The translations under genes and the position numbers were made by a program. Shown in pieces: positions 1 through 64,000 of a stretch of DNA of 64,000 nt. The stretch covers positions 39,151 to 103,150 of the forward strand of contig CAZCYO010000005.1 in the NCBI GenBank assembly GCA_964503265.1, given 5' to 3'. Source of the DNA: an uncultured Gammaproteobacteria bacterium. GTDB lineage: Bacteria; Patescibacteriota; Microgenomatia; Levybacterales; UBA12049. The notes beneath the pieces are model-generated. The model ran no database searches. It saw only the letters and a list, made by a program, of their open reading frames with translations, and had not been told where the DNA came from. Each line of letters starts with the position of its first letter. Positions within the stretch are counted from its first letter, which is position 1.

Positions 1-1757
1 TTATGACTCGCGTTATATGTCATATACAGATAATTTGTCTGTGCGGGAAACTCACCAGCCAACGTGTCGATTTGCATAATTCCCGGATATATTCCGAATT
101 TTCCCCGAAGCGTGCGTATTTCAAGCCCAGTTCTCCCTATTAATTTTCCGATTCGCTTGTCTGAGAAACCAAGTTGTTTGAGACGAAGAAGTTGCCCCTC
201 CTGCCAAAAACTGTCATCCTGAACTTGTTTCAGGATCTTTTTATTTTTCTTTTGAGATGCTGAACTAAATTCAGCATGACTATTTTTTAGTTTTTCTTCT
301 TCCTTCACAATATTCTCCACTCGATACAAAAACCATGGATCAATCCCTGTGAGCTTGTGGAGTTCTGCCACGTTCATCCCCTTTTGAAATGCTTTCGCTA
401 TGGCAAACATCCGCTGTGGAGTGGGATGAGTAAGCAGATCTTTAAGATCTCGCCCCTGTAGCTTTCCCCTCGTGAATAATTCATCTGAAACAGCCCCTTC
501 AAAGTCTAAGTCAAGCATACGAATCGCTTTCTGATATGCCTCTTCAAATGTTCTCCCAATTCCCATCACTTCTCCAACCGACTTCATGCTGCTTCCAATC
601 GTGTCCACAGCATTTTTAAATTTGTCCATATCCCACCGTGGAATCTTCACCGTGACGTAATCAAGTGCGGGTTCGAAACAAAATTGTGTTTTCTTCGTTA
701 CTTTATTCGTTAACTCAGTTAAATTCTTACCCAGTGCGAGTTTCGCAGCCACGTAGGCAAGCGGATAGCCCGTGGCTTTACTCGCCAAGGCTGATGAACG
801 TGAAAGCCGAGCGTTTACCTCAATGACGTAGTAATCCAAAGGAGCTTTCCCCTCGCCCTTTGGGAGAGGGTCGGGGTGAGGGTTGAGTGCATACTGAATA
901 TTACATTCCCCGATAATACCGAGACTTCGAACTACTTTTAACGTAATTGAGCGTAACTCGTGGTATTCAAAATTTGTGAGGGTTTGACTTGGAGCAATGA
1001 CGATCGACTCTCCTGTATGAATTCCCAGCGGATCCATATTTTCCATATTACAGACAGTAATACAGTTATCGTCCGCGTCACGCACAACTTCATACTCAAT
1101 TTCTTTATAGTGATGAAGATATTTCTCAACTAACACCTGTGTGACGAAAGAAAATGCATGTGTGATAAGTTCGTGTAATTCTTTTGCATTTCGCGCAACT
1201 CCCGATCCTTGGCCACCAAGTGCAAATCCGGCTCGAACCATCACAGGAAATCCAATTTCCTGTGCAATCTGTTCTGCTTGCCTGACTGTTTTAGCAGCTT
1301 TACTCGGAGGTGTAGACACATCAAGCTTTCGTAAATGATGAGCAAATGAACGGCGGTCTTCAGTGAGTAGTACAGCTGACATAGGAGTACCCAGTATCGT
1401 GACGTTATGTTTTTCTAATATTTTTTTCTTATAGAGTTCAATACCACAATTTAAGGCTGTTTGGCCTCCAAAGGAGAGAGCGATGGCATCTGGTTTTTCC
1501 TTTTCAATCACTCGCTCGACAAAATACGGAGTCACTGGCAAGAAATACACACGATCTGCCATCTGCTTTGAGGTTTGGATCGTTGCGATATTCGGATTGA
1601 TTAGAACCGTTTCTGTGCCTTCTTCTTTAAACGCCTTAATTGCCTGAGATCCTGAATAGTCAAACTCTCCAGCCTCCCCGATTTTGAGAGCACCACTTCC
1701 GAGTATTAGTATCTTTCTATATTCTTGTTTACTGCTCTGTTTTTGTTGCTCTTTCAT
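1..1757 (-). CDS. carB: carbamoyl-phosphate synthase large subunit (N-terminal ~585 aa; the gene continues beyond the window start)
   Basis: My own translation of the minus strand from the ATG at 1757-1755 gives [42 protein letters not shown]..., with the ATP-grasp and CPSase L-chain motifs ([23 protein letters not shown]). It is absent from the ORF track because there is no in-window stop codon. Confidence 0.9.
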   Translation of the reverse strand, partial: [585 protein letters not shown]

Positions 1758-1769
1758 ATGAATCAAGAA

Positions 1770-2159
1770 TTATGAATCATGAATTAAGGTTTTTGATTTT
1801 TTAATTAACCCATTGAGTAACTTGTTTACGACAATAGTCTTTTCAGCACTTTCATTAAATGCTTGCTTTGCAATATAGCCAAGGTCTCTAGCGATAAGAA
1901 GTTGGTTTTGTACTTCTGTTATGGAACCGAGTGACATCGCGTAAAATTGTGCTTTCTCTTTATAGGAATTTCTACTAAATCCTTCTGCAATGTTGGAAGT
2001 CACCGATACTATTGCACGTCTGATTTGATTAGTCAGCCCAAACATCTCTTCTTTAGGGAAATCCTGAGTTAGTTTATAAACTAACAACACTAATTCATGT
2101 GCTTCTCTCCATGCGTTTAGATCAGTAAAGGATTTTATTTTTCGTGATTCTTGATTCAT
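1770..2159 (-). CDS. four-helix-bundle protein (TIGR02436 / '23S rRNA intervening-sequence protein' family)
   Basis: 129 aa with the characteristic TNQIRRAxVSVxSNIAEGxSR...KEKAQFYAMSLGSITEVQNQLLIARDLGYI signature. Its ATG overlaps the carA TGA (ATGA). Confidence 0.8.
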   Translation of the reverse strand: MNQESRKIKSFTDLNAWREAHELVLLVYKLTQDFPKEEMFGLTNQIRRAIVSVTSNIAEGFSRNSYKEKAQFYAMSLGSITEVQNQLLIARDLGYIAKQAFNESAEKTIVVNKLLNGLIKKSKTLIHDS

Positions 2160-3217
2160 GATTCTTGATTCATCCTCTCTAAGAAATAATCAAATATCCA
2201 CTCTGCATCTGTCGGTCCTGGTGTTGCCTCTGGATGGAACTGAACAGACATAATTGGTTTCGTCTTATGGATAATCCCTTCATTTGTACCATCATTTGCA
2301 TTCGTAAACCAGGGATTAAACCCATCTGGGATACGATTAACAGCAAACCCGTGGTTTTGCGTCGTGATATAACACCGCTTCGTTCCTTCCATAGTACACG
2401 GCTGATTCTGGCTTCGGTGACCATAAGGGAGTTTTTTCGTATCTCCTCCTGCTGCAAGTGAGAGAATTTGATGCCCTAAACAAATGCCCAGAATTGGAAT
2501 ATTTTTTGTAAGGAGTTTTTTTACGTGTAGTATCGTTTCTTTTACTAATTTAGGATCTCCAGGTCCATTTGAAATAAGCACGCCATCAAATTTCTCTTTA
2601 AGAGAAAGTGGATCCATATCCCAAGGAATCGTAATTACTCGGTACCCACGTTCAAGAAGTGCCCGCTCAATATTTCTCTTCGCACCACAATCGACAAGCA
2701 CAATTGTCTTTTTTTTCTTTTTTTTAGTCGGTTCTTGTATTATCACTTTTTTCGTAGAGACTTGAGCGACAAGATTATCAGTATTGGGATCATACCAGGG
2801 TATATCATTTCCACATATAATTTTGCCAAGGAGCGCTCCTTGTTCTCTAATTCGTTGGGTGAGTGCACGAGTGTCTTTAATCTGAAGCAAAGGAACACCT
2901 TCGTCTTTAAACCACTGTGCGAGGGTTTGTTTACTTTGAAAGTGAGATGGCGTATCGATGTACTCACTGACAATCAGCCCTGATACCATGAGATGATCTG
3001 CTTCCCATAACGTTTTATCTGGCACGCCATAATTTCCAATCAGTGGATAGGTAAGGACTAACATTTGCCCTTTATAGGATGGGTCAGTTAAACTTTCTGG
3101 ATATCCCATCATGCCTGTTGAGAACACTACTTCCCCAGCTACTGATGTGTCAGCTCCAAAACTAGTTCCTTCTATTGTTGTTTTATCGTTAAGTACTAGT
3201 GTGGCAGTTTTTTGCAT
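2156..3217 (-). CDS. carA: carbamoyl-phosphate synthase small subunit (glutamine amidotransferase)
   Basis: 353 aa with a CPSase small-chain N-domain and a class-I GATase domain (GICLGHQILSLAAGG catalytic Cys motif; FHPEATPGP). Confidence 0.9.
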   Translation of the reverse strand: MQKTATLVLNDKTTIEGTSFGADTSVAGEVVFSTGMMGYPESLTDPSYKGQMLVLTYPLIGNYGVPDKTLWEADHLMVSGLIVSEYIDTPSHFQSKQTLAQWFKDEGVPLLQIKDTRALTQRIREQGALLGKIICGNDIPWYDPNTDNLVAQVSTKKVIIQEPTKKKKKKTIVLVDCGAKRNIERALLERGYRVITIPWDMDPLSLKEKFDGVLISNGPGDPKLVKETILHVKKLLTKNIPILGICLGHQILSLAAGGDTKKLPYGHRSQNQPCTMEGTKRCYITTQNHGFAVNRIPDGFNPWFTNANDGTNEGIIHKTKPIMSVQFHPEATPGPTDAEWIFDYFLERMNQES

Positions 3218-3223
3218 AAAAAA

Positions 3224-3242
3224 AGAGCGCTTAACGCGCTCT
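3224..3242 (-). terminator. intrinsic-terminator-like hairpin (AGAGCGC-ttaac-GCGCTCT) followed on the minus strand by a 7-T run that directly abuts the carA ATG
   Basis: Perfect 7-bp GC-rich stem with a 5-nt loop. The A-run 3218-3224 on the plus strand is a T-run on the minus strand. It lies 3 nt upstream of the carA start codon (3217). Confidence 0.45.
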
Positions 3243-3612
3243 ACACATGAGTGAACAAATGAAATCTTGGTAAATCTTTCCAGTCATCTTCTGGGATTAA
3301 ACTCTATCAGAAAGAAAAAAACTGGTCAAGAGTGAGAATTTATAATTTCTAATGTAAAATTTGAAATCAAATCTAAATGCTTCAATCATTTAATTTTTAA
3401 AAATTGATTTTAAATTACATATATCTTCTTGCATTGTCTCCCCTCTTTTACCCGTTTCTTACCTCTTTTTCTTTTTATTCTCACAAAAAATCACTAGCAT
3501 ATGAGTATGCTAACAAGCTAAGACAAGCCTACTCGAGTACCATTCTTCACTATACAAAGCGAAAGCTACTAAAAGAAAACGAAGGGTACTAAACGATAGG
3601 CTTTTGTCGTAT

Positions 3613-4653
3613 TTATATCAATTTTTGCTGTTCTTTGTTTTTTAATGGATAATGTAACCCGAGATGGAGATAGGCCGTTTCTGTCGCGACTCTTCCCCGC
3701 GGGCTTCGCTGGAGAAATCCAATCTGCATCAAATACGGTTCAATTACATCTTCAAGCGTGCCGATATCTTCTGAAATCGTAGATGCAATCGTCTCAATCC
3801 CCACAGGCCCACCTCGATGTTTATCAATAATTGCTAGCAAAAATCGCTTATCAAGCGTGTCAAGCCCCATACTATCTACCTCTAGGAGTGCAAGTGCTTC
3901 ATGCGTGATGAGTGGTGTAATATGCCCTTCCCCTTTTACCTGAGCATAATCTCGTACTCTTTTAAGAAGCTTTAGTGCAATTCGAGGAGTTCCCCGACCA
4001 CGAGCTGCAATTTCTTCGACACTTGCATGATCGATAAGAACTGCTAATTTTTCAGCTGCACTATGAATAATGGTCCCCAACTCTTCTGGGCCATAAAAAT
4101 TTAGCCTATGTACGACCCCAAAACGGTCTCTAAGCGGTCCTGATAGCATTCCGGCACGTGTGGTAGCTCCTATAATAGTAAAAGGCGGCAAATCAAGTCG
4201 TAGCGTCCTAGCCGAAGGTCCTTTGCCAATCACGATATCCAGCGCATAATCCTCCATCGCAGGATACAGTGTTTCTTCAACGACTTTATTAAGGCGGTGA
4301 ATCTCGTCGATAAATAATATGTCCCCTTTTTCAAGGTTCGTTAGAATTGATGCCAAATCTCCAGCACGTTCAATAGCTGGACCTGAGGTGACTTTAATAT
4401 TTGCATCCATCTCACGCGCGATAATATGAGAAAGTGTGGTTTTTCCAAGCCCAGGAGGGCCGTAAAGGAGCACGTGCTCAATTGCTTCATTTCGCTTACG
4501 TGCAGCTTCAATGGAAATTTGAAGAGACGCTTTAACATTCTCCTGCCCTTTGAATTCATCCCACGAACGTGCACGAACAGATGTAAGTAATACTTCTTCT
4601 TCAGGCGTACTTTCTTCTTCTTTTTCTACTGTTTTGATGTGTTTATCACTCAT
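3613..4653 (-). CDS. ruvB: Holliday junction branch-migration helicase RuvB
   Basis: 346 aa; AAA+ Walker [14 protein letters not shown] and RuvB N/C domains. Confidence 0.95.
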
Positions 4654-4715
4654 AAGAAATTAAAAACGAAAAAGTTAAAAGGCAAAAGCACAATTCAAAA
4701 GTAAAAAAGTTTGTC

Positions 4716-4736
4716 ATCCCAGACCTGATCTGGGAT
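4716..4736. repeat. palindromic hairpin ATCCCAGA-cctga-TCTGGGAT preceded by TTGTCATCCCAGAC; same motif family as the MITE-like element at 58205-58424
   Basis: 8-bp perfect stem between ruvA and ruvB. It shares the 14-mer TTGTCATCCCAGAC with 58210-58223 and the hairpin with 58397-58417. Confidence 0.6.
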
Positions 4737-4761
4737 CCAGTGTTTAATTCTTACTTTTACC

Positions 4762-5343
4762 TTATTTTCCTAACTGTTTCAGCGCCAATCGTATTTTTTC
4801 AGCCGTAGATAATCCATCTTCTTTCACATCCCGAAGTGCTGCATGTGCTTCAGCTCTACTAAACCCAAATGTTTGCAGTGCTGCGATCACCTCATCACTA
4901 TCTGATTCTCCATCTCCAGACAAATCCAGATCTGCACCCACAGCTCCACCGATCTTACTTTTCAGATCAATAATAATTTTCTGAGCATTTTTTTTACCAA
5001 GACGCGGAACTCCGGTAAAAAAAGAGACATCTCCCGTGCTGATAGCCTGCATAATCTCGCTTCGCGAACCAATTGAGAAGACCCCAACAGCAGATTTAGG
5101 CCCCACCCCTGAAACACCAATCAAAAGCTCAAAAAGTTTTAAGTCTTGTGGCTCTGAAAAACCATAGAGTTCAAGAAGATCCTCTCTGACATGTGTGTAG
5201 GTATAAACAGTTAACTCAGATCCAACACTTGCTTTGGATAAAAGAGTGTTATTCACTAAGACTTTATAGCCAACACCGTGAACATTTAAAATGATATGTG
5301 GATCTGAACGATAGGCCACAAGCCCTGTTAACATAGCTATCAT
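4762..5343 (-). CDS. ruvA: Holliday junction DNA helicase RuvA
   Basis: 193 aa; N-terminal OB fold (MIAMLTGLVAYRSDPHIILNVHGVGYKV), tandem HhH motifs and a C-terminal RuvB-interaction domain. Confidence 0.9.
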   Translation of the reverse strand: MIAMLTGLVAYRSDPHIILNVHGVGYKVLVNNTLLSKASVGSELTVYTYTHVREDLLELYGFSEPQDLKLFELLIGVSGVGPKSAVGVFSIGSRSEIMQAISTGDVSFFTGVPRLGKKNAQKIIIDLKSKIGGAVGADLDLSGDGESDSDEVIAALQTFGFSRAEAHAALRDVKEDGLSTAEKIRLALKQLGK

Positions 5344-5429
5344 AGGAAGAATTCAGGATCAGTATAGCATAGGTGGGAGGGCGAAGATAAATGATAGAAA
5401 TATTTTATTTATTCTTTAACTAATAACCG

Positions 5430-5918
5430 TTATCTTCTAGATTCATTACTTTTTCTCGAGAACGCATGTGTAATCGCGATTGCTAATGCATCGGCTGTAT
5501 CATCAGGTTTTGGGATGGTTTTGAGCTTTAATAATAATTTAACCATCTCACCTACTTGTTTCTTCTCAGCACGACCATAGCCAGTTACTGCCATTTTGAC
5601 CTGTAACGGAGTGTAGATACCAATTGGTATGTGTGCCTGTTCTGCAGCAAGTAACATAACGCCTCGTGCCTGCCCGACGGTAAAGGCTGTCGTCACATTT
5701 GTATTAAAAAATAATTCTTCTATTCCAAGTGCTTCTGGATGGTATTCTTCAATAAGTGTGGATAGTTGGTCATAGATTTTAACGAGTCGCTCAGGAGTCG
5801 GACTATTTGGAGTCGTTTCAAAGCAATCATATGCAATAACTGTTAGTTTACCCGCGGTATCATCAATAACTCCCCACCCAGTTCTTCCGATTCCGGGATC
5901 AATTCCAAGTATTCTCAT
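5430..5918 (-). CDS. ruvC: crossover junction endodeoxyribonuclease RuvC
   Basis: 162 aa; MRILGIDPGIGRTGWGVID RNase-H-fold N-terminus typical of RuvC. Confidence 0.9.
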   Translation of the reverse strand: MRILGIDPGIGRTGWGVIDDTAGKLTVIAYDCFETTPNSPTPERLVKIYDQLSTLIEEYHPEALGIEELFFNTNVTTAFTVGQARGVMLLAAEQAHIPIGIYTPLQVKMAVTGYGRAEKKQVGEMVKLLLKLKTIPKPDDTADALAIAITHAFSRKSNESRR

Positions 5919-6028
5919 GGGACAAGCCTACACTTTTTCACACTGTAAGAAAAGCCTTATAGTCATACCCTCTTGCAACGATATGCTATACTTATTGTCA
6001 AGACAGTCTAAGTACTGTACAATACTTT

Positions 6029-6721
6029 TTGATGAAGCATCCAAAACTAGCAACAGAAGTCCGAACAGTGTTCGGAAAGCAAGTAAAAAAACTCCGCCGC
6101 GACGGTATAATGCCTGCAAGTATTTATGGTAAAGGTATCCCTTCCGTCTCTTTTCAAGTAAAAACTGCTGATTTTCAAGCTCTTTATAAAGAAGTTGGAG
6201 AAACAGGACTCGTCGATGTGGAGATTGAAGGAAAAGCTCGCCCAGCCCTCGTTAAAAATATTCACTGGGATTATCGCACACGCACCCCAATGCATGCAGA
6301 TTTTTATCAAGTTAACTTAAAAGAAAAAGTTAAAACCATGGTTCCAGTTACTATTATCGATGAAGCGCAAGCTGTCACAGAAGAACTTGGCATGATGATG
6401 AATCAGGTATCTGAAGTTGAGGTTGAAGCACTTCCTGAAAATCTCCCAGACCAGCTTGAAGTGTCCGTAATTCACCTAGGGGCAGTTGATGATCAAATTA
6501 CTGTCGCTGATCTTAAAGCACCTGAAGGTGTTACTATTTTAACTGAACCGACACAAATTATCGTTAAGATTGCTGAATTAGTTGCTCCAGAGCCTGAACC
6601 AGAAGCTGAAGAAGCAACTGAAGGTGAAACACCTACTGAGGGTGAACCAACAGAAGGCACTAATGAGGACGGGACAACTGAAGAATCTGATAAACCGGCT
6701 GAAGAAGAATCAAAGGAATAA
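6029..6721 (+). CDS. rplY: 50S ribosomal protein L25 / general stress protein Ctc, with an acidic C-terminal tail
   Basis: 230 aa; the N-terminus (VRTVFGKQVKKLRRDGIMPASIYGKG) matches the L25/Ctc family. The C-terminal ~40 aa are E/P/T-rich. Confidence 0.7.
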   Translation: MMKHPKLATEVRTVFGKQVKKLRRDGIMPASIYGKGIPSVSFQVKTADFQALYKEVGETGLVDVEIEGKARPALVKNIHWDYRTRTPMHADFYQVNLKEKVKTMVPVTIIDEAQAVTEELGMMMNQVSEVEVEALPENLPDQLEVSVIHLGAVDDQITVADLKAPEGVTILTEPTQIIVKIAELVAPEPEPEAEEATEGETPTEGEPTEGTNEDGTTEESDKPAEEESKE

Positions 6722-6724
6722 TTA

Positions 6725-7189
6725 TTATTTAATTATTTTTGCAAACGCTATCCCCTGTTCAAATCTCGGATCAATACTTAACACTTTATCTAAATTCTCT
6801 TTTGCTTTCACATCATTTCCCAACCGATAATACAACACTGCTAGACTGAAGTAACCATCTCTATAGTTTGAGAACTTTCTCGTAATATCCTGCCAATACG
6901 TCACTTCCTGATAAATTTGAGCTTCTTCTTTTTGGATTAATGAAAATGTTTGCCACGTAGTAAACAGCGTATTCCCCTGATAGAGGATTGCCACAAAGAT
7001 ACCAACAGAGAGGATATGGAAAAAGAATGCTGGAGTACCTATGGTCTTACGAAATGAAATGTGAGAAAAGCGTTCGGTAATAGATCGTGGAATGTTCGGG
7101 AATTTTAGCTTCTCCGTCTTTGGTTTCGTAGAGAAGACAGTTACTGATGGATATGGCGATTTTTTAACTGGTACTTTTTTCTTAATCAT
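6725..7189 (-). CDS. membrane-anchored hypothetical protein with a C-terminal TPR-like repeat
   Basis: 154 aa; one TM segment (FFFHILSVGIFVAILY); the C-terminus YYRLGNDVKAKENLDKVLSIDP is TPR-like. Confidence 0.4.
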   Translation of the reverse strand: MIKKKVPVKKSPYPSVTVFSTKPKTEKLKFPNIPRSITERFSHISFRKTIGTPAFFFHILSVGIFVAILYQGNTLFTTWQTFSLIQKEEAQIYQEVTYWQDITRKFSNYRDGYFSLAVLYYRLGNDVKAKENLDKVLSIDPRFEQGIAFAKIIK

Positions 7190-7207
7190 GTGACTGGGGC
7201 ATTTATC

Positions 7208-9286
7208 TTAACTAACCTCAGGCCATTTTGCAATCATGAGAGACTCTGTATGTTCAGGCAGCTTCTGATAAATTTCCTCTGTAATAAACGGCATAAACGG
7301 ATGAAGTAACTTCAAGATAGTTACATAAATCGTGACCAACACAGTATAAGAATCATTTGTAATTCTATTTTTTACATCTTCGATATAGTTATCCGCAAAT
7401 TCGTGCCATGCAAATTCATACAATCGTTCAGCCGCTAAGTTAAATTGATAACTATCAAGATATCGAGTTATTTCAGCTGATAGCTGGTTCGTTTTCTCAA
7501 GCCATTGTATATCTATTTCTGTTCTCTCCTCATCAGCTGTCGCTATTTCTTGCACCTTTTCTCTATTCATCTCAATAAACCTCGCCATATTCCAGAGTTT
7601 GTTCGCAAATTTCCGTGCAGAATCAAGTTTTGTATAGGAAAGGGCCTGATCATTTCCCGTCGCGTTGCCATAGATAAGAGCAAAGCGTACAGCATCAGCA
7701 CCGTACTGATCTGCTAACTCCAAAGGATTGACCACATTCCCTTTTGATTTACTCATCTTTTTCCCATATGGGTCATTAACAATTCCATGAAAAATAACGT
7801 CTCGGAAAGGGACTTCTCCAGTGAGATAAATGCCAAGCATCGCCATACGCACAACCCACGCTTTCAAAATATCATATGCAGTTTCCATTACGCTCGTTGG
7901 ATAGAACTTTTCAAAATCTCCAGGAGTTGTTTTAAGTGTTACGATTGGCCATTGACCGCTCGAAAACCAGGTATCAAATGTGTCGGTATCCTGTTCCCAC
8001 TCTTCGTCTTTTGGCGTCTCTCCTGCAGTTACAATCCATTCCCCTGTTTTCTTATTCTTCCAGGCGGGGATTCGAATACCCCAAACGATTTGTCGTGAGA
8101 TATTCCAATCTCGTAAATTCTCAAGCCACTGAAAATAGGTTGTTTCAAAGTTCTTTGGATAGATCGTGATATCACCATTCTTTACAGCAGAAATTGCCTT
8201 TTCAGCCAATGGCTTCACTTTCATAAACCATTGTTCTTTAGGAAGCGGCTCTAAAACACCTTTGCATTTATAGCAAAGATTTAAGCGTGTAACATATGTT
8301 TCATCAACTTTTTCGATTAACCCTTTTTGCTGCATTTCCTCAACAATTGCTTTACGCGCATCTTTAACATACATTCCAGCAAATTTTCCAGCATACTCAT
8401 TCAGTTTCCCATCAAATCCTATGACCTGCTTCATCGGCAGATTATGCCGTTTTCCTGTTTCAAAATCAGCAAAATCATGCGCAGGAGTAATTTTAACCAC
8501 ACCAGTTCCAAAGGAAGCATCGACACTCTCATCAGCGATGACTTTTATTTTCGCAGGTCCAAGGACTGTCTCAATCTCAAGCTCTGTCCCAATATACTCT
8601 TGATATCGTTTGTCATCCGGATGAACCGCAACCGCTGTATCTCCAAACTTTGTTTCAGGACGAGTTGTAGCAAGAACTAGCGGTCCATATTTTATATAAT
8701 AGAGAGGTCTTTCTCTTTCTTCATGGACAACTTCTAAATCTGAAAATGATGTTCCATCGAATGTACAGTAGTTGACAAGGCGGTAATCTCGATAAATAAG
8801 TCCTTCATCAAACATTTTCTTAAATGTCTGGTGAACAAGTGAAATAACATCTGGATCAAGGGTGTATTTCGAGCGACTCCAATCTAGAGAAAAGCCAAGA
8901 CGTCGAAGTTGTTTTTCTATTCCTCCACGATGTTCCTGTACATTCTCGTGAATCATTTTATAAAGAGTTTCTTGATCGTAATCGAGACGTGACTTGCCTT
9001 CTGCTTTCAATTTTTTTTCAAACACAAATTGCGTTTCAATACCTGCATGATCTGTTCCAGGAAGCCACAGCGCTTGATCTCCTTTCATTCGGTGATATCT
9101 GATAAGAATGTCTTCAATCGTAAACATTGCATGCCCAAAGTGCAGCGCTCCATTAGCATTTGGTGGTGGAAGAATGATGGAATATGGCTTCCCGTCCGGA
9201 TTTACCTCGGGCTTAAAATATCCTTGTTTTTCCCACCATTCATAGAGTTTTTCTTCTACGTTTTTGTGGTCATATACTTTGTCCAT
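7208..9286 (-). CDS. valS: class I aminoacyl-tRNA synthetase, most likely valine--tRNA ligase (short form, 692 aa)
   Basis: HIGH motif (PPPNANGALHFGHA) and KMSKS motif (KKMSKSKGNVVNP). The architecture resembles ValRS but it is shorter than the canonical ~880 aa and lacks the C-terminal coiled coil. Confidence 0.65.
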   Translation of the reverse strand: MDKVYDHKNVEEKLYEWWEKQGYFKPEVNPDGKPYSIILPPPNANGALHFGHAMFTIEDILIRYHRMKGDQALWLPGTDHAGIETQFVFEKKLKAEGKSRLDYDQETLYKMIHENVQEHRGGIEKQLRRLGFSLDWSRSKYTLDPDVISLVHQTFKKMFDEGLIYRDYRLVNYCTFDGTSFSDLEVVHEERERPLYYIKYGPLVLATTRPETKFGDTAVAVHPDDKRYQEYIGTELEIETVLGPAKIKVIADESVDASFGTGVVKITPAHDFADFETGKRHNLPMKQVIGFDGKLNEYAGKFAGMYVKDARKAIVEEMQQKGLIEKVDETYVTRLNLCYKCKGVLEPLPKEQWFMKVKPLAEKAISAVKNGDITIYPKNFETTYFQWLENLRDWNISRQIVWGIRIPAWKNKKTGEWIVTAGETPKDEEWEQDTDTFDTWFSSGQWPIVTLKTTPGDFEKFYPTSVMETAYDILKAWVVRMAMLGIYLTGEVPFRDVIFHGIVNDPYGKKMSKSKGNVVNPLELADQYGADAVRFALIYGNATGNDQALSYTKLDSARKFANKLWNMARFIEMNREKVQEIATADEERTEIDIQWLEKTNQLSAEITRYLDSYQFNLAAERLYEFAWHEFADNYIEDVKNRITNDSYTVLVTIYVTILKLLHPFMPFITEEIYQKLPEHTESLMIAKWPEVS

Positions 9287-9388
9287 ATGTGCCTGATTGT
9301 AGCATAGAAGCTAGAGACTGAACAGACATGACTCCCTTAGAATTCTACTTGCGTATCGTTTCTGAACGTTGTTATACTGGTTTTAGCC

Positions 9389-10717
9389 ATGCTGTATTCC
9401 ACCGAAGAATTAGACCGTCTCCTTACGACTTGCCTTACAGAAACCTCAGAAAGTGTGACTGTTACGAATGAAGCAGTTCTTAAAGAGACTGTTATTGATT
9501 TTCTTCACGGCGCAGCCCTTTTTAGTAAAGAAGATGCACTCAAAGAGCGTGCTCGAACCCTTATTCAGCGCATCGCAGATTCACTTCACATAGTTTCCGT
9601 CCCAACGACTAACCTCTATCATGCTTTCCAGACTGGTGAAGTGTCAGGATTTACTGTCCCAGCTATCAATCTTCGTATTATGCCGTATGAGGTTGGCTGC
9701 GAAATTTTTAAACTGATGAAGAAGCATGACATTGGTATCGTCATTTTCGAACTTGCAAGATCTGAGATGGGATATTCGGCCCAAACACCTGGGGATTTAG
9801 CTATTATCGTTTTAGCGGCGGCGATTAAATCCGGGTATAACGGAACGGTATTTATGCAGGGAGATCACTACCAGGTGAATAAAGAAGCATTTATAACTGA
9901 TGCAGTAGGTGAACTCAATAAACTCAAACAGCTTATCATCGATTCGATCAAGGCACAACTTTATAATATTGATATTGATGCCTCAACAATAGTTGATTTA
10001 TCACAACCAACGCTCCTGAAACAACAAGAACAAAATAGTACCATTACCTCAGAACTCACCAACTTTATTCGTATGCATCAGCCAGAGGGCGTCGATATTA
10101 TGATTGGAGGGGAAATTGGCCATATAGGGGACAAAAACAGCACAAAAGAAGACATGGATGCATTTATGCAGCAATATCTTCCTAAATTATATGGCAAAGG
10201 TCTTGGGAAAATGAGTATACAGACAGGGACAGAACATGGAGGGTCAATCGATGCACAAGGAAAGGTGCAAGAAATGGCAGTTGATATGGAGCTCATTGAG
10301 GCACTTGGTGAACATGCACGGTCCGTCTATTCCCTTTCAGGAGTCGTCCAACACGGCGCATCAACACTTCCCAAAAGCATGTTCTCCGAATTCCCTAAGC
10401 ATCATGCTGTTGAAATTCACCTTTCTACAGGCATTCAAAATATTGTATATGACTCTCTGCCAGAAACCTTGCGTAATACGATCTATACATGGCTCACTAT
10501 TAATTGTGATAAAGAAAGAAAAGCTGAATGGACTGACGAGCAGTTTTACTATCGAACACGCAAGAAAGCAGCTGCTGAATTTAAGGAGCAAATGTGGGAA
10601 TTATCAGAATCAGACAAACAGCCAATTGTAACTAATATCTCCTCTTACCTAGAAGAGCTATTCCTTTCTCTCGGAATGAAAGACACAAAAGCTACTGTTT
10701 CTCGCTACTATGCCTAG
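9389..10717 (+). CDS. class II fructose-bisphosphate aldolase family protein
   Basis: 442 aa; motifs align with the FbaA Zn-binding regions (VFMQGDHYQ vs ILHTDHCAK; GGEIGHIG; VVQHGAST). It is adjacent to pgk. Confidence 0.55.
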   Translation: MLYSTEELDRLLTTCLTETSESVTVTNEAVLKETVIDFLHGAALFSKEDALKERARTLIQRIADSLHIVSVPTTNLYHAFQTGEVSGFTVPAINLRIMPYEVGCEIFKLMKKHDIGIVIFELARSEMGYSAQTPGDLAIIVLAAAIKSGYNGTVFMQGDHYQVNKEAFITDAVGELNKLKQLIIDSIKAQLYNIDIDASTIVDLSQPTLLKQQEQNSTITSELTNFIRMHQPEGVDIMIGGEIGHIGDKNSTKEDMDAFMQQYLPKLYGKGLGKMSIQTGTEHGGSIDAQGKVQEMAVDMELIEALGEHARSVYSLSGVVQHGASTLPKSMFSEFPKHHAVEIHLSTGIQNIVYDSLPETLRNTIYTWLTINCDKERKAEWTDEQFYYRTRKKAAAEFKEQMWELSESDKQPIVTNISSYLEELFLSLGMKDTKATVSRYYA

Positions 10718-11888
10718 TCATATCCATTATATTGACGATGAGAATATTGAGCACAAACGAGTTATAATCCGTGTTGATTATAATGTCTCACTCAATTCTG
10801 ACCACTCAATAGGAAATGATGAACGAATCAGACAATCTATCCCAACCCTTCTCTCCCTTCTAAAACAGCACAACAAACTCATTCTACTCGCACATTTAGG
10901 CAGTCCAAAAGGGATTGACCCAACACTTTCACTTCGTCGTGTCGCAAATGATTTACAAAAATTAATCCCAGATTACGAAGTAAAGCTCGTTAAGGATTTT
11001 CATGATGCCGATGTCTTTGCATCACAAACAGAAAAACAAGTTTTTCTTATAGAAAACATTCGGTTCTTCACAGGTGAACAGGAAAACTACCCCGCATTTG
11101 CAAAAGAACTAGCCTCACTTGGAGATATCTATGTGAATGATGCGTTTAGCGTCTCGCATCGAGAAGCTTCTTCAGTTGTCGGTCTGCCGCTTCTCCTCCC
11201 GTCCTACGGAGGCTTACTCCTTAAAAAAGAGGTAGAAACACTAACGACTGCTCTTAAAGAGCCCAAACACCCTTTTGTCGCAGTTCTTGGTGGTGCTAAG
11301 GTATCGAGTAAAATTCACTTAATTAAACGGCTAATTGAAGTTGCAGATACTATTTTAATTGGTGGTGGCATGGCTAATACATTTTTTAGAGCCGCAGGAC
11401 TTGAAGTTGGAAAAAGTTTTTATGAACCTTCGGCACTTGCGGAGGCGAAAAAACTACTTGTCTATGCTGAACAAAAGAAAACGAAGTTGCTTCTTCCACA
11501 GGATGTAACCACAGGTGAAGAAGTTACGGGAAATATCAGTCAGACGAAACGGCTTAATGACATTACAAAGAAAGATCAAATCCTTGATATCGGACCGGAG
11601 ACAGAAGCACTATTCGGGAGTATCATCGCTGAAGCCAAAACCATTATTTGGAATGGTCCTGTTGGGTATTTTGAGAATCCGCATTTCAGACACGGGACAG
11701 ATTTTCTTTATTACGCAATTTCTGAGAATGAACATGCCTTATCAATTATCGGAGGTGGCGAAACCCTCGCAGCTGTTTCAAACAAGGAACATGTAGATAA
11801 AATTAGTCACATTTCAACTGGTGGTGGAGCAATGCTTGAATTTATCGAAAAAGGAACACTACCAGGGATTGAAGCGCTCAAGAGGTAG
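10710..11888 (+). CDS. pgk: phosphoglycerate kinase
   Basis: 392 aa; RVDYNV N-terminal motif, GGGMANTF and STGGGAMLEF hinge/C-domain motifs. Confidence 0.95.
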   Translation: MPSHIHYIDDENIEHKRVIIRVDYNVSLNSDHSIGNDERIRQSIPTLLSLLKQHNKLILLAHLGSPKGIDPTLSLRRVANDLQKLIPDYEVKLVKDFHDADVFASQTEKQVFLIENIRFFTGEQENYPAFAKELASLGDIYVNDAFSVSHREASSVVGLPLLLPSYGGLLLKKEVETLTTALKEPKHPFVAVLGGAKVSSKIHLIKRLIEVADTILIGGGMANTFFRAAGLEVGKSFYEPSALAEAKKLLVYAEQKKTKLLLPQDVTTGEEVTGNISQTKRLNDITKKDQILDIGPETEALFGSIIAEAKTIIWNGPVGYFENPHFRHGTDFLYYAISENEHALSIIGGGETLAAVSNKEHVDKISHISTGGGAMLEFIEKGTLPGIEALKR

Positions 11889-11933
11889 GATATTTACATC
11901 GTCTTCTTTTTTCCCCTATACTTAAAAAACACT

Positions 11934-13151
11934 ATGCAACACGGGTTAATTACTGAGGGGTTTGAGCGTGCGCTCTCTGATCTTAAACAGAATACGACAC
12001 CTCATGGATTACTGGCAGCTTCTCCCCACACGCTTGAGGCTAAGAAGAAAAACTACACCTCTCTTTTTAGTCGAGATATTGGTGTTTCTTCACTTGGAAT
12101 CTTATTATCCGAAGACGAACAACTTATTAAAACACTAAAGGTGTCACTTGAGAACTTAGTTCTCGCACAATCTGATCGTGGCCAATTCCCTTTTTATTAC
12201 AAACCAGAGGTACAAAAAGTTCAATGGTTTAATCCAGGCTCAATTGATAGTACGCTGTGGTGGTGCATTGCCTTTCTCCACTATAAAAAACATGTCAATG
12301 ACACAGCTTTTTACGAAAAGTACCTGCCTAATCTTGAGAAGGCATTTGCCTGGCTCTCCTACCAGGACACAAATAACGACACATTGCTTGAACAAGGTGA
12401 AGCGTCTGATTGGGCAGATGAGATGCCTCGAATAGGAACGGTCCTTTATACAAACACACTTTGGTATTGGTTAGTCAAACTTCGCTGCGAGGTCGAGAAC
12501 AAAGAAGAACTTGAGAAGCTCCGAGATGAAATACATGACGCGTTTAATTCACTCTTTTGGATTCATAAACAAACAAGTAGTAATATGGAATACATTCCTA
12601 AAAACAGCTATACAGAGAAGAATGTGTTTGCGCCAGCACTACTTGAGTATATTAACTCGAAAGTGGTATTTCTCCCGTATTATTTAGGCTATGTCTCACA
12701 TAAAACATACGAGATGCGTTGTGAAGTATATGGAAATCTCTTAGCCTGCATCACCGGACTTGCAGATAAAGAAAAAGCTGCTCAAATTACTGATTTTCTG
12801 TTTCGTTCTGCAACCAATCTCCCCTATCCAGTTAAAGCGCTCTATCCTCCTATTTATCCAGGTGAGCCAGACTGGCGAGACTACATGGCAAAAGGGAGAC
12901 AAAACTATCCATGGCAATACCATAACGGCGGCATTTGGCCATATATCGGTGGTTTTTGGGTGATGTGGTTAGCAAAACAACATCCTGAGAGAGCTGAAGA
13001 AGAACTCCATAATCTATCACGCGCAAACAGTGTTAGTAACTGGGAGTTTAATGAATATCTCCATGGAGAATATGGAACACCTATGGGTGTAGCGAAGCAA
13101 TCCTGGAATATGAGTATGTATATTGCGGCATACAAAACTCTTTTTTCCTAG
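11934..13151 (+). CDS. six-hairpin (alpha/alpha)6 glycoside-hydrolase-like protein (GH63 / amylo-alpha-1,6-glucosidase-like)
   Basis: 405 aa; W/Y-rich with GEASDWADEM and YHNGGIWP motifs typical of (alpha/alpha)6-barrel glycosidases. Confidence 0.4.
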   Translation: MQHGLITEGFERALSDLKQNTTPHGLLAASPHTLEAKKKNYTSLFSRDIGVSSLGILLSEDEQLIKTLKVSLENLVLAQSDRGQFPFYYKPEVQKVQWFNPGSIDSTLWWCIAFLHYKKHVNDTAFYEKYLPNLEKAFAWLSYQDTNNDTLLEQGEASDWADEMPRIGTVLYTNTLWYWLVKLRCEVENKEELEKLRDEIHDAFNSLFWIHKQTSSNMEYIPKNSYTEKNVFAPALLEYINSKVVFLPYYLGYVSHKTYEMRCEVYGNLLACITGLADKEKAAQITDFLFRSATNLPYPVKALYPPIYPGEPDWRDYMAKGRQNYPWQYHNGGIWPYIGGFWVMWLAKQHPERAEEELHNLSRANSVSNWEFNEYLHGEYGTPMGVAKQSWNMSMYIAAYKTLFS

Positions 13152-13262
13152 AAGTTTCCGAGTACTTCTCGCTAATGCGCTGAGTATAACGTATGTGAAA
13201 CAACCCCGCGATTGAAGTCTTATTCGCTATTCAGTTCCTCCCCACTATGATACAATAGATCT

Positions 13263-13952
13263 ATGGAATTAGTGGATTTTATCCTACACTTCGATGAGCA
13301 CCTGGTCAACATTATTAACTCCTTAGGCTCTGTTTCCTATATAATTCTTTTTTTTATTGTTTTCGCTGAAACAGGACTCGTTGTCACACCATTTCTCCCC
13401 GGAGATTCTCTTCTATTTGCTGTAGGCGCAGTCTCCACAAGTACGAATCTTAATTTTTGGATTGCCTATGTTGTGTTATTACTCGCTGCAATACTCGGTG
13501 ATACGGTTAACTATTGGATCGGACATTTTATTGGCCCCCGTGTCTTTGCGAAAGGGGATTCAAAGATTTTTCGCAAAGAGTATTTAGAAAAAACAGCTGC
13601 TTTTTATGATAAATATGGAGGAAAGACCATTATCCTTGCTCGGTTTGTGCCAATTGTTCGGACCTTTGCTCCATTTGTGGCTGGGGTCGGAAGAATGAAA
13701 TATCGTACCTTTATTACCTACAATATCGTCGGGGGGGTTATCTGGGTCACATCACTTATGGTACTTGGTCGTTTATTTGGTAGTATTCCAGTTGTTGAGA
13801 AGAACTTTGAATATGTCGTAATTGCTATCGTTCTTTTTTCACTTTTGCCTATGGTGTATGAATATATTAGCCACAAGAGAAGCACAAAGAGCAGTAAAAA
13901 GACCACCCAGCTTGATTATCAGGCTGTTAAAGAATCAGTTAAAAAAGAGTAA
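13263..13952 (+). CDS. DedA/SNARE-associated family membrane protein
   Basis: 229 aa; ETGLVVTPFLPGDSLLFAVGA DedA signature; multi-TM. Confidence 0.8.
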   Translation: MELVDFILHFDEHLVNIINSLGSVSYIILFFIVFAETGLVVTPFLPGDSLLFAVGAVSTSTNLNFWIAYVVLLLAAILGDTVNYWIGHFIGPRVFAKGDSKIFRKEYLEKTAAFYDKYGGKTIILARFVPIVRTFAPFVAGVGRMKYRTFITYNIVGGVIWVTSLMVLGRLFGSIPVVEKNFEYVVIAIVLFSLLPMVYEYISHKRSTKSSKKTTQLDYQAVKESVKKE

Positions 13953-14005
13953 CTAAAAGCCTTACAGCTTGATTCGTACCTCATCCATCGCATATAATAC
14001 TCTCT

Positions 14006-14983
14006 ATGGGATGGGTATTTATTCTTCTTACGATTGTAGGACTCGCACTATTTGAGATCATCACCAGTATTGATAATGCCATTATTAATGCTGAGGTACT
14101 TTCTACGATGAGTGCAAAAGCACGTCGATGGTTTCTCACGTGGGGTATTTTCTTTGCAGTGTTTTTAATGCGAGGACTTCTCCCCTTTCTTATCCTTTTT
14201 GCAGCCACACCGGAACTAGGGGTAGTTGGCACATTGACGGCAGCGTTTTCTAATGACCCACACATAGCCGAAGTCGTTAAAGAGTCATCCCATGTTCTTC
14301 TTATTGCTGGGGGTGTTTTCCTTATTTTCCTCTTTTTTCATTGGCTCTTTTTAGAACCTAAAAATTTCGGCCTTAAAGGAGAAAGATTCTTCCAAAAACA
14401 AGGGGCTTGGTTTTATGCAGTAATCTCTGTTCTATTGACTGCTATCGTCTGGCTGGCATTTCGAGACAATCATCCATTACTTCAATTTGGTGCTGTTGTA
14501 GGCTCCACAGCGTTCTTTATTATTCATGGGTTCCGTTCCTTTGCCGAAGAGCAGGAAAAGAAATTACTCTCAGGCGGCATGTCTGATGTAGCAAAAATCG
14601 CATATCTTGAAGTATTAGACGGAAGTTTCTCGATTGACGGTGTTATTGGAGCTTTTGCTTTTACCTTTGCTATTCCGCTTATTCTTATAGGTAATGGTAT
14701 TGGAGCGATTGTACTAAGGCAGTTAACAATTCGAAATATTGAGCGAATTAAGCAATATAAATACTTAAAGAACGGAGCCATGTACTCCATTCTTGTCCTT
14801 GGTGTGGTCATGCTCCTTCATAGTTTTGGCATTGAAGTACCAGAATGGATCTCGCCTGTTGTCACTTTTGCTACTGTTGGCTATTTCTATTATAAATCAC
14901 GAATTAATATGGACCACGTCCAAGAAGCACTGGTATTAACAAAACATACGACGAGTAATCCTACTAAGAAGAAAAAGAAATAA
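14006..14983 (+). CDS. TerC/DUF475-family integral membrane protein
   Basis: 325 aa; about 8 TM segments; N-terminal SIDNAIINA motif reminiscent of TerC-family transporters. Confidence 0.45.
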   Translation: MGWVFILLTIVGLALFEIITSIDNAIINAEVLSTMSAKARRWFLTWGIFFAVFLMRGLLPFLILFAATPELGVVGTLTAAFSNDPHIAEVVKESSHVLLIAGGVFLIFLFFHWLFLEPKNFGLKGERFFQKQGAWFYAVISVLLTAIVWLAFRDNHPLLQFGAVVGSTAFFIIHGFRSFAEEQEKKLLSGGMSDVAKIAYLEVLDGSFSIDGVIGAFAFTFAIPLILIGNGIGAIVLRQLTIRNIERIKQYKYLKNGAMYSILVLGVVMLLHSFGIEVPEWISPVVTFATVGYFYYKSRINMDHVQEALVLTKHTTSNPTKKKKK

Positions 14984-14984
14984 G

Positions 14985-17645
14985 CTATTGTTTCCTCGCA
15001 AACGCTGCAGAAAAAACATCATCTTTTATAAACTCACCCTGATAACTTGCAACCCCTTGCTGCTTTACCACATCTGGCGAGGCCTGAAGCAGCATAAAAG
15101 ACGGCGGGAAGGTAACAGACACACTCAATGGATCCTTCAACGTTCCCGGCTGCTTAAACAGTGTTAGCTGATAGGTAAAGGATTTATCATTTTTATCTCC
15201 AGGCAGTGCATACGTCAGCGTAAGTTTCTTCTCAGTCCCACTCGGAACAGTAAGATGAACACCATACAGCGTCCTCCCTTTTTCTTCTGTTTTTTCAAGC
15301 TCAATGTCTTTTGGTTGTTTAAATGATCTACTTGTATAAATAGCAGCGTTCGTTTCTGCAGGAATGGTAGACTGTTCAATATTATTTACAGCAAGCGAAA
15401 TGAACTGGCTTTGGAGTGGTGTAATGAAACGAATGTACACATCATAATCTCCCCCATAGAGTGACTGGGGTGTGCTCTCATTTTTTAACGTGACTGAGGT
15501 TCCCGCCATGAGAACACCTTTTTCATCAATTTTAACAGTATGATCAAGCGCTCTCGTGACGTAATTATTTACTTTGTTCTGCCCTAGATTCATTTCATTA
15601 ACCCCCATGAAGTCTTCAATCACCGATGGGTCACCTAGTACTGCTGGAACTGACGATGAGAGGTTATTTGTCGCAAGAACTTTTTCGAGCGCCTCATCAT
15701 TTACAGTAAACATGATGTGTTTTTCTTTCAGTCCTTGACTTATAAATTGCAAAAACTTGCCTGCATTCTGTTTCTCTGAGAAAACCTTTTCCCTAATTGC
15801 GGTATATGTCGCCGAGAGAATGGTTTTTTTCTGTGAGGAGCCAGGGAAGAATTTATCTTGTGTTTTTGTTTCAAGTAGTGTGAATGCGTTCTCTGACGTA
15901 ATTGACTGGTTGTAATCAGGAAGCGGAATTGGACCAGTAATGGCTAATAACGCTTCAAGCGCCGTCGCATCAATACTAAGCACCCCAGACACGGTATCTC
16001 CTGTTTCTTTTTGTAGAAAAAATTGTGCTCGTTCTGCATTCTTTGGGAAATCGATAGAATAGTTGCTGTCACGCAAATACCAGTGTGATGCACCTAAGTA
16101 TCGTCTCAGGGCAAATGGTGGCTCTACATGACCTTTTAATTGACCGTCTGCATCATAGACATCGTGCAGTGTTAACGATTCAATTTTCCCTTTGTGAAAG
16201 GTGAGCAGTCCATATGACCCAATGAACCCCCCACCTGCACGTAATTCTTTGTTGTTTTGAAAAAGGACTAAGTAGGTCTTTTTTTGTGGAAATCCCGTTA
16301 ACGACGGGAGTGCGTCAACGGTAGCTGACAGGACGCCCAGCGATGTTTTATAGGGAGCTAATTGTGATGAAATCAGCGTCGGCAATGAATCCTCGGCTTC
16401 AAGTCGTTGGAATACTGTAATGCCACGTTTAAGTCTATCTGTGACAAGTAATATATCTTTATCGGGATTACGACTCTGACCATTTGTGATTTGCTCATAC
16501 GTTTTTCCAGCTTGAACAAACAACAATCCAGCAGTACTAATATCATCCCCTGCCCCAACAATACTATGGAAAAATGATGAAGGAGATGTGATGGCTACTG
16601 ATTCAAGCAGTGAAAGCGGGAAAGAAACTGTTTCTGAAAAAGCAAACAATTGCTTTGCATATCGGAAATCCCTTTCGCCATTTGCAAATGATGCATGAGA
16701 CAGTTCAGACACTGCCTGTTTCAAAAACAATCCTCCAGCAAGAGCTGTTGACACACTCACTGAAAACGGAAGAATTGTTAAAAAAAAGAAAAGAAACGCG
16801 AGCCATCTCCATTCAAACGAAATATGGAAAGAGGAGAACCGTGATTGTTTTTTTTGAGTAACGTGCTCTGACGGAAGAACAGTTGGAAATGGCAGTGTTC
16901 GAATCCATTCGCGTAATGGAGGAAAGGATAGATATTCTCCATTTTCAGGAATAACATACGTAAGACTCTCCCCTTTTCCTGATATAAAATCTAATCGAAC
17001 ATCAGGATAGATATTTTTTAATTCTCGCGCAAAAGAAAGCATCGTGACGGGATGTTTCGAAAAAAGAAAATATGTTTGGCCTTTTTCCGCTTTGCCAAAC
17101 ACGACACCAATGACTCCACCTAAAAGATAAGGAAGGGGCGTCGGATATAACGAAGACAATCCGTTATTATGTAGTTTGAGAGAACCATATGTTAACGCTT
17201 CTAAAAAAAGAGTATTAACTTGTGAGACTATTTCTCCCCCACCGATATCTCCGTATAAGAAGAGGAGAGAATCCGGAGCCAGACGTTTTATCGCTGCGAT
17301 TTTTTCTTTATTCATACAATAAATGGAGGTAAGTAACACAAGTGGGGAACCGACTGATTGTGCTTTTCTAGAAAACTGGGGGAGAAGATTAATAAGCTCA
17401 TTTTCACCTTCGAAAAGGAGAAAGATGTGGGAGAAGGAATCGTCGGGTATCCTCGGTATTTTAGCTTTAAAGGGGATATGAAGATAGGGAAGAGAGTCCT
17501 GAAGGTGAGCGTTTGTAACGAGTGCGACAGAGAAATCCCCTAGAAGTGAGCGTGCAAGAGCATCTCCGATGATGCCTCGTTTATCGATAATCAAGATTTT
17601 AGAATCTGGCGTTGTTTCTTGAGACATCAAGAAGGGAGAAGTCAT
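14985..17645 (-). CDS. large membrane-anchored hypothetical protein (cytoplasmic Rossmann-like N-domain, one TM, ~580-aa extracytoplasmic domain; DUF4012-like?)
   Basis: 886 aa; TM around residues 270-300 (WRWLAFLFFFLTILPFSV); adjacent to an O-antigen-ligase-like gene. No catalytic motif recognised. Confidence 0.3.
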   Translation of the reverse strand: MTSPFLMSQETTPDSKILIIDKRGIIGDALARSLLGDFSVALVTNAHLQDSLPYLHIPFKAKIPRIPDDSFSHIFLLFEGENELINLLPQFSRKAQSVGSPLVLLTSIYCMNKEKIAAIKRLAPDSLLFLYGDIGGGEIVSQVNTLFLEALTYGSLKLHNNGLSSLYPTPLPYLLGGVIGVVFGKAEKGQTYFLFSKHPVTMLSFARELKNIYPDVRLDFISGKGESLTYVIPENGEYLSFPPLREWIRTLPFPTVLPSEHVTQKKQSRFSSFHISFEWRWLAFLFFFLTILPFSVSVSTALAGGLFLKQAVSELSHASFANGERDFRYAKQLFAFSETVSFPLSLLESVAITSPSSFFHSIVGAGDDISTAGLLFVQAGKTYEQITNGQSRNPDKDILLVTDRLKRGITVFQRLEAEDSLPTLISSQLAPYKTSLGVLSATVDALPSLTGFPQKKTYLVLFQNNKELRAGGGFIGSYGLLTFHKGKIESLTLHDVYDADGQLKGHVEPPFALRRYLGASHWYLRDSNYSIDFPKNAERAQFFLQKETGDTVSGVLSIDATALEALLAITGPIPLPDYNQSITSENAFTLLETKTQDKFFPGSSQKKTILSATYTAIREKVFSEKQNAGKFLQFISQGLKEKHIMFTVNDEALEKVLATNNLSSSVPAVLGDPSVIEDFMGVNEMNLGQNKVNNYVTRALDHTVKIDEKGVLMAGTSVTLKNESTPQSLYGGDYDVYIRFITPLQSQFISLAVNNIEQSTIPAETNAAIYTSRSFKQPKDIELEKTEEKGRTLYGVHLTVPSGTEKKLTLTYALPGDKNDKSFTYQLTLFKQPGTLKDPLSVSVTFPPSFMLLQASPDVVKQQGVASYQGEFIKDDVFSAAFARKQ

Positions 17646-17715
17646 ATACCTATTGTAGAAGAAGGAGAAAGTAATGTCTAGGAAGTGAGGTTTGGGTTGT
17701 TTTAGAGCGCTGTTC

Positions 17716-19122
17716 CTATATTTTTCGTTTCTTTGCTTTCAAAATAGTTGAATTAGCAAGCTGATTACTACTTTTCAAAGCAAAATGAATAATGATTGCA
17801 ACACTAAATCCAAGGAGTAATTGTCCCTGTTGTAGCGTCCAAAAATAATGATCTGTTGCACCGAGCATGATGACAAGCAGCAGAAGCATAAGCGACACAA
17901 TAGCGTTTCGCTTGATACACAAGATACTAAGGTAAAGGGTTGTTGCCGTAATACACATGGCGAAAGGAACACCCAATTCTGCTGCGATGAGAAGAATGAG
18001 AACATGTACTGGTTGTAGCAGATCAAAAGGAAGCGTGGGAAATGTTTTCCCGAGCACTGGAAGAAACCCATATAACCCTGTGCCAAAAAACTGATGTGTG
18101 CGTATAATCTCGAGGCTTGCATGAAATAAGAATTCGCGACTCGTCACTGCGTCATTTGTTCGGGTAATCGTTTCAAACCTCCCGATAAGTGAGGGAAGAA
18201 AAATAAGAATAGGTAGAACACTCGCGACAAGTATTCCTATGGCTTTTCGCTTCGAGAAGATCTTGCTGAGAAAAATAAAGAGCATCACTGGAAAGAGGAG
18301 AAGCGCAGTTCGGCTAAACGTCATAAATAATGTACACGTGAATAAAAAAAACAGACCTACAGACAAAAACCTTCCATACTTCCAGGAGAAAAGTTTTGGG
18401 ACGAATAACAGGAAGGCTAAAGCGATAAGTAAATAGGCGGCTAATACATTTGGGTGAGGGAGGGTGCCATACGGGCGGAGAACAAGTTCTCCAAAAATTG
18501 ATGCATTCGCAATTCCGGGCGTGTCACCGTGGAACATCCTCTCTCCAATATAATACCAAAACCCACCAAGTGATCCTCCCGATACGAACTGAGAGATCCC
18601 AAGTACCGCTTGAAGAGTCACTCCAAGAAGAAAGATACGAATGGCGCGATACATATCCAGCTCTGACTTACACAGATAAAAGGCGTAACAAGAAAAAAAG
18701 ATTATTTCGCTAGCCTTGACCCATCCGTAAAGAGTAGCCAAAGGAGTTACAGCAAAATAGCAATTGAGTCCAATAAAAAGACTGCCAAGAAGCAAAAAGA
18801 CAAGTCGAGGAAGTCGGCGGTCGAGAAACGGAACAGGAACGGAAGCCCAAAGGACATCACGGATAGACAATCGTTTTTTAACTACAGTAACAACAGAATG
18901 TAGGAAAAGGAGCAGAAGAAGGACATCGGATACATAAACAGTTGGGGAAAGATAATCTAACCGAAGACCATGAATATAAGAAAATGGGAACCAAAAATGA
19001 CGACCAAATTGGGTGGGGAGTAAGAATAACAGTAGATAAAAAATGAGGGAACTAAACTCGTGGTCTGATAACCAGAACGCGATCTTTACCTTCTCCCATT
19101 GATTCAGATTCAACCTCTTCAT
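17716..19122 (-). CDS. O-antigen ligase/polymerase (Wzy_C)-family polytopic membrane protein
   Basis: The ORF runs to 19197 but overlaps jag; an internal Met at ~19122 is a more likely start. At least 10 TM segments and a FSRTALLLF motif typical of the Wzy_C domain. Confidence 0.5.
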   Translation of the reverse strand: MKRLNLNQWEKVKIAFWLSDHEFSSLIFYLLLFLLPTQFGRHFWFPFSYIHGLRLDYLSPTVYVSDVLLLLLFLHSVVTVVKKRLSIRDVLWASVPVPFLDRRLPRLVFLLLGSLFIGLNCYFAVTPLATLYGWVKASEIIFFSCYAFYLCKSELDMYRAIRIFLLGVTLQAVLGISQFVSGGSLGGFWYYIGERMFHGDTPGIANASIFGELVLRPYGTLPHPNVLAAYLLIALAFLLFVPKLFSWKYGRFLSVGLFFLFTCTLFMTFSRTALLLFPVMLFIFLSKIFSKRKAIGILVASVLPILIFLPSLIGRFETITRTNDAVTSREFLFHASLEIIRTHQFFGTGLYGFLPVLGKTFPTLPFDLLQPVHVLILLIAAELGVPFAMCITATTLYLSILCIKRNAIVSLMLLLLVIMLGATDHYFWTLQQGQLLLGFSVAIIIHFALKSSNQLANSTILKAKKRKI

Positions 19123-19531
19123 CAGCTTGGAGAAGCATGTGGATAACGCGTCGCTCCCATGACTTAAGATCTGAAAGAACAACTTCTCGTTGTTCACTAA
19201 CGACTCTCTCTCGTGTTTGAGATGCTAATTTCTCAAGATATTCTTGTCTATTCTTTTTATAGTCTCCTACCTCAACAGAGACACGGATAAATCTTCCAAT
19301 TTTCTTCGCAACCATGAGTGAGAGAACAAGTTGGATTGCTTCAAGGGTTTCGCCATGATACCCAATAACCATACCGCCATCTTCTGTTTCTAAAACAACG
19401 TGAATCATTTCGTTTTGTTCTTCAACAGTTGCACTTCCTGAGATATCAAGCGTTGCAAATAAATCATCAACCAGGGTTTGAACCTGTGATAATTCTTCGG
19501 TTGTTAGTGGTGTATATGTATTATTTTCCAT
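19052..19531 (-). CDS. jag: Jag/KhpB-like KH + R3H RNA-binding protein
   Basis: 159 aa; conserved position after yidC; R3H-like C-terminus (VVLSDLKSWERRVIHMLLQADEEVESESMGEGKDRVLVIRPR). Confidence 0.8.
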   Translation of the reverse strand: MENNTYTPLTTEELSQVQTLVDDLFATLDISGSATVEEQNEMIHVVLETEDGGMVIGYHGETLEAIQLVLSLMVAKKIGRFIRVSVEVGDYKKNRQEYLEKLASQTRERVVSEQREVVLSDLKSWERRVIHMLLQADEEVESESMGEGKDRVLVIRPRV

Positions 19532-20420
19532 GTTTCTTTTTTGTTTTAGTTTTTACTGTTTTCTTTTCAACGACTACTGGTGTGCTCACTGGAGTTTCTT
19601 TTTTAATCTTTGCGATCCATGGCTCAAGTCCGCCCCAGCCCTGTAATTTGTACTGCTGTATCATACCAAAAATTGTAAAAGTATTCCAGTAGAAAGATAG
19701 ACCGAGTGAGAAGCTAAATGAGAGGAAGGCGAGCATAGCTGGGAAGAGATATAATGATTGAGATTGAAATGCTGTCGCAAAGTCTGGCTCAGTTGGTTTT
19801 TTAGGTGCGGGAGCGAGATCAACTGCAGGAGCTGCAAACATCATTTTTGATTGAAGGAATTGAAGGAGTCCGGTGACGATTGGGATTAAGATAATAAGGT
19901 ATCCATAGTTCTGGAGTAACTCTTTTGGCGCAAGTCCAAGGGGTAATCCGAAAAACGTCGTGTCCCATGAATGACTAAGCTTAAGAAACGGCGCATAGGC
20001 GAGCGCATTAACTGTTTTAACAACCTGGTCTGGCTTTAATGTAATAATATGCTGCAAGACATTATAGAGGCCAAGAAGAACAGGGAGTTGAATGATCATC
20101 GGCAGACATCCAGCTGCTGGATTAACGCCATGCTCCTTATAGAGCGCCATAGTGGCTGATTGAAGCTTTTGAGAATCACCTTTATGTTGCTCTTTTAACC
20201 GAGTTAGATGAGGTGAGAGCTGTGACATTTTTTTAGAAGTCTTCAGTTGAGACGCCATAATTGGATAAAGAAGAAAGCGAATGACAATTGTCATAATCAC
20301 AATTGAAAAGCCAAGCGCTGATGGAACATGAAAGTACGCAAGGAGCTGATATATCGCAAGCAGCACATTTGTTAGCGGGGTAACGATGAGTAATTGGAAA
20401 ATGTCTGCGATGTTTTGCAT
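19521..20420 (-). CDS. yidC: membrane protein insertase YidC (short Gram-positive type)
   Basis: 299 aa; 60-kDa inner-membrane insertase core (LLYPIMASQLKTSKKMSQLSPHL...LYKEHGVNPAAGCLPMIIQLPVL). Confidence 0.9.
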   Translation of the reverse strand: MQNIADIFQLLIVTPLTNVLLAIYQLLAYFHVPSALGFSIVIMTIVIRFLLYPIMASQLKTSKKMSQLSPHLTRLKEQHKGDSQKLQSATMALYKEHGVNPAAGCLPMIIQLPVLLGLYNVLQHIITLKPDQVVKTVNALAYAPFLKLSHSWDTTFFGLPLGLAPKELLQNYGYLIILIPIVTGLLQFLQSKMMFAAPAVDLAPAPKKPTEPDFATAFQSQSLYLFPAMLAFLSFSFSLGLSFYWNTFTIFGMIQQYKLQGWGGLEPWIAKIKKETPVSTPVVVEKKTVKTKTKKKHGK

Positions 20421-20462
20421 GTAGACAGTATTATAGCACGAGTTTTCGTGGATGCAAAAAAT

Positions 20463-20786
20463 TTAGAGAGAAAGTTTTTGCAAATAGGTTGTTATTTCTT
20501 GTCTAAGAGCGTCGCTAGTGACTGACTTTGCGGCAGGATTAATAATAACCAAAAGATCATGTGAAGACTTCCAGTGGGGAAGAGAGAGATATAAGCAGGT
20601 ATGAATTTGTCGTTTTATGCGATTTCGTTCAACTGCGGAGGGAGATACACGCCGAGACACGACAACGCTTGCACGAGAGAGTGGGGAAGAGGCTACTTGC
20701 TGTTTAATAGTAACAAGAGGAAACCGTGTTGTGCGAGCTGAGGTAAAACGAACAAAAGAAGGAAGTCGATTGGCACGCTTAAGCAT
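20463..20786 (-). CDS. rnpA: ribonuclease P protein component
   Basis: 107 aa; N-terminal KRANRL motif and basic composition; located between rpmH and yidC. Confidence 0.85.
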   Translation of the reverse strand: MLKRANRLPSFVRFTSARTTRFPLVTIKQQVASSPLSRASVVVSRRVSPSAVERNRIKRQIHTCLYLSLPHWKSSHDLLVIINPAAKSVTSDALRQEITTYLQKLSL

Positions 20787-20925
20787 TGCTTACAATTGTT
20801 AAACTCTTTCGGCCTTTGTCACGTCGACGTTTTAAAACAAGCTTTCCTGCATGTGTAGACATTCTATTCATAAATCCATGTTTACGAATTCGCTTTACTT
20901 TTTTGAGTGTGATGAATTTTTCCAT
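20779..20925 (-). CDS. rpmH: 50S ribosomal protein L34
   Basis: My own translation gives MEKFITLKKVKRIRKHGFMNRMSTHAGKLVLKRRRDKGRKSLTIVSNA (48 aa), the canonical L34 pattern. It overlaps rnpA by 8 nt. It is not in the ORF track because it is under 60 aa. Confidence 0.9.
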   Translation of the reverse strand: MEKFITLKKVKRIRKHGFMNRMSTHAGKLVLKRRRDKGRKSLTIVSNA

Positions 20926-21130
20926 GTCTGTATTATAGCAAAGGAGATCTAGAATGTAAACGAAGCGAAAAATGTTTTTTCCACAAACGAGAGTTGTTTA
21001 TTGCTCATTTATGGATTTTTCATTTTTTTATTCTTTTTTAAGGCCAGGTGTTGCTAAATCACTAACTTAAGACTGAGTACAATTTCATCACTTGACACGA
21101 CTTATCCACATTACTACACTGATAGTTCGT
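20926..21130. promoter_or_regulatory. rpmH-dnaA intergenic region: candidate oriC/dnaA promoter with DnaA boxes
   Basis: Perfect DnaA box TTATCCACA at 21102-21110; a 1-mismatch box TTTTCCACA at 20977-20985; an AT-rich tract at 21001-21060. Confidence 0.6.
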
Positions 21131-22492
21131 ATGGAACAAACGAATAAACTTCTCTGGTCAACAGTTCTTAAAGAGATTGAAAAACAAACATCCCGTGCTA
21201 ACTTCTTAACCCTTTTTAAAAACACGTCTCTTGTCTCACTTGAAGAGAATATCGCAACTATCGCTGCGCCTTCAACAATGGTGATTGATTTACTCCAAAA
21301 ACGCTTTCTTCCCGTGATTAAAGAAGGAATAGACAAAAATTCTGGGGCAGATAATGATATTCTTTTTATAGTCCAAGCACCTGTGGCAAAAGAAGCACCA
21401 GAGAAATCTTCTTCAGATTCGCCGACACTTTTTACAGGGGGAGAAGAAGCACCAGTCAAAGCATCTGTCGGACATTTACCACGAGTTCGCGCAGATTACA
21501 CGTTTGCGACATTTGCGGTGTCGGGAAGTAACCAGCTTGCTTTTGAATCAGCAAAAACCGTCGCAGCAAGAATCGGGCAAACATATAATCCTTTTTTTAT
21601 CTATGGTCCAGTCGGAGTCGGCAAAACACATTTAATGCACGCTATTGCAAATGACGTCTATCAAAAAACTCCCGATAAGAAAATTATCTATATTACGAGT
21701 GAGGAATTTACCAACGAAGTTATTGACGCGATACGGACGAATAATACTGCACAAATGAAAAAGCGTTTTCGCGGTGCATTCTTACTTCTCATCGATGACA
21801 TTCAGTTCATCGAAGGAAAAGAGCGTGTTCAGGAGGAGTTGTTTCATACCTTTAATATATTAATTGACCAAGGATCTCAAATCGCACTATCTTCAGATCG
21901 TCCTCCTCAAGAAATTAAAAAACTTGAAAAAAGACTCTCATCCCGCTTTGCTGGAGGACTAACTGTCGATATTAGTAAACCAGACTTTGAGTTAAAAACT
22001 GCTATCTTACAAAAAAAATCGGAGAAGTATGGCTTTGAACTTCCAATAGACGTTGCCAAACTTATTGCTGAGAATGCAGAAGACACACGCACGCTTGAGG
22101 GGTTACTCCTAAGGACGATTACGCAAGCGACATCGAGTGGGGGAGCAATAACGATAGAGCTTGCACAAAAAGCACTGGGGGGAATGGTTGAGGAGAAATC
22201 AAATAAGCTCTATGCAGATGATGTTATCACAGCGGTCTGTGAACACTTTAACGTTAAGCCAACATTACTCAAAGGCCCAAAGCGTGATGCGTCAATTGTC
22301 AAAGCACGACAGATCACGATGTATTTACTGAAAGAAGAATTGGGCCTGACACTTGTTGAGATTGGGAATATATTAGGTGGTCGTGATCACACCACAGTCA
22401 TGCATGGTGTGGAAAAGATGGAGGGTCTTGTGGAGAACAAGGCTCGGGTGACTGAGGACATCATGGGGATAACACGGGGGCTGCGTGGGTAA
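21131..22492 (+). CDS. dnaA: chromosomal replication initiator DnaA
   Basis: AAA+ Walker A GPVGVGKTHL and a C-terminal DnaA-box-binding HTH domain. The start is taken at ATG 21131 (MEQTNKLLW...) rather than the TTG at 21092, because the TTATCCACA box lies between them. Confidence 0.95.
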   Translation: MEQTNKLLWSTVLKEIEKQTSRANFLTLFKNTSLVSLEENIATIAAPSTMVIDLLQKRFLPVIKEGIDKNSGADNDILFIVQAPVAKEAPEKSSSDSPTLFTGGEEAPVKASVGHLPRVRADYTFATFAVSGSNQLAFESAKTVAARIGQTYNPFFIYGPVGVGKTHLMHAIANDVYQKTPDKKIIYITSEEFTNEVIDAIRTNNTAQMKKRFRGAFLLLIDDIQFIEGKERVQEELFHTFNILIDQGSQIALSSDRPPQEIKKLEKRLSSRFAGGLTVDISKPDFELKTAILQKKSEKYGFELPIDVAKLIAENAEDTRTLEGLLLRTITQATSSGGAITIELAQKALGGMVEEKSNKLYADDVITAVCEHFNVKPTLLKGPKRDASIVKARQITMYLLKEELGLTLVEIGNILGGRDHTTVMHGVEKMEGLVENKARVTEDIMGITRGLRG

Positions 22493-22746
22493 AGAATTGG
22501 GATAACCCACGTGGTTTCAGATACACACATTTCATCCCAAAATTTATCAACAACATATCCACATTTATCCACAGCTGTCTTCATGTTTTGCAACAACTAT
22601 TATATTGATATTCTTCAATTCGCGAAACAGTAACTTAGCCATAAAAAGAAAGCTTTAGTGATCTGTCAAAACTTTTTATAGGATTACATCGTCTTGCATT
22701 TTTCCACTTTTCCATATACACTACTACGGCTACTAGAATATATATT
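22493..22746. promoter_or_regulatory. dnaA-dnaN intergenic region with DnaA boxes (alternative or additional oriC element)
   Basis: TTATCCACA at 22565-22573 and ATATCCACA at 22552-22560, followed by an AT-rich segment. Confidence 0.55.
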
Positions 22747-23868
22747 ATGAAGGTATCTCTTCTCTCGGATTTACTCCAGAAAAAACTCTCCTTTGTTAAC
22801 CATGCGGTCTCTGCAAAGTCACAACTTCCTGTACTTCTCAATATTTTGTTTGAAACTCGTGGTGGCGAACTCGTCTTAAGCAGTACAGATCTGGAGATAG
22901 GAATTGAAACAACAATTGCTGCACAAATTGAAGAAGAAGGAAGTATCACCATACCAGCCAGAACATTTACAGAACTTGTATCTAGTCTGCAACACGCAGA
23001 AATAACGATTGAAACAAAAGGTGATACTGTTCTGGTTAAAAGTGCAAAAACAAAAAGCACATTCCAAACCTTACCTCGCGAAGAATTCCCACGAATATAT
23101 GAAGATAAAGGTAAACAAATTGCTGTTGTAAATACGAAACAATTTCGTTCAGATATCCAAACAGTGGTTTTTGCGGCAGGGACCGATGCAGCTCGTCCTG
23201 CGCTCTCTGGTGTACTTGTTCGTAAGGATGCTACAGGTGGATTATTACTTGTTGCAACAGATGGATATCGACTCTCTCTAAAGCAACACATCTTAGAATC
23301 AGATAAAACGCATACGCTTTCTGAAGGAGAATCATTAATTGTTCCAGCTCGAGTTTTTCGCGAAACAGCAATGCTAAAAGATGAAGCAGAACACATGAGC
23401 ATATTTGTTACAGAACAAAGTAATCAAATTATGTTTGAAGGGGGAGAGACGTTACTTCTTGGGAGGCTTATCTCAGGTGAGTTTCCAAGCTACGAACGAA
23501 TTATTCCATCAGATTTTTCTGCAACAGCGACATTTGATCGAGAAGAAATGCTTAAAGCGGTTAAAATTTGTTCTATCTTTGCTCGTGATAGTGCGAATAT
23601 TATTAAATTCTCACTTCGAAGCAATAAAATTATCGTCTCATCAACCACAGCTTCAACTGAAGATAATACCGTTGAAATAGAATCAACACTCAAAGGTGAA
23701 GAAAACGAAATTGCGTTTAATGCGAGATATCTCCTTGAGTTTCTAAGTAATATCGAAGCAACGACGCTGACATTTGAAATGGTCGGGCCTCTTAATCCAG
23801 GAGTGTTTAAAGTAGAAAACGATGCTTCTTATTTGCATCTCATCATGCCAATTCGAATTCAAGAGTAA
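22747..23868 (+). CDS. dnaN: DNA polymerase III beta sliding clamp
   Basis: 373 aa; three-domain beta-clamp; the N-terminus MKVSLLSDLLQKKLSFVNHAVSAKSQLPVLLNILFE is typical. Confidence 0.95.
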   Translation: MKVSLLSDLLQKKLSFVNHAVSAKSQLPVLLNILFETRGGELVLSSTDLEIGIETTIAAQIEEEGSITIPARTFTELVSSLQHAEITIETKGDTVLVKSAKTKSTFQTLPREEFPRIYEDKGKQIAVVNTKQFRSDIQTVVFAAGTDAARPALSGVLVRKDATGGLLLVATDGYRLSLKQHILESDKTHTLSEGESLIVPARVFRETAMLKDEAEHMSIFVTEQSNQIMFEGGETLLLGRLISGEFPSYERIIPSDFSATATFDREEMLKAVKICSIFARDSANIIKFSLRSNKIIVSSTTASTEDNTVEIESTLKGEENEIAFNARYLLEFLSNIEATTLTFEMVGPLNPGVFKVENDASYLHLIMPIRIQE

Positions 23869-24507
23869 TTATTCTCCGGCAGGTGCAGCGTTTGTTGAAA
23901 TATCTTCTCCATATGTTGATATATATCGTTCTATCGTCATAGGTGTGTATTTATGGAATTCATAGATTTCATCAGTGTTAGGATTTCCGATAAAGGTAAA
24001 GCCTTGTGACGCATAGATGTATGTCTGTGCGTACCAGCCATAAAACGTAGAACCGCGAATTGTTCTCTCAGGTTTTCCAAACTGATTCATATAATCCGTA
24101 ATCGTTGCATATCCCTCGTCGGATGCATATTCTGGCGTGAGAACACGCTCAAAGATAACAACATTTTGACTATTAGTTATTAGTTGATCTGATCTGGCTG
24201 CAACAAGTGAAGAAAACGTATATACGGTGGAACCATTATCAAGCACTTTTTTTTCTTGAATGAGATCATATATTTCATCTGGTTCTTTCGTAAGTTTTTT
24301 CCCAGTCTCTGCGATTTGCAAAGGAGAAATAAAGGTGCTTGAAACTGGTCTTTGTGATTGAACGGTAGTTGGAATAGGAATAAAAGTAGGGGCAGATTGT
24401 TTAGAAGATGGAAAAAACGAAAATAAGAATAATGAAAAAAAGAATATCAGCAAAAACCCTGCGATAACAAAAAGTCTGTATTTAATAAGTAGTAACATGA
24501 TACTCAT
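23869..24507 (-). CDS. membrane-anchored hypothetical protein (first gene of the T4SS-like locus)
   Basis: 212 aa; N-terminal TM (LFVIAGFLLIFFFSLFLFSFF), the rest predicted extracytoplasmic; no recognised domain. Confidence 0.4.
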   Translation of the reverse strand: MSIMLLLIKYRLFVIAGFLLIFFFSLFLFSFFPSSKQSAPTFIPIPTTVQSQRPVSSTFISPLQIAETGKKLTKEPDEIYDLIQEKKVLDNGSTVYTFSSLVAARSDQLITNSQNVVIFERVLTPEYASDEGYATITDYMNQFGKPERTIRGSTFYGWYAQTYIYASQGFTFIGNPNTDEIYEFHKYTPMTIERYISTYGEDISTNAAPAGE

Positions 24508-24511
24508 ATGG

Positions 24512-25927
24512 TTAATTTAGTATAGATTTAGCGATTTCAAAATGAAAAGGTTTTAATACAGGAGTACTAAAAAATGGATTAGGAGGAGCTGCTGGAGCTT
24601 TCCCATCACAACTAGTTGTTGAAATACCAGCGTCAGGATTTAAATAGTATGCTACCATATCTGCGAAGTCTTCATCCTCATTCTTAGAACCCTCAATACA
24701 CGAACTTGCATTCGAACCATAGTAACTTACTCCTCCTTCCGACTGTCCAGCGATGATCGTATCATTCCAACGAATTTTCTCTCTATCATTACACATACGA
24801 ATGACGTGTCCAAGTTCATGAGTGAATATATATTTGAAAAATGCTTCCCCATACGGATATGCAATTAAACGAACTGATTCGTCCCCACCGTTTATATTCT
24901 TTTTGCCAGGACACCCAACTTGCGAAGAAGTCTCTCCACTGACTTTTTTAACGATTGCTCCTTTGACAAGTGAAGAGAAGTTAGTCCCTTTAATATCCCA
25001 CAGTTTCTCCCAAATCCATTTCATATAGTCAGAATTATTATCAAAGCCTTCGATGGTAATTCCAAATTGTTCTTTTATCGCACTGGCAAGATCAGTTGGA
25101 TAATTTGGTGGCTTCTGTCCGCGAGGACTTCCATCTCCTGTTTTCCCTCCACAATTAGGTGGGAGGACAGGTGATACGGAAGGATTTCCGACTTTCGTTA
25201 TGACACAAGGACTTTGTCCATCACTAGAACCATTTGCACTAATAGATGGTTTAGAAGAAGTATCTACATTTTTCGCAACATCGATAAGAAATTCTTTAAA
25301 AAAACCAACTCCCGGATCTGATCTGTTTGTGGGATTGAGTTGGTAATGACCAAATACCCCATCGCCTGATACCGGGTTATATTCATCAAATTTACTCGTC
25401 CAATCGTAAGAGAGTCCACTTACAGGAATATCATACTGTTTCATGAGTTGATTCACCAGCGTGACAGCAGCTGTATACTGGACTGGTGGAACAGATACTT
25501 TGTCGTGGAAGACACCGTTATATGTCATTTCAATTGAAATTGCTTCTTGGTTATAGCCTGCCACGGCGTATGCAACTTCTGTCGTTTTATCAAGGAGCTC
25601 AACTGTCTGAAGCATCTTCCCATCAGCACCGATGATAAAATGAGCATCTACACCTCGTCCCTCAGAGCCTGAAGCAAAGTAATTATATGTATCAAGAGCA
25701 TTCATACTTGAAGCAGTTGTATGCATCACTACTTTTCTGGGTATAACGCAGTCTCCTGGTCTTCCGTAATCCTCACCAAGAGGCACAAAGAGTTTTTGGA
25801 CATTCGGAAATGAAATAGGTGTTCCAGGACATGTGGTTGGCTGGTTTGCAGCCAACACAGGTGGAGATATTAGAAGTAGAAAGAAAATTAGATTAATAAG
25901 TAAGATTGCATATTTCATAATTAACAC
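24512..25927 (-). CDS. secreted two-domain cell-wall hydrolase: N-acetylmuramoyl-L-alanine amidase (Amidase_2/PGRP) + HExxH zinc metallopeptidase
   Basis: 471 aa; signal peptide; Amidase_2 motifs (VVMHTTASS...AHFIIGADG...AYAVAGYNQEAISIEMTY); a C-terminal HELGH motif (IFTHELGHVIRMCN). Confidence 0.7.
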   Translation of the reverse strand: MLIMKYAILLINLIFFLLLISPPVLAANQPTTCPGTPISFPNVQKLFVPLGEDYGRPGDCVIPRKVVMHTTASSMNALDTYNYFASGSEGRGVDAHFIIGADGKMLQTVELLDKTTEVAYAVAGYNQEAISIEMTYNGVFHDKVSVPPVQYTAAVTLVNQLMKQYDIPVSGLSYDWTSKFDEYNPVSGDGVFGHYQLNPTNRSDPGVGFFKEFLIDVAKNVDTSSKPSISANGSSDGQSPCVITKVGNPSVSPVLPPNCGGKTGDGSPRGQKPPNYPTDLASAIKEQFGITIEGFDNNSDYMKWIWEKLWDIKGTNFSSLVKGAIVKKVSGETSSQVGCPGKKNINGGDESVRLIAYPYGEAFFKYIFTHELGHVIRMCNDREKIRWNDTIIAGQSEGGVSYYGSNASSCIEGSKNEDEDFADMVAYYLNPDAGISTTSCDGKAPAAPPNPFFSTPVLKPFHFEIAKSILN

Positions 25928-26454
25928 CCTTTAGGCAATGCAGAGAATGTTTTCCCTTGTGCTTTTAGTTGTGTTAGAAGATCGTAGGAAGGGAAGTAGG
26001 AGATGGGAAGTGAGCAAATTGCTGACACACTTATTCCTTGATCGATAAACCAATTGAATGAAGCGTCTCGTGCAGTGTTCTCATCTTCTTTGATTTCAAC
26101 CTGAAATACATCAGGGGTTTTTAAATAAGAGATTGTATACGAGTCAGTCGATTGTAACACGCCCGATTCTCCTTGAAGACGAGCGACGAGGGCTGCTCGC
26201 TTTATCGCATCTTGTTCTGTCAAAGATGGTCTGTCAGTGATTTTATTGAGTAGTTTATCTGCACTTGATTCTCTTACTGTTGATTGGTCACTTGGTTGCT
26301 GTGTGTTTTGTCTGTTTTCTTGAACTGAGGTTATCGTTGGTGTCACTGATTGTATCGGAGAGGTTGGGCGACTGATAAAAAAGAGGACCATAATGCTAAT
26401 ATAAAATAGTATTAGTATTCCAGCGCCAATATAGAACAGTGTTACTCTACTCAT
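25921..26454 (-). CDS. membrane-anchored hypothetical protein
   Basis: 177 aa; N-terminal TM (LFYIGAGILILFYISIMVLFFI); Q/S/T-rich linker; no recognised domain. Confidence 0.4.
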   Translation of the reverse strand: MSRVTLFYIGAGILILFYISIMVLFFISRPTSPIQSVTPTITSVQENRQNTQQPSDQSTVRESSADKLLNKITDRPSLTEQDAIKRAALVARLQGESGVLQSTDSYTISYLKTPDVFQVEIKEDENTARDASFNWFIDQGISVSAICSLPISYFPSYDLLTQLKAQGKTFSALPKGC

Positions 26455-26481
26455 ACTACTAGTATAAATTGTTTTAGCAGT

Positions 26482-29400
26482 CTATTGCCAGAACGACTTC
26501 GCACACTCCCAATAGTGGAAACTAAGATTTATGGATTGTAATGAATTATTATAATTAATCGCATTTGTCACCTGGTTCCCCCACGCGACATCACCATGAT
26601 CATATTCTCCATTTTTCCCTTGCCCCATTTGGAATAGTCCCCAAGCCCCACCGGAATCTGGAGTCCCGACAGCAATAGGATCAGCCCACGCATTAGGATT
26701 ATAGCCACTCTCACAGGAGATAATAGTAAAGAACCATTTATCTGCATTTGCTGCATCTTTTTGTTTTAATAATGCATAGAGATTATCTCTCTCTTTCACC
26801 TCATCAAGTGTACATGAAGGATCTCCGAAGTTCTTATTCAAAGGATTTTTACTAATTGCACCTGCATATGTTCCATTACAATTATTTTCATTTGCTGCTT
26901 CATTCTCAGTTGACGGGATAGTCGTCTGTGTCGAAGTCGTTGCCTCGACTCCTACTGCCTGTGCAGTCGCTTGGTTAATGATATAGGTATCTTTAATTTC
27001 TTGGTTTGCTTTGACGACAAGTGTATATATTTGAGGTGTGAATGTTCTCGCAGATGATTGACTACCTGCTGTATAGGTTGTCGCTAACGTCTGCATCTTA
27101 TTTGAGAAGCTTTGCATATTTGAGACATAATATGGGCCCCAGCCCTCCATTGTCCCTCTCCAGTTGTCATTTGCTGAGATGTCTTTTGCTACTTCTTGTG
27201 CGATTGCAACCGCCCCAATTTCAGGGTCCATCAGAAGAATTGCGAGAGCTTGCTGGGCCTGTATATCTCCAGCCGTTGCTTTCGTCACAAGAGACGTAAC
27301 TGTTTCAGCTGGGAATGTCGCGGGATTTTTTATTTTGCCTCCTTTTACAGCCGTTGAGTTTTCAATCACGTTGTTTCCTACTTCCTGTACTTTTTCAGGA
27401 GAATCAGTTTTATAAACTTCCACAAAGTCTGCCGCAAGATGATTTGCTGCTTGAGCGACTTGATTCCCATATCCGACCTGCCATCCTCCAGAAGTAAACC
27501 CTCCACTACATCCTTCATTTATCGTTCCGGGTTTATCTAAGCAGTTCCATGAATACGGATTTCCTCCTGTTCCTTCGATCGCACCTGCCCAAATAACAGA
27601 GACAAAAGGATCGACGTATTTCTTGTCACTATTTTTTACTTTTGCTTGCAGGTACGATTGGTGTGCTGCGACAAATCCCCCAAGTGTGTTAAGACGAGAA
27701 ATTGCGTCTTCGGAAAAGGATTCTTGTGATTGTGTGGGTGAAGGAAGTAAATAGGGAGGTTTTGTGTATGTGTCAACGACAACTGCCGGTGTCTCTGCGT
27801 TTTCTAATCCAGACGCGCCTACGTTGTTTGTCGTCCAGACAATTTTTTTTATAGAACCTGCTTGTTTTACTGGGTCGGTAATAATAGTATTTGTATTATC
27901 GTATGCGATAAACGTTCCTGATGCGCTTGCAAACGTTGTTCCGTCGGGAACGTACTCAGTAGTCTCAAGAGATCGAGCTTTTCCTGCGTACGAGGTTGAA
28001 ATCGTATAGGTGAGTAGCTTTTCCTCATCAGTTAATTCGGATGGATTTTTAATCTCAGCTTTATTAACCGTTTTGCTAACGATAACGGGAATTGTCTCAG
28101 TTAGTTCAGAATTCTCCTGTGCTGTTTGTCCTGCCATGCCAAGTAACATAAAGATAAAGATGATTAGCAGAATAATGATGATAACGACTACTAATACAGG
28201 CACCCAGTACTCAGATGTTGCCGCAAGTCCTTTCTGGACAAGTTGTTTTGCCCCTTCTTTTATGGCTTGTTTTGTCTCTTTTTTCAATGCATTTCCAACC
28301 GCATTCCCGATTTTCTTCGCACCTTTTTGTGCGAGGTCTCTCGCTTTTTTCTTCCCACGGGAGAACGGACCATCAGTGTTATTGTTAGAAGACTGACTAT
28401 TAGTTGTTTGCTGGGCTCCTGGTTGATTTCCTGCATCCTGTCTCTCATCGCGAGTATGACTTCTCGCAATATCTCTTTCCTCCGCTTCTTCCCGTTCTTC
28501 CCGCGGTGCGTAGTGGGGAATCGAAAGCGGGGGAATGAGTGGTGGTAGTTCTGGCACATCTTGATCCTCTTCTTCGATTCTCTCTACTTCAATTTCCTGG
28601 ATTGCCTGTTGTATTGAACTATCTTGTTGCGCATATACCTCTGCTTTTTCAGGAAACTGCTCCACAAACTGCCGAGTATATACAGCACGTCCAATAGCAC
28701 CAACCTGCGCTTCTCCTAATTGCGAGACTGCATCTGAGTAATATGAAGGGGTTGGTGTTGTTAATTTTGCATATGCTTCCTGAAGCGACGTATATGATGC
28801 TTCCCACATTGGATCTTCTCGTTTATCTTGATGTATTTCTTTTCGCTCTTTCTGATAGTACTCCTGGAGAGCCCCCGTATGATATGCAAAGAAACGCTCA
28901 CGCGCGCTATTACTAGTAGCCGTAGTATGTGAATCGCCAAGCTCTCCACGAGGAGTGGTTTGTTCGAGATTTCTATCTTGAGCGATTTGGGTAAATCGTG
29001 GATCATGCGGTAGGTATTTCCTCTCAAGTGCTCGGCGATAGTTTACAGGATTCTCTTTAAAAAATCTGCGAATGATTTTTTCTGCTGCTGCTTTTTTTTC
29101 ACGTTCACGTATTTGTTCGGGTGTGTCTTCAGGTTGTAAAGCCTTGTTTTTCCTTAGTATATCTTCTGCTGCATCGACCGCTTTTTTTTCATCGCCTGGT
29201 TTTATAGGCGATGTCGCGTGTGCTCCTCCATGTCCACCTGTTGGGTGAGATGTCGTATGTTCTTTCTCTTCAGTTCGCATGTATGCGAGAGCATCATAGC
29301 CACCCAGTTCATCAAAATCATTTTTAAATTGAAGTAACTTGTCAGAAACGGATGCTCGCACATCAGGTTCAAGTCGTTGTTTCCATGTTACCCATGACGA

Positions 29401-29505
29401 ATAATCTTTTACATCGTTTTCTGAGGGATGGTATTGTCTGAGGAATGCTTCCCATTGCGAGGCTCGCTGTTTCTTAAGCGGATCGATGCGAGTATTTGTA
29501 GCCAT
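26482..29505 (-). CDS. VirB1-like large bitopic cell-wall hydrolase (cytoplasmic N-domain, one TM, extracellular domain with a C-terminal SLT lytic-transglycosylase-like motif)
   Basis: 1007 aa; TM VPVLVVVIIIILLIIFIFMLLGMAG; C-terminal ISCESGYNPNAWADPIAVGTPDSGGAWGLFQM matches the SLT catalytic E-S...GLxQ signature. Comparable to PrgK/TcpG/TraG-type hydrolases of Gram-positive T4SS. Confidence 0.6.
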   Translation of the reverse strand: MATNTRIDPLKKQRASQWEAFLRQYHPSENDVKDYSSWVTWKQRLEPDVRASVSDKLLQFKNDFDELGGYDALAYMRTEEKEHTTSHPTGGHGGAHATSPIKPGDEKKAVDAAEDILRKNKALQPEDTPEQIREREKKAAAEKIIRRFFKENPVNYRRALERKYLPHDPRFTQIAQDRNLEQTTPRGELGDSHTTATSNSARERFFAYHTGALQEYYQKERKEIHQDKREDPMWEASYTSLQEAYAKLTTPTPSYYSDAVSQLGEAQVGAIGRAVYTRQFVEQFPEKAEVYAQQDSSIQQAIQEIEVERIEEEDQDVPELPPLIPPLSIPHYAPREEREEAEERDIARSHTRDERQDAGNQPGAQQTTNSQSSNNNTDGPFSRGKKKARDLAQKGAKKIGNAVGNALKKETKQAIKEGAKQLVQKGLAATSEYWVPVLVVVIIIILLIIFIFMLLGMAGQTAQENSELTETIPVIVSKTVNKAEIKNPSELTDEEKLLTYTISTSYAGKARSLETTEYVPDGTTFASASGTFIAYDNTNTIITDPVKQAGSIKKIVWTTNNVGASGLENAETPAVVVDTYTKPPYLLPSPTQSQESFSEDAISRLNTLGGFVAAHQSYLQAKVKNSDKKYVDPFVSVIWAGAIEGTGGNPYSWNCLDKPGTINEGCSGGFTSGGWQVGYGNQVAQAANHLAADFVEVYKTDSPEKVQEVGNNVIENSTAVKGGKIKNPATFPAETVTSLVTKATAGDIQAQQALAILLMDPEIGAVAIAQEVAKDISANDNWRGTMEGWGPYYVSNMQSFSNKMQTLATTYTAGSQSSARTFTPQIYTLVVKANQEIKDTYIINQATAQAVGVEATTSTQTTIPSTENEAANENNCNGTYAGAISKNPLNKNFGDPSCTLDEVKERDNLYALLKQKDAANADKWFFTIISCESGYNPNAWADPIAVGTPDSGGAWGLFQMGQGKNGEYDHGDVAWGNQVTNAINYNNSLQSINLSFHYWECAKSFWQ

Positions 29506-29540
29506 ATACTAATCGTAGCAAGTTTCGTTTCATTTGACGA

Positions 29541-31940
29541 CTAAGATTGCTGGGGAGTCGTCGGTGGGAGTGGATTTGTCACAGGAATTGTTCCCGTTTG
29601 AGGCTGTGGTGTCGGAGTCATAGTCATAGTTGTTGTTGGTATTTGTGTTGGTTGCACGGTTGGCGTTTGTTGTGGCGCTGTAGGTGTCATAACAGGAGGA
29701 GCACTCGGTTCCTCAACGGTAACCATAATTGGTGCCGTTGGTGCCGTTGGTGCCGTTGGTGCTGCTGTCGGTAGTGGCATAACAGGGGTAACAACTGGAA
29801 CTGGTTGTGGCGTGACTTGCGATAACGGAGGAAGTGGCTGTGCTCCAGGAACAGGGCCGCTATTTAGTGAGGATTGTGTCGGCTGAAATTCTGTCGGTTG
29901 GGTCGGCATAGAGACAGGAGGAGGTGCCTGTTGTATGACTGGTGGTTGTTCGCTTAAAGTAGGTGTTGGCATAACAACTGGCGGTGGTGTTTGCTCAATC
30001 GGTACTGGTGGTGTCTCTGGAACTTGCTCAACAGGCTCAGGGAGTGGTTGTTCAAGTGGTGTATCAAGCGCTGTCTGATCGTCAAGTGTCTGTTGTGCAA
30101 GCTGTTGCTGTTTCATGACCTCCTCTGGATTTGAAGTAATAAGATCGTGCTCAAATGGTGCGCCAAGTACTTTCATCGCGACGTGATTTTGTCCGGCGAA
30201 AAATAATCCTTCTCCGATATCTGCAGTTAATAATAACTCTTTTTCACCTTCAGATAGATAGAAAATTTCTGTCGCCAAATCGACTTCGGCAGTACCTTGT
30301 TTAAGGAGAATCTGAATAGACGAGTTGGTAAGAACTGCTTTACCGTATTCTGTTTTCAAGAAGTCCTCTACGTCTTGTGTGGCGGTTGTTAATCCCAGAT
30401 AGTATTTTCGCGCACGCTTTGCGATTGAATAGACGAATGAGGCTGAATCTTCGTATTTCATCATATACCACGCTTCATCTAAGATCAGGAGTCTTTTTTT
30501 AAGTGATTTTTTAACTTTTGTCCACACGAAATCCAGAATAATATGCATCGCAATTGGACGCAGTTCATCTTCTAGGTTTTTAATATCAAAGATCGTCAGT
30601 GGATTTGTCAGATCAAAATTAGATTTCTGGTTAAAAATACCTGCAGCAGATCCTTTAATGAATTTCTCAAGTCGAAACGCCATCTCTCTTGCATTCGCAT
30701 CCTCATAGCCCATGAGTGTTTTGTATAAATCTTCCATAATTGGTGCTTCTTTGTTCTGGGTAGATGGATCAGGTGTAATGCCTTTTTGACCGTATGTTTC
30801 AATAAGTGCTTTATCTAAAAGCGCGTCATGTTCTGCATCGAGTGTTCCAAGCACGATCTTAAGGAGCCCGTGAAGAGAAAGAATCTTGAGGCCAAGCTCA
30901 TTTTCTCCTGCTTCAAACAGGTTTGCCAAATCAAACGGATTAATTTTAACGGGAGCATTATTTGAGAATTCGACGACTTCACCACCAAGTGTTTGAGTAA
31001 GTGTTCCGTATTCTCCCTCGGGATCTACGACGATTACTTCTGTTCCAAGCATGAATTGCCGCATAATCTCAAGTTTGATCAAATACGATTTCCCTGATCC
31101 TGATTTTCCTAGAACCATCTCGTTCGCATTTTCAAGTGAGAACCTGTCGAAGATAATGAGGGAACCGTTTTGCTGGTTCATCCCATACATGATGCCTTTG
31201 TTCTGTGTAAGCATAGCGCTCGTAAAAGGGAAAGTTGATGCAAGTGATGTCGTATCCATGTTACGAGTGATAAATAGTCGATCACTTGCTATTGGAAGTG
31301 TGGATTTAAATCCTTCTTCCATTTGAAGCGTTGCTGGTTTCGCTGAGAGGAGAAGAGACGCCAGGGTTGTTTGTAGCTGTTTTGATGCTGAGAGCAGATC
31401 TCCAAGCGAATCGCTTGTAATGGTTAGATAAAAAGAAAATTGGAAGAATCTCTCTATGCCTTTTGCTAGTTCTTCCTGAAGTCCAAGTGCATCTTCAAGT
31501 GCTGCTTCAATTTTCGGGTCAACTGGTTTTCCGTTCTCAGCATCTGACGCAATTGTCGCTTCCATTTCCCCGATTTTTCGTCGTAAGTCATTTAATACAT
31601 CATTTGAAGACGTTGGGTAAATAAACATGGAAATATCAATGGTGTGATCGTAATCGACGACTGGTTGTAGCCAACTTGGAGAGACATAACGTGGGTATCC
31701 GACGACAAAGAGGGTGGAGTAATACTTTTCCCCGACACGTACATATTTGAAATCAACTTCAACAGAAGATGGAGAGATAAGATCAACCATCGACACCGTT
31801 CCCTTTTCTAGATTTTGAAGTGCTTTAGATGTAGGTGATGGTGGTGGCGTTTTCCCTTTTGCTGCTGGTTGAGGTGCTTGTGCACCAGCTTGTGTCTGGA
31901 CGGGTGGTTGCGCCACCTTTTTATTTCCAAAAAGTCCCAT
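29541..31940 (-). CDS. VirB4/TraC/CagE-family T4SS ATPase (ATPase body, with a Pro/Thr/Gln-rich ~190-aa C-terminal tail)
   Basis: 799 aa; Walker A GKSGSGKS and Walker B LLILDEAW. The region after the Pro-rich N-terminus (VDFKYVRVGEKYYSTLFVVGYPRYVSPSWL) matches the VirB4 central domain. Confidence 0.85.
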   Translation of the reverse strand: MGLFGNKKVAQPPVQTQAGAQAPQPAAKGKTPPPSPTSKALQNLEKGTVSMVDLISPSSVEVDFKYVRVGEKYYSTLFVVGYPRYVSPSWLQPVVDYDHTIDISMFIYPTSSNDVLNDLRRKIGEMEATIASDAENGKPVDPKIEAALEDALGLQEELAKGIERFFQFSFYLTITSDSLGDLLSASKQLQTTLASLLLSAKPATLQMEEGFKSTLPIASDRLFITRNMDTTSLASTFPFTSAMLTQNKGIMYGMNQQNGSLIIFDRFSLENANEMVLGKSGSGKSYLIKLEIMRQFMLGTEVIVVDPEGEYGTLTQTLGGEVVEFSNNAPVKINPFDLANLFEAGENELGLKILSLHGLLKIVLGTLDAEHDALLDKALIETYGQKGITPDPSTQNKEAPIMEDLYKTLMGYEDANAREMAFRLEKFIKGSAAGIFNQKSNFDLTNPLTIFDIKNLEDELRPIAMHIILDFVWTKVKKSLKKRLLILDEAWYMMKYEDSASFVYSIAKRARKYYLGLTTATQDVEDFLKTEYGKAVLTNSSIQILLKQGTAEVDLATEIFYLSEGEKELLLTADIGEGLFFAGQNHVAMKVLGAPFEHDLITSNPEEVMKQQQLAQQTLDDQTALDTPLEQPLPEPVEQVPETPPVPIEQTPPPVVMPTPTLSEQPPVIQQAPPPVSMPTQPTEFQPTQSSLNSGPVPGAQPLPPLSQVTPQPVPVVTPVMPLPTAAPTAPTAPTAPIMVTVEEPSAPPVMTPTAPQQTPTVQPTQIPTTTMTMTPTPQPQTGTIPVTNPLPPTTPQQS

Positions 31941-32605
31941 TATGCTGCTCCTCCTTCTCGAACGAATGCACCATGAACACTTGTATCAACTTCACTCATA
32001 GAATAGGTGCTATCGTTATAGATTTCATAGAAGAGTTTGGCTAATTCATCTTTTTCAAGGAGTTTTGCCGAGGAAGAGAGTTTTCGAAGTTGGCCAAGTA
32101 ACGATTCGGCTTTCGCGAGAATTGCTTCTTGTGCTTTCGCTGCAAACGCGTCTGGGACATCTCCTTTTTTACTTACAGCTTGAGTTGCTCCAGCTGCTCC
32201 AAGTTCCATTGAAGAGAAAGGAACGACCATATAGAATTGTTTACTTAAGACCACATTTACTTTCGTCATTTCCTGAACAAAGTCTTTATAGAGTTCAATT
32301 TGCTTTGAAAGGAGTGCGTTTGTGGTTTTTTGTGCTTGTTCTTCAAGCTGTTTGGTGTAGATCGAGATATCCATTCGTTTGTTACGAACCAGAATCTGCA
32401 CAGGGAATGTTAATGAATTAAGAAGAGACGCATAGGAGTAGATACGAGCATCCTGTTCAGCTCGTGAGAGAAGTGAGAAGTTACTTGCGGTAATTTCGAT
32501 GATGCCACAGGCATTCCCACTTTCAAGCAGGACTGTGTTTCCGATGATATCCTTTATTTCGGTAAATTTTTGGGTAGATGAATGTACTTGGGCAGATTTA
32601 CTCAT
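31940..32605 (-). CDS. VirB4 N-terminal domain encoded as a separate ORF (split VirB4)
   Basis: 221 aa; EIKDIIGNTVLLESGNACGIIEITASNFSLLSRAEQDARIYSYASLLNSLTFPVQILV matches the conserved extreme N-terminus of Gram-positive VirB4 homologs. Its TAA overlaps the ATG of the ATPase ORF (TAATG). Confidence 0.6.
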   Translation of the reverse strand: MSKSAQVHSSTQKFTEIKDIIGNTVLLESGNACGIIEITASNFSLLSRAEQDARIYSYASLLNSLTFPVQILVRNKRMDISIYTKQLEEQAQKTTNALLSKQIELYKDFVQEMTKVNVVLSKQFYMVVPFSSMELGAAGATQAVSKKGDVPDAFAAKAQEAILAKAESLLGQLRKLSSSAKLLEKDELAKLFYEIYNDSTYSMSEVDTSVHGAFVREGGAA

Positions 32606-32607
32606 AG

Positions 32608-33864
32608 TTAGCTAAACAGTGCTTTTCTTAATTCTTCTCGTTCGTCATGGGACGTAATATCAAGCGGGTGAAGGATGTCTCCATTCACTATTACTTCAAT
32701 TGTATCAAAGCGCGCGATACTTTTGGGATCCTCAAGCGTTAATGTATAAACTCCGTTAGGGAGTGCTGTTGCTGATGCAAATTGTCCGAGTTCATTTGTT
32801 TTAAATGCCCGAACCGGAGTGCCTTCTTTATCGGTTAATTCAACTAAAATATTTGAGAGAATATTCCCTCGTGGATCGTGGACCACTCCAAGAAGGACGT
32901 TTGGTGTGTCTGAAGGGGTTAATATCCCTCGACTTTTTGCTTCGGCCGGTGTCATAAGTTTTTTTACATGAGGCTCGTAAGCTAAGTCTACAGGCGTTTC
33001 ATTTGGAGCAGGTGGTTTTAATTCCTCGACTGTATACGTGCTCGTCAGTTGTGGGGCAGCTGCCGATGTTTCTGCTTGGTGCATTTTTTGTAGTTCTTGC
33101 TCGAGCTGCTCTTTTTGTTTGAGAAGCGCTTGCAGTTGATGTTCAAGTGACATTGTATGATCATGCGCAGCTTGAGTCTGTGCAGCCTGTGCATGCATTT
33201 CTTCATCTTTTGCCTTATTAAGTTCTGCCTGCATCTTCGTCACTGTATCGATAATTTCTTTGTCTTTTTCTTCAAGTGATGTTGGTGCAGTGGATTGTGT
33301 TGTTATTTGGGGAATGATAATTCCGCCATCAATTGCCACAGGAGGAGTGGTTGGGTGCTGAAGCGGTAGAGGCGCTGGGGCTTGAGGATTAAATAAATGC
33401 TGCAGGAAGGCTGATTCACGAGTATCCATGTCAGATTGCTTTTGGGTTGCTGTACTGGCGAGAAATGTCGTAAATGCTTTTTTCTTTTCTTCTTCTTGTG
33501 CCTTTTTTTCCGGTTGATGAGTCGCGTTTTGATTTACGTGAGTTGAAATGGAGAAGTCTGTAAACGCATAGTGATTACCCATCTTTTGATACACATATTG
33601 GTTCGGTGAAATAAGTGCTTTAAGGAGTTGTGTAACCATAACATCAAGTGGGCGTCCGTCAATTGGTAAGAATGCAAGGGCTGCACCACTTCCGGCAAAT
33701 AGCGGGATGAAGATAAGTTTTAGTAAGAGAAAGACAGGAGCATAGTAAAGAATAATTGCACTTACACAGCCGGTCGCGAGATAGGCAAATTGCTTCACTG
33801 TCATGTTTCCGATGAGTTTAAATTGAAATCCGGTGACGTCTTGTGGGATAGGATGGTTTTCCAT
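32608..33864 (-). CDS. VirB3-like (PrgI/TcpE-family) membrane protein fused to a coiled coil and a C-terminal carboxypeptidase-regulatory-like beta-sandwich domain
   Basis: 418 aa; N-terminus FQFKLIGNMTVKQFAYLATGCVSAIILYYAPVFLLL with two TM segments (VirB3/PrgI-like); central Q/E-rich coiled coil; C-terminus LLGVVHDPRGNILSNILVELTDKEGTPVRAFKTNELGQFA (CarboxypepD_reg-like). Confidence 0.5.
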   Translation of the reverse strand: MENHPIPQDVTGFQFKLIGNMTVKQFAYLATGCVSAIILYYAPVFLLLKLIFIPLFAGSGAALAFLPIDGRPLDVMVTQLLKALISPNQYVYQKMGNHYAFTDFSISTHVNQNATHQPEKKAQEEEKKKAFTTFLASTATQKQSDMDTRESAFLQHLFNPQAPAPLPLQHPTTPPVAIDGGIIIPQITTQSTAPTSLEEKDKEIIDTVTKMQAELNKAKDEEMHAQAAQTQAAHDHTMSLEHQLQALLKQKEQLEQELQKMHQAETSAAAPQLTSTYTVEELKPPAPNETPVDLAYEPHVKKLMTPAEAKSRGILTPSDTPNVLLGVVHDPRGNILSNILVELTDKEGTPVRAFKTNELGQFASATALPNGVYTLTLEDPKSIARFDTIEVIVNGDILHPLDITSHDEREELRKALFS

Positions 33865-34027
33865 AGGCAGGAAAAGTGATTAGAGAATCACTATCATACA
33901 AACAGTGTATAACGTGAAAAATTTGCAATCAAGAGTATCGCAATGGATCAAAAGAGGACTAAAATAGGGTGGTTTTGTGAAAAATCTGGACGAGAGTTCA
34001 ACAGTTCTTCTACTCGCTTAATGGACA

Positions 34028-37000
34028 CTAGGCTGCTTTGGCATGCGTGTCATCGTGCGCGGAATCAGGTTTTCGTCCACGTCCTCTTATTCGATTCATG
34101 AAGCTTCTAACTTTCCCAGGTTCTTTTGCATGACTATCTTCATGATGATTATCATCGTGCTTTGCATGGTCAGCTTCTTCTTCTGGTGCTTTCTTTTTCT
34201 CGTCTATAGCATATTGTGTTTCTGCTTCTAGTTTTGCAAATACGTCTTCTGCTTTTGAAAGAATTGCACTTTGTGCTTTATCCTCCGGCGATGTTTTATC
34301 TTTGAGTGCAGCAATTCGCGCATGAATATTCTCTTTAGCTGCTTTATGTGCCGCAAGTTTATCATCTTCTGTCATACCCGTTGTATATCGTTGGTTCAGT
34401 CCCGCGCGGAGATCAGCTGGGAACGCAGCGTCTTCAATAAAGGGCTTTGCTTTATCAGGAATATCTCCAGGCTTTTTTTCTTCAGTTTTTGTTTCGGCTG
34501 GTTTTGTGCCTGAACCCGTTGGAGCAGCTGCAGGCGTGTCTGTTTGTGTTTTATGTTCATCAGATTTTCCTGTATGAGGTGTTTTGTGTTCTTCTTTCTT
34601 CTTTTCTGGGACGACTCCTGTGGCTTCAAGTTCGCGTCGTGGATCAAAAGGAAGTGGGATCGCAGGCCACGGCTCAGTCACGGTCGGCGGCGTAATGAGC
34701 ATATCTTTTGGAAGAGTGAGCGTCATGGTTGCATTAATACTCGTGTCTGGTGGAGCTAGTGCGATCACATCGCCTGTTAATGGAAGGCCATAATTACCAG
34801 GTCCTGGAACTGGGTTAAATCCTTGACCAGTAAACCCAGCTTCACCGAGATTGTGTAGAAAATCAGGATTCTTCGCTTTGAGTTCACTAACTTTTCTAAT
34901 ATCAAATCTAAAGTTCACTAAATCACCGCGTGCTCCGCCTGGGCGAGGGAAGTTCGTTGGATTCGTTTCAGTATCCATATAATATTCACCTTCAAGTACT
35001 GGTTGTCCGTTAAGACTCATGTCTTGAATTGTAATATGCTTGTTCGCATCATATGTGATCTTAATTCGTCCTTCATCTGTGGTTATATCGCCACCAGTTG
35101 GATTTGCTTTAATGAGAGCTGTGATTCTGTCGTGGAGAGGCACTTTGTTTTCAATGACGACATTTCCGACTGAGAGACCCGCTTTATCGAGTGCTGCATG
35201 GAGTCCTTGCATCTCTTGTGGTTGGCCGGTGAATTTGACTGATCCATCGGGTTGAATTTCCCCCATGACATGCTTTGTACTTGGTAGCCAGAATTTACCT
35301 CCTGGAAGTACTTTTATGCGATCGACACTTTGAGTGACTGGATTTGGCATGTCGAAGAATGCTGCCTGACTTCCTCCGTTTACAGCAGCAAGTGCTTGTT
35401 TCATTTGTACTACTTGCATTGAATCGACACTAGTATGTGGAAGTCCGCTTAGCATAGCTTTTACTTCCGTTGGGAGATCAGGTGCTTTGGCGATATCTCC
35501 ATGTACCACGATTGATCCATCCTGTTTTACAAACATAGGGAGGTTGAGTGCTTTTCCCTTCTGGTCAAGAACGGGAACTCCTTGTTTATCAAGCAGCCAG
35601 AGGTGTCGTTCTGTGCCTGAAAAAGCAGTTTCTGGATGGACACGAAATCCGTTGGGGAGTGATACGTCATGTCCAGTTTTAAATGCATCTTTAAATGCAT
35701 CAATACTTGGCGGAACACTGAACTTATTCTCAATCCATGCGCCAGCGCCTGTTCCTCTAAGGCCTCTGGTCTGTTCCATAGCGCCTTTGCCCATTCGGTC
35801 AAAGAGGGTAGGACCGACGTACTGTGGTTGGCCAGTTCTCAGCTCTGTTATGGTTGCACGGGCACTTGAGGCGATCTTTTGTCCGATAACTCCACCCACC
35901 ATACCTGTGCCAAAGCTGATCGCACCAGCAGTAAGGGAGCGACGGAATCGGTAGTTTCTCATTCGTCGATCAGCAGCTCGCTGTCCTGGAGTGAGTTCTT
36001 GTGCCCATTTGGAGAGTTCTGTTACTAGATCTTGTTGCATTTCTTGATATTTTGCTTGAGTTGAAATATCGAAATGTAACAGTTCTGCTAAATCTTTCTC
36101 GTCCTTGGTGAGATTCGCGCTTTCATCACCATAGGCGGTGGCACTCTCAAAGGTAATAAGGTTCTTACGATTGTCGACTGACATTTCTTCTCTTTTTATA
36201 ATTTCAGCAATTCTACTTCTCGCTTCATTAACTGCTCGAGTCATGCGATTTGCATCTCCACTGGTCATGTCTGCTTTAATTTCAGCCACACTTCGTCTCG
36301 TGCGTCCGGTTATGATATCGACAGTTGTTCCTCCTCCTTCATGGAGTACTTTTGCTGAAATTGCTTTTCTGAGTTCAAATATTTGTTCAAGTTCGTGACG
36401 ATTTCGTGCGTCTGGTCCGGTGGATCGTCTGTTATACGCGACGTCTTTATTCACTGTCCAGTAATCACGATTTGCTTCCTGCCATTTTCTCGCTCCCGCT
36501 GCGACTCCTGCTGCAGCTGAGGCAACGCCAAGTGGCGTAAATGGAGAGAGAGGGGCCGCAATTCTTCCGATCAATCTAACCGGTCCTGCCCATCCTCGTC
36601 CGGCGATTGCGACAATTGCTCCGACAGTCATCGGGTGGAGTAGGGTATTTCCAATTACCGCAAGAATCGGTCCGCCTTCACGCAGTACCCGAGCTCTCGC
36701 ATTTACTCTATAAAGAAGACTTTCTTCCCAGCCTCGACCATTTTCATAAGCAGCAGCACGTTCATTCCCTAAGATAAAGACAACTTTTTTATTAACCCTA
36801 TCAAGAGCTGCGAGACGATCTGCTTCGGGGATGAGTTTACCATCTTTATCGACAATAGTTTTTAGATACCTTTCTCGTGCGACTTTCGCCATCTGCGTTA
36901 TGTCTGAAGCAAATTCTTGGGCGCGATCTCCATAGCGATTGGGTGCGTTGAGGATTGCTTGCGCATCAGGGTCGCGTGGATTGGCACGAATGATATCTCG

Positions 37001-39496
37001 AAGTTCTGTGCGTATTTGTTCAGGTGTCCACGTCCTGTCATCGACCACCATCGATCGAAGCATTCGATCCCAAATTCGTGTATGAAGCTCACTTCCATTT
37101 CGTACTTCCCTAATTGTTTCTCCACGTCGTCGCGCTTGTTCGGACGTCATGTTCTTTATACGATCGACAGTTCCAGCTGCCGAGGCATTTAATTCTGCAC
37201 GAACAGCAGCAGCAGTCGCTTCCATATTTGCACGACCAAGCATTTGGCGCTGTCTTCCGTCTAAGATGTTCATGACACCTTCACGCTGTCTAAAGCTCGT
37301 TGGAACTTCAGCAATTCTTCTCATCCAGTTGGTAAAGCGTGACCATCCACGACGGCGAAGCCCTTCGTTAACACTTTCTTTCGTTCGAATATCACCTAAC
37401 TGTGCCGCAGCTTCTGTCCTGTTCGCGATACCGATTTCAATATCCTCAGGTTCGACTGGGCCAGGGGGACCTTCTATAGTGGGCTTCGAATCATTAGTAG
37501 TAGGCTCTTTTCCTACGGGTGCAGTTGGTGGGGAAGCAACTTTGTTTTCTTGTTGATTACTTTCAGTACCAGTTATAACTGGAGCTGCTGGTGGGTCTCC
37601 ATCAAGCGTATCTGGTTTTTTTGTAGGGTTGTTATCTCCAGAGGTGCCATCCGTATCTTTCCCAGTACCTGATGCATTTCCGTTTGGCCCTTGGACGAAG
37701 TCTTTTCGTTTTATTCGTATTGACGATGCTTTTTTCTCTGGAGTAGCTGTTTTATTTCGTCTGATGAGTAATTCTGCTCCTTTTCGCCCGAAGTCGAGGA
37801 GTAAGTCATTATCATTTTCGTTAAACAGTGTTTTCATTCGTGCAATTGCTGTTTGCTTCGGTGTTCTTTCCTCAGCAAGCTTTTTTCCGTCAACTGTCAT
37901 TGGTGTAAGTGTGAGGTCTCGAGTTAATTTATTCCCTTCATTATCTTTTCCGACCCCTTCATATTGTGCGATCAGCTCGCTAATCTTCATATTCTTGGCT
38001 TCATTGAGCTTTACTCGCATTTGCTCAAGTACGGTGTCAGCTTTTGGCGTTGGTTCATTAAGAGAGGTCATGGCATCAAAAACTCGCTGATAGAACTGAC
38101 CTCTGAGTTCACTTAATTTCTTTGCAGCCTCTGTGTAGGCAGGAGTGCCACGTTTAGATTTGTCTTGAAGAATGACCTCATGTGCGCGCATTTGCTCACG
38201 ATATGTTTTATCTTTATCCTTTGTAAGCTGCTCGTCTTTTACATCAAGAAGTCGATCAGAGAGAAGGGCCATGGCGTAGAGATCTTTTTGTGGATTTGCA
38301 TTGGCAGCTTCAGGTCCACCGACCCGAGTGCCATCAGGTTTCTGCTTAAAATACGATTCCATATTCCCAGCAACTGTTTCATTCGGGGTTTTATGCCCCA
38401 CGACTGTATACACTTCTTGGCGGCGATATGGGTCAAGGAGTGTATTATTACTTGCTTCCACGGCTATTGCGTGTTGTGCTTCAAGTGCCATAAGGATTTG
38501 AAATCCTTCGCCTTTTCGGGCGACAGCATTCAGCGCTTTCGTGAGCGAATCGTCTTTTCCGGCATAATCTCCTCGAAAACGAATACGGTCTTCAATTTGT
38601 TTATATAATGCATCAGTATTTTTCTCAGCAGGGAGGGCAATTCTTGCTGCTTTGAAAAGTTCACCTGCTGTATCCCATGCGTCTTTTGATTGTTTCTGTA
38701 CCTCTTCAATGCTTAGTCCCGTATCTCCCGGTTCGTCAGTGAAGTAGGGGAATGCGTGTGTAGTCTCCTCTCCTTCTTTTATTTCTGTTAACGCTTTAGC
38801 TAATGTTGGTAGATCTCCACTTTTTCTAGCTGCTTCTAACCTCGGATCGTTTGTAAATTTTCCACTTGCATCTCTTTCTGGAGCAGGTTTATCTGATGAT
38901 CGAGGAACTTTAGGGAGTTCGAGAACACGAAGTGTTTGTATCTCATTTTGCGCAAGTTTAATGTCTGCTTCAACGGGTGTGTCATTTCCCGATATAATTC
39001 GTGCACGTTCTTTAATTTTTATTTCCCCTTCTTCATGGGAGAATAAATTATCATATGTTCTTCCTCCTGCCTCTAATGTGTCCTTAATCTTTTTGAGCTT
39101 GTTTTTCTCGTCATCCGTAGAAGCTAATACTAGCTCATCATCTAGAAATTTAAGTACTCCATTAACAGGAAGTCCCTCTCTGACTGTATGTGTTTTTCCA
39201 TCACTAATAACAGGCCTGTCATAACTATCTCTTAAGTCGATGACCTGCTTTCCTGGTTTGCCATCTATTACGATGTCTGCTAATGGTTTTCGTTCAGATA
39301 GTTTTTTGAGTGCACTAGAAAAAGTATCATATGCCGCAAAGGTAGCCGCATCTTTCGGATCTAGTGTTTTGGGGTCTTTGCCACGAAAAGGTTCGGCTTT
39401 TTTTGCCCAAAGCCGTTGTGCTTCATGTACGACATTAACGACAACTTTACGTTCTTGACCAGCGTCTTTCTCAGCTGTTACTCCTGTTTCGGCCAT
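34028..39496 (-). CDS. giant hypothetical protein (1822 aa) with central hydrophobic segments and a His/Lys/Asp-rich C-terminus; candidate T4SS structural protein or substrate
   Basis: Single uninterrupted ORF; no NTP-binding motif; putative TM segments around residues 940-990 (ILAVIGNTLLHPMTVGAIVAIAG; RLIGRIAAPLSPFTPLGVASAAAGVAAGA); low-complexity P/T/K linker regions. Confidence 0.5.
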   Translation of the reverse strand: MAETGVTAEKDAGQERKVVVNVVHEAQRLWAKKAEPFRGKDPKTLDPKDAATFAAYDTFSSALKKLSERKPLADIVIDGKPGKQVIDLRDSYDRPVISDGKTHTVREGLPVNGVLKFLDDELVLASTDDEKNKLKKIKDTLEAGGRTYDNLFSHEEGEIKIKERARIISGNDTPVEADIKLAQNEIQTLRVLELPKVPRSSDKPAPERDASGKFTNDPRLEAARKSGDLPTLAKALTEIKEGEETTHAFPYFTDEPGDTGLSIEEVQKQSKDAWDTAGELFKAARIALPAEKNTDALYKQIEDRIRFRGDYAGKDDSLTKALNAVARKGEGFQILMALEAQHAIAVEASNNTLLDPYRRQEVYTVVGHKTPNETVAGNMESYFKQKPDGTRVGGPEAANANPQKDLYAMALLSDRLLDVKDEQLTKDKDKTYREQMRAHEVILQDKSKRGTPAYTEAAKKLSELRGQFYQRVFDAMTSLNEPTPKADTVLEQMRVKLNEAKNMKISELIAQYEGVGKDNEGNKLTRDLTLTPMTVDGKKLAEERTPKQTAIARMKTLFNENDNDLLLDFGRKGAELLIRRNKTATPEKKASSIRIKRKDFVQGPNGNASGTGKDTDGTSGDNNPTKKPDTLDGDPPAAPVITGTESNQQENKVASPPTAPVGKEPTTNDSKPTIEGPPGPVEPEDIEIGIANRTEAAAQLGDIRTKESVNEGLRRRGWSRFTNWMRRIAEVPTSFRQREGVMNILDGRQRQMLGRANMEATAAAVRAELNASAAGTVDRIKNMTSEQARRRGETIREVRNGSELHTRIWDRMLRSMVVDDRTWTPEQIRTELRDIIRANPRDPDAQAILNAPNRYGDRAQEFASDITQMAKVARERYLKTIVDKDGKLIPEADRLAALDRVNKKVVFILGNERAAAYENGRGWEESLLYRVNARARVLREGGPILAVIGNTLLHPMTVGAIVAIAGRGWAGPVRLIGRIAAPLSPFTPLGVASAAAGVAAGARKWQEANRDYWTVNKDVAYNRRSTGPDARNRHELEQIFELRKAISAKVLHEGGGTTVDIITGRTRRSVAEIKADMTSGDANRMTRAVNEARSRIAEIIKREEMSVDNRKNLITFESATAYGDESANLTKDEKDLAELLHFDISTQAKYQEMQQDLVTELSKWAQELTPGQRAADRRMRNYRFRRSLTAGAISFGTGMVGGVIGQKIASSARATITELRTGQPQYVGPTLFDRMGKGAMEQTRGLRGTGAGAWIENKFSVPPSIDAFKDAFKTGHDVSLPNGFRVHPETAFSGTERHLWLLDKQGVPVLDQKGKALNLPMFVKQDGSIVVHGDIAKAPDLPTEVKAMLSGLPHTSVDSMQVVQMKQALAAVNGGSQAAFFDMPNPVTQSVDRIKVLPGGKFWLPSTKHVMGEIQPDGSVKFTGQPQEMQGLHAALDKAGLSVGNVVIENKVPLHDRITALIKANPTGGDITTDEGRIKITYDANKHITIQDMSLNGQPVLEGEYYMDTETNPTNFPRPGGARGDLVNFRFDIRKVSELKAKNPDFLHNLGEAGFTGQGFNPVPGPGNYGLPLTGDVIALAPPDTSINATMTLTLPKDMLITPPTVTEPWPAIPLPFDPRRELEATGVVPEKKKEEHKTPHTGKSDEHKTQTDTPAAAPTGSGTKPAETKTEEKKPGDIPDKAKPFIEDAAFPADLRAGLNQRYTTGMTEDDKLAAHKAAKENIHARIAALKDKTSPEDKAQSAILSKAEDVFAKLEAETQYAIDEKKKAPEEEADHAKHDDNHHEDSHAKEPGKVRSFMNRIRGRGRKPDSAHDDTHAKAA

Positions 39497-39511
39497 ATAA
39501 GGTTATGTAGA

Positions 39512-40096
39512 TCAATTACTCATAGAACCTGATCCATTGTGTTCGTCCTCTGATGGCGTGAAAGGAACAGGTGCTGGAGGAGGTGGTGGGACATCCTCTG
39601 GCATGGACATGTTCATATCCTGTGTTGACATAGCTGCTGGTTCACTCATGACAGGTGAAGCTGGTTGTACTTCTTCAATCGGTGCTGTGACTGGTTGTAT
39701 GGTATCTGCAGGAGCTGATACTTCTTGCTGTTGTTCATCAGCTATCATCTCGCGTCCTGCGCCTACATAAAGATCGTGAAATTCTAAGAATGCATCTTTA
39801 AAAAGATCCTGGGCCTGAGGAACCTTTTCCATGATAAATGCTTCAACCTCTTCACGAGATTTTCCCTGTTCATTCATTTGAGTGAATGCATCTAAATCTG
39901 CTTCTGGAATAGCATCAATAATCTTTGCTGTTAAGAAGTAATCTAGTCGAGCATAGAGCTGGACCAACATTTCTTCTTTTTGGGTATCGTCAACTGCTTC
40001 CATGTGTACTTCTTCGAGTAATGATTCTAAAAATGCACGCGTTTCTGGTGGAATTTGATCCTGTTCGTTTGATTGTGGATTGTTTTGATCGTTCAT
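39512..40096 (-). CDS. acidic hypothetical protein with a Pro-rich C-terminus
   Basis: 194 aa; D/E-rich (EQDQIPPETRAFLESLLEEVHMEAVDD); a PPPPAP tract; directly upstream of the giant gene. Confidence 0.4.
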   Translation of the reverse strand: MNDQNNPQSNEQDQIPPETRAFLESLLEEVHMEAVDDTQKEEMLVQLYARLDYFLTAKIIDAIPEADLDAFTQMNEQGKSREEVEAFIMEKVPQAQDLFKDAFLEFHDLYVGAGREMIADEQQQEVSAPADTIQPVTAPIEEVQPASPVMSEPAAMSTQDMNMSMPEDVPPPPPAPVPFTPSEDEHNGSGSMSN

Positions 40097-40308
40097 AACC
40101 TCACCTCCCCTCAGTAAAAAATCTAATATCGAATCACGAAGTTCGAAAACTACATATTATTTACGTTGAACTTGTTATAAAATTTCAAAGATATTTTCGT
40201 ATTTCGAGATTTGTGCTTCGATTTTTTTATTTTTGGATATATTCAGTATTCCAGAAAGCGAAATATGATGTCAATAGAGGTGGGTATAGAACATGCACAT
40301 TAGAGATC

Positions 40309-42063
40309 TTATGCTTTTTCTATTCGGTTGTACGTAAATGGAATAGTTGTCATCAGTTTGCGCTCTATCTTTCCGTCTTTATCTTTGGTGCTTTCAAAGA
40401 AGGACATTCTTAGAGAACCATCTTCCATTTTTGTGGCAATTCCCCAGTAAAACCTCTGACCTACCACATAATCATCTAAGATTTTTTTCTCTGCCTGCAA
40501 ATCAGTCTCTGATGGTGTGTCTATGTTTTTCCCATGAAGGCCTAATTGATGAATATGTACCTGTATAAGATGATTTCTTCCGTCTCCAGGCGATGGTTCC
40601 TTTCCATATGCTTCTTTTAACCCAGTTTTTTCTTCAAGTTCTGTAAAGCGCTTTGTGTGCTTTGGCATATCGGGTATAGTACTATCATTAATTGCTTTAC
40701 TATAGTCATTATCTGGAATAGCTACTGCTCCTAGCATGGCATAATTCTCTCCCTGTTTTGTCGCAGTCCCACGTATCGAAAATCCTAGCTCTTTATTAAC
40801 TTCATTTGCTCGCGCGGCAATTTGATCAATCATTTGAAGGAGTGCCGGGGTGAGTATGAGAGCGGATGCTTTTTTTGTGAGCTCTTTACTCCGTACGTCA
40901 GCTAGTTGTGTTTTCAAGTATGCTAATTCTTTTTGGAAATCTTCTTTTAGCGATATTCCTTCAGTTCTGAAGTCTCCAGTAGTTAGATCTAATAATTGAT
41001 CCACGACCTCTTTATAGGTTAATCTTTTACCTTCAGGCGTTTTTATTTGTGAAGGAAGGTTGGCATATTGATCAATGTCTTTTTGGGATACCGGAATAAC
41101 GCTATTTTTCTCTTCTGTTTTTTCCGGTGGAGCAGGGGTATTTTCTGTCACAGGAGAGATATCAAAAAGGAGCTTGAGTAGTGGTTTTTCCTTGTCGTTT
41201 GGGTTATTGACTCTTGTTGTAGTATCCCCGGATTTCTTTTCGTTAGCTTTTCTAATGAGTTCATCTTTTAGCTCTTTATTATTACTACTAATGAGATCTG
41301 CTTCTATAAGAGAGGGGATAAGTTTGCTCGTGTTGGCCCCAAAAACATTAGAAAACCAGGAAATAATCTCCATATCTTTTTGTAATGCGGCATAATCTAC
41401 TTTCTCATTTTCATCGACATATTCAGTCGCGACATATAAATAAAATTTTTTAATATCAGAGCTCTTATTAGGTCCAACAAAATATGTATCATAGAAATGT
41501 AGTAGTTTATCTGTCGTGATCTCTCCCTCAATCCCCATTTTTTTATAAACGTTCTTTACTTCTTCACGTTTATTTTCGGCTGTCACTTCAAGTTTCTTTA
41601 TAAGCGATGCTTTTACTTGTTCAGCCCACGCTGCTTTTTGTTTGTCAAATTCCTTTTCTGGCTGTTTTTTCCAATAATCAGTACGCTCTGTATCAGAAAG
41701 TTTTTTTACTTTATTTACCGTATCATCTGATAGGGTGAGTTGTTCATTTTTAATTTCTCCAATATCAGTTTTCTGTGGGTTAAGTGCATCACTACCCAGA
41801 AGTAATCGGGTTGTTAAGGCGACACGTTCTGATGAAACGCGTTCTATTTCCTTTGGTTTAACTGTCTCTGCTTGGGATGGGGAAGCTCCTTCGTGTTCTG
41901 ACATAGATTTAGTGTAATCAGTATAAAAAATCTTTGCAAATTTTGCTTTATAGGAACTTAACAAAATGATTGTCATATTGCTCAATTGTTTTGTTGCTGG
42001 AACAATCGTTAGCAATGAAGCAATGAAGCAATGAAGCAATGAAGCAATGAAGCAATGAAGCAA
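40309..42063 (-). CDS. hypothetical protein (584 aa as called). The N-terminus encoded by the 8-bp repeat is probably 5' leader, with the true start likely downstream (MTIIL... or MSEHEG...)
   Basis: Long ORF with a K/E-rich soluble body; the first 16 codons (HCFIASLL x2) are an artefact of translating the GCAATGAA repeats. Confidence 0.45.
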   Translation of the reverse strand: MLHCFIASLLHCFIASLLTIVPATKQLSNMTIILLSSYKAKFAKIFYTDYTKSMSEHEGASPSQAETVKPKEIERVSSERVALTTRLLLGSDALNPQKTDIGEIKNEQLTLSDDTVNKVKKLSDTERTDYWKKQPEKEFDKQKAAWAEQVKASLIKKLEVTAENKREEVKNVYKKMGIEGEITTDKLLHFYDTYFVGPNKSSDIKKFYLYVATEYVDENEKVDYAALQKDMEIISWFSNVFGANTSKLIPSLIEADLISSNNKELKDELIRKANEKKSGDTTTRVNNPNDKEKPLLKLLFDISPVTENTPAPPEKTEEKNSVIPVSQKDIDQYANLPSQIKTPEGKRLTYKEVVDQLLDLTTGDFRTEGISLKEDFQKELAYLKTQLADVRSKELTKKASALILTPALLQMIDQIAARANEVNKELGFSIRGTATKQGENYAMLGAVAIPDNDYSKAINDSTIPDMPKHTKRFTELEEKTGLKEAYGKEPSPGDGRNHLIQVHIHQLGLHGKNIDTPSETDLQAEKKILDDYVVGQRFYWGIATKMEDGSLRMSFFESTKDKDGKIERKLMTTIPFTYNRIEKA

Positions 42064-42067
42064 TGTA
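42012..42067. repeat. simple-sequence repeat: 8-bp unit GCAATGAA x6 perfect + 1 degenerate copy
   Basis: Seen directly (agcaatgaagcaatgaag...caatgtaac). It lies in the divergent region between gene 40309-42063 (-) and gene 42084-42773 (+). Confidence 0.9.
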
Positions 42068-42083
42068 ACAATCTAACATTTGG

Positions 42084-42773
42084 TTGTATACTATTTCTAT
42101 GCTCTTTGTGGGATTATTCTTTCTTTTTCTTATTCTCTTATTTATCTCATCATATTTACTTACTCAATCTCTTTCAACTCTTTTTTATCGGATCACGAGA
42201 AGTGAGAGATGGACTATTACTATTCTGGCCCTTCTTTTTTTTCCAGGTGTGCTCATTCACGAGTTGGCACACTTCTTAATGGCAACGATATTATTTGTTC
42301 CGACAGGGGAGATAGAGTTTATCCCACAGATTATGGAAGACAGGGTGAAATTAGGGAGTGTTCAGATCGGGCAGACAGATCCATTCAGACGGGCGATTAT
42401 CGGGATTGCACCAGTTATCGTTGGGGCGAGTGTATTAATTGGGGTATTATATTACTTTACAACTTCGACCTTCGCATTTACTACACCACTAGATATTCTT
42501 AAAGTACTAGGGATACTCTATATAGTGTTTGAAATTAGTAATACGATGTTTTCGAGTAAGCGTGATGTTGAAGGTACGCTTGAACTACTTGTAGCCATAG
42601 TGGTTATCGGAGGGGTACTCTACTTTGCTGGAGTACGACTCCCTGAATCGTTTATCGAAGTGATTACTTCAGACAAAGTATTATCATTCTTTGAACAAAC
42701 AAGTAAACTTCTCATTCTCCCGCTGCTTCTTAACTATTCCTTGTGGGCAGTAAGTAAACTCCTCGGAAAATAA
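42084..42773 (+). CDS. polytopic membrane protein with an HExxH motif (putative membrane zinc metalloprotease)
   Basis: 229 aa; about 5 TM segments; LIHELAHFLMA motif at the end of TM2. Confidence 0.4.
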   Translation: MYTISMLFVGLFFLFLILLFISSYLLTQSLSTLFYRITRSERWTITILALLFFPGVLIHELAHFLMATILFVPTGEIEFIPQIMEDRVKLGSVQIGQTDPFRRAIIGIAPVIVGASVLIGVLYYFTTSTFAFTTPLDILKVLGILYIVFEISNTMFSSKRDVEGTLELLVAIVVIGGVLYFAGVRLPESFIEVITSDKVLSFFEQTSKLLILPLLLNYSLWAVSKLLGK

Positions 42774-42777
42774 CTCT

Positions 42778-43143
42778 TTACGTACATGTGTCAAATCCAA
42801 AGTTCTTAATGCATGAGGCACCTGTTATATATGCGATTGTATTGACGATACCTATCGCTAAGAGAATCAATACAAGTCCGATCAGTGCATAGGTGATGAT
42901 TTGTTTTGCTGCACCTGCTTGTTTCGGATCTCCACCAGACATAATATATTTAATACCACCCAAAATGATAAACACGAGTGCGGTAAATCCAGCAAAGAAG
43001 AGGGAATAGTTAAGGAGTTGCTTAAAGAGCGCCGGGATACATGCTAGTGTTGCGATATCAGCAGTCCCATCTGGTGCAGTCCCTTTAAGACAGCCTGCCT
43101 TTGCCCAGAAAGATTCAGCGAGAATGAATAAGTGAATGAACAT
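42778..43143 (-). CDS. VirB2/TrbC-like T4SS pilin paralog 1
   Basis: 121 aa; signal sequence + TM-loop-TM core GFTALVFIILGGIKYIMSGGDPKQAGAAKQIITYALIGLVLILLAIGIVN, shared with the four downstream paralogs. Confidence 0.6.
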   Translation of the reverse strand: MFIHLFILAESFWAKAGCLKGTAPDGTADIATLACIPALFKQLLNYSLFFAGFTALVFIILGGIKYIMSGGDPKQAGAAKQIITYALIGLVLILLAIGIVNTIAYITGASCIKNFGFDTCT

Positions 43144-43212
43144 ATATCTAGCCTAACAAATGCCAAAAAAAAAGACAAGCATATGCTTGTCTTAGTCTAA
43201 AAAAGACGGTAA

Positions 43213-43644
43213 TTAGTTAACGAGTTTCGGAAGAGAAAGATTACTAACACTAAGACCAAATAATCCGAGAACGATATTAAGAATGAAGTAGGCAAGGAAG
43301 GTAATAATAAGACCAACAAGAGCAGCAACGATAGTCCCACGTGCTTCTCCAACTTTGGCTTTATCACCACCTGAAAGAATCCATTTAATACCACCAAAGA
43401 TTAGAAAGAAGAGAGAAATAACAGCAGCAATTACAAGAACTCCAATAATTATATTTCGAAGAACATCGCCAGTTGAACTGCCTTGAAGCTTACATAGTTG
43501 ATCTTGGATTTGTCCTGCTGATCCACCCGTAACACCTGACTTAGCACAAGGATTAAGATCTACTTCGCCAGCTGCCATTGCAGTAGATACGACTGAGGCC
43601 ATAAAAAGTGAAGATGTAGAGATTGTTGTGAGCAGTTTTTTCAT
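43213..43644 (-). CDS. VirB2/TrbC-like T4SS pilin paralog 2
   Basis: 143 aa; signal peptide (MKKLLTTISTSSLFMASVVSTAMA); core LFFLIFGGIKWILSGGDKAKVGEARGTIVAALVGLIITFLAYFILNIVLGLFGL. Confidence 0.65.
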   Translation of the reverse strand: MKKLLTTISTSSLFMASVVSTAMAAGEVDLNPCAKSGVTGGSAGQIQDQLCKLQGSSTGDVLRNIIIGVLVIAAVISLFFLIFGGIKWILSGGDKAKVGEARGTIVAALVGLIITFLAYFILNIVLGLFGLSVSNLSLPKLVN

Positions 43645-43784
43645 GTTTTTTAGATAAGTTATTGTTATCTGTATTTATTATTGAACTATTGTTTATGTGT
43701 TGTCAATAGATCAAAATGAATTACTTTTTTGTGCCCTTTTGAGGCTAAATGTATTCATTTGCTATAACGGCGCATCATCCAAAA

Positions 43785-44198
43785 TTAGTTATTCACCAAT
43801 CGAGGAATTTTAAAGATAGTGTTTGAATCGAGTCCGAAAATTCCAAGAACAATATTTAAAATAAAGAAGGAGAGAAAGGTGATGATTAGTCCGACGACTG
43901 CTGCAGTTAACGTCGCACGTGCTTCGCCAACTTTTGCCTTGTCCCCGCCAGAGAGAATCCATCTAATACCACCATAAATAAGAAAGAATAACGAAGCGAT
44001 CGCTGCTAAAACGAGTAAGATTGAAACGATATTAAAAATAAGTGAATTACCGCTACTTTCTGGATTTATATCGCAGAGAGATTTAAACCCACCATCAGGA
44101 CACAGTGTTACCGATGATGCAGCGATAGTGTATGTAGCAGACAGAATAACAGTACCGATAGAGGAGAGTGCGCTAATAGGAAGAAAATATCGTTTCAT
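43785..44198 (-). CDS. VirB2/TrbC-like T4SS pilin paralog 3
   Basis: 137 aa; core LFFLIYGGIRWILSGGDKAKVGEARATLTAAVVGLIITFLSFFILNIVLGIFGL, about 80% identical to paralog 2 in the core. Confidence 0.65.
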   Translation of the reverse strand: MKRYFLPISALSSIGTVILSATYTIAASSVTLCPDGGFKSLCDINPESSGNSLIFNIVSILLVLAAIASLFFLIYGGIRWILSGGDKAKVGEARATLTAAVVGLIITFLSFFILNIVLGIFGLDSNTIFKIPRLVNN

Positions 44199-44237
44199 AG
44201 ATATATCGTAGAAACTCTCACAAAAAAAGTCAATTGA

Positions 44238-44567
44238 TTAGGTGTTTGGTAGATCAAGAGACAAGAGATTTATATTAAACATGTATCCAACGATATTAAC
44301 TATCCCAAAGGAGAGAAAGACGATGAGTACCCCAACTACTGCAAAGATGATTCTATTTCGCGCAGCTTGGATTTTCGCTTTATCGCCACCAGAGGTTATC
44401 CATAAAATCCCACCCCAAATAATAAAAAAAAGCGTAATCACTACGCCAATGACTATAAAGAGTGTTATCGCATTTTGAATAAGTTTCTGGTTCTCAGCTA
44501 TACCACCTGTTGGAATACCTGATGGGACTGGGACTGATTGTCCATTAATAGTGAATCCTGCTGCCAT
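44238..44567 (-). CDS. VirB2/TrbC-like T4SS pilin paralog 4
   Basis: 109 aa; core LFFIIWGGILWITSGGDKAKIQAARNRIIFAVVGVLIVFLSFGIVNIVG. Confidence 0.6.
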   Translation of the reverse strand: MAAGFTINGQSVPVPSGIPTGGIAENQKLIQNAITLFIVIGVVITLFFIIWGGILWITSGGDKAKIQAARNRIIFAVVGVLIVFLSFGIVNIVGYMFNINLLSLDLPNT

Positions 44568-44611
44568 AGTATTAGCATAGTGAATACTCTAATCATTTTG
44601 CAAGATAGGTA

Positions 44612-45997
44612 TTATTTGAGATTACCTGCGTTGCCGCCGACTTGAACACTCGCTTTTAGTCCTGGAAGCTGGATGATATCTACACCGATGACTTGGAGCA
44701 TGACCATAGAGAAAACGAGGAAGAGTAACCCAACGATCGCTGATGTGATCTGTTCCTGTGCTGCTTTCACTGCTTCTGCGTTACCCTGAGAGGTCATATA
44801 GCGGTATCCGGCTGCGATAATGGCCAGAAGTGCGATACCACCTGAAATACTTAATAGGATTCTAAATAACCAGAGAATAAACCCCTGGGGGTCAGTGCTG
44901 ATCGCTCCAAGAGCAGAGTCTACTTTCGTACACTTTTTAATTTGTGTAAGTGCTGTTTTTATCGTTTCTGCATTCGTGTTCCCTGGAGCAAGGGTTGGAA
45001 TGGCAATAATTTTACCCGAAGAATCTTTTCCTTCGATACATGGTGGGAGAATGGGGGTCGGGATAGGGGTGGGTGTTGGATCTGATGATTTTCCGGAATT
45101 TCCTGTACTTACTGGTCCTTGTTCACCACTGATGTTACTTTGTGCGGCCTTACATGTTTTTTGATCTACAACATCGTCAACTAGTTCAAAAGGCAAGCTC
45201 CACCGGCATGTTACTCCGGCTGTCGTTCCAAGAAAGCTGTTGTTAGTGGCTTCCATACACAATTTTTTCTTTCCAGTTGTCCATGCTTTATTCGTTTTAA
45301 AATCCCACGGAATTTTACTGCGTGTGGTTTGAGAGCCACTTAGCGTATCAGTAAAGGGTTCTGTATCATTAAATGTTTTTTTATCTAAGAAAGATCCTCC
45401 ACCATCTAGCCAAAATGAATACGTAACGTTGGGTTGCGGATTTATGACATATACTTGCGTAGATGTACCTTTTTGGATCTGTGTGCAAGACATATAGAGT
45501 GCAATGTCACCACCCTTATAAATCACGCGATATGCGCCTTGGGCTAGAAGTGAGTTATTTTTGTCGTTGATATTACTATAAACTTGACTAGACTTGCTAT
45601 CATAGAGGCTAAATTTATGTACACCAGGTTCTTGTACATCTCTTCCAGTATTCGGAAATTGAAAAACTAATTTATTTTTTTCAACAGATGTTGGATCTTT
45701 CGTATCTTGATTTCCTCCAATAAGTTGTAATGTTGTCTGCACTTCTTTTCCTGCGCTACTTACAAGAAGTGTATATCCTTTGTTTTTATCGAAAATATAT
45801 GTTGTTGAGGTGAATGTGATAGTAAAGTTTGCTTGTCCGGATTCAATGGTGAACCCATCGTTCTTATCCGTTTTCGGTACAATAGGTGCTGTCACAATAT
45901 CTGGATTAATCGCAAATATAACTTGTGGAGCGAATATATGAGAAGAAATGATTAACGTGAAGATAAAGCACTGGGCAAGGAGTCTTTTCATGCTCAT
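44612..45997 (-). CDS. large secreted protein: ~330-aa extracellular N-domain fused to a C-terminal VirB2-like pilin module (candidate minor/tip pilin or adhesin)
   Basis: 461 aa; signal peptide; C-terminus LFRILLSISGGIALLAIIAAGYRYMTSQGNAEAVKAAQEQITSAIVGLLFLVFSMVMLQVIG is homologous to the pilin cores above. Confidence 0.55.
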   Translation of the reverse strand: MSMKRLLAQCFIFTLIISSHIFAPQVIFAINPDIVTAPIVPKTDKNDGFTIESGQANFTITFTSTTYIFDKNKGYTLLVSSAGKEVQTTLQLIGGNQDTKDPTSVEKNKLVFQFPNTGRDVQEPGVHKFSLYDSKSSQVYSNINDKNNSLLAQGAYRVIYKGGDIALYMSCTQIQKGTSTQVYVINPQPNVTYSFWLDGGGSFLDKKTFNDTEPFTDTLSGSQTTRSKIPWDFKTNKAWTTGKKKLCMEATNNSFLGTTAGVTCRWSLPFELVDDVVDQKTCKAAQSNISGEQGPVSTGNSGKSSDPTPTPIPTPILPPCIEGKDSSGKIIAIPTLAPGNTNAETIKTALTQIKKCTKVDSALGAISTDPQGFILWLFRILLSISGGIALLAIIAAGYRYMTSQGNAEAVKAAQEQITSAIVGLLFLVFSMVMLQVIGVDIIQLPGLKASVQVGGNAGNLK

Positions 45998-46071
45998 TCT
46001 ATCGTAGATGAGAGGGAAAATGTTTGCAAGTTCATACTTCTTCTTTTATGACTGAGTGGTACAATTAGTAT

Positions 46072-47409
46072 ATGAAAGAGAAACATTTCGATTCGTTATA
46101 TCCGGCTGATTCGTATTCTGATGAAATTGCCAAGATTGGCGTATCTATTAAAGAAGGGAACTCTAGTCAGCTCATCGGACTTCCTGGTGTAGGAAGAGCA
46201 AATGTATTAAGTCTGCTTGCACATAACAAGTCTGTTCGAGAGAAACATTTTGGAGAGAATCAGAAATGGCAACATTTCGTACTCGTTAATTTCTCTGAAG
46301 TAAAAGATCGAACACTTTTTGATGTCACTAAGTTTCTTTTTCTCTCACTCATGGAATCATTAAAAGAACGTTCGATGACTGAAGAGTATGAAATGGTTCA
46401 GGCTGAATTTAAAGAAGCACTCTCATTTAACGATGAATTAGTACTTTTTCAAGCCTTGAAATCAACTATCGACTATTTGTGCCTAGAGAAAGAACTAACT
46501 GTCATTTTTCTTTTTGACAGGTTTGCAGAATATTTACAGCAATTAACTTCAACGTTTTTTGCTAACCTTCGTGTGCTTCGAAATCATGCCAAATATCGTT
46601 TTAGTATCGTTTTTTCTTTAGAACGACCCCTTGAAGATATCATTGAGCCGTCGCTGCTATCAGATTTTTATGAATTTGTGGGTGGACACTATGTGTTTAT
46701 GCGCATATATGATCCTGTAAGCGCGGCATTTAGGCTCTCATATCTAGAGAAAGTTACCGGGCGAAAGCTGGATAACGCATGTATGGATGAAATACACCGA
46801 TTAACAGGTGGATTGTGGAGGCTTACGAAGATTTGCGCTGAAGCGATGCTTGCTGAGGAGAAACATGCAGATGAGCTGTTACCGTTTCTTCTTTCACGCA
46901 AAACAGTAAAAGAAGCATTATGTAAAATCTGGGATTCATTTTCACCTGATGAACAAACCGCACTGCGGACCTATATGGATGGAAAGATAGATCCAGATGT
47001 AGAGATGCAAGAATACCTTTCAAAGATTGGAATTATTAAAGATAACGTCCTTCAGATACCATTTCTTAAAGAGGTAATTGGACAAAAAGAAGTAACTACA
47101 CAACTGGACGAACATATTATTTATGACATAGATACAAATATGATCATGAAAGGGGATGTGGAGATTTCAGATAGATTAACTGCTGCCGAATACCGCTTAT
47201 TACTTTTCTGCCTCCAGAACACCGAGCGAATTCTTGAGCGTGATGAAATTATTACAGCAGTTTGGAGAGATAGTGCGACGACTGCAGGGGTTACCGATCA
47301 AGCGCTTGACCAGCTCATTTTCCGGGTTAGAAAAAAGATTGAAGCAGATCCAAATAACCCCCTCCATCTCCAGACGGTCAAGGGCAGAGGGTTTAAATTC
47401 AGTTCCTGA
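46072..47409 (+). CDS. transcriptional regulator: N-terminal ATPase-like domain (degenerate P-loop) + C-terminal OmpR/PhoB-type winged-helix DNA-binding domain
   Basis: 445 aa; LIGLPGVGRANVLSLL P-loop-like segment; C-terminus LTAAEYRLLLFCLQNTERILERDEIITAVW...LIFRVRKKIE...LQTVKGRGFKF matches the trans_reg_C winged helix. Confidence 0.55.
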   Translation: MKEKHFDSLYPADSYSDEIAKIGVSIKEGNSSQLIGLPGVGRANVLSLLAHNKSVREKHFGENQKWQHFVLVNFSEVKDRTLFDVTKFLFLSLMESLKERSMTEEYEMVQAEFKEALSFNDELVLFQALKSTIDYLCLEKELTVIFLFDRFAEYLQQLTSTFFANLRVLRNHAKYRFSIVFSLERPLEDIIEPSLLSDFYEFVGGHYVFMRIYDPVSAAFRLSYLEKVTGRKLDNACMDEIHRLTGGLWRLTKICAEAMLAEEKHADELLPFLLSRKTVKEALCKIWDSFSPDEQTALRTYMDGKIDPDVEMQEYLSKIGIIKDNVLQIPFLKEVIGQKEVTTQLDEHIIYDIDTNMIMKGDVEISDRLTAAEYRLLLFCLQNTERILERDEIITAVWRDSATTAGVTDQALDQLIFRVRKKIEADPNNPLHLQTVKGRGFKFSS

Positions 47410-47433
47410 TAAAGTCAAAAATCAAAAGGTAAA

Positions 47434-47811
47434 ATGCAAAATCACAGTTCAAAATTCAAAAGTGATTTAAAAGTGAGATGCTATCACTTTAGTTTAGAGC
47501 TTATTACTGTTATTGACTCCTTACCTAAAGAGCGAAGTTGCTGGATCATTGGAGACCAGGTATTAAGAAGTGGGACAAGTATTGGCGCGAATCTTACAGA
47601 AGCAACAGCCTCAAGCTCCAAACTAGAATTTAAGAAATTTCATGAGATAGCTTTGAAAAGTGCAAACGAAACAAAATACTGGCTTAATTTACTCTTAGAT
47701 AGCGGTAAAGGAGAAAAATACCGTCTTGAACAGCTTTTACAAGAAGTTACGGAGTTATCAAATATGATAGCGGCAGGAATTATGAAAATGAAAGGTAAAA
47801 CGACCTTTTAA
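47434..47811 (+). CDS. four-helix-bundle protein (TIGR02436 family), second copy
   Basis: 125 aa; GDQVLRSGTSIGANLTEA...ALKSANETKYWLNLL signature; flanked by imperfect inverted repeats (47413-47430 / 47812-47833). Confidence 0.75.
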   Translation: MQNHSSKFKSDLKVRCYHFSLELITVIDSLPKERSCWIIGDQVLRSGTSIGANLTEATASSSKLEFKKFHEIALKSANETKYWLNLLLDSGKGEKYRLEQLLQEVTELSNMIAAGIMKMKGKTTF

Positions 47812-47928
47812 CTTTTGATTTGTGTTTTTGACTTGATACTTTTCATTTTTTACTTCTCCCTCACACTTATCATTGTTTTATAAGTATTTTATCAAGAAGA
47901 ATGTTAGCTATGAAGATATACTCTCCTC

Positions 47929-50900
47929 ATGAAACAAAACGAATTTTATGTGAACGAGGATCAGCTTAGATTGACAGAAAAGCAGCATCAAAGCTATGCT
48001 AGATCTATGCACGAACCTGCCCTGGACACGAAAGAAGACAAAGCATTAGATACTGCTGTCAGTAAATTTGTAGTTAGAATTCAGTCTGCTTTTAGAAGGC
48101 AGGATGATGCTGAGAAGAAAAAACAGGAAGAAGAAAAGAAAAATCTTGAGAAGAACGCGGATAAAGATACCAAACCTGATTCTCCGATTAATAAAACGCC
48201 GGTAACAAATGAGCATGATACTCTTCAAGAACCGAAAGTATCACTCCTCTCAAAACTTTTTGGTGCACTCGTATCAGGTATATCAAATGAAAAATTACTT
48301 GTAAAAGCTGAATCGTTCACGCAGTCTTACAAAACCCTTAATACCGCAAAGCCTGAAGAGTTAAAAGATCTTTTTTTATCATGGGAACCTGACACGAAAG
48401 ATCGAACAGAGATCATGCTGTCTAAAACTGCGCAGCGAATGATTTTAGAGATCGTTAAAGATAAAGGGATTAGCACTGCTATCTTCCTCCAGGCTGTCAA
48501 TAGTGGCTCAACTGTTAAAGCACAGGAAGCTGCATCTACCATACAACACACAGCTGGTGTTTCAGAACCTATGCAAAAAGCAATTCAAGACATCCTCGAT
48601 ACGATGGAGGTTCATCCGGTCGATGAATGGAAAACGGAAGACTATGCGAAACAATTCGTAAAACTACATAAAGCAGTAGAGAAGAGTAGTGATAGTGGTA
48701 CTCCACAGAGTGCTGTAGATCTTCAAGTTGCGCAAGTCGTAGAGAATTTTCTTATTGACGAAGTAACAGCAGATAATGTCTCGGAAAATTCATTTGTACA
48801 AGCAGTAACGACAGTCGTGACGAACAGTGAAGAAGCAGATGGGAATGCTTCGTTTCATGCACACCCTGAACCTATTCAAAAAAACGATGAACAGAAAGCT
48901 GTTTTAGAAGCAGAAAGAATTCTTAAAGAAAACCAGACAGCTACTCCTACTGCAGATGCAGCTGATGCCTATCTAAAAAATCAACCAGCAGCATCTCCTG
49001 AGACAATTCACACTTTTTCTAACATACCTAAAAAACTTTCTGGAGGACATAGTGTTGAGACAGCATATGCTGTATGGAAAGCCTTTAACAGAGGACAAGA
49101 GCTAAGTGAAGAACAGCGACTGCTTGCTGAACGTGGATTAATCCCTACTCTTGAAGGTGGTAGTCCTCTAACACGAGCAGATGATGGAGAACAGGTACAT
49201 AACCGCCTTCCAATGCAAGAAGTCAGGATGGGAGCATCTCCAGATACGACTACGTTCGAAGAATTTCTTGATACTCTTGACCCTGAAGCGAAAAAAAATC
49301 TTCTAGAATCGCTTGCAGAAGCAGACAAAGAAGCGGTAAAAAAACCTGAAGTACGAGCATTAGAGCGAGCAGAAAATTTAAAGGATCGTATTGATCGATG
49401 GGGGACAAGTTATGACCCCAAAAAAAGGCAAGAAGACTTAAAAAAACTGCGTGGACTTGTTCAACCAAACGGAGAGCTGACTACCAGACGTGGTAGTATT
49501 CTCAGTGCCATTAAGCGTGCGAAGTTTGATCCTGATGAGCCTCCTGTTGATGATCCAGAAGATACGACAGGAAGAAAGAAAGTCGCACGAGGGATAAGTC
49601 CAGAAAAAATTAAAAAAGAGCGTGATTATGTCCAGAAAATTTTTGAAGCAGCGCGTGCCAGTGTTAATGATGCATTATTAAGAGGAGATATCGATGCTGT
49701 GAAAATAACAGAAAAGGGGTTACTTGATCAACTCCTTATCTATGAAAAAAAGTATCCGAGTGAACGCCGGGGCAAAGGAAAAGAAGGATATGACACAGTT
49801 GAGAATATTAATGACTTGTGTGAACAAATCAGTCGAAGTGACGATAGATTCGATATCGGTGGAGACTATCAACTGATAGATGATAAAACACAGAGTGTAA
49901 ATGAGCAAAACTTCATGATTTGGATTCGAGAACAAATGGTGTATTGGCATGGACAAGATCCTGATAGTGAAGTAAAGTTCTTCTCCCAAATTGCTGTTGA
50001 TAATAACGACCTTTTTCGTCCAATTAATTTAGGATCGATGATTGCAAATAAGAGTCTGTACTTTAAAACTCGTGATAATAATACCCTTGAAGATCTGTAT
50101 AACGAAGTAACGAATCTCGCATGGTTAATTGGAGGAATTCGCAACATGGATATTTCATATCGTTTACAGATGACCCCTGAGGAAAAAAACGGAGAACTGA
50201 TGGCAAGTTTACTTGCAAATAACATGCTTACCAAAAAAAGTGCTAATGGAAAGAATACCTTAGAGGCTATTCTCACGATGGCTGGTCGTTTCTACGATAA
50301 AGCAAATCACGGCGATGCTGGCGATGATTTTATGGAAAAACATCGAGATATGGATTTGGGGGACGGAATAGCCACCGGACTTGCCATTTACTACAACATT
50401 ACCGACAAAGAAAAATTACAATCGTTAATTGGTGCTGATACGCATTTCTTTAAACGAAGTGGTTTTAAAATGGCACTGGAGAAGATGGCTGGAGTGGATA
50501 AATTAGATCTTCCTGAGGTCGCCGAAAGGAAAATGCACGCATATTTAAAAAGAGCAAAACTTCTTACGAAAGATGATGATGACGTTGATGATACATTCGA
50601 AGCATTCATGGATAAATGGTTTGGCAAAGAGGAGGACGGAGAGCTCCAGGAAAAAGGACGAACTGACTTTATGAAAATGCTCAATGTGTTTGTGCCAGAA
50701 CCACACCCACAACAAGTAGACCTAGCCAATCAATTGATTCGTCAAGCTATTACTGAGCTGTCAAATAAACATAAGGAGCCTCGGGTTAGAGGGAAACCAA
50801 ATGATTTTGCGCAAGCTGATGTGGCAGATGACGCCACAGCAAACTTCGCTCAATTAACTGCAAGTCTTATGAGCTGGTGGGGTGGTGCGGCTGCGAAAGC

Positions 50901-52212
50901 TGATACAGGAGTGGCTGCGGTAAATGGTATGTCGAAATACAAATGGGTAAGAAGCTATAAGTATAAACAGGCTGATTCTGGACGTGCCGGTCCGGTAGGT
51001 AATTTGTATGGTATGGGTACAGTTCAAGAAGTATACGTCGATGTATTTACTGGTATGTTAACGATTGGGAAGAAATCTATCATGGAAGTGGTCGAGCGGA
51101 AAATAAAAGACTTGAAAGATAAAAAATCATTTGAAGAAAAAGAAAAAACAGCACAAGAGCTTAACTTTAACCTTAATACAGCAAAACAATATGGAGCTAA
51201 TACGTCTAATGCGGCAAAGATTTATTTATCAGAAGGTGGTGCCGATATGCCACATTTCCATGATTTCATCGAGGTGAATCAGTGGGGAACAGTCAGAATC
51301 AATGCAGATAAAATGGCCGAGGCATTTCAAGATAAAATTATTAAACCTGCTCGTTATAACTGGAGAACCAACCCCATGCCATTTCATAAAGATGTCAGAA
51401 AATTACTCGATGATCCTAAACTACCTAAAAAGATTAAGCTTAAAGATGGAAGAGAAATACCGGTTCGAGACACCTATATGACTGTCACTCAGCTGGAAAA
51501 TACTTTTAGTAGACAAGCGATTAGTAATATTCAAAAGATTTTCCAGCATGATATGCATCATAAATTTAATATGGATAAAGATGATAAGAAGTCTGTTGAT
51601 TATTTTACTGCTAATGCACATGCAAAGTTTTTTGACGAAAAAGCTGGGCGAGTGTATCGATTTAAAGTGAACGAAAAAGGAGACTATGTCGATAAAAAGG
51701 GAAAAGCGATTCATATGCCACATCATGAGGGCGGACATCATCAAAGTGAAGTAGACTGGCTATTAAAACGTGGTGTTGTTGATTGGGATACGAATAAGAC
51801 AACTGTGGGTCTTGAAAGTAAATTACCTAAAGAAATAGCTGACTTAATGGATAATAGTATTTTTCGAAGTATTGTGGTGAGAAGTTATTTGGTAACACGA
51901 TTTGGAGGATTGTTATACGGAAATTCTGTCAGAAACAGTCCATATAAGTTCTTAGATATTTTATCTCGTGAACATGCAGTTGAAGGACTTGAAAGTATCC
52001 CGACGAACGCTGTCGCAGATGAAGATGATCTGCATGCGAATAATATGCATGGACACTATTTTTCTCACTTTGATATCCAACTTATTCGAAAATTATCAAA
52101 TAATCAGCGTTGGAAGAATTATAGTAAAGCAGTAGGCGAGTCGTTTAGTTCAGGAACATTTGAGGGACTGAAAGAACTTTGGAGCTTCTTCTGGAAAAAC
52201 GCATTTAGTTAA
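47929..52212 (+). CDS. giant hypothetical protein (1427 aa), soluble, K/E/D-rich; candidate secreted substrate/effector or structural protein of the T4SS-like locus
   Basis: Uninterrupted 4.3-kb ORF with no TM segments or nucleotide-binding motifs. It lies between the regulator/4HB genes and the VirB6-like gene (its 3' end overlaps by 4 nt). Confidence 0.5.
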   Translation: MKQNEFYVNEDQLRLTEKQHQSYARSMHEPALDTKEDKALDTAVSKFVVRIQSAFRRQDDAEKKKQEEEKKNLEKNADKDTKPDSPINKTPVTNEHDTLQEPKVSLLSKLFGALVSGISNEKLLVKAESFTQSYKTLNTAKPEELKDLFLSWEPDTKDRTEIMLSKTAQRMILEIVKDKGISTAIFLQAVNSGSTVKAQEAASTIQHTAGVSEPMQKAIQDILDTMEVHPVDEWKTEDYAKQFVKLHKAVEKSSDSGTPQSAVDLQVAQVVENFLIDEVTADNVSENSFVQAVTTVVTNSEEADGNASFHAHPEPIQKNDEQKAVLEAERILKENQTATPTADAADAYLKNQPAASPETIHTFSNIPKKLSGGHSVETAYAVWKAFNRGQELSEEQRLLAERGLIPTLEGGSPLTRADDGEQVHNRLPMQEVRMGASPDTTTFEEFLDTLDPEAKKNLLESLAEADKEAVKKPEVRALERAENLKDRIDRWGTSYDPKKRQEDLKKLRGLVQPNGELTTRRGSILSAIKRAKFDPDEPPVDDPEDTTGRKKVARGISPEKIKKERDYVQKIFEAARASVNDALLRGDIDAVKITEKGLLDQLLIYEKKYPSERRGKGKEGYDTVENINDLCEQISRSDDRFDIGGDYQLIDDKTQSVNEQNFMIWIREQMVYWHGQDPDSEVKFFSQIAVDNNDLFRPINLGSMIANKSLYFKTRDNNTLEDLYNEVTNLAWLIGGIRNMDISYRLQMTPEEKNGELMASLLANNMLTKKSANGKNTLEAILTMAGRFYDKANHGDAGDDFMEKHRDMDLGDGIATGLAIYYNITDKEKLQSLIGADTHFFKRSGFKMALEKMAGVDKLDLPEVAERKMHAYLKRAKLLTKDDDDVDDTFEAFMDKWFGKEEDGELQEKGRTDFMKMLNVFVPEPHPQQVDLANQLIRQAITELSNKHKEPRVRGKPNDFAQADVADDATANFAQLTASLMSWWGGAAAKADTGVAAVNGMSKYKWVRSYKYKQADSGRAGPVGNLYGMGTVQEVYVDVFTGMLTIGKKSIMEVVERKIKDLKDKKSFEEKEKTAQELNFNLNTAKQYGANTSNAAKIYLSEGGADMPHFHDFIEVNQWGTVRINADKMAEAFQDKIIKPARYNWRTNPMPFHKDVRKLLDDPKLPKKIKLKDGREIPVRDTYMTVTQLENTFSRQAISNIQKIFQHDMHHKFNMDKDDKKSVDYFTANAHAKFFDEKAGRVYRFKVNEKGDYVDKKGKAIHMPHHEGGHHQSEVDWLLKRGVVDWDTNKTTVGLESKLPKEIADLMDNSIFRSIVVRSYLVTRFGGLLYGNSVRNSPYKFLDILSREHAVEGLESIPTNAVADEDDLHANNMHGHYFSHFDIQLIRKLSNNQRWKNYSKAVGESFSSGTFEGLKELWSFFWKNAFS

Positions 52213-53939
52213 TCAGAAGGTAGCTCTTGTCTGGCAGTGACTTGACCTGTTGTCGTTTGTACTGGAGTAGATGGTCGATCTCTTCGTACACCACCTGTTA
52301 GGATACGTATGCCACTTGATACTTTGCCCCATGTTCCTTTTGCTGCATTTGCTCCGGTTCCTGTTAGGAATTGTCCAGCTGCATATTTATATGAACCATC
52401 AGATTTCTTCTCAAATGTTTTCTTACCTATCCATTTAGGAATCATCGTCGTACCAGCAGCGCCTTTCTGGAATCCACCAAGGATAGCTGGAGCGATGTAT
52501 TTATTTGGACTGGACTTGAGTGCTTCTCGAACCATCGTTAACATGTCTGGGAGGATGAGGAGGAAAGAAAATCCGATGATGTAGCCTAGTCCGCTAACAC
52601 CTGTCGCTGGGGTGCCGATAAGTGGGGGATTAAAGCTGAGTGTTTTATCGTTTCCAGATGTCATGAGAATACGTCCAGCGAGCATCACTGCGACACAGAC
52701 AGGATAGATCATGAGATTTGAGATAAGTCCTCTGATCCACGGGCTAAAGCCAAATGTGCTTTCAGGGAAAATGCCTGCAAATAAATAGAGTGGACCAAGT
52801 GCGGTATAGATAATGACGTAGGCAAAGGAGCGAAGTAACATAAACCAAATACGAAACAAGGTAATCATAATCGCGATGATGACGACGAGAGTGACGAATA
52901 CATCGACGACCCATTTGAGTACTGAATTAAACATCCCAGCAGCACAGTTGCCGATATTTCCACCATCATCTCCTGCTTGCCACGGGCCTATTTTAAATCC
53001 GCATGGACTGTTATTTGGAAAAATTGTAAGCGATCCTGCAACGTCTCCAAATGTCTCAGCAACACGACGTGAAATTGCGACTGGGCCAGCAGCGACATCA
53101 CCAGGAGTGTTTAGCGAATATTCATCTTTTAAGTTGTCCGTGATTGCACCATAAAATCCGTAGGGACTTTTGATGAGGTTCTGGATAACTTTTCCATTAT
53201 CTATTTGTCCTGCATCTTCGACAGATTCAAACAGATTAATCGCCAGATATGTCGTCGCCCACATCGCATCGACTAAAATGCCGACAATCGCATAAGAAAA
53301 AGTGATGAGGAGCATTGTTATGACAATTTTAGGAAGCTGGTTTTGAATCGTCATTACTGTTCGGGGATCGATTTTGACTCGCAGCATGATCGCAAGTCCG
53401 ATAATGACAAAGGCAATTACAAATCCCATATATGCAATATCTCGAAATATTCTCCAGAAACGAAGCATATAATCGAGCTGTTCAAATCCAGTACTTTGGG
53501 CATATGTTGATGTCACAACGCCGAAGTTATTTGCCATATATGAGACATAATTTCCTGTATGAATTGGCATGGCGTACATATCACCCATAGAGGAGGTAAG
53601 TGCTCCGATTAGTCCACCTGGTTGATTGGTCTGCGAGGGCGTAGCATAGCCTATTTTATTTGTCTCACGATTAATTGTTAGACATGGCTTTTGTGTTATC
53701 ACATCAGTACCGGATAATTGACAGATCATCGAAGCGAGTACTTCGATCATCATGGACTGGACAAATGTATGCTGATTTTGGGGAACATTCGCGTCGGTAT
53801 TAGGTGTCACATATTGGTTATATCCTTGTGCATGGGACGTGGGGACAATAGCTAAGACTGAACCAGATATAAGAACGAGAAAAAGAAAAAAAGAAAAAAT
53901 TTTTGAAGGAGAAAACTTCACCAAGGCAGGCAGATGCAT
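52209..53939 (-). CDS. VirB6/TrbL-like polytopic membrane protein
   Basis: 576 aa; signal peptide, ~130-aa extracytoplasmic N-domain, then at least 6 TM segments and a hydrophilic C-terminus. The topology and its position in a T4SS-like locus fit VirB6/TrbL. Confidence 0.5.
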   Translation of the reverse strand: MHLPALVKFSPSKIFSFFLFLVLISGSVLAIVPTSHAQGYNQYVTPNTDANVPQNQHTFVQSMMIEVLASMICQLSGTDVITQKPCLTINRETNKIGYATPSQTNQPGGLIGALTSSMGDMYAMPIHTGNYVSYMANNFGVVTSTYAQSTGFEQLDYMLRFWRIFRDIAYMGFVIAFVIIGLAIMLRVKIDPRTVMTIQNQLPKIVITMLLITFSYAIVGILVDAMWATTYLAINLFESVEDAGQIDNGKVIQNLIKSPYGFYGAITDNLKDEYSLNTPGDVAAGPVAISRRVAETFGDVAGSLTIFPNNSPCGFKIGPWQAGDDGGNIGNCAAGMFNSVLKWVVDVFVTLVVIIAIMITLFRIWFMLLRSFAYVIIYTALGPLYLFAGIFPESTFGFSPWIRGLISNLMIYPVCVAVMLAGRILMTSGNDKTLSFNPPLIGTPATGVSGLGYIIGFSFLLILPDMLTMVREALKSSPNKYIAPAILGGFQKGAAGTTMIPKWIGKKTFEKKSDGSYKYAAGQFLTGTGANAAKGTWGKVSSGIRILTGGVRRDRPSTPVQTTTGQVTARQELPSD

Positions 53940-54018
53940 ACGTATAGTGTGCTACATTCTTATATATGTGTCAAGATCAATAGGCAGGAAATAACATCTC
54001 TCTATACTATAATAGTCG

Positions 54019-55074
54019 TTGAAAGTAGGCCTTGTGTTTTTACAGGGTGATCTTTATGATGAATGTATGGCGCGCATAGTATTTTTTGAAACAGAAGAGT
54101 GGGAAGAGAAATTCTTTACCGAACATTTTCCTTCAGAAGACGTTCATTTTTGCCCACATACACTCGTTCCTAATCACGAATTTGATCAATCTCTGTTTGA
54201 TGCTGAACTTATTTCCGTTTTCGCATTCTCCAAAGTAACAAAAGAAATACTTGAGAAATTTGGAAATCTCAAATATATTACCACTCGTTCAACGGGATTT
54301 GATCATATTGATCTTGAATACTGTAAAGAAAAAGGAATAGTCGTAAGTAATGTTCCTGCGTACGGAGTTCATAGTGTTGCAGAACATACAATTGGACTCA
54401 TGCTCGCTCTCTCTCGAAAAATTATTCCTTCAGTTGAAAGAACACGAAAAGGAGATTTTCGTGTGGAAGGACTTCGTGGATTTGATTTGGCCGGCAAAAC
54501 ACTAGGAGTTGTAGGCACAGGGAACATAGGGAAAGTTGTTATTCAAATCGCACTAGGAATGGGTATGAATGTGATAGCGTATAACCGTCATAGTGACGAT
54601 GAATTAGTGGCACTGGGTGTAACGTTTACTGATCTTGATTCTGTATTGTCTCAGGCAGATGTTGTATCGCTCCATTTGCCATACATGAAAGAAACACATC
54701 ATATTATTAATATGGACAATATTACTAAATTTAAAAAAGGAGCGATTCTTATTAATGCTGCACGTGGAGGATTAGTTGAAACTCAAGCAATCTTAGAAGG
54801 GCTAAATAAGCAAATTCTGTCTGGAGCAGGACTTGACGTACTAGAAGAGGAAGTTAATATCCGAGAAGAAAGCGAATTGCTTTCAACATCACTTACAGAA
54901 AGCGTGGACTTAAAAACCCAACTCCTCGATCATATTTTACTTAATCGAGAAGACGTGATTGTGACTCCACATAACGCCTTTAACAGTAAGGAGTCAGTGC
55001 AGCAAATCTTAGATACCACAGTTAAAAATATTCAACAATACCTCACGGGAACTCCAGAAAATGTTGTTTCATAA
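54019..55074 (+). CDS. D-isomer-specific 2-hydroxyacid dehydrogenase (NAD-binding)
   Basis: 351 aa; GVVGTGNIGKVV Rossmann motif and a catalytic R/E/H arrangement. The start is probably at the internal MARIVFF. Confidence 0.8.
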   Translation: MKVGLVFLQGDLYDECMARIVFFETEEWEEKFFTEHFPSEDVHFCPHTLVPNHEFDQSLFDAELISVFAFSKVTKEILEKFGNLKYITTRSTGFDHIDLEYCKEKGIVVSNVPAYGVHSVAEHTIGLMLALSRKIIPSVERTRKGDFRVEGLRGFDLAGKTLGVVGTGNIGKVVIQIALGMGMNVIAYNRHSDDELVALGVTFTDLDSVLSQADVVSLHLPYMKETHHIINMDNITKFKKGAILINAARGGLVETQAILEGLNKQILSGAGLDVLEEEVNIREESELLSTSLTESVDLKTQLLDHILLNREDVIVTPHNAFNSKESVQQILDTTVKNIQQYLTGTPENVVS

Positions 55075-55214
55075 CTATATACCAGGTACGTAATGGGAAA
55101 AAAACGCCTCATCATAAAAGATAAAAAACTCAAAGAACGTATAAAAAAAGATGGGAAAAAGAATGCGAAGAGAGATTTTTTAGAATTACTCAGAAGATCT
55201 GCACGAACACTTGA

Positions 55215-55682
55215 TCATGCTTGATCTTTTTTCTCCACAAAACGGAATTCGAGTTTCTTAAAGAACGTAAAAGCAAATATTTTCTCTGAATCTTGTAATA
55301 AGTCTCCGTTATTCTGCTCCATAAGTGTGTGAATTCGTTTTGTAATTCTCCATGCCGTTTTGTATGTTACCCCGAGTTCTTTTTGTAACTTTCTCGCAGA
55401 GATAGAACCCTTGGTATGTGTCATTAAAAACATTGCATAGAACCATATGCGAAGGGGAGTAGATGATTTTTCAAAAATAGTTCCAGCGAGTGGATACACA
55501 TGAGATCGACAGTACTCACATGTGTATGCAGTCCTATTCTGAAGCTTGTAATGTTTTGTTATTTTGTCACATTTGTTACAAGTTATTCCTTTTGGAAAAC
55601 GTAATTTTTTAATTTCTTCAAGACATGCATCGTTTGATGGGAATTGTTTTATCAGTTCTGAGAGAGGGAAATTTTGATTCAT
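55215..55682 (-). pseudogene. IS1595-family transposase N-terminal fragment (zinc-ribbon + HTH only; DDE catalytic domain absent)
   Basis: 155 aa; LSELIKQFPSNDACLEEIKKLRFPKGITCNKCDK...YTCEYCRSH...AGTIFEKSSTPLRIWFYAMFLMTHTKGSISARKLQKELGVTYKTAWRITKRIH matches the IS1595 N-terminus. No DDE domain follows. Confidence 0.55.
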
Positions 55683-55788
55683 AAATATATGATATTAAGC
55701 CTATCTACGTGTTGTCAAGGGATATATATAAAAAATACCTATTGACGAGTAATATCCTTTTTGTCTAGCATAGATATATACCAATAAA

Positions 55789-58146
55789 TTGGTAACAAAA
55801 CATTACATGAAACATATTCTTTCATCGGTAGTCGATAATTCGATTACATTACTTCTTTTTATTGTTGCAGGACTAACGCCGCTTCTTTTTGTGACGCAAA
55901 CCACAGAGTTTTTTGAAATTCCAAAAACAATCTTTTTAATTGTTTCGACTGTTGTACTTCTCGGACTTTGGATTGTTTCCTGGATATTAAAAGGGAAGGT
56001 ATCAGTTACAAGAACACCCCTTGATATACCATTAATTGCGCTCCTTATTGTTGTTGGAATTTCTACCTATTTTAGTATTACAAAATATCCATCAATTTAT
56101 GGTAATTTTCCTCGTCTTCATGGATCAACAGTTACCTGGGTTACATATATTATTCTCTATTTCGTCACGGCATCACATTTGCGTTCTCTTGCAAAAGTAA
56201 AAACATTTCTTTATGTACTGTTTGGTAGTGCGCTTGTTGTTTCATTAGTTACGTTACTTTCATTCTTCCACGTGTTCTTACCATTTGATTTTGCAAAAGC
56301 AGTTAACTTTACTCCAACTGGTTCTACCTTCTCAACTATTGCAATGTTACTTCTTTTATTACCATTACCACTGCTTTCACTTATTCGTCCTAATTTGTAT
56401 ATGCCACTTCCACTGGCACTTGTGTTATCAGTCCTCTTTAGTATCGTTGTTGTCTTGACTGGATCTATTGGAAGTTATGTTATCTTGGCAGCAATTTATG
56501 CAGCTACTGCACTTGCTGGTCGAATTGATCAACACAAGAAAATGGCTATGTTCTTTGTAATGCCACTTGCGATCACTGCATTAACGTTCGTGTTAGCATA
56601 TCTCCCAATTCCTGGTGTTAATAGTATCCAAACACTTGAAGCAAATTTTCCAAAGGAAATTCAATTACCATTTAACGCTTCATGGAAAGTTAGTGCATCA
56701 GTATTCCGTGATGCACCATTCTTCGGCACTGGTCCTTCAACATACCTGTTTAACTTCACATCATACAAACCAGCAGAATTTAACCTTCTTAACTTCTGGA
56801 ACTTCACGTTTGATACTGCACACAACGAATTCTTAAACGTCCTTGGAACAATTGGAGCAGTCGGAGTCGGAGCACTTGCACTTCTGTGTGTCGTAGTCGC
56901 ATTCATGAGTTGGAAAAATATCTTTACACGAGAACATGAAGAAGGGGAAGAAGCAAGTGAGTCCTCACACACATTCCTTGCAGGACTTGGGATTAGTGGG
57001 ATAGTAGCAATTGCACTTCTTGGGATTCACGCTACAACTACAGTGTCATTTGTTTTGACCCTCTTTATCTTTGCAGCTCTTGCAATGTCTCAGAAATCTA
57101 TTCGTGAGAAAGTTTCTGAATTCTCAATTGGACTTAAAGCTTCTGCTCATAATGATCGACAATTTGATTTATTCCCAATCTTACTCTTCATAGTATTCGT
57201 AGTCGGCGCAGTACCAGTTCTTTATAAGACATACACTGCAACTATGGCTGACTTCTATCACAGACTTGCACTCTCTCAAGCTAACAAAAATGGTACATTA
57301 ACATACCAATATCTCCAAAGAGCAGAATCATTAAACCCAACTGTTGATCTCTATAGAGTTGATATGGCTCAGACTAATTTCGCACTCTCTAATGCACTTG
57401 CAATCCAGAAAGGTCCTACGAAAGAGAATCCACAAGGAACACTGACTGATCAAGATAAGAAGACAATTCAAACACTTCTTTCTCAAGCAATTAGTGAAGG
57501 CCGAGTAGCTGTAGCATTGAGTCCTCGTTCTGCTCGAAATTGGGAAGTACTAGGTTCAATTTATCGAAACATCACAGGTGTTGCACAAAACGCACTTGCA
57601 TTCTCACTTGATGCATATGGCCGAGCAATTCAACGAGATCCACTTAATCCAGCTCTGAGAATCAGTGTCGGTGGCATCTATTACTCAGCTAAAAGTTATG
57701 ACTTGGCTATTAGATTCTTCTCTGATGCAGCTAACTTAAAACCTGATTATGCAAATGCATACTTCAATCTTTCAATCGCTCTTAAAGATAAAGGCGATAT
57801 CCAAAACGCAGCAGTTGTTGCACAGCAATTAGTAACACTTCTTAAGAAAGATACGAATAGTGCTGATTATAAACTCGCATCTAAGTATCTTGAAGACTTA
57901 AAAGTTCAGTTAGCAGCAGCAGCAAAAGCAGATAAAGAAACAACAGATGGTACAACACCAGCTCCAACACCTGCAGCTAATAACCAAACAGCTCCAGCAG
58001 CTCAAACAAATAGTGCTCTTCAGCAGAATACATCAGGAGTCAAAGTATCGAACCTTAACAACGCACCATCTGTTACACCAGTTCCATCAGTAAAGCCAAA
58101 TCCTAACGCTAATCTTCCAAAAACCACACCAGCTCCTAAACAGTAA
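55789..58146 (+). CDS. O-antigen-ligase-like polytopic membrane protein with C-terminal TPR repeats and an A/P/T-rich tail
   Basis: 785 aa; at least 10 TM segments in the N-terminal ~430 aa; TPR-like repeats in the region YANAYFNLSIALKDKGDIQNA; low-complexity C-terminus. Confidence 0.5.
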   Translation: MVTKHYMKHILSSVVDNSITLLLFIVAGLTPLLFVTQTTEFFEIPKTIFLIVSTVVLLGLWIVSWILKGKVSVTRTPLDIPLIALLIVVGISTYFSITKYPSIYGNFPRLHGSTVTWVTYIILYFVTASHLRSLAKVKTFLYVLFGSALVVSLVTLLSFFHVFLPFDFAKAVNFTPTGSTFSTIAMLLLLLPLPLLSLIRPNLYMPLPLALVLSVLFSIVVVLTGSIGSYVILAAIYAATALAGRIDQHKKMAMFFVMPLAITALTFVLAYLPIPGVNSIQTLEANFPKEIQLPFNASWKVSASVFRDAPFFGTGPSTYLFNFTSYKPAEFNLLNFWNFTFDTAHNEFLNVLGTIGAVGVGALALLCVVVAFMSWKNIFTREHEEGEEASESSHTFLAGLGISGIVAIALLGIHATTTVSFVLTLFIFAALAMSQKSIREKVSEFSIGLKASAHNDRQFDLFPILLFIVFVVGAVPVLYKTYTATMADFYHRLALSQANKNGTLTYQYLQRAESLNPTVDLYRVDMAQTNFALSNALAIQKGPTKENPQGTLTDQDKKTIQTLLSQAISEGRVAVALSPRSARNWEVLGSIYRNITGVAQNALAFSLDAYGRAIQRDPLNPALRISVGGIYYSAKSYDLAIRFFSDAANLKPDYANAYFNLSIALKDKGDIQNAAVVAQQLVTLLKKDTNSADYKLASKYLEDLKVQLAAAAKADKETTDGTTPAPTPAANNQTAPAAQTNSALQQNTSGVKVSNLNNAPSVTPVPSVKPNPNANLPKTTPAPKQ

Positions 58147-58204
58147 GTAATAAGTATTGTTGATTGTTTCATTGGATTACTAACATTGTTCTATTGCTAT
58201 GCTT

Positions 58205-58424
58205 CTTTGTCATCCCAGACTCGTGATTTATCAATAGTATTACTAAATTAAATCATCCTTTAGAGCTCTGGGATCTAGAGATACTTTTGTAACTCCCTAA
58301 TTAGAATAGCCGCTCGTATAGTGAGCATCTATTGTTCTTCGTAACTCTTTTTCGGGTACGAGCTTAGTACAGTAAACTGCAAACATTTTATTCTGGATCC
58401 CAGATCGAGTCTGGGATGACAAAG
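58205..58424. mobile_element. MITE-like element: 220 bp bounded by perfect 19-bp terminal inverted repeats (CTTTGTCATCCCAGACTCG ... CGAGTCTGGGATGACAAAG) with an internal ATCCCAGA/TCTGGGAT hairpin
   Basis: Seen directly. No ORF inside; it lies between convergent genes; related sequence at 4711-4736. Confidence 0.55.
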
Positions 58425-58512
58425 AATTTTGGGAAAAAGAAGAAGAATTTATATTACAAATTACATAACGTAATATGAAATGAAATAAGGGAGCAATGTA
58501 ACAATATACTTA

Positions 58513-60150
58513 TTACAACTGACTCTCTGTACTAAAGATGTCTTCTGAGGTCATAGGATCTCCTCCAATATGTTTCATAATCGCGTTAGCAGTGATTAGT
58601 ATTTGTGTCGGATTTGACGCGTACTGAAGGGTTGTAAAAAGAATTGCATTGTTCTTATAAAAATTTTCTCCGTATACACTATTTAATACCTTCTCTAGTC
58701 GGGCTTGGTCTTTTGTGAAATAGATTTCTTCTAAGTCACTTTCAGGAATCGCATTAGTGATTTGTGTGATAATCTTGGCGAAAATAGGATAGCCTAGATT
58801 TGTACTCGTGTTGAGTCCGTTTGTGATAACTTTTCTGGTAAAGTATTCTGTTAATCCTTCTTCAAAAAAGAGAATAGAAAAACTTTTCTTCTCATTGTGG
58901 CTTGCGTAATGAAGATATTCATGAACACTAGTCGCAAAGTAATCAGCCAGAGCATGAGAGCTTTTGGTATCAATTAAAATTCTGATCGTACTTGGAGGTT
59001 TATAGACACCTAATTCGTGAGGGATGTTTTTATCAAGTACAGCATTTAGTTTTCGTTGTGATGAAAAGAATGTTTTATATTGTTTATAGAGATCTAATTG
59101 AGATTGAACGATAGGGAGTTGTTTTGTATTTTCATCAATTTCTTTATTTGCCGTGTCGACGATAGTATCAAATGCGATAGCGTCTTTCTGGCAGAACTCA
59201 GGCGTATTATCATGCTTAAAAATACCTTTTTCGTAGTGACCACTTGCATTACATTTCTTCATCTTGTCGTCTTTTTGTGCAAATGTTGTTGGGATCAATG
59301 CTTTATTTGTGTCAATGGATGTTTTCATCTTTGAAAGTGAAGCAGCACTTGAGCTCATTTCTTTCTCAAGTGTAGCGAGCTGGCTGTCAAGGGTTTTAAT
59401 TTTTTCTTTTGAATCGACAAATCTATATGATTCATATTCTTTGTCATCAATCACAACAATTTTTGGATAGAAACGAATTGCTCTTTGGGGGAAGTAGTGC
59501 TTAATAAACATATAGCCCACGATAGGCGATAGCGTCTCTAATTCCTTTTTGTTTACATTAGCAATAATGAGCGTGTTATCAAGAAGAATACTTGCGCCCA
59601 ATTCTTTGATCGGAAGGACTAAAAAAGAAGGAACAGAAGGGAGAATGGTGTTACCATAGAAACTATTCGTTCCAGAAATTGTTGAAGCGATAGCAATAAG
59701 TTTACTATATGAATCATCATCAGAAGCAATTATCTGTGGGGGAGTATCATTTCCCTTAAGCGTTTTGACCAGTTCTTTTTTATCAGTAATAATGCCTAGA
59801 GATTTGGCATTACTATTAATCATAACTGCCATGACCGTTAGTTGAACCCATGCTATTGTTAGTAAGATAAGATAGGAAAGAAAAATACTAATAACAGTGA
59901 TTGATGACAGGTGAACAGCTGTGAGTAGTGATTTTTTATGAAGTGAATGTGATTTTTCAAATCGTATCGTGCGTAAAAAAACGATCACGATTCCTATACT
60001 GAGAATGCCAAAGAGAATACTATGACTAAGCATGATTTGGATCTGATACATAAAAAATCCTAGGAATGAATGCGAAGAGCGAAGGGGAACGTTGATAAGA
60101 AAGGCGGTAGTTGTGAAGAGGGTAGCTATTAGGAAAATGAGAAATTGCAT
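58513..60150 (-). CDS. membrane protein with an N-terminal multi-TM region and an extracytoplasmic domain carrying an HExxH motif (putative metalloprotease)
   Basis: 545 aa; TM segments in the first ~120 aa; SVHEYLHYASHNE motif. Confidence 0.35.
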   Translation of the reverse strand: MQFLIFLIATLFTTTAFLINVPLRSSHSFLGFFMYQIQIMLSHSILFGILSIGIVIVFLRTIRFEKSHSLHKKSLLTAVHLSSITVISIFLSYLILLTIAWVQLTVMAVMINSNAKSLGIITDKKELVKTLKGNDTPPQIIASDDDSYSKLIAIASTISGTNSFYGNTILPSVPSFLVLPIKELGASILLDNTLIIANVNKKELETLSPIVGYMFIKHYFPQRAIRFYPKIVVIDDKEYESYRFVDSKEKIKTLDSQLATLEKEMSSSAASLSKMKTSIDTNKALIPTTFAQKDDKMKKCNASGHYEKGIFKHDNTPEFCQKDAIAFDTIVDTANKEIDENTKQLPIVQSQLDLYKQYKTFFSSQRKLNAVLDKNIPHELGVYKPPSTIRILIDTKSSHALADYFATSVHEYLHYASHNEKKSFSILFFEEGLTEYFTRKVITNGLNTSTNLGYPIFAKIITQITNAIPESDLEEIYFTKDQARLEKVLNSVYGENFYKNNAILFTTLQYASNPTQILITANAIMKHIGGDPMTSEDIFSTESQL

Positions 60151-60211
60151 GACCTGTGGATATATGTATCGTACTAACAGTTTAGGCTAAAAGCAAGGAA
60201 GGAGGGGACTA

Positions 60212-62686
60212 TTATTTACCTAATTTCTCTTCTAGTTCTTTTAGTTTGAGTGATGTTTTAAGAACACTATCAGGTTGTAAGCTGATCGAATCAATCCCTT
60301 CCTCAACTAAAAATTCAGCAAAGTCAGTAAAGTCAGATGGTCCTTGTCCACAAATACCTACAGGTAAACCAAAGGTGTGAGCGTGAGTAATGAGTGTTTT
60401 GACGAGCTTTTTAACTGATGGACTTCGCTCATTTCCAATATGTGCGACGAGCTTTGAATCTCGATCTAGTCCGAGTGCCAACTGTGTTAAATCATTTGAA
60501 CCGATTGAGAAGCCGTCAAAAATTCCTGCAAATTCTTCAACTTGTAAAATATTTGAGGGGATTTCAGCCATAACCCAGACACGTAATCTTTCATCAATAT
60601 CATCATGTGCTGCAACGGCGCGTGGATGAGGATGTTTTTCATGATGTAACCCATGCTTGGCCATTACATCAAGTACTTTTTGACCTTCTTCAGGAGTTCG
60701 ACAGAAGGGAATCATGACCTGCAGATTATACAGTCCCATCTCTTCACGAACTCGTTTAACTGCTTTACATTCTAGTGAAAATGCTTCTTCAAAAGCCGGA
60801 TCATAATATCTGCTTGCACCACGCCAGCCAAGCATAGGGTTTTCTTCATTTGGTTCATAGAGGCTTCCTCCAAGAAGGCTCGCATATTCGTTGCTCTTAA
60901 AGTCACTAAAGCGCAGAAGTACCTCATTTGGGTAAAATGCTGCTGCGATAATACTAATACCATAAGCCAATTTCTGTATATAGTATTCAATCCGATCCTC
61001 ATATCCCATAGTCAATATATCAATCTGTTTTTTTAGTGTTTCATCTGTTAATTCATCGTAGTGGATCAGTGCATTTGGATGGACTTTTATGAAGTTTGAA
61101 ATAATAAATTCTTCACGTGCGAGACCGACACCGTGATTTGGAATAAATGAATAGGTGAAGACAAATTCTGGATCAGCGACAATCATTTTAATTTTTGTTT
61201 TAGGAGGAGTGAAATCGGTTAAATCTGTTTTATGGATCGCGAATTTGATGAGTCCTGCGTATACTTTGCCGCTTTCACCCTCAGCACAACTCACAGTAAT
61301 TTCTGTGCCTGTTTTAATCTCTTTTGTAGCATTTCCCGTGCCTACGACTGCCGGAATACCAAGTTCTCGTGAGACGATGGCAGCGTGTGAGGTACGTCCA
61401 CCAGAGTTAGTGACGATGGCACTGGCTTTTTTCATGATAGGTTCCCAGTCCGGATCGGTAATTTCAGCGACTAATACTTCGCCTTCTTCAAATTCATCAA
61501 GTTGACTTGCTTCTTTAATAAATCTGGCTTTTCCGTGTCCGATTTTAGCTCCGACTGCAGCTCCCTGGACGAGTACCTTCCCGTGCTCTTCAAGTTTATA
61601 TTCCTCAAGCACCGTCATATCTTTTCGGGCTTGAACTGTTTCAGGACGAGCTTGAACGATGTATAGTTCTTTACCATCATATGCCCATTCTGTATCCATG
61701 GGTTTTTGGTAATGATCTTCAATAATCATTCCCCAGCGTGCGAGTGTTAGAACTTGTTCATCATTGAGCACAAATCGATTCCGATCTTCTTCGTGGACGA
61801 GGAGTTCTTTGGTTGGATTTGTACCGTCCTGAGCGTAAATAAGTTTTTTTTCTTTACTGCCTAATTTTTTATTAAGTATGGCTTTTTTCCCAAGCGCGAG
61901 CGTTGGTTTAAATACCATGAATTCATCAGGCGTGACGATGCCTTTGACGATAAATTCACCCAGTCCCCACGAACCGTTAATCAGTACGACATTACGAAAC
62001 CCACTATCAGTATCGAGTGTAAACATGACGCCGCTACATCCCTTATCACTTCTGACCATTTTCTGTACACTACACGAAAGTGCGATCTTAAAATGATCGA
62101 AATGCTGATCAACGCGATATGAAATAGCACGATTGGTGAAGAGTGAAGAGAAGGCTTTTTTAATGGAATCTAGTAAGTTATGTGTTCCGTGGACGTTTAA
62201 ATATGATTCTTGCTGGCCGGCAAAAGAGGCATTAGGCAAATCTTCAGCAGTTGCTGAACTTCGAACGGCCACATCAAGTTCTGTTTCCTCCAGATGGAGT
62301 TTCTCAGCGAGCTGTTTGTAGGAAGAAACGATTTCTTCTTCCATCTCGGGTGGAAATTTCGCTGCCATGATCATTTCTCGAATCTTTGATCCAGCAGTTT
62401 CAAGCACGTGCATATTTCCGGTATCTAAATGATCTAAGATGTCGGCAATTTTTTTATCAAGTTCGTTTTTCTCGATGAAATACCGATATGCGTATGCTGT
62501 TACGGCAAAGCCGTAGGGTACTTTAATGTGTTCTTCAGGGAATGTTTTGTTTGTTGCTGAAACGAGGTTTTGATACATCTCACCTAAGTTCGCATTTTTC
62601 CCGCCCACAAGAGGAATATCATCTTTGGAGATTTCATCGAACCACAGAACAAATCGTTGATCTTTAGGCAGCATAGTAAAAAACAA
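60212..62686 (-). CDS. ppsA: phosphoenolpyruvate synthase (PEP-utilising enzyme family)
   Basis: 824 aa; N-terminus VLWFDEISKDDIPLVGGKNANLGEM; phospho-His motif GGRTSHAAIVSRELGIPAVVG; C-terminal PEP-utilising TIM-barrel domain. Confidence 0.85.
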   Translation of the reverse strand: MFFTMLPKDQRFVLWFDEISKDDIPLVGGKNANLGEMYQNLVSATNKTFPEEHIKVPYGFAVTAYAYRYFIEKNELDKKIADILDHLDTGNMHVLETAGSKIREMIMAAKFPPEMEEEIVSSYKQLAEKLHLEETELDVAVRSSATAEDLPNASFAGQQESYLNVHGTHNLLDSIKKAFSSLFTNRAISYRVDQHFDHFKIALSCSVQKMVRSDKGCSGVMFTLDTDSGFRNVVLINGSWGLGEFIVKGIVTPDEFMVFKPTLALGKKAILNKKLGSKEKKLIYAQDGTNPTKELLVHEEDRNRFVLNDEQVLTLARWGMIIEDHYQKPMDTEWAYDGKELYIVQARPETVQARKDMTVLEEYKLEEHGKVLVQGAAVGAKIGHGKARFIKEASQLDEFEEGEVLVAEITDPDWEPIMKKASAIVTNSGGRTSHAAIVSRELGIPAVVGTGNATKEIKTGTEITVSCAEGESGKVYAGLIKFAIHKTDLTDFTPPKTKIKMIVADPEFVFTYSFIPNHGVGLAREEFIISNFIKVHPNALIHYDELTDETLKKQIDILTMGYEDRIEYYIQKLAYGISIIAAAFYPNEVLLRFSDFKSNEYASLLGGSLYEPNEENPMLGWRGASRYYDPAFEEAFSLECKAVKRVREEMGLYNLQVMIPFCRTPEEGQKVLDVMAKHGLHHEKHPHPRAVAAHDDIDERLRVWVMAEIPSNILQVEEFAGIFDGFSIGSNDLTQLALGLDRDSKLVAHIGNERSPSVKKLVKTLITHAHTFGLPVGICGQGPSDFTDFAEFLVEEGIDSISLQPDSVLKTSLKLKELEEKLGK

Positions 62687-62778
62687 TAGCTTATTAATAA
62701 TAGCAATGCTGTGGTAAATTACAAGCGATTACATCACTGATTCTTTTGCTATAATAGGTATGTTAGTCTCCTTTTTCT

Positions 62779-64000
62779 ATGAAACTGCAAACTGTCTCTT
62801 GGATCGTTAGTATTTGTCTTATATGTATTATCGCAATTGGTATTTTTTTACTAACTCGGCAGGAAGCTGTTATCGATCAACTAGGTTTTACTCCACAAGA
62901 AAAGCAGGTCTATGAAATTGGGAACGGAACTACTACGCCAATCAATGTCTTAGCAACTACCCTGCCTGAATTTGCTATAAAATTGGTTGATGAAAAATTT
63001 AATAATCTTTGGAAAGCACATGCACAAGAACGTGCAGAAGCTGTTGAAGCACTCGTGACAAATGAAAAAAAAGATACGAGTTTACTGGTGGACACACAAT
63101 TTAACGATACTGATAAGCAGATAACTGTTACTCCGAAAAAAGCCAATCAAATGAAGCCAGGGTTGTATCATCTGGATGTAAAAATTAAAACTGTTCACGG
63201 AGTTGACGTTACAATTACCCAAGATTTTACCTGGGGAGTTCTTGCGATTAATACGAGTAAGGCTGTGTATAAACCTGGAGATACAGTGAAAATTGGGATG
63301 GGAGTTCTAGATGATTTGGGACACACGAAGTGTATCGCAACTGGTGATGTGACATTCCCAACAGCAAAAGTGTGGCTCACAGTTATTAGTCCAAGTGGTC
63401 AAGAAACGACACTGGATACGGAATCTGGAACAATTAGTGGTAGTGAGGAATGTGCGCCAATTTCCATTACAAACAATCCTGACTTTCAGACGACTATGCG
63501 AGTAACTGAAGTTGGAACATATACAATGCGAATGACAGCTGAGAATATCAATGGAAAAAGGAGTATAGAAGATCATTTTAGGGTTTCAACGACTTCCCCT
63601 GCGTTTGATATTATGCGCACTTCATATCCAACTCGTATTTATCCGCATGGCCATTACCCTGTTGAGATAACAGTGGTTGCGAATAAAAACTATATAGGAG
63701 TTGTCAGCGATTATGTTCCGAATAATTTTCATATTACTAATATCTCTAACAATGGAACTGCATCAGTACAACAGGAATATCTGAATATTTCCTGGAATGT
63801 AAATTTTACTAAGGGACAAACATATGTGTTGAAATATGATATTAAGTTTCCTCTTATTTCACCCGAATTTTATTTAGTCGGACCACTGACAATTGGAACG
63901 TTTACTGAAGGAAGAAATTGGCAGATCGCATCTGATGCGATCACCCAAGCTCAATCGCCTGTATCAAATGTGTCTACTGGGTCAACAACTGTCAGTGCAA
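62779..64000 (+). CDS. hypothetical secreted/surface protein (partial; continues beyond the window end)
   Basis: My own translation from the ATG at 62779 gives MKLQTVSWIVSICLICIIAIGIFLLTRQEAV... (signal anchor), then over 380 aa T/S/N-rich with no stop before 64000. It is not in the ORF track. Confidence 0.5.
   Translation, partial: MKLQTVSWIVSICLICIIAIGIFLLTRQEAVIDQLGFTPQEKQVYEIGNGTTTPINVLATTLPEFAIKLVDEKFNNLWKAHAQERAEAVEALVTNEKKDTSLLVDTQFNDTDKQITVTPKKANQMKPGLYHLDVKIKTVHGVDVTITQDFTWGVLAINTSKAVYKPGDTVKIGMGVLDDLGHTKCIATGDVTFPTAKVWLTVISPSGQETTLDTESGTISGSEECAPISITNNPDFQTTMRVTEVGTYTMRMTAENINGKRSIEDHFRVSTTSPAFDIMRTSYPTRIYPHGHYPVEITVVANKNYIGVVSDYVPNNFHITNISNNGTASVQQEYLNISWNVNFTKGQTYVLKYDIKFPLISPEFYLVGPLTIGTFTEGRNWQIASDAITQAQSPVSNVSTGSTTVSA

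Follow-up and report, generated by a model that had tools for sequence, protein, structure and literature searches.

The protein of 1822 aa encoded at 34028..39496 (minus strand, stop codon included) of the window, by which we mean the whole 64,000-nucleotide stretch of DNA analysed here, is a member of a previously undescribed and uncharacterised Microgenomatia family of giant proteins of 1400-2170 aa. Microgenomates are ultrasmall, probably host-dependent bacteria, and the family, which is often encoded in their T4SS operon, is a candidate for what this T4SS handles. Our preferred reading, to which we assign a probability of roughly 35%, is that the family consists of chaperoned, T4SS-associated exported carriers or effectors and not of core channel subunits, with the query giant being a member that lacks a glycosyltransferase (GT) domain and bears an insertion. 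A translocated substrate, one of the two options offered by the first-pass annotation, is thus favoured on circumstantial grounds and is plausible. The family is conserved inside the T4SS operon of many Microgenomates, has a chaperone-like partner of its own, hydrophobic helices like those of secretion substrates and enzyme heads that can be exchanged, and so provides a testable candidate for cargo or for a mode of host contact. Even under more ordinary readings, the multi-domain family, its conserved linear motif and the three-gene module are all new, and none of them is described in the literature on Patescibacteria T4SS as far as this is searchable.

Integrity of the giant gene

The gene has an ATG start and a single uninterrupted frame, no overlapping ORF of more than 155 aa competes with it, and neither an internal repeat in the protein nor a paralogue in the window was found. 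Its N-domain, central module, post-helix region and junction motif follow the same order as in homologues from independent assemblies, and the ORF is therefore not a concatenation of frameshifted genes, a concern raised in the first-pass annotation. That the gene is an artefact of annotation or assembly, with genes fused or frameshifted, or else a pseudogene in decay, could be suspected from the lack of homologues for a 440-aa insertion and for the low-complexity tail, and from the rarity of the family in databases, but this explanation is so improbable as to be essentially refuted, given the open frame, the identical sequence in NCBI and Logan sources (including the same gene on a Logan contig from SRR12487046), the collinearity of all four conserved modules with 47 other non-redundant members, and GC and GC3 values that show no abrupt break along the gene.

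Neither Pfam nor NCBIfam matches the protein at E<=0.01. Its composition is P/G/T-rich at aa 601-700 (15 P, 12 G and 12 T per 100), while H, K, D and E are abundant at aa 1701-1822, in agreement with the His/Lys/Asp-rich C-terminal tail noticed earlier. The tripeptide RGD, previously described as not meaningful by itself, occurs twice (aa 308 and 1523) by chance and without conservation, and we give it no weight as a functional motif.

Family membership and domain architecture

The family was revealed by exhaustive search of representatives with HMMER and not by word-index search, in which the full giant recovered itself only, the central-module profile nothing and a close-member profile three matches, a poor yield that appears to reflect low-complexity words swamping the index. 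Searching 1.84 billion representatives with the central module (phmmer) gave 30 matches, every one of them a giant in the above size range, and the family now counts 48 non-redundant members (query included) from Daviesbacteria, Levyibacteria and related MAGs. When the query giant alone was used to search metagenome contigs for related loci, none was found. All members have in common an N-domain, a helical module with three hydrophobic helices, tandem small α/β modules and a junction motif.

The N-domain (aa 1-240; 38777..39496, minus strand, as for all segments of the protein) is family-wide, predicted to be cytoplasmic and without a signal peptide, and is detected by jackhmmer in 25/25 homologues that include an N-terminus. 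It carries the conserved motifs E-G-[IL]-P-V..L..FL, R..QEA and ELVLP (alignment A5), and a sequence-profile search gave no PDB relative. It is followed by a lineage-specific insertion of 440 aa (aa 241-680; 37457..38776), a charged helical region ending in a P/T/G-rich linker, which is unique to the query giant among family members, with no jackhmmer match in 29 homologues and an alignment occupancy of 0.03-0.3. The central conserved helical module (aa 681-1225; 35822..37456) is the family signature and holds the three hydrophobic helices; its AlphaFold model is all-helical (pLDDT 61, pTM 0.61), without a match by Foldseek or PDB sequence-profile search, and scanning every central module against Pfam (E<=1) returned scattered chance matches only. 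Beyond it, the post-helix-3 region (aa 1226-1613; 34658..35821) is low in charge and made of tandem small α/β modules that differ in number between relatives, one module being matched repeatedly in members P0030 and P0031. This region is modelled with a pLDDT of 75.5, and its best Foldseek match against the PDB has an E of 8e-3 at TM 0.12; neither of the two AlphaFold models of the giant gives an informative fold match.

Junction motif and exchange of C-terminal domains

At aa 1614-1624 (34625..34657) the query has the junction motif PLPFDPRRELE, unstructured in the model (pLDDT about 55-64), whose family consensus [IP]P.PF.PR.PLE is present in 28/28 members long enough to reach it. Downstream of this motif the family splits into at least four unrelated C-terminal classes, among which are GT9-like, GT2-like and GT2-like plus FkbM methyltransferase ends, a 170-aa helical domain and a short tail. 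About 35 of the 45 full-length members have a GT9-like or GT2-like domain, with the FkbM methyltransferase added in one; the matches are to GT9 (Pfam E 1e-9; TIGR02193 6e-7) or weakly to GT2 (4e-5), with the NCBIfam and most GT2 matches falling below curated family cut-offs, and a PDB sequence-profile search with the GT2-like class gave nothing usable. The query giant itself has no glycosyltransferase domain by Pfam or NCBIfam, and in the place of the GT9-like/GT2-like domains it has a low-complexity, K/E/P/T/H-rich tail of 198 aa (aa 1625-1822 plus stop codon; 34028..34624). The earlier statement that no enzymatic motif is present thus holds for the giant but not for most of its relatives. 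In the members without a GT domain (query, P0007, P0020 and the helC170 class), the rest of the protein is intact. A metallophosphatase domain read by eye at the end of P0006 was rejected after Pfam gave no confirmation.

Moderately hydrophobic helices

Kyte-Doolittle profiles (19-residue windows, KD19) place three helices in the central module, in line with the two or three near the middle that had been noted before. Helix 1 (aa 942-968; 36593..36673) has a KD19 maximum of 1.71 and helix 2 (aa 979-1002; 36491..36562), which may form a hairpin with it, one of 1.21, while the Gly-rich helix 3 (aa 1188-1205; 35882..35935; SLTAGAISFGTGMVGGVIG) reaches 1.27. No hydrophobic segment is found elsewhere in the giant, including before aa 942, and the protein therefore has no N-terminal signal peptide. 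The position of the three Gly/Ala-rich helices is kept in all members, with mean maxima over 29 members of 1.40, 1.51 and 1.41 (range 0.9-1.9). Bona fide TM helices in the window attain far higher KD19 values, up to 2.9 (VirB6-like), 3.94 (the 1007-aa anchor protein), 2.6-3.25 (a pilin) and 2.25 (PrgI), with some secondary peaks in these proteins down to 1.0-1.9.

The TM segments of T3SS and T4SS effectors typically lie just under the threshold for inner-membrane targeting and are bound by T3SS chaperones (PMC6110835), and Legionella TMD effectors pass through an inner-membrane intermediate (PMC11602083). Judged on the Kyte-Doolittle scale, which here replaces the deltaG predictor, the giant family shows the moderate hydrophobicity expected of a TMD effector (PMC6110835). 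From the positive-inside pattern we infer an N-in/C-out topology, which would put the GT and methyltransferase domains of the relatives outside.

Genomic context and partner genes

The operon in the window is a Patescibacteria T4SS adjoining dnaA/dnaN, and the initial description of an 1822-aa ORF with central hydrophobic segments in a T4SS-like operon is confirmed by ORF, hydropathy and neighbours alike. The giant shares its strand with the pilin array on one side and PrgI-TrsD-VirB4 on the other, a placement also present in 12 other distinct loci. Upstream lies a five-gene T4SS pilin array (42778..45997, minus strand), with PF18895 T4SS_pilin matches for two genes in the Pfam scan (44612-45997 and 43213-43644) and cross-matches to the pilin arrays of related loci for the others (42778-43143, 43785-44198 and 44238-44567). 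Downstream, also on the minus strand, are a PrgI/VirB3-like gene (32608-33864), a TraC-like/TrsD-like homologue of the VirB4 N-terminus (31940-32605; weak NCBIfam matches, PF26593 TraC-like precomputed) and VirB4 of the CD1110 family (29541-31940; E 8e-113), followed by a hydrolase slot with an Amidase_2 protein (24512-25927) and the unannotated 1007-aa protein (26482-29505). The VirB6-like slot is filled by another gene, encoding a TrbL-like/VirB6-like protein (52209-53939; E 2.8e-5, narrowly short of the Pfam cut-off). The minus strand showed no terminator-like hairpin between DUF5663, the giant and PrgI, and a promoter scan did not rise above shuffled expectation.

The giant forms a trio with two further genes. 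The DUF5663 gene (194 aa; 39512..40096, minus strand; Pfam 7.8e-7), whose end lies 15 bp upstream of the giant, encodes an acidic helical domain (aa 1-112) followed by a P/A-rich tail, and is directly upstream of the giant in 25/25 related loci. A PDB sequence-profile search with it gave nothing usable; for a Southlakia DUF5663 protein, Foldseek likeness to the trigger-factor C-terminal domain and to LTXXQ folds has been reported (PMC10633639 supplement), and we regard DUF5663 as a putative chaperone or adaptor for the giant. The third member is a divergently transcribed, polytopic membrane protein of 229 aa (42084..42773, plus strand), in which HExxH (HELAH) is invariant in the alignment (18 ORFs recovered by phmmer) and is followed further down by GE..F. 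Neither Pfam nor NCBIfam matches it, and it is a putative membrane metalloprotease, judging from the motif alone. By tblastn it lies beside DUF5663 in 19/25 fetched related loci (17/23 distinct), several of the loci without it being cut by a contig end.

The trio is found in the T4SS operon in 13 distinct loci, window included. In 7 other distinct loci it is placed among housekeeping genes, with ATP synthase, ABC ATPase and a class I (Trp/Tyr-type) tRNA synthetase on one flank, RecG, RNase III and S16 on the other, and no T4SS gene within 6-9 kb. The gene after the giant is RecG in these housekeeping loci, and PrgI, within 0.1-0.6 kb, in loci L019, L023 and L024, where no immunity-like gene intervenes. 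Compared with the related locus L002, the window shows 78% identity for PrgI, 64% for the regulator, 59% for the HExxH membrane protein, 51% for DUF5663 and 45-59% for the pilins, but only 27% for the giant, which is diverging much faster than its neighbour genes.

Patescibacteria T4SS are widespread, adjoin the replication origin and have no nearby relaxase or T4CP and no known substrate; protein export is suspected, and in the sole species tested the system is essential for epibiotic growth (PMC10633639, PMC12102498).

Comparison with known T4SS parts and other systems

With respect to VirB6, VirB10 and PrgK, no defining domain is present in the giant, and for VirB8 none was detected; the envelope-spanning scaffold (VirB10/PrgK analogue) proposed by the first-pass annotation as its other option finds no support, TrbI, SLT and CHAP domains being absent. 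The remote homology check recommended there, run here with Foldseek on predicted structure and with PDB profiles, returned no likeness to VirB6, VirB8, VirB10 or PrgK and no informative fold. Specifically, Pfam, NCBIfam, PDB profiles and Foldseek (applied to two AlphaFold models) showed no similarity to VirB6 or to VirB8/NTF2, the VirB8/PrgL/TraM type being a single N-in TM helix with an NTF2-like α+β domain behind it; for VirB10/TrbI, whose C-terminal β-barrel domain (PF03743) comes after one TM helix and a Pro-rich region, there was no Pfam or NCBIfam match at E<=0.01, and Foldseek with aa 1207-1640 against the PDB gave no VirB10-like match. SLT/lysozyme-like and CHAP/amidase domains, which mark PrgK/TraG/CwlT, are missing from the giant, Amidase_2 being encoded separately in the window. 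VirB6/TrbL/PrgH proteins have at least five strong TM helices; the giant has three (KD19 1.2-1.7) and no TrbL match. Like MPF-FATA accessory proteins and VirB10, it adjoins PrgI-TrsD-VirB4 in an operon of MPF-FATA ancestry (PMC12102498) and is predicted to associate with the membrane while keeping a large part outside the cytoplasm, but the domains that define PrgH/TraL (VirB6-like), PrgL/TraM (VirB8-like), PrgK/TraG (VirB1-like) and VirB10 are undetected in it, and its three weak helices contrast with the five or more strong ones of such membrane proteins.

Among secreted proteins, the giant resembles TMD effectors of T3SS and T4SS that use small chaperones (SseF with SscB; Legionella effectors with IcmSW) in its few, moderately hydrophobic helices (PMC6110835), in having no Sec signal, a basic C-terminus and an acidic partner gene immediately upstream, and in being encoded with the secretion machine; by operon logic it also recalls VirE2/VirE1. 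It differs from TMD effectors in lacking sequence or fold similarity to them, in its size of ~200 kDa, and in its setting, a monoderm Patescibacteria T4SS that has no coupling protein next to it; more generally, no homology links it to known T4SS substrates, signal domains or chaperones. Polymorphic effectors combine a carrier and a junction that are both conserved with a C-terminal domain that varies, and the giant family shows this combination. As in CdiA (VENN junction), Rhs, LXG (Lap chaperones) and the clostridial glucosylating toxins, a carrier and junction motif precede interchangeable enzyme domains, and the family shares with them a hydrophobic helical delivery-like region, repeat modules and, in many members, a glycosyltransferase cargo. 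It shows homology to none of them and has no immunity gene, and the query has no cargo; its GT9-like and GT2-like cargo also differs from the nucleases, deaminases and GT44 domains of polymorphic and clostridial toxins, and its domain order is reversed relative to TcdA/TcdB. A bactericidal polymorphic toxin with immunity was rejected in the absence of an immunity gene. The C-terminal domains of the relatives are similar to LPS heptosyltransferases (GT9), autotransporter heptosyltransferases and GT2 exopolysaccharide glycosyltransferases, but unlike these enzymes they follow some 1200 aa of unrelated sequence in a fusion, and the query giant lacks them.

An LPXTG adhesin (PrgB-like) was likewise rejected: the giant has no signal peptide, sorting signal or adhesin domain, and LPXTG is absent from its translation when read directly. 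Membership of an adhesin family found outside T4SS contexts, which the first-pass annotation named as a refuting result, is right about location, with homologues outside T4SS clusters in 7 distinct loci, and wrong about the adhesin, since these homologues have neither signal peptide nor LPXTG.

Weighing the readings of function

What the data establish is the family with its architecture, synteny, hydrophobicity values and exchange of C-terminal domains, whereas export, the chaperone role, topology and any effect on a host belong to the proposed models. In our preferred reading of a chaperoned carrier or effector, the giant would be made in the cytoplasm without a signal peptide and held export-competent by the small acidic DUF5663 protein, which may shield the N-domain, the three marginally hydrophobic helices rich in Gly and Ala, or both. 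It would then be passed to the VirB4-driven T4SS, or presented otherwise at the cell surface, and the helix hairpin and third helix would enter a membrane, be it that of the producer as an intermediate step, that of the host, or both. Exposure or delivery would then concern the tandem α/β modules of low charge and all that lies beyond the P-F-x-P-R-x-P-L-E junction, the delivered module in most relatives being a nucleotide-sugar glycosyltransferase, sometimes with an added methyltransferase, in a logic akin to that of polymorphic effectors and AB-type glycosylating toxins. In-operon placement, the upstream DUF5663 gene, marginal helices, swapped C-termini, fast divergence, basic C-termini and the suspected protein export by Patescibacteria T4SS argue for this. 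Against it stand the missing homology to known T4SS substrates, signal domains and chaperones, the lack of an immunity-like gene in L019, L023 and L024, AlphaFold models without an informative fold match, the trio placed among housekeeping genes with no T4SS gene within 6-9 kb, and the fact that the giant occurs as a single copy and within the operon, which is what one expects of a structural subunit. Those last two properties, together with a location directly upstream of PrgI in 13 distinct loci, would suit a structural or assembly subunit of the Patescibacteria T4SS, anchored in the producer membrane by the three helices, with a cytoplasmic N-terminal mass on VirB4/TrsD/PrgI and the α/β modules crossing the wall as stalk, pilus base or contact head. 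Such a subunit could functionally stand in for missing VirB8, VirB10 or PrgB-type components, and recognisable VirB8 homologues are indeed nearly absent in Patescibacteria (PMC12102498); the N-in/C-out topology with a Pro-rich segment is superficially VirB10-like, and the Southlakia gene upstream of PrgI encodes a large essential protein. We nevertheless consider a subunit unlikely, though a serious contender, in view of the missing similarity to VirB6, VirB8, VirB10, PrgK and TraM (Pfam, NCBIfam, PDB profiles and Foldseek), helices whose hydrophobicity falls far short of that of genuine T4SS membrane subunits in the window, a trio lying apart from T4SS genes in 7 loci, and swapped C-terminal enzymes and 27% identity against 50-78% for the neighbours, which are unusual for a core subunit.

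GT9, GT2 and FkbM-type domains are typical polysaccharide-biosynthesis enzymes that need NDP-sugars or SAM, and this cytoplasmic cofactor requirement of glycosyltransferase and SAM-methyltransferase domains, which counts against an exported carrier or effector, fits the producer's cytoplasm as well as the host's. The family could be a membrane-tethered glycosyltransferase scaffold in the producer cytoplasm whose target is a glycan or glycoprotein of the envelope, perhaps pilins or a surface layer, with the HExxH protein and DUF5663 as partners, the T4SS-operon location reflecting co-regulation of surface structures and the query being a derivative that lost its enzyme. The prevalence of GT domains, the stable, syntenic housekeeping location of the trio in 7 loci and the lack of a signal peptide are consistent with such a scaffold. 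It is rather improbable in our view, though likewise a serious contender: it needs a cytoplasmic post-helix-3 region, contrary to the positive-inside pattern and the low-charge, β-rich composition, it leaves 1200 aa of conserved non-enzymatic sequence and the junction motif unexplained, as well as the otherwise intact GT-less members, and it gives no reason for the repeated insertion between pilins and PrgI.

A more specific form of the exported carrier, which we hold to be doubtful, is that the trio is the first identifiable cargo system of Patescibacteria T4SS, with a chaperoned, self-inserting carrier passing through the pilus-bearing T4SS and bringing GT or methyltransferase into the host. 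The Gly/Ala-rich helices would enter the host membrane, processing at the P-F-x-P-R-x-P-L-E junction would release the enzyme domains into the host cell, and the role of GT-less variants like the query would be limited to membrane insertion or contact. For the preferred reading in general, the lack of a cargo domain in the query counts against a carrier or effector, and since the cargo slot of the query holds a fast-evolving basic tail only, the conserved part of the carrier must itself serve some function, e.g., membrane insertion or contact. The tail ends in the basic stretch VRSFMNRIRGRGRK (pattern R-x4-R-x-R-x-R-x-R), and in 25 of 27 members a net positive charge is carried by the last 20 residues, C-terminal charge being a weak and non-specific signal.

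A giant modular protein family

The giant gene (34028-39496, - strand) is a single ORF of 1,822 codons with an ATG start, overlapped in other frames by ORFs of at most 155 aa; the data as a whole exclude an artefactual origin. Hydrophobic segments are confined to aa 942-968, 979-1002 and 1188-1205 in a Kyte-Doolittle scan, so an N-terminal signal peptide is absent. The protein contains a P/G/T-rich block (aa 601-700) and no cysteine, its final 120 residues are high in His, Lys, Asp and Glu, and Pfam and NCBIfam scans gave no match. The first-pass annotation had described it accurately as one ORF with central hydrophobic segments and this composition. We also agree with it that RGD is meaningless by itself; the tripeptide occurs twice (aa 308 and 1523) and is dismissed as a functional motif.

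A word-indexed search with the full protein returned only the self-match. Searching aa 690-1641 with phmmer against 1.84 billion cluster representatives gave 30 hits (E ≤ 1e-3), with lengths of 1,400-2,170 aa in nearly every case, and a profile scan based on close members added 22 loci from species-representative genomes and JGI metagenomes, which brings the set collected to 48 members (non-redundant at 90% identity). Where a source organism is named, it is Candidatus Daviesbacteria, Candidatus Levyibacteriota or "Patescibacteria group", i.e., Microgenomates.

Members share a common anatomy. An N-domain of ~200 aa (aa 1-240 here; found by jackhmmer in 25/25 homologues that include the N-terminus) is followed by a P-rich linker, a ~550-aa helical module (aa 681-1225), small α/β modules of low charge and variable number (aa 1226-1613), a linear junction motif and a variable C-terminus. 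The helical module carries three hydrophobic helices, the first two adjacent and the third ~190 aa further on, with constant relative positions in every member. One α/β module matches three times in tandem in two homologues (P0030 and P0031). The junction motif, [IP]P.PF.PR.PLE (PLPFDPRRELE at aa 1614-1624), is invariantly placed and present in 28 of the 28 sequences that extend this far. The window's protein is atypical in that it has a 440-aa insertion (aa 241-680) with a counterpart in no relative, and only a 198-aa low-complexity tail after the motif; P0007, its one close relative, keeps this tail in composition, not in sequence.

Among full-length members, we assigned C-terminal classes with local HMMs built from post-motif regions. 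Since a GT9-like class (Pfam PF01075, up to 1e-9; TIGR02193, up to 6e-7) and a GT2-like class (PF00535 and PF13641, ~4e-5) both follow the motif, GT-A-type and GT-B-type enzymes substitute for one another after a shared junction. One homologue (P0033) adds an FkbM methyltransferase (3.8e-14) to its GT2-like domain, three members carry a 170-aa helical domain, and several, the window's protein included, have no recognisable C-terminal domain. A conserved terminal domain of ~130 aa, lacking a Pfam match, occurs in a dozen members (P0009, P0010, P0012, P0023, P0029 with two copies, P0032, L005, L007, L013 and L014 among them), with the consensus …YLKT..LP.G…F.A.L..D..G.L.V..H…NLN..I..QIN.QI.P.W…F.FKKK. 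In some relatives it stands behind the glycosyltransferase domain; it is missing from the window's protein, and may serve as a signal domain for secretion or anchoring. We place the family among modular proteins that are associated with secretion systems and exchange their C-terminal domains.

AlphaFold2 predicted an all-helical central module (9-sequence alignment; pLDDT 61, pTM 0.61), with confident soluble bundles and low-confidence hydrophobic helices, and repeated β-α-β5-α units with an unstructured motif for aa 1207-1640 (36-row alignment; pLDDT 75.5). Foldseek searches of both models against the PDB gave nothing significant (best E 0.4 and 8e-3, TM-scores ~0.1), and PDB sequence-profile searches were empty as well. 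As far as the available tools can tell, the giant does not belong to the VirB6, VirB10, PrgK or adhesin families, and no similarity to VirB8 was found with Pfam, NCBIfam, PDB profiles or Foldseek. An envelope-spanning scaffold that works like VirB10 or PrgK, one of the two options named in the first-pass annotation, gains no support.

Genomic setting of the giant gene

The giant gene belongs to a T4SS operon of monoderm type, encoded on the - strand. Five T4SS pilin genes (42778-45997, -) precede it; PF18895 was found on the two scanned (44612-45997 and 43213-43644), and the remaining three were assigned via cross-matches to pilin arrays in related loci. Towards the giant follow an ORF of 584 aa and then the DUF5663 gene (39512-40096, -), which ends 15 bp before the giant. 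Downstream, the order is PrgI/VirB3-like, TraC-like/TrsD-like and VirB4 (CD1110 family, E 8e-113), then genes for a single-pass protein of 1007 aa, a protein of 177 aa and an Amidase_2 protein. No terminator-like hairpin was found on the - strand between DUF5663, the giant and PrgI. Beyond the Amidase_2 gene, dnaN and dnaA (21092-23868, +) directly flank the locus on the opposite strand, a position reported for many Patescibacteria. The locus resembles the published Patescibacteria T4SS in its MPF-FATA ancestry, TrsD and PrgI genes, pilin arrays and dnaA-adjacent position (PMC12102498).

DUF5663 lies directly upstream of the giant in all 25 related loci that were compared with the window's proteins by tblastn. 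A divergent gene for a 229-aa polytopic membrane protein (42084-42773, +) adjoins DUF5663 in 19 of these 25 (17/23 distinct), and several of the loci without a match to it end at a contig edge. Its 19 aligned sequences share the invariant blocks HEL.H, GE..F, TD..RR..IG.AP and MFSS.KD.EG, and Pfam and NCBIfam gave no match. These motifs point to a possible membrane metalloprotease (here called the HExxH protein), a candidate for processing the junction motif or the pilins.

The trio of DUF5663, giant and HExxH protein is found in two kinds of neighbourhood. Thirteen distinct loci, counting the window, have it in a T4SS operon, where pilins lie upstream and/or PrgI-TrsD-VirB4 follows within 0.1-8.5 kb. 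In seven others (L005, L007, L012, L013, L014, L025 and L026), its neighbours are housekeeping genes: ATP synthase subunits, an ABC ATPase and a class I (Trp/Tyr-type) tRNA synthetase precede it, RecG, RNase III and ribosomal protein S16 come after it, and no T4SS gene is found within 6-9 kb. Four related loci were too short or too unfamiliar to class. The link to VirB4, which the first-pass annotation had suggested comparing across related genomes, is thus frequent and in-operon yet not obligatory locally. The presence of the trio in both settings indicates that the module moved between T4SS operon and chromosome backbone in Microgenomatia evolution. Two related contigs titled "uncultured Gammaproteobacteria bacterium" (CAYZEE010000025.1 and CAYIRD010000011.1) carry a Patescibacteria-type pilin array, DUF5663 and the giant, the latter also PrgI/TrsD/VirB4; these bins are probably mislabelled or contaminated.

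In Southlakia epibionticum, the slot upstream of PrgI is occupied by a different protein, 999 aa long and essential; DUF5663 genes sit elsewhere in that genome, one of them essential, and one DUF5663 protein resembles the trigger-factor C-terminal domain and LTXXQ chaperone folds by Foldseek (Wang et al. 2023 supplement). The giant protein, DUF5663 and glycosyltransferases are all unmentioned in the Patescibacteria T4SS study (PMC12102498), and "DUF5663" does not occur in the main text of papers in the searchable literature. While the Patescibacteria T4SS is already known, the giant family, the junction motif and the trio are undescribed in that literature.

Possible roles of the giant protein

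The three helices are Gly/Ala-rich (e.g., AAGAAVFGGIAGLAGGLIS) and marginally hydrophobic, with family mean maxima of 1.40, 1.51 and 1.41 (range 0.9-1.9) on the Kyte-Doolittle scale over 19 residues (KD19). Membrane proteins of the window have far higher peaks, of ≤2.9 (VirB6-like), 3.94 (1007-aa anchor), 2.6-3.25 (pilin) and 2.25 (PrgI). Transmembrane segments of T3SS/T4SS effectors typically fall slightly short of the threshold for inner-membrane targeting, and T3SS chaperones bind such segments (Krampen et al., PMC6110835); Legionella effectors with transmembrane domains travel a two-step route via an inner-membrane intermediate (Malmsheimer et al., PMC11602083). Charge flanks suggest an N-in topology with a helix 1-2 hairpin, a ~180-aa cytoplasmic stretch, helix 3 and C-out; charge density falls after helix 3, consistent with this topology. 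Net charge over the last 20 residues is positive in 25/27 members (the window's protein ends with VRSFMNRIRGRGRK), a weak signal. Compared with L002, the closest full locus, the giant shares 27% identity over 999 aa, against 78% for PrgI, 64% for the regulator, 59% for the HExxH protein, 51% for DUF5663 and 45-59% for the pilins, which makes it the fastest-evolving gene of the locus.

Taken together, the conserved carrier and junction motif with swapped enzyme heads, the weakly hydrophobic helices, the rapid divergence, the invariably adjacent small acidic chaperone-like gene and the repeated placement between pilins and PrgI-VirB4 suggest an exported, chaperoned carrier or effector, to which we give a probability of roughly 0.35. 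Counting against this reading are the seven housekeeping loci, the single-copy, in-operon nature of the giant, the absence of an immunity gene, the need of glycosyltransferase and methyltransferase domains for cytoplasmic cofactors, and the lack of cargo in the window's protein itself. Two rivals stay in play at somewhat lower probability: the giant may be a new T4SS component with a structural or contact role or, slightly less likely, a membrane-tethered scaffold for an envelope glycosyltransferase, the enzyme having been lost in the window's lineage. The giant offers a concrete candidate for a protein that an essential secretion system translocates or uses for contact, its export and function being putative.

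Other features of the locus

VirB4 (operon region 29541-33864, -) has a P/T/Q-rich C-terminal extension of ~200 aa, and the 418-aa PrgI/VirB3-like protein a CarboxypepD_reg-like β-sandwich (aa 324-380), both unusual for such subunits. The 1007-aa protein, devoid of Pfam domains, has one extremely hydrophobic helix starting at ~aa 437; together with the 177-aa and Amidase_2 proteins (24512-29505, -) it probably fills a VirB1/PrgK-type wall-remodelling role. The 584-aa ORF (40309-42063, -), between the HExxH gene and DUF5663, has a TTG start, a later Met being its likely true start; it has no tblastn match among the 25 related loci and no Pfam match, and is restricted to the window's lineage. 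The only VirB6/TrbL-like gene (52209-53939, -) is a weak match (E 2.8e-5, just under the Pfam cut-off) ~12 kb from the main operon. A second giant ORF (47929-52212, +; 1,427 aa), without a Pfam match and 35-38% identical to its L002 homologue, is preceded by a 125-aa 23S_rRNA_IVP gene (four-helix-bundle, bAvd-like; region 47434-52212, +), and such IVP genes are seen again in T4SS loci related to this one (L002 twice, L003, L004 and L027).

Follow-up and report, generated by a model that had tools for sequence, protein, structure and literature searches.

In a T4SS-like locus of an ultrasmall Patescibacteria bacterium, two divergent genes are separated by a 194-bp spacer that contains a perfect octanucleotide array. 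The array is rather likely to be a young microsatellite generated by slippage, which sits upstream of both predicted -35 boxes and whose effect on the neighbouring genes would be little, none or graded. Patescibacteria are dependent on host cells and possess few classical regulators. A preliminary description of this DNA had proposed the repeat as a candidate phase-variation switch. The tract, its unit and its setting stood up to analysis; the two routes by which it was thought to act, a frameshift and a change in leader or core-promoter spacing, did not. All positions below refer to the window, that is, the whole 64-kb stretch of DNA that was analysed. The elements of the spacer and the two flanking genes are as follows.

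40309-41904, minus strand: gene for a 531-aa protein (N-terminal domain family, 211 homologues)
41911-41939, minus strand: predicted promoter of this gene, with -35 TTGCAA (41934-41939), a 17-nt spacer, -10 TACACT (41911-41916) and 6 nt to ATG 41904 (from the alignment with locus L005 and the leaderless rule described below)
41948-42079, minus strand: 43-aa ORF from an upstream ATG through the tract (MLDCYIASLLHCFIASLL...), sharing the frame of the main gene at 4, 7 or 10 units only
41968-41998, no strand: degenerate inverted arm (GATTGTCATATTGCTCAATTGTTTTGTTGCT) of ATTG units with an 8-bp period (inverted-repeat pair I1)
41999-42010, no strand: 12-nt linker GGAACAATCGTT joining the two arms
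42011-42065, no strand: perfect octanucleotide array, A + (GCAATGAA)x6 (42012-42059) + GCAATG (Tandem Repeats Finder, regular-expression count, shuffle test)
42060-42083, no strand: decayed 8-bp units prolonging the array, GCAATGTA, ACAATCTA and ACATTTGG (direct-repeat family D1 and the sequence itself)
42065-42092, plus strand: predicted promoter of the 224-aa protein gene, with a weak -35-like GTAACA (42065-42070), a 16-nt spacer, -10 TATACT (42087-42092) and 6 nt to ATG 42099 (consensus scan, leaderless rule)
42099-42773, plus strand: gene for a 224-aa membrane protein with an invariant HExxH, remotely related to the M50/M50B (site-2-protease-like) family

Anatomy of the repeat tract

An 8-bp repeat in the divergent spacer had been claimed, and it is there: six units of GCAATGAA without a mismatch, which Tandem Repeats Finder reported as period 8, 6.9 copies and 55 bp at 42011-42065 (100% matches, score 110), the top score in the window. 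The unit was also correctly described as non-triplet and prone to slippage in principle. A two-unit probe with at most 2 mismatches matched the 64-kb window 6 times, every match falling within the tract; shuffled sequences never attained this number (0.20 expected). As a dispersed motif the octamer was not enriched in the window (5 off-tract near-matches versus 6.7 expected), and no second copy of the array element was found within these 64 kb. The only further perfect repeat in the window with 3 or more copies and a length of 20 bp or more was an in-frame 9-mer at 29729. In the decayed stretch that prolongs the array, the copies of family D1 show 93% and 80% identity, and these decayed units overlap the -35-like hexamer of the predicted plus-strand promoter.

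CAATG/CATTG units here form a quasi-palindrome with an 8-bp period, and the tract is the arm of it that has expanded. The inverted arm at 41968-41998 is 77% complementary to 42043-42073 over 31 nt in the repeat search, so that the arms are capable of pairing as they are in REP/MITE/RPE-like elements. The predicted DNA fold of the arms, examined for a hairpin or cruciform, was no stabler than that of shuffled sequences (z = -0.69). Furthermore, the linker 12-mer GGAACAATCGTT also terminates a (AACAATGG)n array at locus L026 in a related Patescibacteria genome.

Length of the tract in other assemblies

No base differs across the tract in the independent ENA contig ERZ4216102, which has the same six units and the same flanks; the tract is therefore no artefact of one assembly. 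It is barely conceivable that an assembler made the copy number or the tract itself: a Logan k=31 contig of SRR12487046 does stop inside the tract after 30 nt, a break typical of repeat-induced graph cycles, but the independent ENA assembly crosses the repeat with identical units and flanks and, at 55 bp, the tract is shorter than a standard read. The preliminary description had proposed counting units in individual reads or across strains and metagenomes. Six units were again counted in ERZ4216102, and no length difference was seen in this single comparison; as the sole other tract-spanning assembly, possibly from the same sample, it offers too few data to refute variation.

Wider searches covered metagenomes, viral contigs and proteins. 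In JGI metagenomes the right-flank 20-mer matched locus L011 alone, an unrelated high-GC chance match; viral contigs gave one unrelated match for the repeat and zero for the flank. Exact-protein look-ups with the pilin, P0001 and P0121 returned nothing or the same two contigs only; their clusters have one member each, so that these collections contain no strain series.

Flanking genes and the T4SS-like locus

Both the T4SS context and the divergent gene pair of the preliminary description were confirmed, with one gene on the minus strand (40309..41904), the other on the plus strand (42099..42773), and T4SS domains assigned by Pfam: T4SS_pilin in 3 scanned genes, PrgI, a TraG P-loop (VirB4-like ATPase) and TrbL/VirB6. 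On a contig of the same strain, two more small pilin-like genes carry the T4SS_pilin label. A gene of the same locus at 46072-47409, 4 kb from the tract, encodes a 445-aa protein whose C-terminal part is a winged-helix Trans_reg_C domain.

The 224-aa membrane protein is conserved across Patescibacteria; in its relatives P0003, P0004 and P0006 (78-79% identity) the N-termini are lost at contig ends, and the spacer is missing. Pfam and PDB sequence searches with the 531-aa protein gave no match and a word-indexed search recovered the self-match alone, its homologues coming from an exhaustive phmmer search. This protein is fast-evolving, with 31% identity to the orthologue at L005 versus 79% for the neighbouring gene. 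A bAvd-like gene is also present in the window. We considered a diversity-generating retroelement and rejected it: there was no template/variable repeat pair in 38-56 kb and no reverse transcriptase among the proteins covered by a non-exhaustive Pfam scan.

Start codon of the minus-strand gene

Within the long ORF, Met54 (ATG 41904) is the functional start of the minus-strand gene, and the tract lies 107 bp away from it. The L005 orthologue begins at the aligned Met and has in-frame stops 4 and 7 codons upstream; the same start point is found in the L080 and L081 orthologues and, for the 150 best of the 211 homologues, in almost every N-terminal match. This is a warning about gene callers: the adjacent gene was mis-started, and the 555-aa call should be 531 aa. 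At six units the upstream ATG 42079 does not share the frame of the gene and yields just a 43-aa dead-end ORF. The tract thus lies outside the translated region and not downstream of the functional start, where repeats that cause translational phase variation are found.

The HCFIASLL repeat had been read correctly, as it is the minus-strand translation of the tract; the frameshift proposed from the upstream ATG is contradicted by the shared Met54 start and by the frame of ATG 42079. In a translational on/off switch of this kind, an upstream transcript would be read from ATG 42079, and 4, 7 or 10 units would fuse a hydrophobic HCFIASLL extension to the 531-aa protein, the gene being off at 6. 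We regard such a switch as highly implausible. One additional unit would bring ATG 42079 into frame, the frame above Met54 is open for 53 codons, and a promoter-like TTGAAA-17-TATGAT (10/12 matches) lies on the minus strand at 42177-42149. However, the stop-free repeat largely accounts for the open frame, and related composites are open inside real genes. ATG 42079 is preceded neither by a Shine-Dalgarno sequence nor by TAnnnT at a distance of 6 nt. Moreover, because a conserved predicted leaderless promoter immediately precedes Met54, the 531-aa protein would be made regardless of the tract.

Predicted leaderless promoters and the position of the tract

Of 43 genes, 14 have a TAnnnT placed exactly 6 nt upstream of the start codon (0.67 expected), both flanking genes among them, and a Shine-Dalgarno-like 4-mer was found in only 3 of the 43. 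Judged from the sequence, the promoter architecture of this organism is strongly leaderless, under the rule TAnnnT-N6-ATG. The promoter block of the minus-strand gene is conserved in L005, with which it aligns, and the tract region fails to align; the architecture of the plus-strand promoter recurs in L080 and L081. From these motifs we infer the transcription start sites at both genes.

Because both flanking genes follow the leaderless rule, the tract is placed upstream of both predicted -35 boxes, at about -34 to -88 relative to the start of the plus-strand gene and at about -107 to -161 relative to that of the minus-strand gene. Its last base, 42065, is the first base of the plus-strand GTAACA, and it lies 72 bp upstream of the predicted -35 of the minus-strand gene; the predicted -35 hexamers of the two promoters are 125 bp apart. 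No promoter-like hexamer pair created by the tract was found in the consensus scan. The number of units would therefore be unable to change -35/-10 spacing or leader length. In particular, the tract falls outside both predicted -35/-10 spacers, in contrast to core-promoter-spacer switches of the hif, porA and opc type, and it would not belong to a 5' leader, as TAnnnT at 6 nt before both ATGs implies leaderless mRNAs with predicted starts. Hence the earlier suggestion that the repeat alters promoter or 5' leader spacing does not hold once the rule seen in 14 of 43 genes places the tract above both -35 boxes, and distal distance or helical phase alone can change. With respect to the predicted plus-strand promoter, the repeat occupies the position known from nadA, sabA and hmw, directly upstream of the -35.

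Orthologous spacers and related octamer arrays

The divergent gene pair itself is conserved in L005, L080 and L081. Orthologous spacers have no repeat and measure 122 bp in L005, 109 bp in L006, 94 bp in L080 and 79 bp in L081, versus 194 bp here; by this comparison the tract is lineage-specific. Composites of the form (CATTGCTT)n - spacer - inverted CAATG-type array also occur in L025, L026, L040 and L043. Arrays of this octamer had an inverted partner in 19 of 65 cases and a direct partner in 6. They were intergenic in 50 of 52 cases, 7 in convergent spacers and 7 in divergent ones, and this equal occurrence argues against a promoter-specific device. In the Patescibacteria MAG JTS-AC14, related composites are frame-preserved inside two genes. 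This genome has 2 copies in 16 kb, and one Roseiflexaceae MAG has 23 loci. A k-mer artefact behind the common 31-bp array length was considered and discarded, the phase distribution being broad across loci.

These composites may stem from common descent or from convergent slippage. It is decidedly unlikely that they and the tract constitute a cross-phylum family of inverted CAATG-octamer arrays which, like small palindromic insertion elements, enter any spacer and even genes in frame (a prepilin peptidase and a cytidylyltransferase in Patescibacteria), and of which one arm, expanded beside a weak -35, became the first repeat-based expression rheostat described in the essential host-interaction (T4SS) locus of a Patescibacterium.

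Possible consequences of unit gain and loss

In the reading that we favour, a young, lineage-specific microsatellite would have been born of replication slippage within the CAATG/CATTG quasi-palindrome, which fills the central part of the spacer separating the two back-to-back, predicted leaderless promoters. Because the tract would be upstream of both -35 boxes, untranslated and outside any 5' leader, gain or loss of units would shift only the distance between the two core promoters and the rotational setting of the upstream DNA, one 8-bp unit covering roughly three quarters of a helical turn. Transcription would most likely be unaffected or change slightly and in a graded way, and would not be switched on and off. 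The tract is probably an ordinary, neutral microsatellite, and we infer a weak or absent phenotypic effect. Several points count against neutrality. A perfect 55-bp non-triplet tract is the substrate of known contingency loci, and a streamlined genome is expected to purge a useless 100-bp insertion. The tract abuts a weak -35 (GTAACA), where upstream DNA can matter, the sabA rheostat being an example (PMC4081817), and it lies in a host-interaction locus beside a fast-evolving gene (31% versus 79% identity).

In a rival reading, the tract might act as a promoter-proximal contingency rheostat, in which slippage would shift the linear and rotational alignment of the plus-strand core promoter with upstream DNA, and of the two divergent promoters with each other, and produce graded, heritable and reversible expression of the M50-like gene, the 531-aa protein gene or both. 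This is possible, if somewhat unlikely. About seven (6.9) perfect copies of a non-triplet unit finish at the first base of a weak -35-like hexamer in a T4SS locus, and precedents exist both upstream of the -35, in the nadA TAAA tract (PMC2791445) and the sabA T-tract (PMC4081817), and for octanucleotides in a promoter region, in hmw1A/2A of H. influenzae biogroup aegyptius (PMC3309571). Against this, the second assembly is identical and length variation is unseen, 4/4 orthologous spacers are without the tract, no enriched operator-like motif flanks it, arrays of the same kind occur equally in convergent spacers and within ORFs elsewhere, and the copy number falls well short of the 12-15 units found in hmw octamer tracts. 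It is very improbable that the array is instead an operator, in which a regulator bound to the repeats or to the quasi-palindrome would control both promoters. The candidate would be the 445-aa Trans_reg_C protein, a winged-helix regulator encoded 4 kb from the tract within this locus; the tract is partnered by an inverted arm, and a site between divergent promoters is a typical operator position. OmpR/PhoB-type binders of direct repeats use a 10-11 bp spacing. The 8-bp period does not stay in phase with this spacing and also differs from the helical-phase spacing (10-11 or 21-22 bp, with a recurring motif) of regulator arrays and iterons. The octamer is unenriched elsewhere in the window (5 versus 6.7 expected), and TAACA direct repeats, considered as a candidate operator, were not enriched either (2 found versus 1.29 expected). 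Furthermore, the array is missing from orthologous spacers that retain the same genes, and units that are perfectly identical suggest recent slippage and not conserved sites.

The literature searched contained no paper on phase variation in Patescibacteria, the sole one with both terms being on archaeal DNA methylation. If a length-variable repeat that tunes T4SS-locus promoters were proven, it would be the first for Patescibacteria and a cheap regulatory principle. The tract is in addition a possible strain marker, and it exposed the predicted, strongly leaderless promoter architecture of this organism.

Comparison with known systems

In hmw, repeat number grades expression. The hmw1A/hmw2A promoter repeats of H. 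influenzae are 7-bp ATCTTTC in NTHi and GCATCATC x12-15 in biogroup aegyptius (PMC3309571). As in hmw, the tract described here is a perfect tandem array of a non-triplet 7-8 bp unit, non-coding and placed ahead of a gene that belongs to a host-interaction locus; unlike hmw, which has 12-15 or more strain-variable copies, it has 6.9 copies with variation unseen, and it lies upstream of the -35 of predicted leaderless genes. The TAAA tract of N. meningitidis nadA is also upstream of the core promoter, and mapped NadR operators and an IHF site flank it (PMC2791445). Here too the repeat is above the core promoter, and the proposed action concerns the spacing of distal elements and not -35/-10 spacing; in contrast to nadA, flanking operators are undetectable and the unit is 8 bp, not 4 bp. 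For sabA of H. pylori, a T-tract rheostat was put forward as a device of bacteria that have few trans-acting regulators (PMC4081817), and Patescibacteria are such bacteria too. The sabA tract, a homopolymer, varies by 1 bp at a time and shows length heterogeneity in vivo, whereas steps here would be of 8 bp. TA repeats between the -35 and -10 of the overlapping divergent promoters of H. influenzae hifA/hifB reportedly act as an on/off switch, an observation credited to van Ham et al. 1993. That repeat shares with ours its place in the divergent spacer of a surface-organelle locus; our tract, in contrast, is outside both predicted core promoters.

Rickettsia palindromic elements and other REP/MITE-like elements are intergenic palindromic repeats that can sit in frame within genes. 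The composites described here resemble them in their inverted arms, their occurrence in any type of spacer and their in-frame relatives in JTS-AC14. They differ in that the arms are short tandem octamer arrays, single-copy in 64 kb in our window, with target duplication and transposase not identified. In cultivated Saccharibacteria, T4SS genes are reported to be essential for epibiotic growth (bioRxiv 10.1101/2025.01.22.634366). Finally, a hypervariable gene with in-frame 9-mer repeats in a Gracilibacterium varies within a population by read analysis (PMC6851277). That repeat is coding, a multiple of the triplet and long, whereas ours is non-coding, has an 8-bp unit and spans 55 bp; both are tandem repeats in a CPR genome, and both fragment assemblies.

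A perfect octamer array in a type IV secretion locus

The 8-bp repeat that the preliminary description proposed as a candidate phase-variation switch is real. Tandem Repeats Finder gave it the window's top score (110; 42011-42065, period 8, 6.9 copies, 100% matches), and direct reading resolved it as follows.

Anatomy of the tract
42012-42059: perfect array (GCAATGAA)x6
directly after the six-unit array: GCAATG, then decayed units GCAATGTA, ACAATCTA, ACATTTGG

A two-unit probe (at most 2 mismatches) matched six times in the window, each time inside the tract; in shuffled sequence 0.20 matches were expected and six were never attained. The 64 kb contains two perfect repeats of at least three copies and at least 20 bp: the tract, and a 9-mer at 29729 that is in frame. 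The latter (TTGGTGCCG x3.8, 29729-29762) lies near the 3' end of the minus-strand gene for the VirB4-like ATPase (29541..31940). ENA contig ERZ4216102, the one other spanning assembly compared, is base-identical to the window across the tract and also has six units, and an assembly artefact is the least credible of the explanations considered. The Logan k=31 contig of run SRR12487046 ends 30 nt inside the tract, an expected graph break that is uninformative on heterogeneity. Taken together, these results confirm the tract as a perfect octamer array.

Its setting was also described correctly, both as T4SS-like and as lying between divergent genes. Among the genes scanned, Pfam matched T4SS_pilin in three, together with PrgI, TraG P-loop (VirB4-like ATPase), TrbL/VirB6, DUF5663 and a protein with a C-terminal Trans_reg_C domain; two more small pilin-like genes are labelled T4SS_pilin in a same-strain contig. 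Homologues of a neighbouring gene are named "Patescibacteria group bacterium", and 3.6-5.9 kb of the window is syntenic with the Patescibacteria MAG JTS-AC14. All this marks it as a type IV secretion locus of Patescibacteria (CPR).

Genes flanking the tract
40309..41904, minus: 531-aa protein
42099..42773, plus: 224-aa membrane protein with invariant HExxH

The plus-gene protein has remote similarity to M50/M50B site-2-type proteases. The 531-aa protein had no match by Pfam or PDB sequence search, and its N-terminal domain has 211 homologues. Judged by identity to the orthologues at comparison locus L005 (31% for the minus gene, 79% for the plus gene), the minus gene diverges unusually fast compared with its neighbour. 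By eye, an HxH...SxxD stretch in its C-terminal region (VHIHQLGLHGKNIDTPSETD; L005 counterpart HTHQ...TPSPED) resembles a JAMM/MPN metalloprotease motif.

Genes of bAvd/IVP type, encoding four-helix bundles, recur amid the T4SS pilin genes of several lineages. No template/variable repeat pair was seen near the window's copy in 38-56 kb, and reverse transcriptase was absent among the window proteins scanned.

bAvd/IVP-type genes
window, 47434-47811
comparison locus L006, 5899-6285
comparison locus L081, 3250-3621
comparison locus L081, 4899-5273

Predicted leaderless promoters on either side of the tract

The long minus-strand ORF begins with TTG at 42063, and public calls of the gene (the 555-aa P0121; the ENA and Logan calls) begin at Met30, at 41976, inside the spacer. 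Both versions were rejected as too long by the N-termini of orthologues and homologues. The L005 orthologue starts in alignment with Met54, and its frame is closed by stops 4 and 7 codons before that point; those of L080 and L081 start at the same point, and this also holds for almost every N-terminal match in the top 150 of the 211 homologues (for example, query 9-516 versus target 6-512, and 28-275 versus 28-275). These alignments point to Met54, ATG 41904, as the start, 24 codons downstream of the called Met30.

We then surveyed the sequence ahead of each of the window's 43 substantial genes. In 14 of them the gap between a TAnnnT box and the start codon is exactly 6 nt, versus 0.67 expected from random positions (examples at 13263, 14985, 26482, 43785, 44238, 46072, 47929 and 55215), often with TTGCAA or TTGACA 17-18 nt further upstream. 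A Shine-Dalgarno-like 4-mer was found in only 3 of 43, and on both counts the organism appears to be predominantly leaderless. Both tract-flanking genes conform to this rule.

Predicted promoters
minus: TTGCAA 41934-41939, 17 nt, TACACT 41911-41916, 6 nt, ATG 41904
plus: GTAACA 42065-42070, 16 nt, TATACT 42087-92, 6 nt, ATG 42099

In an alignment with the L005 spacer, conservation falls on the minus-gene promoter block and the tract region does not align; the orthologous spacers of L080 and L081 carry TAnnnT-6/7-ATG at both ends. Promoters and start sites on both sides are predictions with strong statistical support. A TAACA direct repeat, considered as a candidate operator, was not enriched in the window.

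Neither mechanism suggested for switching fits this arrangement. Frameshifting through an upstream ATG is very improbable, because the tract lies 107 bp upstream of the predicted start codon and ATG 42079, at six units, does not share the gene's frame and yields a 43-aa dead-end ORF; it is in frame only at 4, 7 or 10 units. A Shine-Dalgarno sequence is missing at this ATG, and so is a -10 box at the canonical 6 nt; the main protein would come from the gene's own promoter regardless. A change of promoter or 5' leader spacing is not borne out either, since the genes are leaderless by prediction and the tract (about -34 to -88 relative to the plus gene and -107 to -161 relative to the minus gene) falls outside both predicted -35/-10 spacers. 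Gain or loss of a unit can alter only promoter-distal geometry: the distance between the two predicted -35 hexamers, currently 125 bp, and a rotation of about 274 degrees per unit. The location permits only weak modulation.

Orthologous spacers are short and repeat-free

The divergent pair is kept in L005, L080 and L081, where the spacers measure 122, 94 and 79 bp respectively; L006 has a different left neighbour and a 109-bp spacer. None of these four spacers contains a tandem repeat, and the window's 194-bp spacer would therefore be a recent lineage-specific expansion, as seen against relatives of which the nearest with an intact spacer recovered has 79% identity. The ancestral state was probably a compact back-to-back promoter pair.

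The orthologous plus-gene -35 boxes read ATTGTT(C/T) (L005 1845-1852; L081 about 2462-2470), the same core as that of the octamer unit (CATTGYTT). At the matching position, window 42064-42072 has GTAACAATC, which is GATTGTTAC reverse-complemented. The resemblance suggests that the array may have been seeded from, or have remodelled, the ancestral plus-gene -35 region.

Inverted arms accompany octamer arrays in other genomes

An inverted arm with ATTG every 8 bp, 41968-41998 (GATTGTCATATTGCTCAATTGTTTTGTTGCT), shows 77% complementarity to 42043-42073 across 31 nt and is separated from the tract by a 12-nt linker, GGAACAATCGTT. The predicted DNA hairpin of tract and arm is not significantly stable (z = -0.69). 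Scanning GTDB species representatives, we found 67 loci with three or more units, in many phyla. Within 130 bp, 19 of 65 arrays have an inverted partner that matches at 18 or more of 24 positions, and only 6 have a direct one; when the flanks were shuffled (20 times per locus, best result kept), 18 of 24 was attained in just 2 of 65 loci.

The distribution of array lengths has a sharp peak at 31 bp (12 of 67 loci), and 18 arrays, including the window's at 55 bp, have lengths equal to 7 modulo 8. JTS-AC14 has two copies of a 31-nt array with identical end phase to the window's (AGCAATGA...AGCAATG), each paired with a CAATG-type octamer array in inverted orientation. The shared phases and lengths may go back to a seed in which 7 nt were directly repeated at 8-nt spacing.

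JTS-AC14 (JBGSIU01) composites
L026, 1560-1660: (CATTGCTT)x3.9, 26-29 nt, inverted CAATG-type octamer array
L025, 345-445: the same arrangement

Both copies lie within ORFs that remain open, of a prepilin peptidase (Pfam A24) and a cytidylyltransferase-like protein, an arrangement like in-frame palindromic-element insertions. The insert encodes IASLLHCFIA...MEQ(L/W)NN, and the prepilin peptidase gene also carries (GAATTTAC)x3.9 and (TCTAAAT)x4.4. Composites resembling these are also present in contigs from Ignavibacterium (L043) and Pseudomonadales (L040).

The Roseiflexaceae MAG JANLSE01 has the array at at least 23 loci (within L018-L077; for example 12 copies at L074 5495-5590), usually with an inverted (GCATTGAA/GCATTGGA)n array 35-45 nt away and other 7-8 bp repeats alongside. 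They are a multi-copy family of repeat-armed palindromes; visual inspection of three loci showed the element immediately next to a TATAAT-like box and the neighbour gene's ribosome-binding site.

Inverted arms of heptamer tandem repeats, the heptamer differing each time, also bracket the three 23S_rRNA_IVP-type genes examined. PF05635 was confirmed by Pfam at 47434-47811, and identification of the other two relied on sequence similarity or visual inspection. The genes look cassette-like, reminiscent of rRNA intervening sequences with flanking stems.

23S_rRNA_IVP-type genes with arms
window, 1752-2186: arms 27 nt, 93% complementary
window, 47411-47829: arms 24 nt, 83%
L026, 804-1290: arms 23 nt, 91%

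A slippage product or a promoter-proximal rheostat

The tract itself stood as first described; its interpretation was only partly supported, with no sign of switching. We consider it rather probable that slippage recently expanded one arm of an octamer-based quasi-palindrome, and that the resulting tract, between two leaderless promoters, would have no effect on transcription or a small graded one. The main rival, a genuine promoter-proximal rheostat, is distinctly less likely. The tract does adjoin a weak -35, and its non-triplet unit is perfectly repeated. A crude census based on ORFs placed 50 of 52 arrays in intergenic DNA (36 between tandem genes, 7 convergent, 7 divergent); arrays of this octamer are not tied to promoters, and the view of the class as a promoter device is therefore weakened. 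Off the tract, the octamer is not enriched in the window, and a regulator-binding array is disfavoured as improbable.

Bacterial repeats with 6-9 nt units are seldom reported (PMC4692102). One Gracilibacterium has a hypervariable coding 9-mer repeat, verified by reads (PMC6851277). A literature search found no treatment of phase variation in Patescibacteria, the two terms co-occurring only in archaeal methylation work. The tract is a promoter-region microsatellite, a kind known elsewhere and not known to have been studied in this phylum. Precedents favour the rheostat: repeat tracts lie upstream of the -35 in nadA (PMC2791445) and sabA (PMC4081817), and hmw of biogroup aegyptius has an octanucleotide in its promoter region (PMC3309571).

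Follow-up and report, generated by a model that had tools for sequence, protein, structure and literature searches.

Five contiguous minus-strand open reading frames (ORFs), located at positions 42778-45997 of the 64-kb stretch of DNA analysed here (the window), form an array of pilin genes in an uncultured ultra-small CPR bacterium of the Levybacteria type. The five genes represent four old classes in the order A, B, C/D, E, and not a pool of recent variants. Judged by the sequences of its neighbours, the array belongs to a chromosomal, origin-proximal T4SS locus of the Gram-positive type. The best explanation, to which we give a probability of about one half, is that the four classes are non-interchangeable T4SS subunits, extracellular or filament-forming, which would together build a pilus or conduit of mixed composition that includes its own adhesin.

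Five paralogs share a VirB2/TrbC-like core

The original prediction listed five paralogs, four of 109-143 aa and one of 461 aa, and the positions and lengths of all five ORFs were exactly as claimed. Common to all is a C-terminal core in which hydropathy segments outline two hydrophobic helices and an S-x-G-[DN] loop. This core had been described as a conserved signal-peptide/TM-loop-TM unit; the TM-loop-TM part is present in every copy, but a clear Sec-type signal peptide is found only in A, C and D, the only proteins with readable AxA-type cleavage sites. The consensus motif quoted for the array fits the C/D pair (core identity 60%, full-length identity 55%) and not all five, core identity between classes being about 25-43%. 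Strong divergence of the N-terminal regions between copies was borne out. B and E are the most distant pair, yet they align with a BLASTP E-value of 5e-13, which places paralogy far above chance.

The T4SS_pilin family PF18895, whose homologs of this type number in the thousands, matches each of the five proteins independently; four score above the gathering score of 26.6 bits, and C reaches 25.4 bits. When the 64-kb window was searched with a pilin-core HMM, these five genes were matched and no others. None of the five reaches the gathering score of the TrbC/VirB2 family PF04956 (27.9 bits), B alone giving a weak match (14.7 bits, E = 0.038). Remote homology to TrbC/VirB2 is supported because 21 of 46 D-type homologs match PF04956 (best E = 2.9e-6). 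The VirB2/TrbC-like assignment is thus upheld by PF18895 on all five proteins, the surrounding T4SS locus and PF04956 in the D-type homologs. Type IV pilins have a class III signal (G|F/M-T-L-x-E) and a single N-terminal helix, and the array proteins have neither. The class III signal and the N-methylation motif are absent from all five N-termini, and Pfam gave no type IV pilin match, so the proteins do not look like the PilA/ComGC class III prepilins that had been named as evidence to the contrary.

Structure prediction of the core with AF2, also suggested at the outset, gave helical hairpins with pLDDT >90 in D and >80 in A. A sequence-profile search of the PDB with the pilin alignment produced only chance TM matches to Smoothened, and fold searches returned no specific match to a pilus, being uninformative against solved pilins. 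Single chains with 4-17 tandem hairpins (poly-pilins) occur elsewhere.

Four pilin classes in a fixed order

Our comparison set comprised about 45 related arrays from different species. The gene order is ABDE in 19 of these and BDE in 16, and the rest are mostly truncated or duplicated versions of that order. By the core identity matrix, A, B and E are positional orthologs, and the signatures of each class (signal peptide, number and position of Cys residues, length of the N-region) are kept in 28-45 members per class. Repeated lineage-specific duplication is seen in the C/D class only, where it arose independently in several lineages; the duplication present in the window is common to one relative only, L003.

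The class A pilin (461 aa; 44612-45997, minus strand) carries its PF18895 match at residues 374-437 (27.4 bits). In the AF2 model (pLDDT 76), a signal peptide is followed by beta-sandwich (Ig-like) domains at about residues 50-160 and 165-275, a disordered Pro/Thr linker (293-313), a Cys-bridged module with conserved Cys320 and Cys356, and a C-terminal pilin hairpin with helices at 370-402 and 407-441. Foldseek returned tandem Ig-like/macroglobulin matches only, and together with the modelled architecture these support the claimed fusion of one copy to a large extracellular domain. This Cys-rich 330-aa ectodomain on its Pro/Thr stalk is modular and differs from that of L003 by modular shuffling. 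Levybacteria commonly have homologs in this size class (250-750 aa) that end in a PF18895 domain. Arrays of the BDE sub-lineage have no A beside the regulator, so A is not universally required at that position. Gene callers begin class A two codons later, giving a 459-aa form, and the contigs of this form are 100% identical to the window.

Class B (109 aa; 44238-44567, minus strand; PF18895 32.7 bits) has neither signal peptide nor Cys, and a conserved N-tail of ~30 aa (..PxG(I/V)PTGG..) precedes its hairpin. These features are kept across 42 orthologs, with the signal peptide missing in the window and in 95% of orthologs, and core identity is 81% to the L003 ortholog and 41% to that of a further related locus, L006. 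The C/D class is represented by copy C (137 aa; 43785-44198, minus strand), with a signal peptide, a Cys33-Cys42 loop and the hairpin, and by copy D (143 aa; 43213-43644, minus strand; PF18895 29.5 bits), with a signal peptide (AMA|AG), a Cys33-Cys51 loop and hairpin helices at 57-90 and 95-128. The core of copy C is 82% identical to its L003 ortholog, and copy D retrieved 409 homologs. Class E (121 aa; 42778-43143, minus strand) gives the highest PF18895 score among the five (39.5 bits); its signal peptide is weak at most, or absent, and its four Cys residues, C18 and C35 in the N-tail and C111 and C120 in the C-tail (motif C[IV]xxFxFxxC), form a pattern kept across 42 orthologs.

T4SS neighbourhood

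In L006 and most related loci, a PrgI/VirB3-like gene comes directly after the pilin array; its counterpart in the window (32608-33864, minus strand) encodes a T4SS protein with CarboxypepD_reg and matches PF12666 (E = 5e-8). It is accompanied by a TraC-like T4SS protein of 221 aa (31940-32605, minus strand), 49% identical to an L006 protein with PF26593, and by a VirB4-like T4SS ATPase (29541-31940; PF19044 TraG P-loop E = 3e-27, AAA_10 and DUF87), whose gene lies seven genes from the array on the same minus strand. A polytopic TrbL/VirB6-like membrane protein with several TM segments (52209-53939, minus strand) matches PF04610 at 24.4 bits against a gathering score of 25.9, and has a homolog in 67 of 80 regulator loci. 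The Amidase_2 cell-wall hydrolase (24512-25927, minus strand; PF01510 E = 4.6e-18) is, from position alone, a possible functional counterpart of VirB1. dnaA (21092-22492) and dnaN (22747-23868) are also in the window, and no relaxase or coupling protein (VirD4) family was found among the window ORFs scanned. Giant neighbouring proteins (1822, 1427 and 1007 aa) were checked as candidate pilin-anchored proteins and carry no pilin anchors, while Pfam and NCBIfam gave nothing usable for an HExxH membrane protein, a 584-aa protein and other neighbours.

Promoter-like signals and a linked regulator

Each pilin gene has a promoter-like signal of its own, and L003 retains these signals; the pattern is enriched, being present at 73 of 157 genes, compared with 4 matches in the control. 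Leaderless-type promoters were considered as a pilin-specific trait and rejected, as they are a genome-wide habit, SD-like motifs occurring at only 3 of 45 genes. The 74-nt putative divergent promoter region between regulator and pilin A (45998-46071) holds a conserved block, ATGAACTTGCAAAC...TACGATAGA, in which a -35 element (TTGCAA) and a -10 element (TACGAT) are spaced by 17 nt, the latter just upstream of the start of A, and the -10 of the regulator (TACAAT) ends 6 nt upstream of its ATG. This region is conserved in L003 despite saturated synonymous sites.

The promoter-like site of pilin D (43677-43706, minus strand; TTGACA, 18 nt, AATAAT) is the best match in the region (11/12) and is kept in L003 and in L089, a relative with a 92%-identical D on a 1.7 kb contig, which served only for promoter and terminator comparison. 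The 32 A-rich nt between this site and the ATG imply a transcribed leader of roughly 25 nt. Directly after pilin D stands an intrinsic-terminator-like hairpin with a 9-bp stem and T9 (43172-43193, minus strand; dG -15.3 in the window and -14.8 in L003), and L089 has a terminator too. We considered the C/D terminator as a mark of a universal major pilin and rejected it, as only the window and L003 among 45 arrays have it, besides L089. The D promoter/terminator layout is likewise confined to these three, which makes the argument for D as major pilin lineage-specific.

The divergently transcribed gene next to the array (46072-47409, plus strand; 445 aa) had been proposed to encode an ATPase/winged-helix controller. 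Its C-terminus is an OmpR/PhoB-type winged helix (Trans_reg_C E = 2.8e-16 at residues 368-443), the only part spanned by PDB matches (PhoB, RegX3, KdpE, ToxR). The N-terminus holds a divergent P-loop domain of the STAND/AAA-like type, whose Walker A sequence, GxPGVGR, has Arg instead of Lys. Among 21 regulator members, 4-7 show weak AAA_16/nSTAND matches (AAA_16, nSTAND1, NPHP3_N) and none matches a receiver domain (Response_reg). We therefore class the protein as a STAND-like regulator of the one-component kind, as opposed to the response regulator of a two-component system. The regulator adjoins the pilin array in 58 of 61 assessable loci, in both orientations, and full-length identity is at least 50% in the top 120 homologs listed. 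This linkage speaks for the controller role, but the ATPase label is weak, given the divergent P-loop and its altered Walker A. We identified no operator motif for the regulator, whose targets would probably include the pilin promoters.

Proposed roles and alternative explanations

We infer filament assembly, and a role for each class, as follows. If the filament resembles solved VirB2/TraA pili, its wall would consist of the conserved helical hairpins, the basic S-G-G-D-K loop would point towards the membrane or the lumen, and both tails, N- and C-terminal, would be exposed on the outside. C/D would be the bulk (major) subunit, duplicated in the window, where D is the candidate major copy on account of its strongest promoter match and its own terminator. 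Class A would act as a pilin-anchored adhesin, its fast-evolving Ig-like domains on the Pro/Thr stalk replacing the missing VirB5 or PrgB. B, whose insertion probably bypasses the Sec signal route, and E, whose tails are possibly tied by disulfides, may be low-copy specialised subunits, for example in initiation, at the tip or as adaptors. Each pilin gene would be under its own promoter, with the adjacent STAND-like/OmpR-type winged-helix protein as a dedicated transcriptional controller. Poly-pilin single chains seen elsewhere are hard to square with simple monomer extrusion and count against this explanation.

The copies could instead be interchangeable variants, that is, alternative major pilins for antigenic or phage evasion or for matching host strains, an idea put forward in the 2025 Patescibacteria T4SS paper (PMC12102498) and, as variable pilus composition or antigenic diversification, in the original prediction. 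The predicted surface N-regions do diverge strongly between copies, those of A and D evolve fastest between relatives (highest dN, window versus L003), C/D duplications arose independently in several lineages, and separate promoters would permit differential expression. However, A, B and E are old classes that occur as single copies in conserved positions and keep their fixed signatures in about 45 arrays, the clustered pilins of Southlakia are individually essential, and gene-conversion tracts, invertible elements and slippery repeats were sought within the array and none was found. dN/dS, proposed at the outset as a check on the N-regions of the paralogs, was computed between the window and L003 and lay below 1 in every segment, which also speaks against variants, but dS is saturated (>1-2 or undefined) and precludes a proper judgement of selection. 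We consider interchangeable variants quite improbable, and antigenic variation is poorly supported as the logic of the array.

It also seems unlikely to us that the proteins are membrane-embedded translocon parts (channel lining or assembly platform) that form no filament, with A as a hairpin-anchored surface adhesin. Such an arrangement would agree with the general lack of pili in Gram-positive-type T4SSs noted in the literature, with a Mycoplasma ICE protein as the nearest NCBIfam model (below cutoff), with the likeness of 4-17-hairpin chains to polytopic membrane proteins and with the fold searches that gave no specific pilus match. It sits less well with the remote homology to polymerising TrbC/VirB2 and with four conserved classes, a diversity more usual in a heteromeric fibre than in a simple anchor; the Cys-loop N-tails and the 330-aa ectodomain imply exposure beyond the membrane, although an anchor role fits these too. 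A chance or annotation artefact, or type IV (PilA/ComGC-like) pilins, can hardly be credited: short hydrophobic proteins can yield spurious matches, as with Smoothened, but nothing else favours an artefact, and the E-value of the most distant pair, five independent PF18895 matches, thousands of homologs and synteny conserved across relatives all stand against it, as the missing class III signal, N-methylation motif and Pfam match do against type IV pilins.

CPR/Patescibacteria account for a large part of the diversity of bacteria, and their cultivated members live attached to host cells. Under the filament explanation, the complete picture for Levybacteria, a VirB2-fold heteromeric pilus of four classes on a monoderm T4SS, with a built-in Ig-like host-recognition adhesin and a STAND-like/winged-helix switch, is tentative and open to considerable doubt. 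If true, it would be the first VirB2-type fibre with the 'minor pilin' logic of type IV pili, and would offer a handle on host choice and attachment by non-Saccharibacteria CPR bacteria. The fixed four-class set, together with the modular, fast-changing Ig-like ectodomain and the near-constant regulator, makes the roles of individual subunits testable and points to candidate host-specificity determinants.

Comparison with known systems

Patescibacteria contain 441 reported VirB2 arrays of 2-11 genes, most abundant in Microgenomatia (Quinonero-Coronel et al. 2025, PMC12102498), the class containing Levybacteria. These were defined as at least two pilin genes in tandem or one gene apart, close to virB4, and identity among array members has a mean of 25% and a maximum of 54% (PMC12102498). 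Like the window, they show PF18895 pilins of low mutual identity in a Gram-positive-type cluster (VirB4, PrgI, VirB6) near dnaA, without relaxase or coupling protein. Since arrays in this group are already published, the locus mainly adds detail; added here, from about 45 arrays, are the four fixed classes, the adhesin-like class A and the regulator linkage. We did not find the four classes, the Ig-like fusion or the linked STAND-like/winged-helix regulator in the literature on such arrays (PMC12102498, PMC10633639).

In Southlakia epibionticum, the single genetically studied species, the T4SS and the six-pilin array SEML1_0014-0019 are essential (Wang et al. 2023, PMC10633639). The PF18895 pilins SEML1_0017-0019 were each scored essential in the Tn-seq table (PMC10633639), so these clustered pilins are not redundant. 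In Southlakia every pilin is small, its PF18895 match ending within residues 99-180, whereas the window has the 461-aa class A (class range 250-750 aa). The T4SS pilus of Patescibacteria is still termed a possibility in the literature, and no pilus has been seen on any Levybacteria.

Agrobacterium VirB2 (major) and VirB5 (tip), F TraA and RP4 TrbC are subunits of Gram-negative T4SS pili. The array proteins resemble VirB2, TraA and TrbC in the hydrophobic two-helix hairpin, the short basic loop, a signal peptide in most cases and the VirB4 machine. In contrast, the window comes from a monoderm without a VirB5 homolog, and has five subunit genes in place of one major pilin, one of which encodes a pilin with a covalently attached adhesin-like domain. 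Bartonella and Anaplasma also have VirB2 paralogs in tandem whose surface regions diverge, and an antigenic variation model has been put forward for them (via PMC12102498), whereas the window classes are ancient and positionally fixed, with only C/D acting like an expanding paralog. Type IV pilus and T2SS sets, which likewise place a bulk subunit, conserved low-copy subunits and an adhesin side by side, serve as an analogy only, their pilins being unrelated to the array proteins in sequence and topology. Among NCBIfam models, NF045849 (Mycoplasma 'pilin-like conjugal transfer protein') matches each of the five proteins best, at 17-27 bits against a cutoff of 40. The Mycoplasma ICE proteins Mbov_0395 and MMCAP2_0565 share the same hairpin region and a monoderm T4SS context, but each is encoded by a single gene on a mobile element and not by a chromosomal five-gene array.

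A pilin array with one large fusion

The array of five minus-strand genes was found exactly where the original prediction had placed it, and encodes pilins A (461 aa, 44612-45997), B (109 aa, 44238-44567), C (137 aa, 43785-44198), D (143 aa, 43213-43644) and E (121 aa, 42778-43143). All five proteins end in a common C-terminal core, made up of a hydrophobic helix, a Lys/Arg-rich S-x-G-[DN] loop and a second hydrophobic helix, and by alignment their likeness is beyond chance: B and E, the two furthest apart, still match with a BLASTP E-value of 5e-13. When scanning the window with a pilin-core HMM, we recovered A-E and no other gene. Clear Sec-type signal peptides are present in A, C and D only, with none in B and at most a weak one in E, and AF2 confidently models D as a helical hairpin of 34+34 residues.

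The proposed VirB2-like identity is supported. PF18895 (T4SS_pilin) matches E (39.5 bits), B (32.7), D (29.5), A (27.4) and C (25.4), the last just under the gathering score of 26.6 bits. PF04956 (TrbC/VirB2) gives a weak match to B in the window and is matched by 21 of 46 D-type homologs (best E = 2.9e-6); at this profile level, kinship of the array pilins to canonical TrbC/VirB2 is remote but real. In NCBIfam, the Mycoplasma ICE ‘pilin-like conjugal transfer protein’ comes closest, with a score under its cutoff. None of the five proteins has a type IV pilin signature, and a PDB profile search with the pilin alignment returned chance TM matches only.

One pilin had also been described as fused to a large domain, and this is supported. 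The AF2 model of A (pLDDT 76) places two beta-sandwich domains between the signal peptide and a disordered Pro/Thr linker; after the linker, a conserved Cys320-Cys356 module leads to the hairpin. The fold matches, at 8-15% identity, are generic: tandem Ig-like or macroglobulin domains. With the A protein of the related locus L003, the anchor and the membrane-proximal module can be aligned at 43% identity, and L003 has additional copies of this module; the distal domain of the window protein has no counterpart there. Over 100 homologs, 250-750 aa long, have the PF18895 anchor at the C-terminus as well.

Pilin classes and their order across related arrays

Two related loci, L003 and L006, share the layout of the window, with a regulator, a large pilin and four small pilins of matching sizes. 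Core identities to the L003 and L006 orthologs, respectively, are 76% and 55% for A, 81% and 41% for B, and 86% and 44% for E, compared with about 25% between classes, which marks these three as positional orthologs. Among 80 genome loci fetched via the regulator as anchor and scanned with the pilin-core HMM, the gene order A-B-(C/D)-E recurs, as ABDE in 19 arrays and BDE in 16, the other patterns being mostly truncated or duplicated forms of the same order. Each class has its own signature: A a signal peptide and a Cys-rich N-region (median 323 aa) in proteins of 154-647 aa, B neither signal peptide nor Cys, C/D an N-region with two Cys, and E an N-tail with two Cys. A further two-Cys motif, C[IV]xxFxFxxC, is found in the C-tail of the window E and of most E sequences displayed. 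In an NJ distance tree (no support values), C/D appears to be the sole duplicated class; its duplications seem independent and fall in several lineages, among them the common ancestor of the window and L003.

We also observed a Levybacteria sub-lineage (L014, L017, L019, L025, L026, L029, L038, L040, L044, L048 and others) whose arrays consist of B-(C/D)-E only, are divergent from the regulator and lack an adjoining large A-class gene. The E-class proteins of this sub-lineage are longer, with clear signal peptides.

The adjacent regulator

Beside pilin A lies a 445-aa regulator (46072-47409, plus strand), originally put forward as a candidate controller of the array. Its link to the array is borne out by position: of 61 assessable loci, 58 have a pilin gene within 1.5 kb, in the same direction as the regulator in 33 and divergent from it in 25. 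The regulator is conserved far above the pilins, the best 120 of its 1133 homologs (E <= 0.001) aligning at 50% identity or more along most of the query or its whole length. An OmpR/PhoB-type winged helix is confined to the C-terminus, no receiver domain was found in the protein, and the N-terminal region gives weak AAA_16/nSTAND matches in family members. At residues ~36-44 we noted a Walker-A-like GxPGVGR[SA]N motif, kept in at least 90% of 21 aligned members, with Arg replacing the canonical Lys; because this substitution is conserved in the family, it suggests that the predicted nucleotide-binding domain is atypical or non-hydrolysing. Directly downstream (47434-47811, plus strand) is a four-helix-bundle protein of the 23S rRNA intervening-sequence protein family (TIGR02436), which is missing from L003 at the same position.

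Promoters

Every pilin gene has a predicted sigma-70-like promoter that is kept between the window and L003 despite saturated synonymous sites, and of 157 pilin genes, 73 show the strict form of the pattern, compared with 4 matches in out-of-frame controls. In B, C and E the end of the -10 box lies 6 nt ahead of the ATG; in A the distance is 3 nt to the first ATG, or 9 nt to the second. With these spacings, the A, B, C and E transcripts would be leaderless. D differs from the other four genes by its 11/12 promoter match, a 32-nt A-rich stretch from -10 box to ATG and a strong predicted terminator (dG -15), an arrangement limited to the window, L003 and L089 (a 1.7-kb contig with a 92%-identical D relative).

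A -10 box near the ATG is a genome-wide pattern and not special to pilins. Many window genes (e.g. those starting at 13263, 14985, 21092 and 46072) have a -10-like box (TACAAT, TATACT, TACGAT) ~6 nt before the ATG, and just 3 of 45 have Shine-Dalgarno-like motifs, which together suggest from sequence that mRNAs of this Levybacteria genome are mostly leaderless.

Interpretation of the array

Pilin arrays are already known as a kind of feature, because both Patescibacteria arrays and an essential array in Southlakia have been published. The former are 441 VirB2 arrays, each with 2-11 pilin genes, from 383 assemblies; they are commonest in Microgenomatia and Saccharimonadia, with a mean identity of ~25%, near virB4, often near dnaA and without relaxases (Quinonero-Coronel et al. 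2025, PMC12102498). The Southlakia T4SS-cluster pilin series is essential (Wang et al. 2023, PMC10633639); SEML1_0014-0019 are tabulated there as PF18895 proteins, and among the rows listed for Tn-seq, SEML1_0017, 0018 and 0019 each scored essential. In a 2025 review, the existence of a T4SS pilus in Patescibacteria was termed an ‘intriguing possibility’. What is added here as unreported detail is that the classes are fixed, that one of them is an Ig-like fusion and that a dedicated regulator accompanies the array.

The reading with most support, given a confidence of about 0.5, is that the array encodes a heteromeric extracellular T4SS assembly built from four non-interchangeable pilin classes. 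C/D would be the bulk subunit, duplicated in this lineage, with D probably its most strongly expressed copy; A would be a pilin-anchored adhesin with quickly changing distal Ig-like domains, and B and E specialised low-copy subunits. Structures of F- and T-pili have the hairpin as the wall, the loop towards the lumen and both termini exposed. By analogy, the array pilins may be oriented likewise, hairpin in the wall, loop to the lumen and termini outside, an orientation that the conserved core, variable N-tails and N-terminal fusion would fit.

Antigenic variation or host-range adaptation has been proposed for Patescibacteria VirB2 arrays (PMC12102498), and diversification was likewise part of the original prediction. 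It is largely not borne out here: classes are fixed, paralog cores (60-74% DNA identity) lack long identical tracts, and no invertible repeats or slippery runs were found within the array. dN is below dS in every array segment, a weak test with dS saturated; evolution is fastest in the N-regions of A and D and slowest in the B N-tail. We consider it improbable that A-E are interchangeable antigenic or host-range variants. That they are membrane-embedded translocon parts or anchors, forming no filament, is less far-fetched though still doubtful, and gains some weight from predicted poly-pilins outside the window. An exhaustive pilin-alignment profile search gave 64,794 representative clusters (E <= 1e-3), and among the best 150 matches 59 are predicted to be one polypeptide chain each, with 2-17 pilin hairpins in tandem (e.g. 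P0361, P0363, P0367 and P0441), at sizes such as 552 aa for 6 repeats and 1775 aa for 17. Their repeat unit is TM1, an [ST]xGD loop and TM2, joined by linkers of 20-40 aa.

Genomic setting

The window covers the surroundings of dnaA/dnaN on a CPR chromosome and carries a Gram-positive-type T4SS; its other genes are housekeeping. The T4SS locus encodes an amidase (24512-25927), a VirB4-like ATPase (29541-31940), a TraC-like protein (31940-32605; 49% identity to the PF26593 protein of L006), a PrgI/VirB3-like protein (32608-33864) and a TrbL/VirB6-like protein (52209-53939); no relaxase or coupling protein was found in this region. Several giant proteins are also encoded, of 1822 aa (34028-39496, minus strand), 1427 aa (47929-52212, plus; homologs in 34 of 80 related loci) and 1007 aa (26482-29505, minus), along with a large protein of 584 aa (40309-42063, minus; likely true start near 41905). 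All four are without a usable Pfam match or pilin anchor, and are candidate surface proteins or secreted substrates. Related loci usually run VirB6, giant protein, regulator, pilins, PrgI, TraC-like, VirB4, dnaN and dnaA; the window's lineage differs in having the pilin block turned round with respect to the regulator, and additional genes lie between array and PrgI. Homologs carry the names Candidatus Levybacteria/Levyibacteriota, and contigs identical to the window are present in Logan SRR12487046 and ENA ERZ4216102.

Convergent with the last pilin gene, E, is a gene for a 229-aa HELAH (HExxH) protein with five TM segments (42084-42773, plus strand). Homologs occur in 7 of 80 regulator-anchored loci, mostly just beyond the array end, and L003 also has one. 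Its Pfam match is limited to a motif-level M50 hit (E = 1). The protein could be a pilin-processing membrane metalloprotease. The intergenic space between this gene and the divergent 584-aa gene is occupied at 42011-42065 by a perfect repeat with an 8-nt unit, AGCAATGA, in 6.9 tandem copies; the repeat is absent in L003. Because its unit is not a multiple of three and it lies in a promoter region, it could act as a slipped-strand expression switch.
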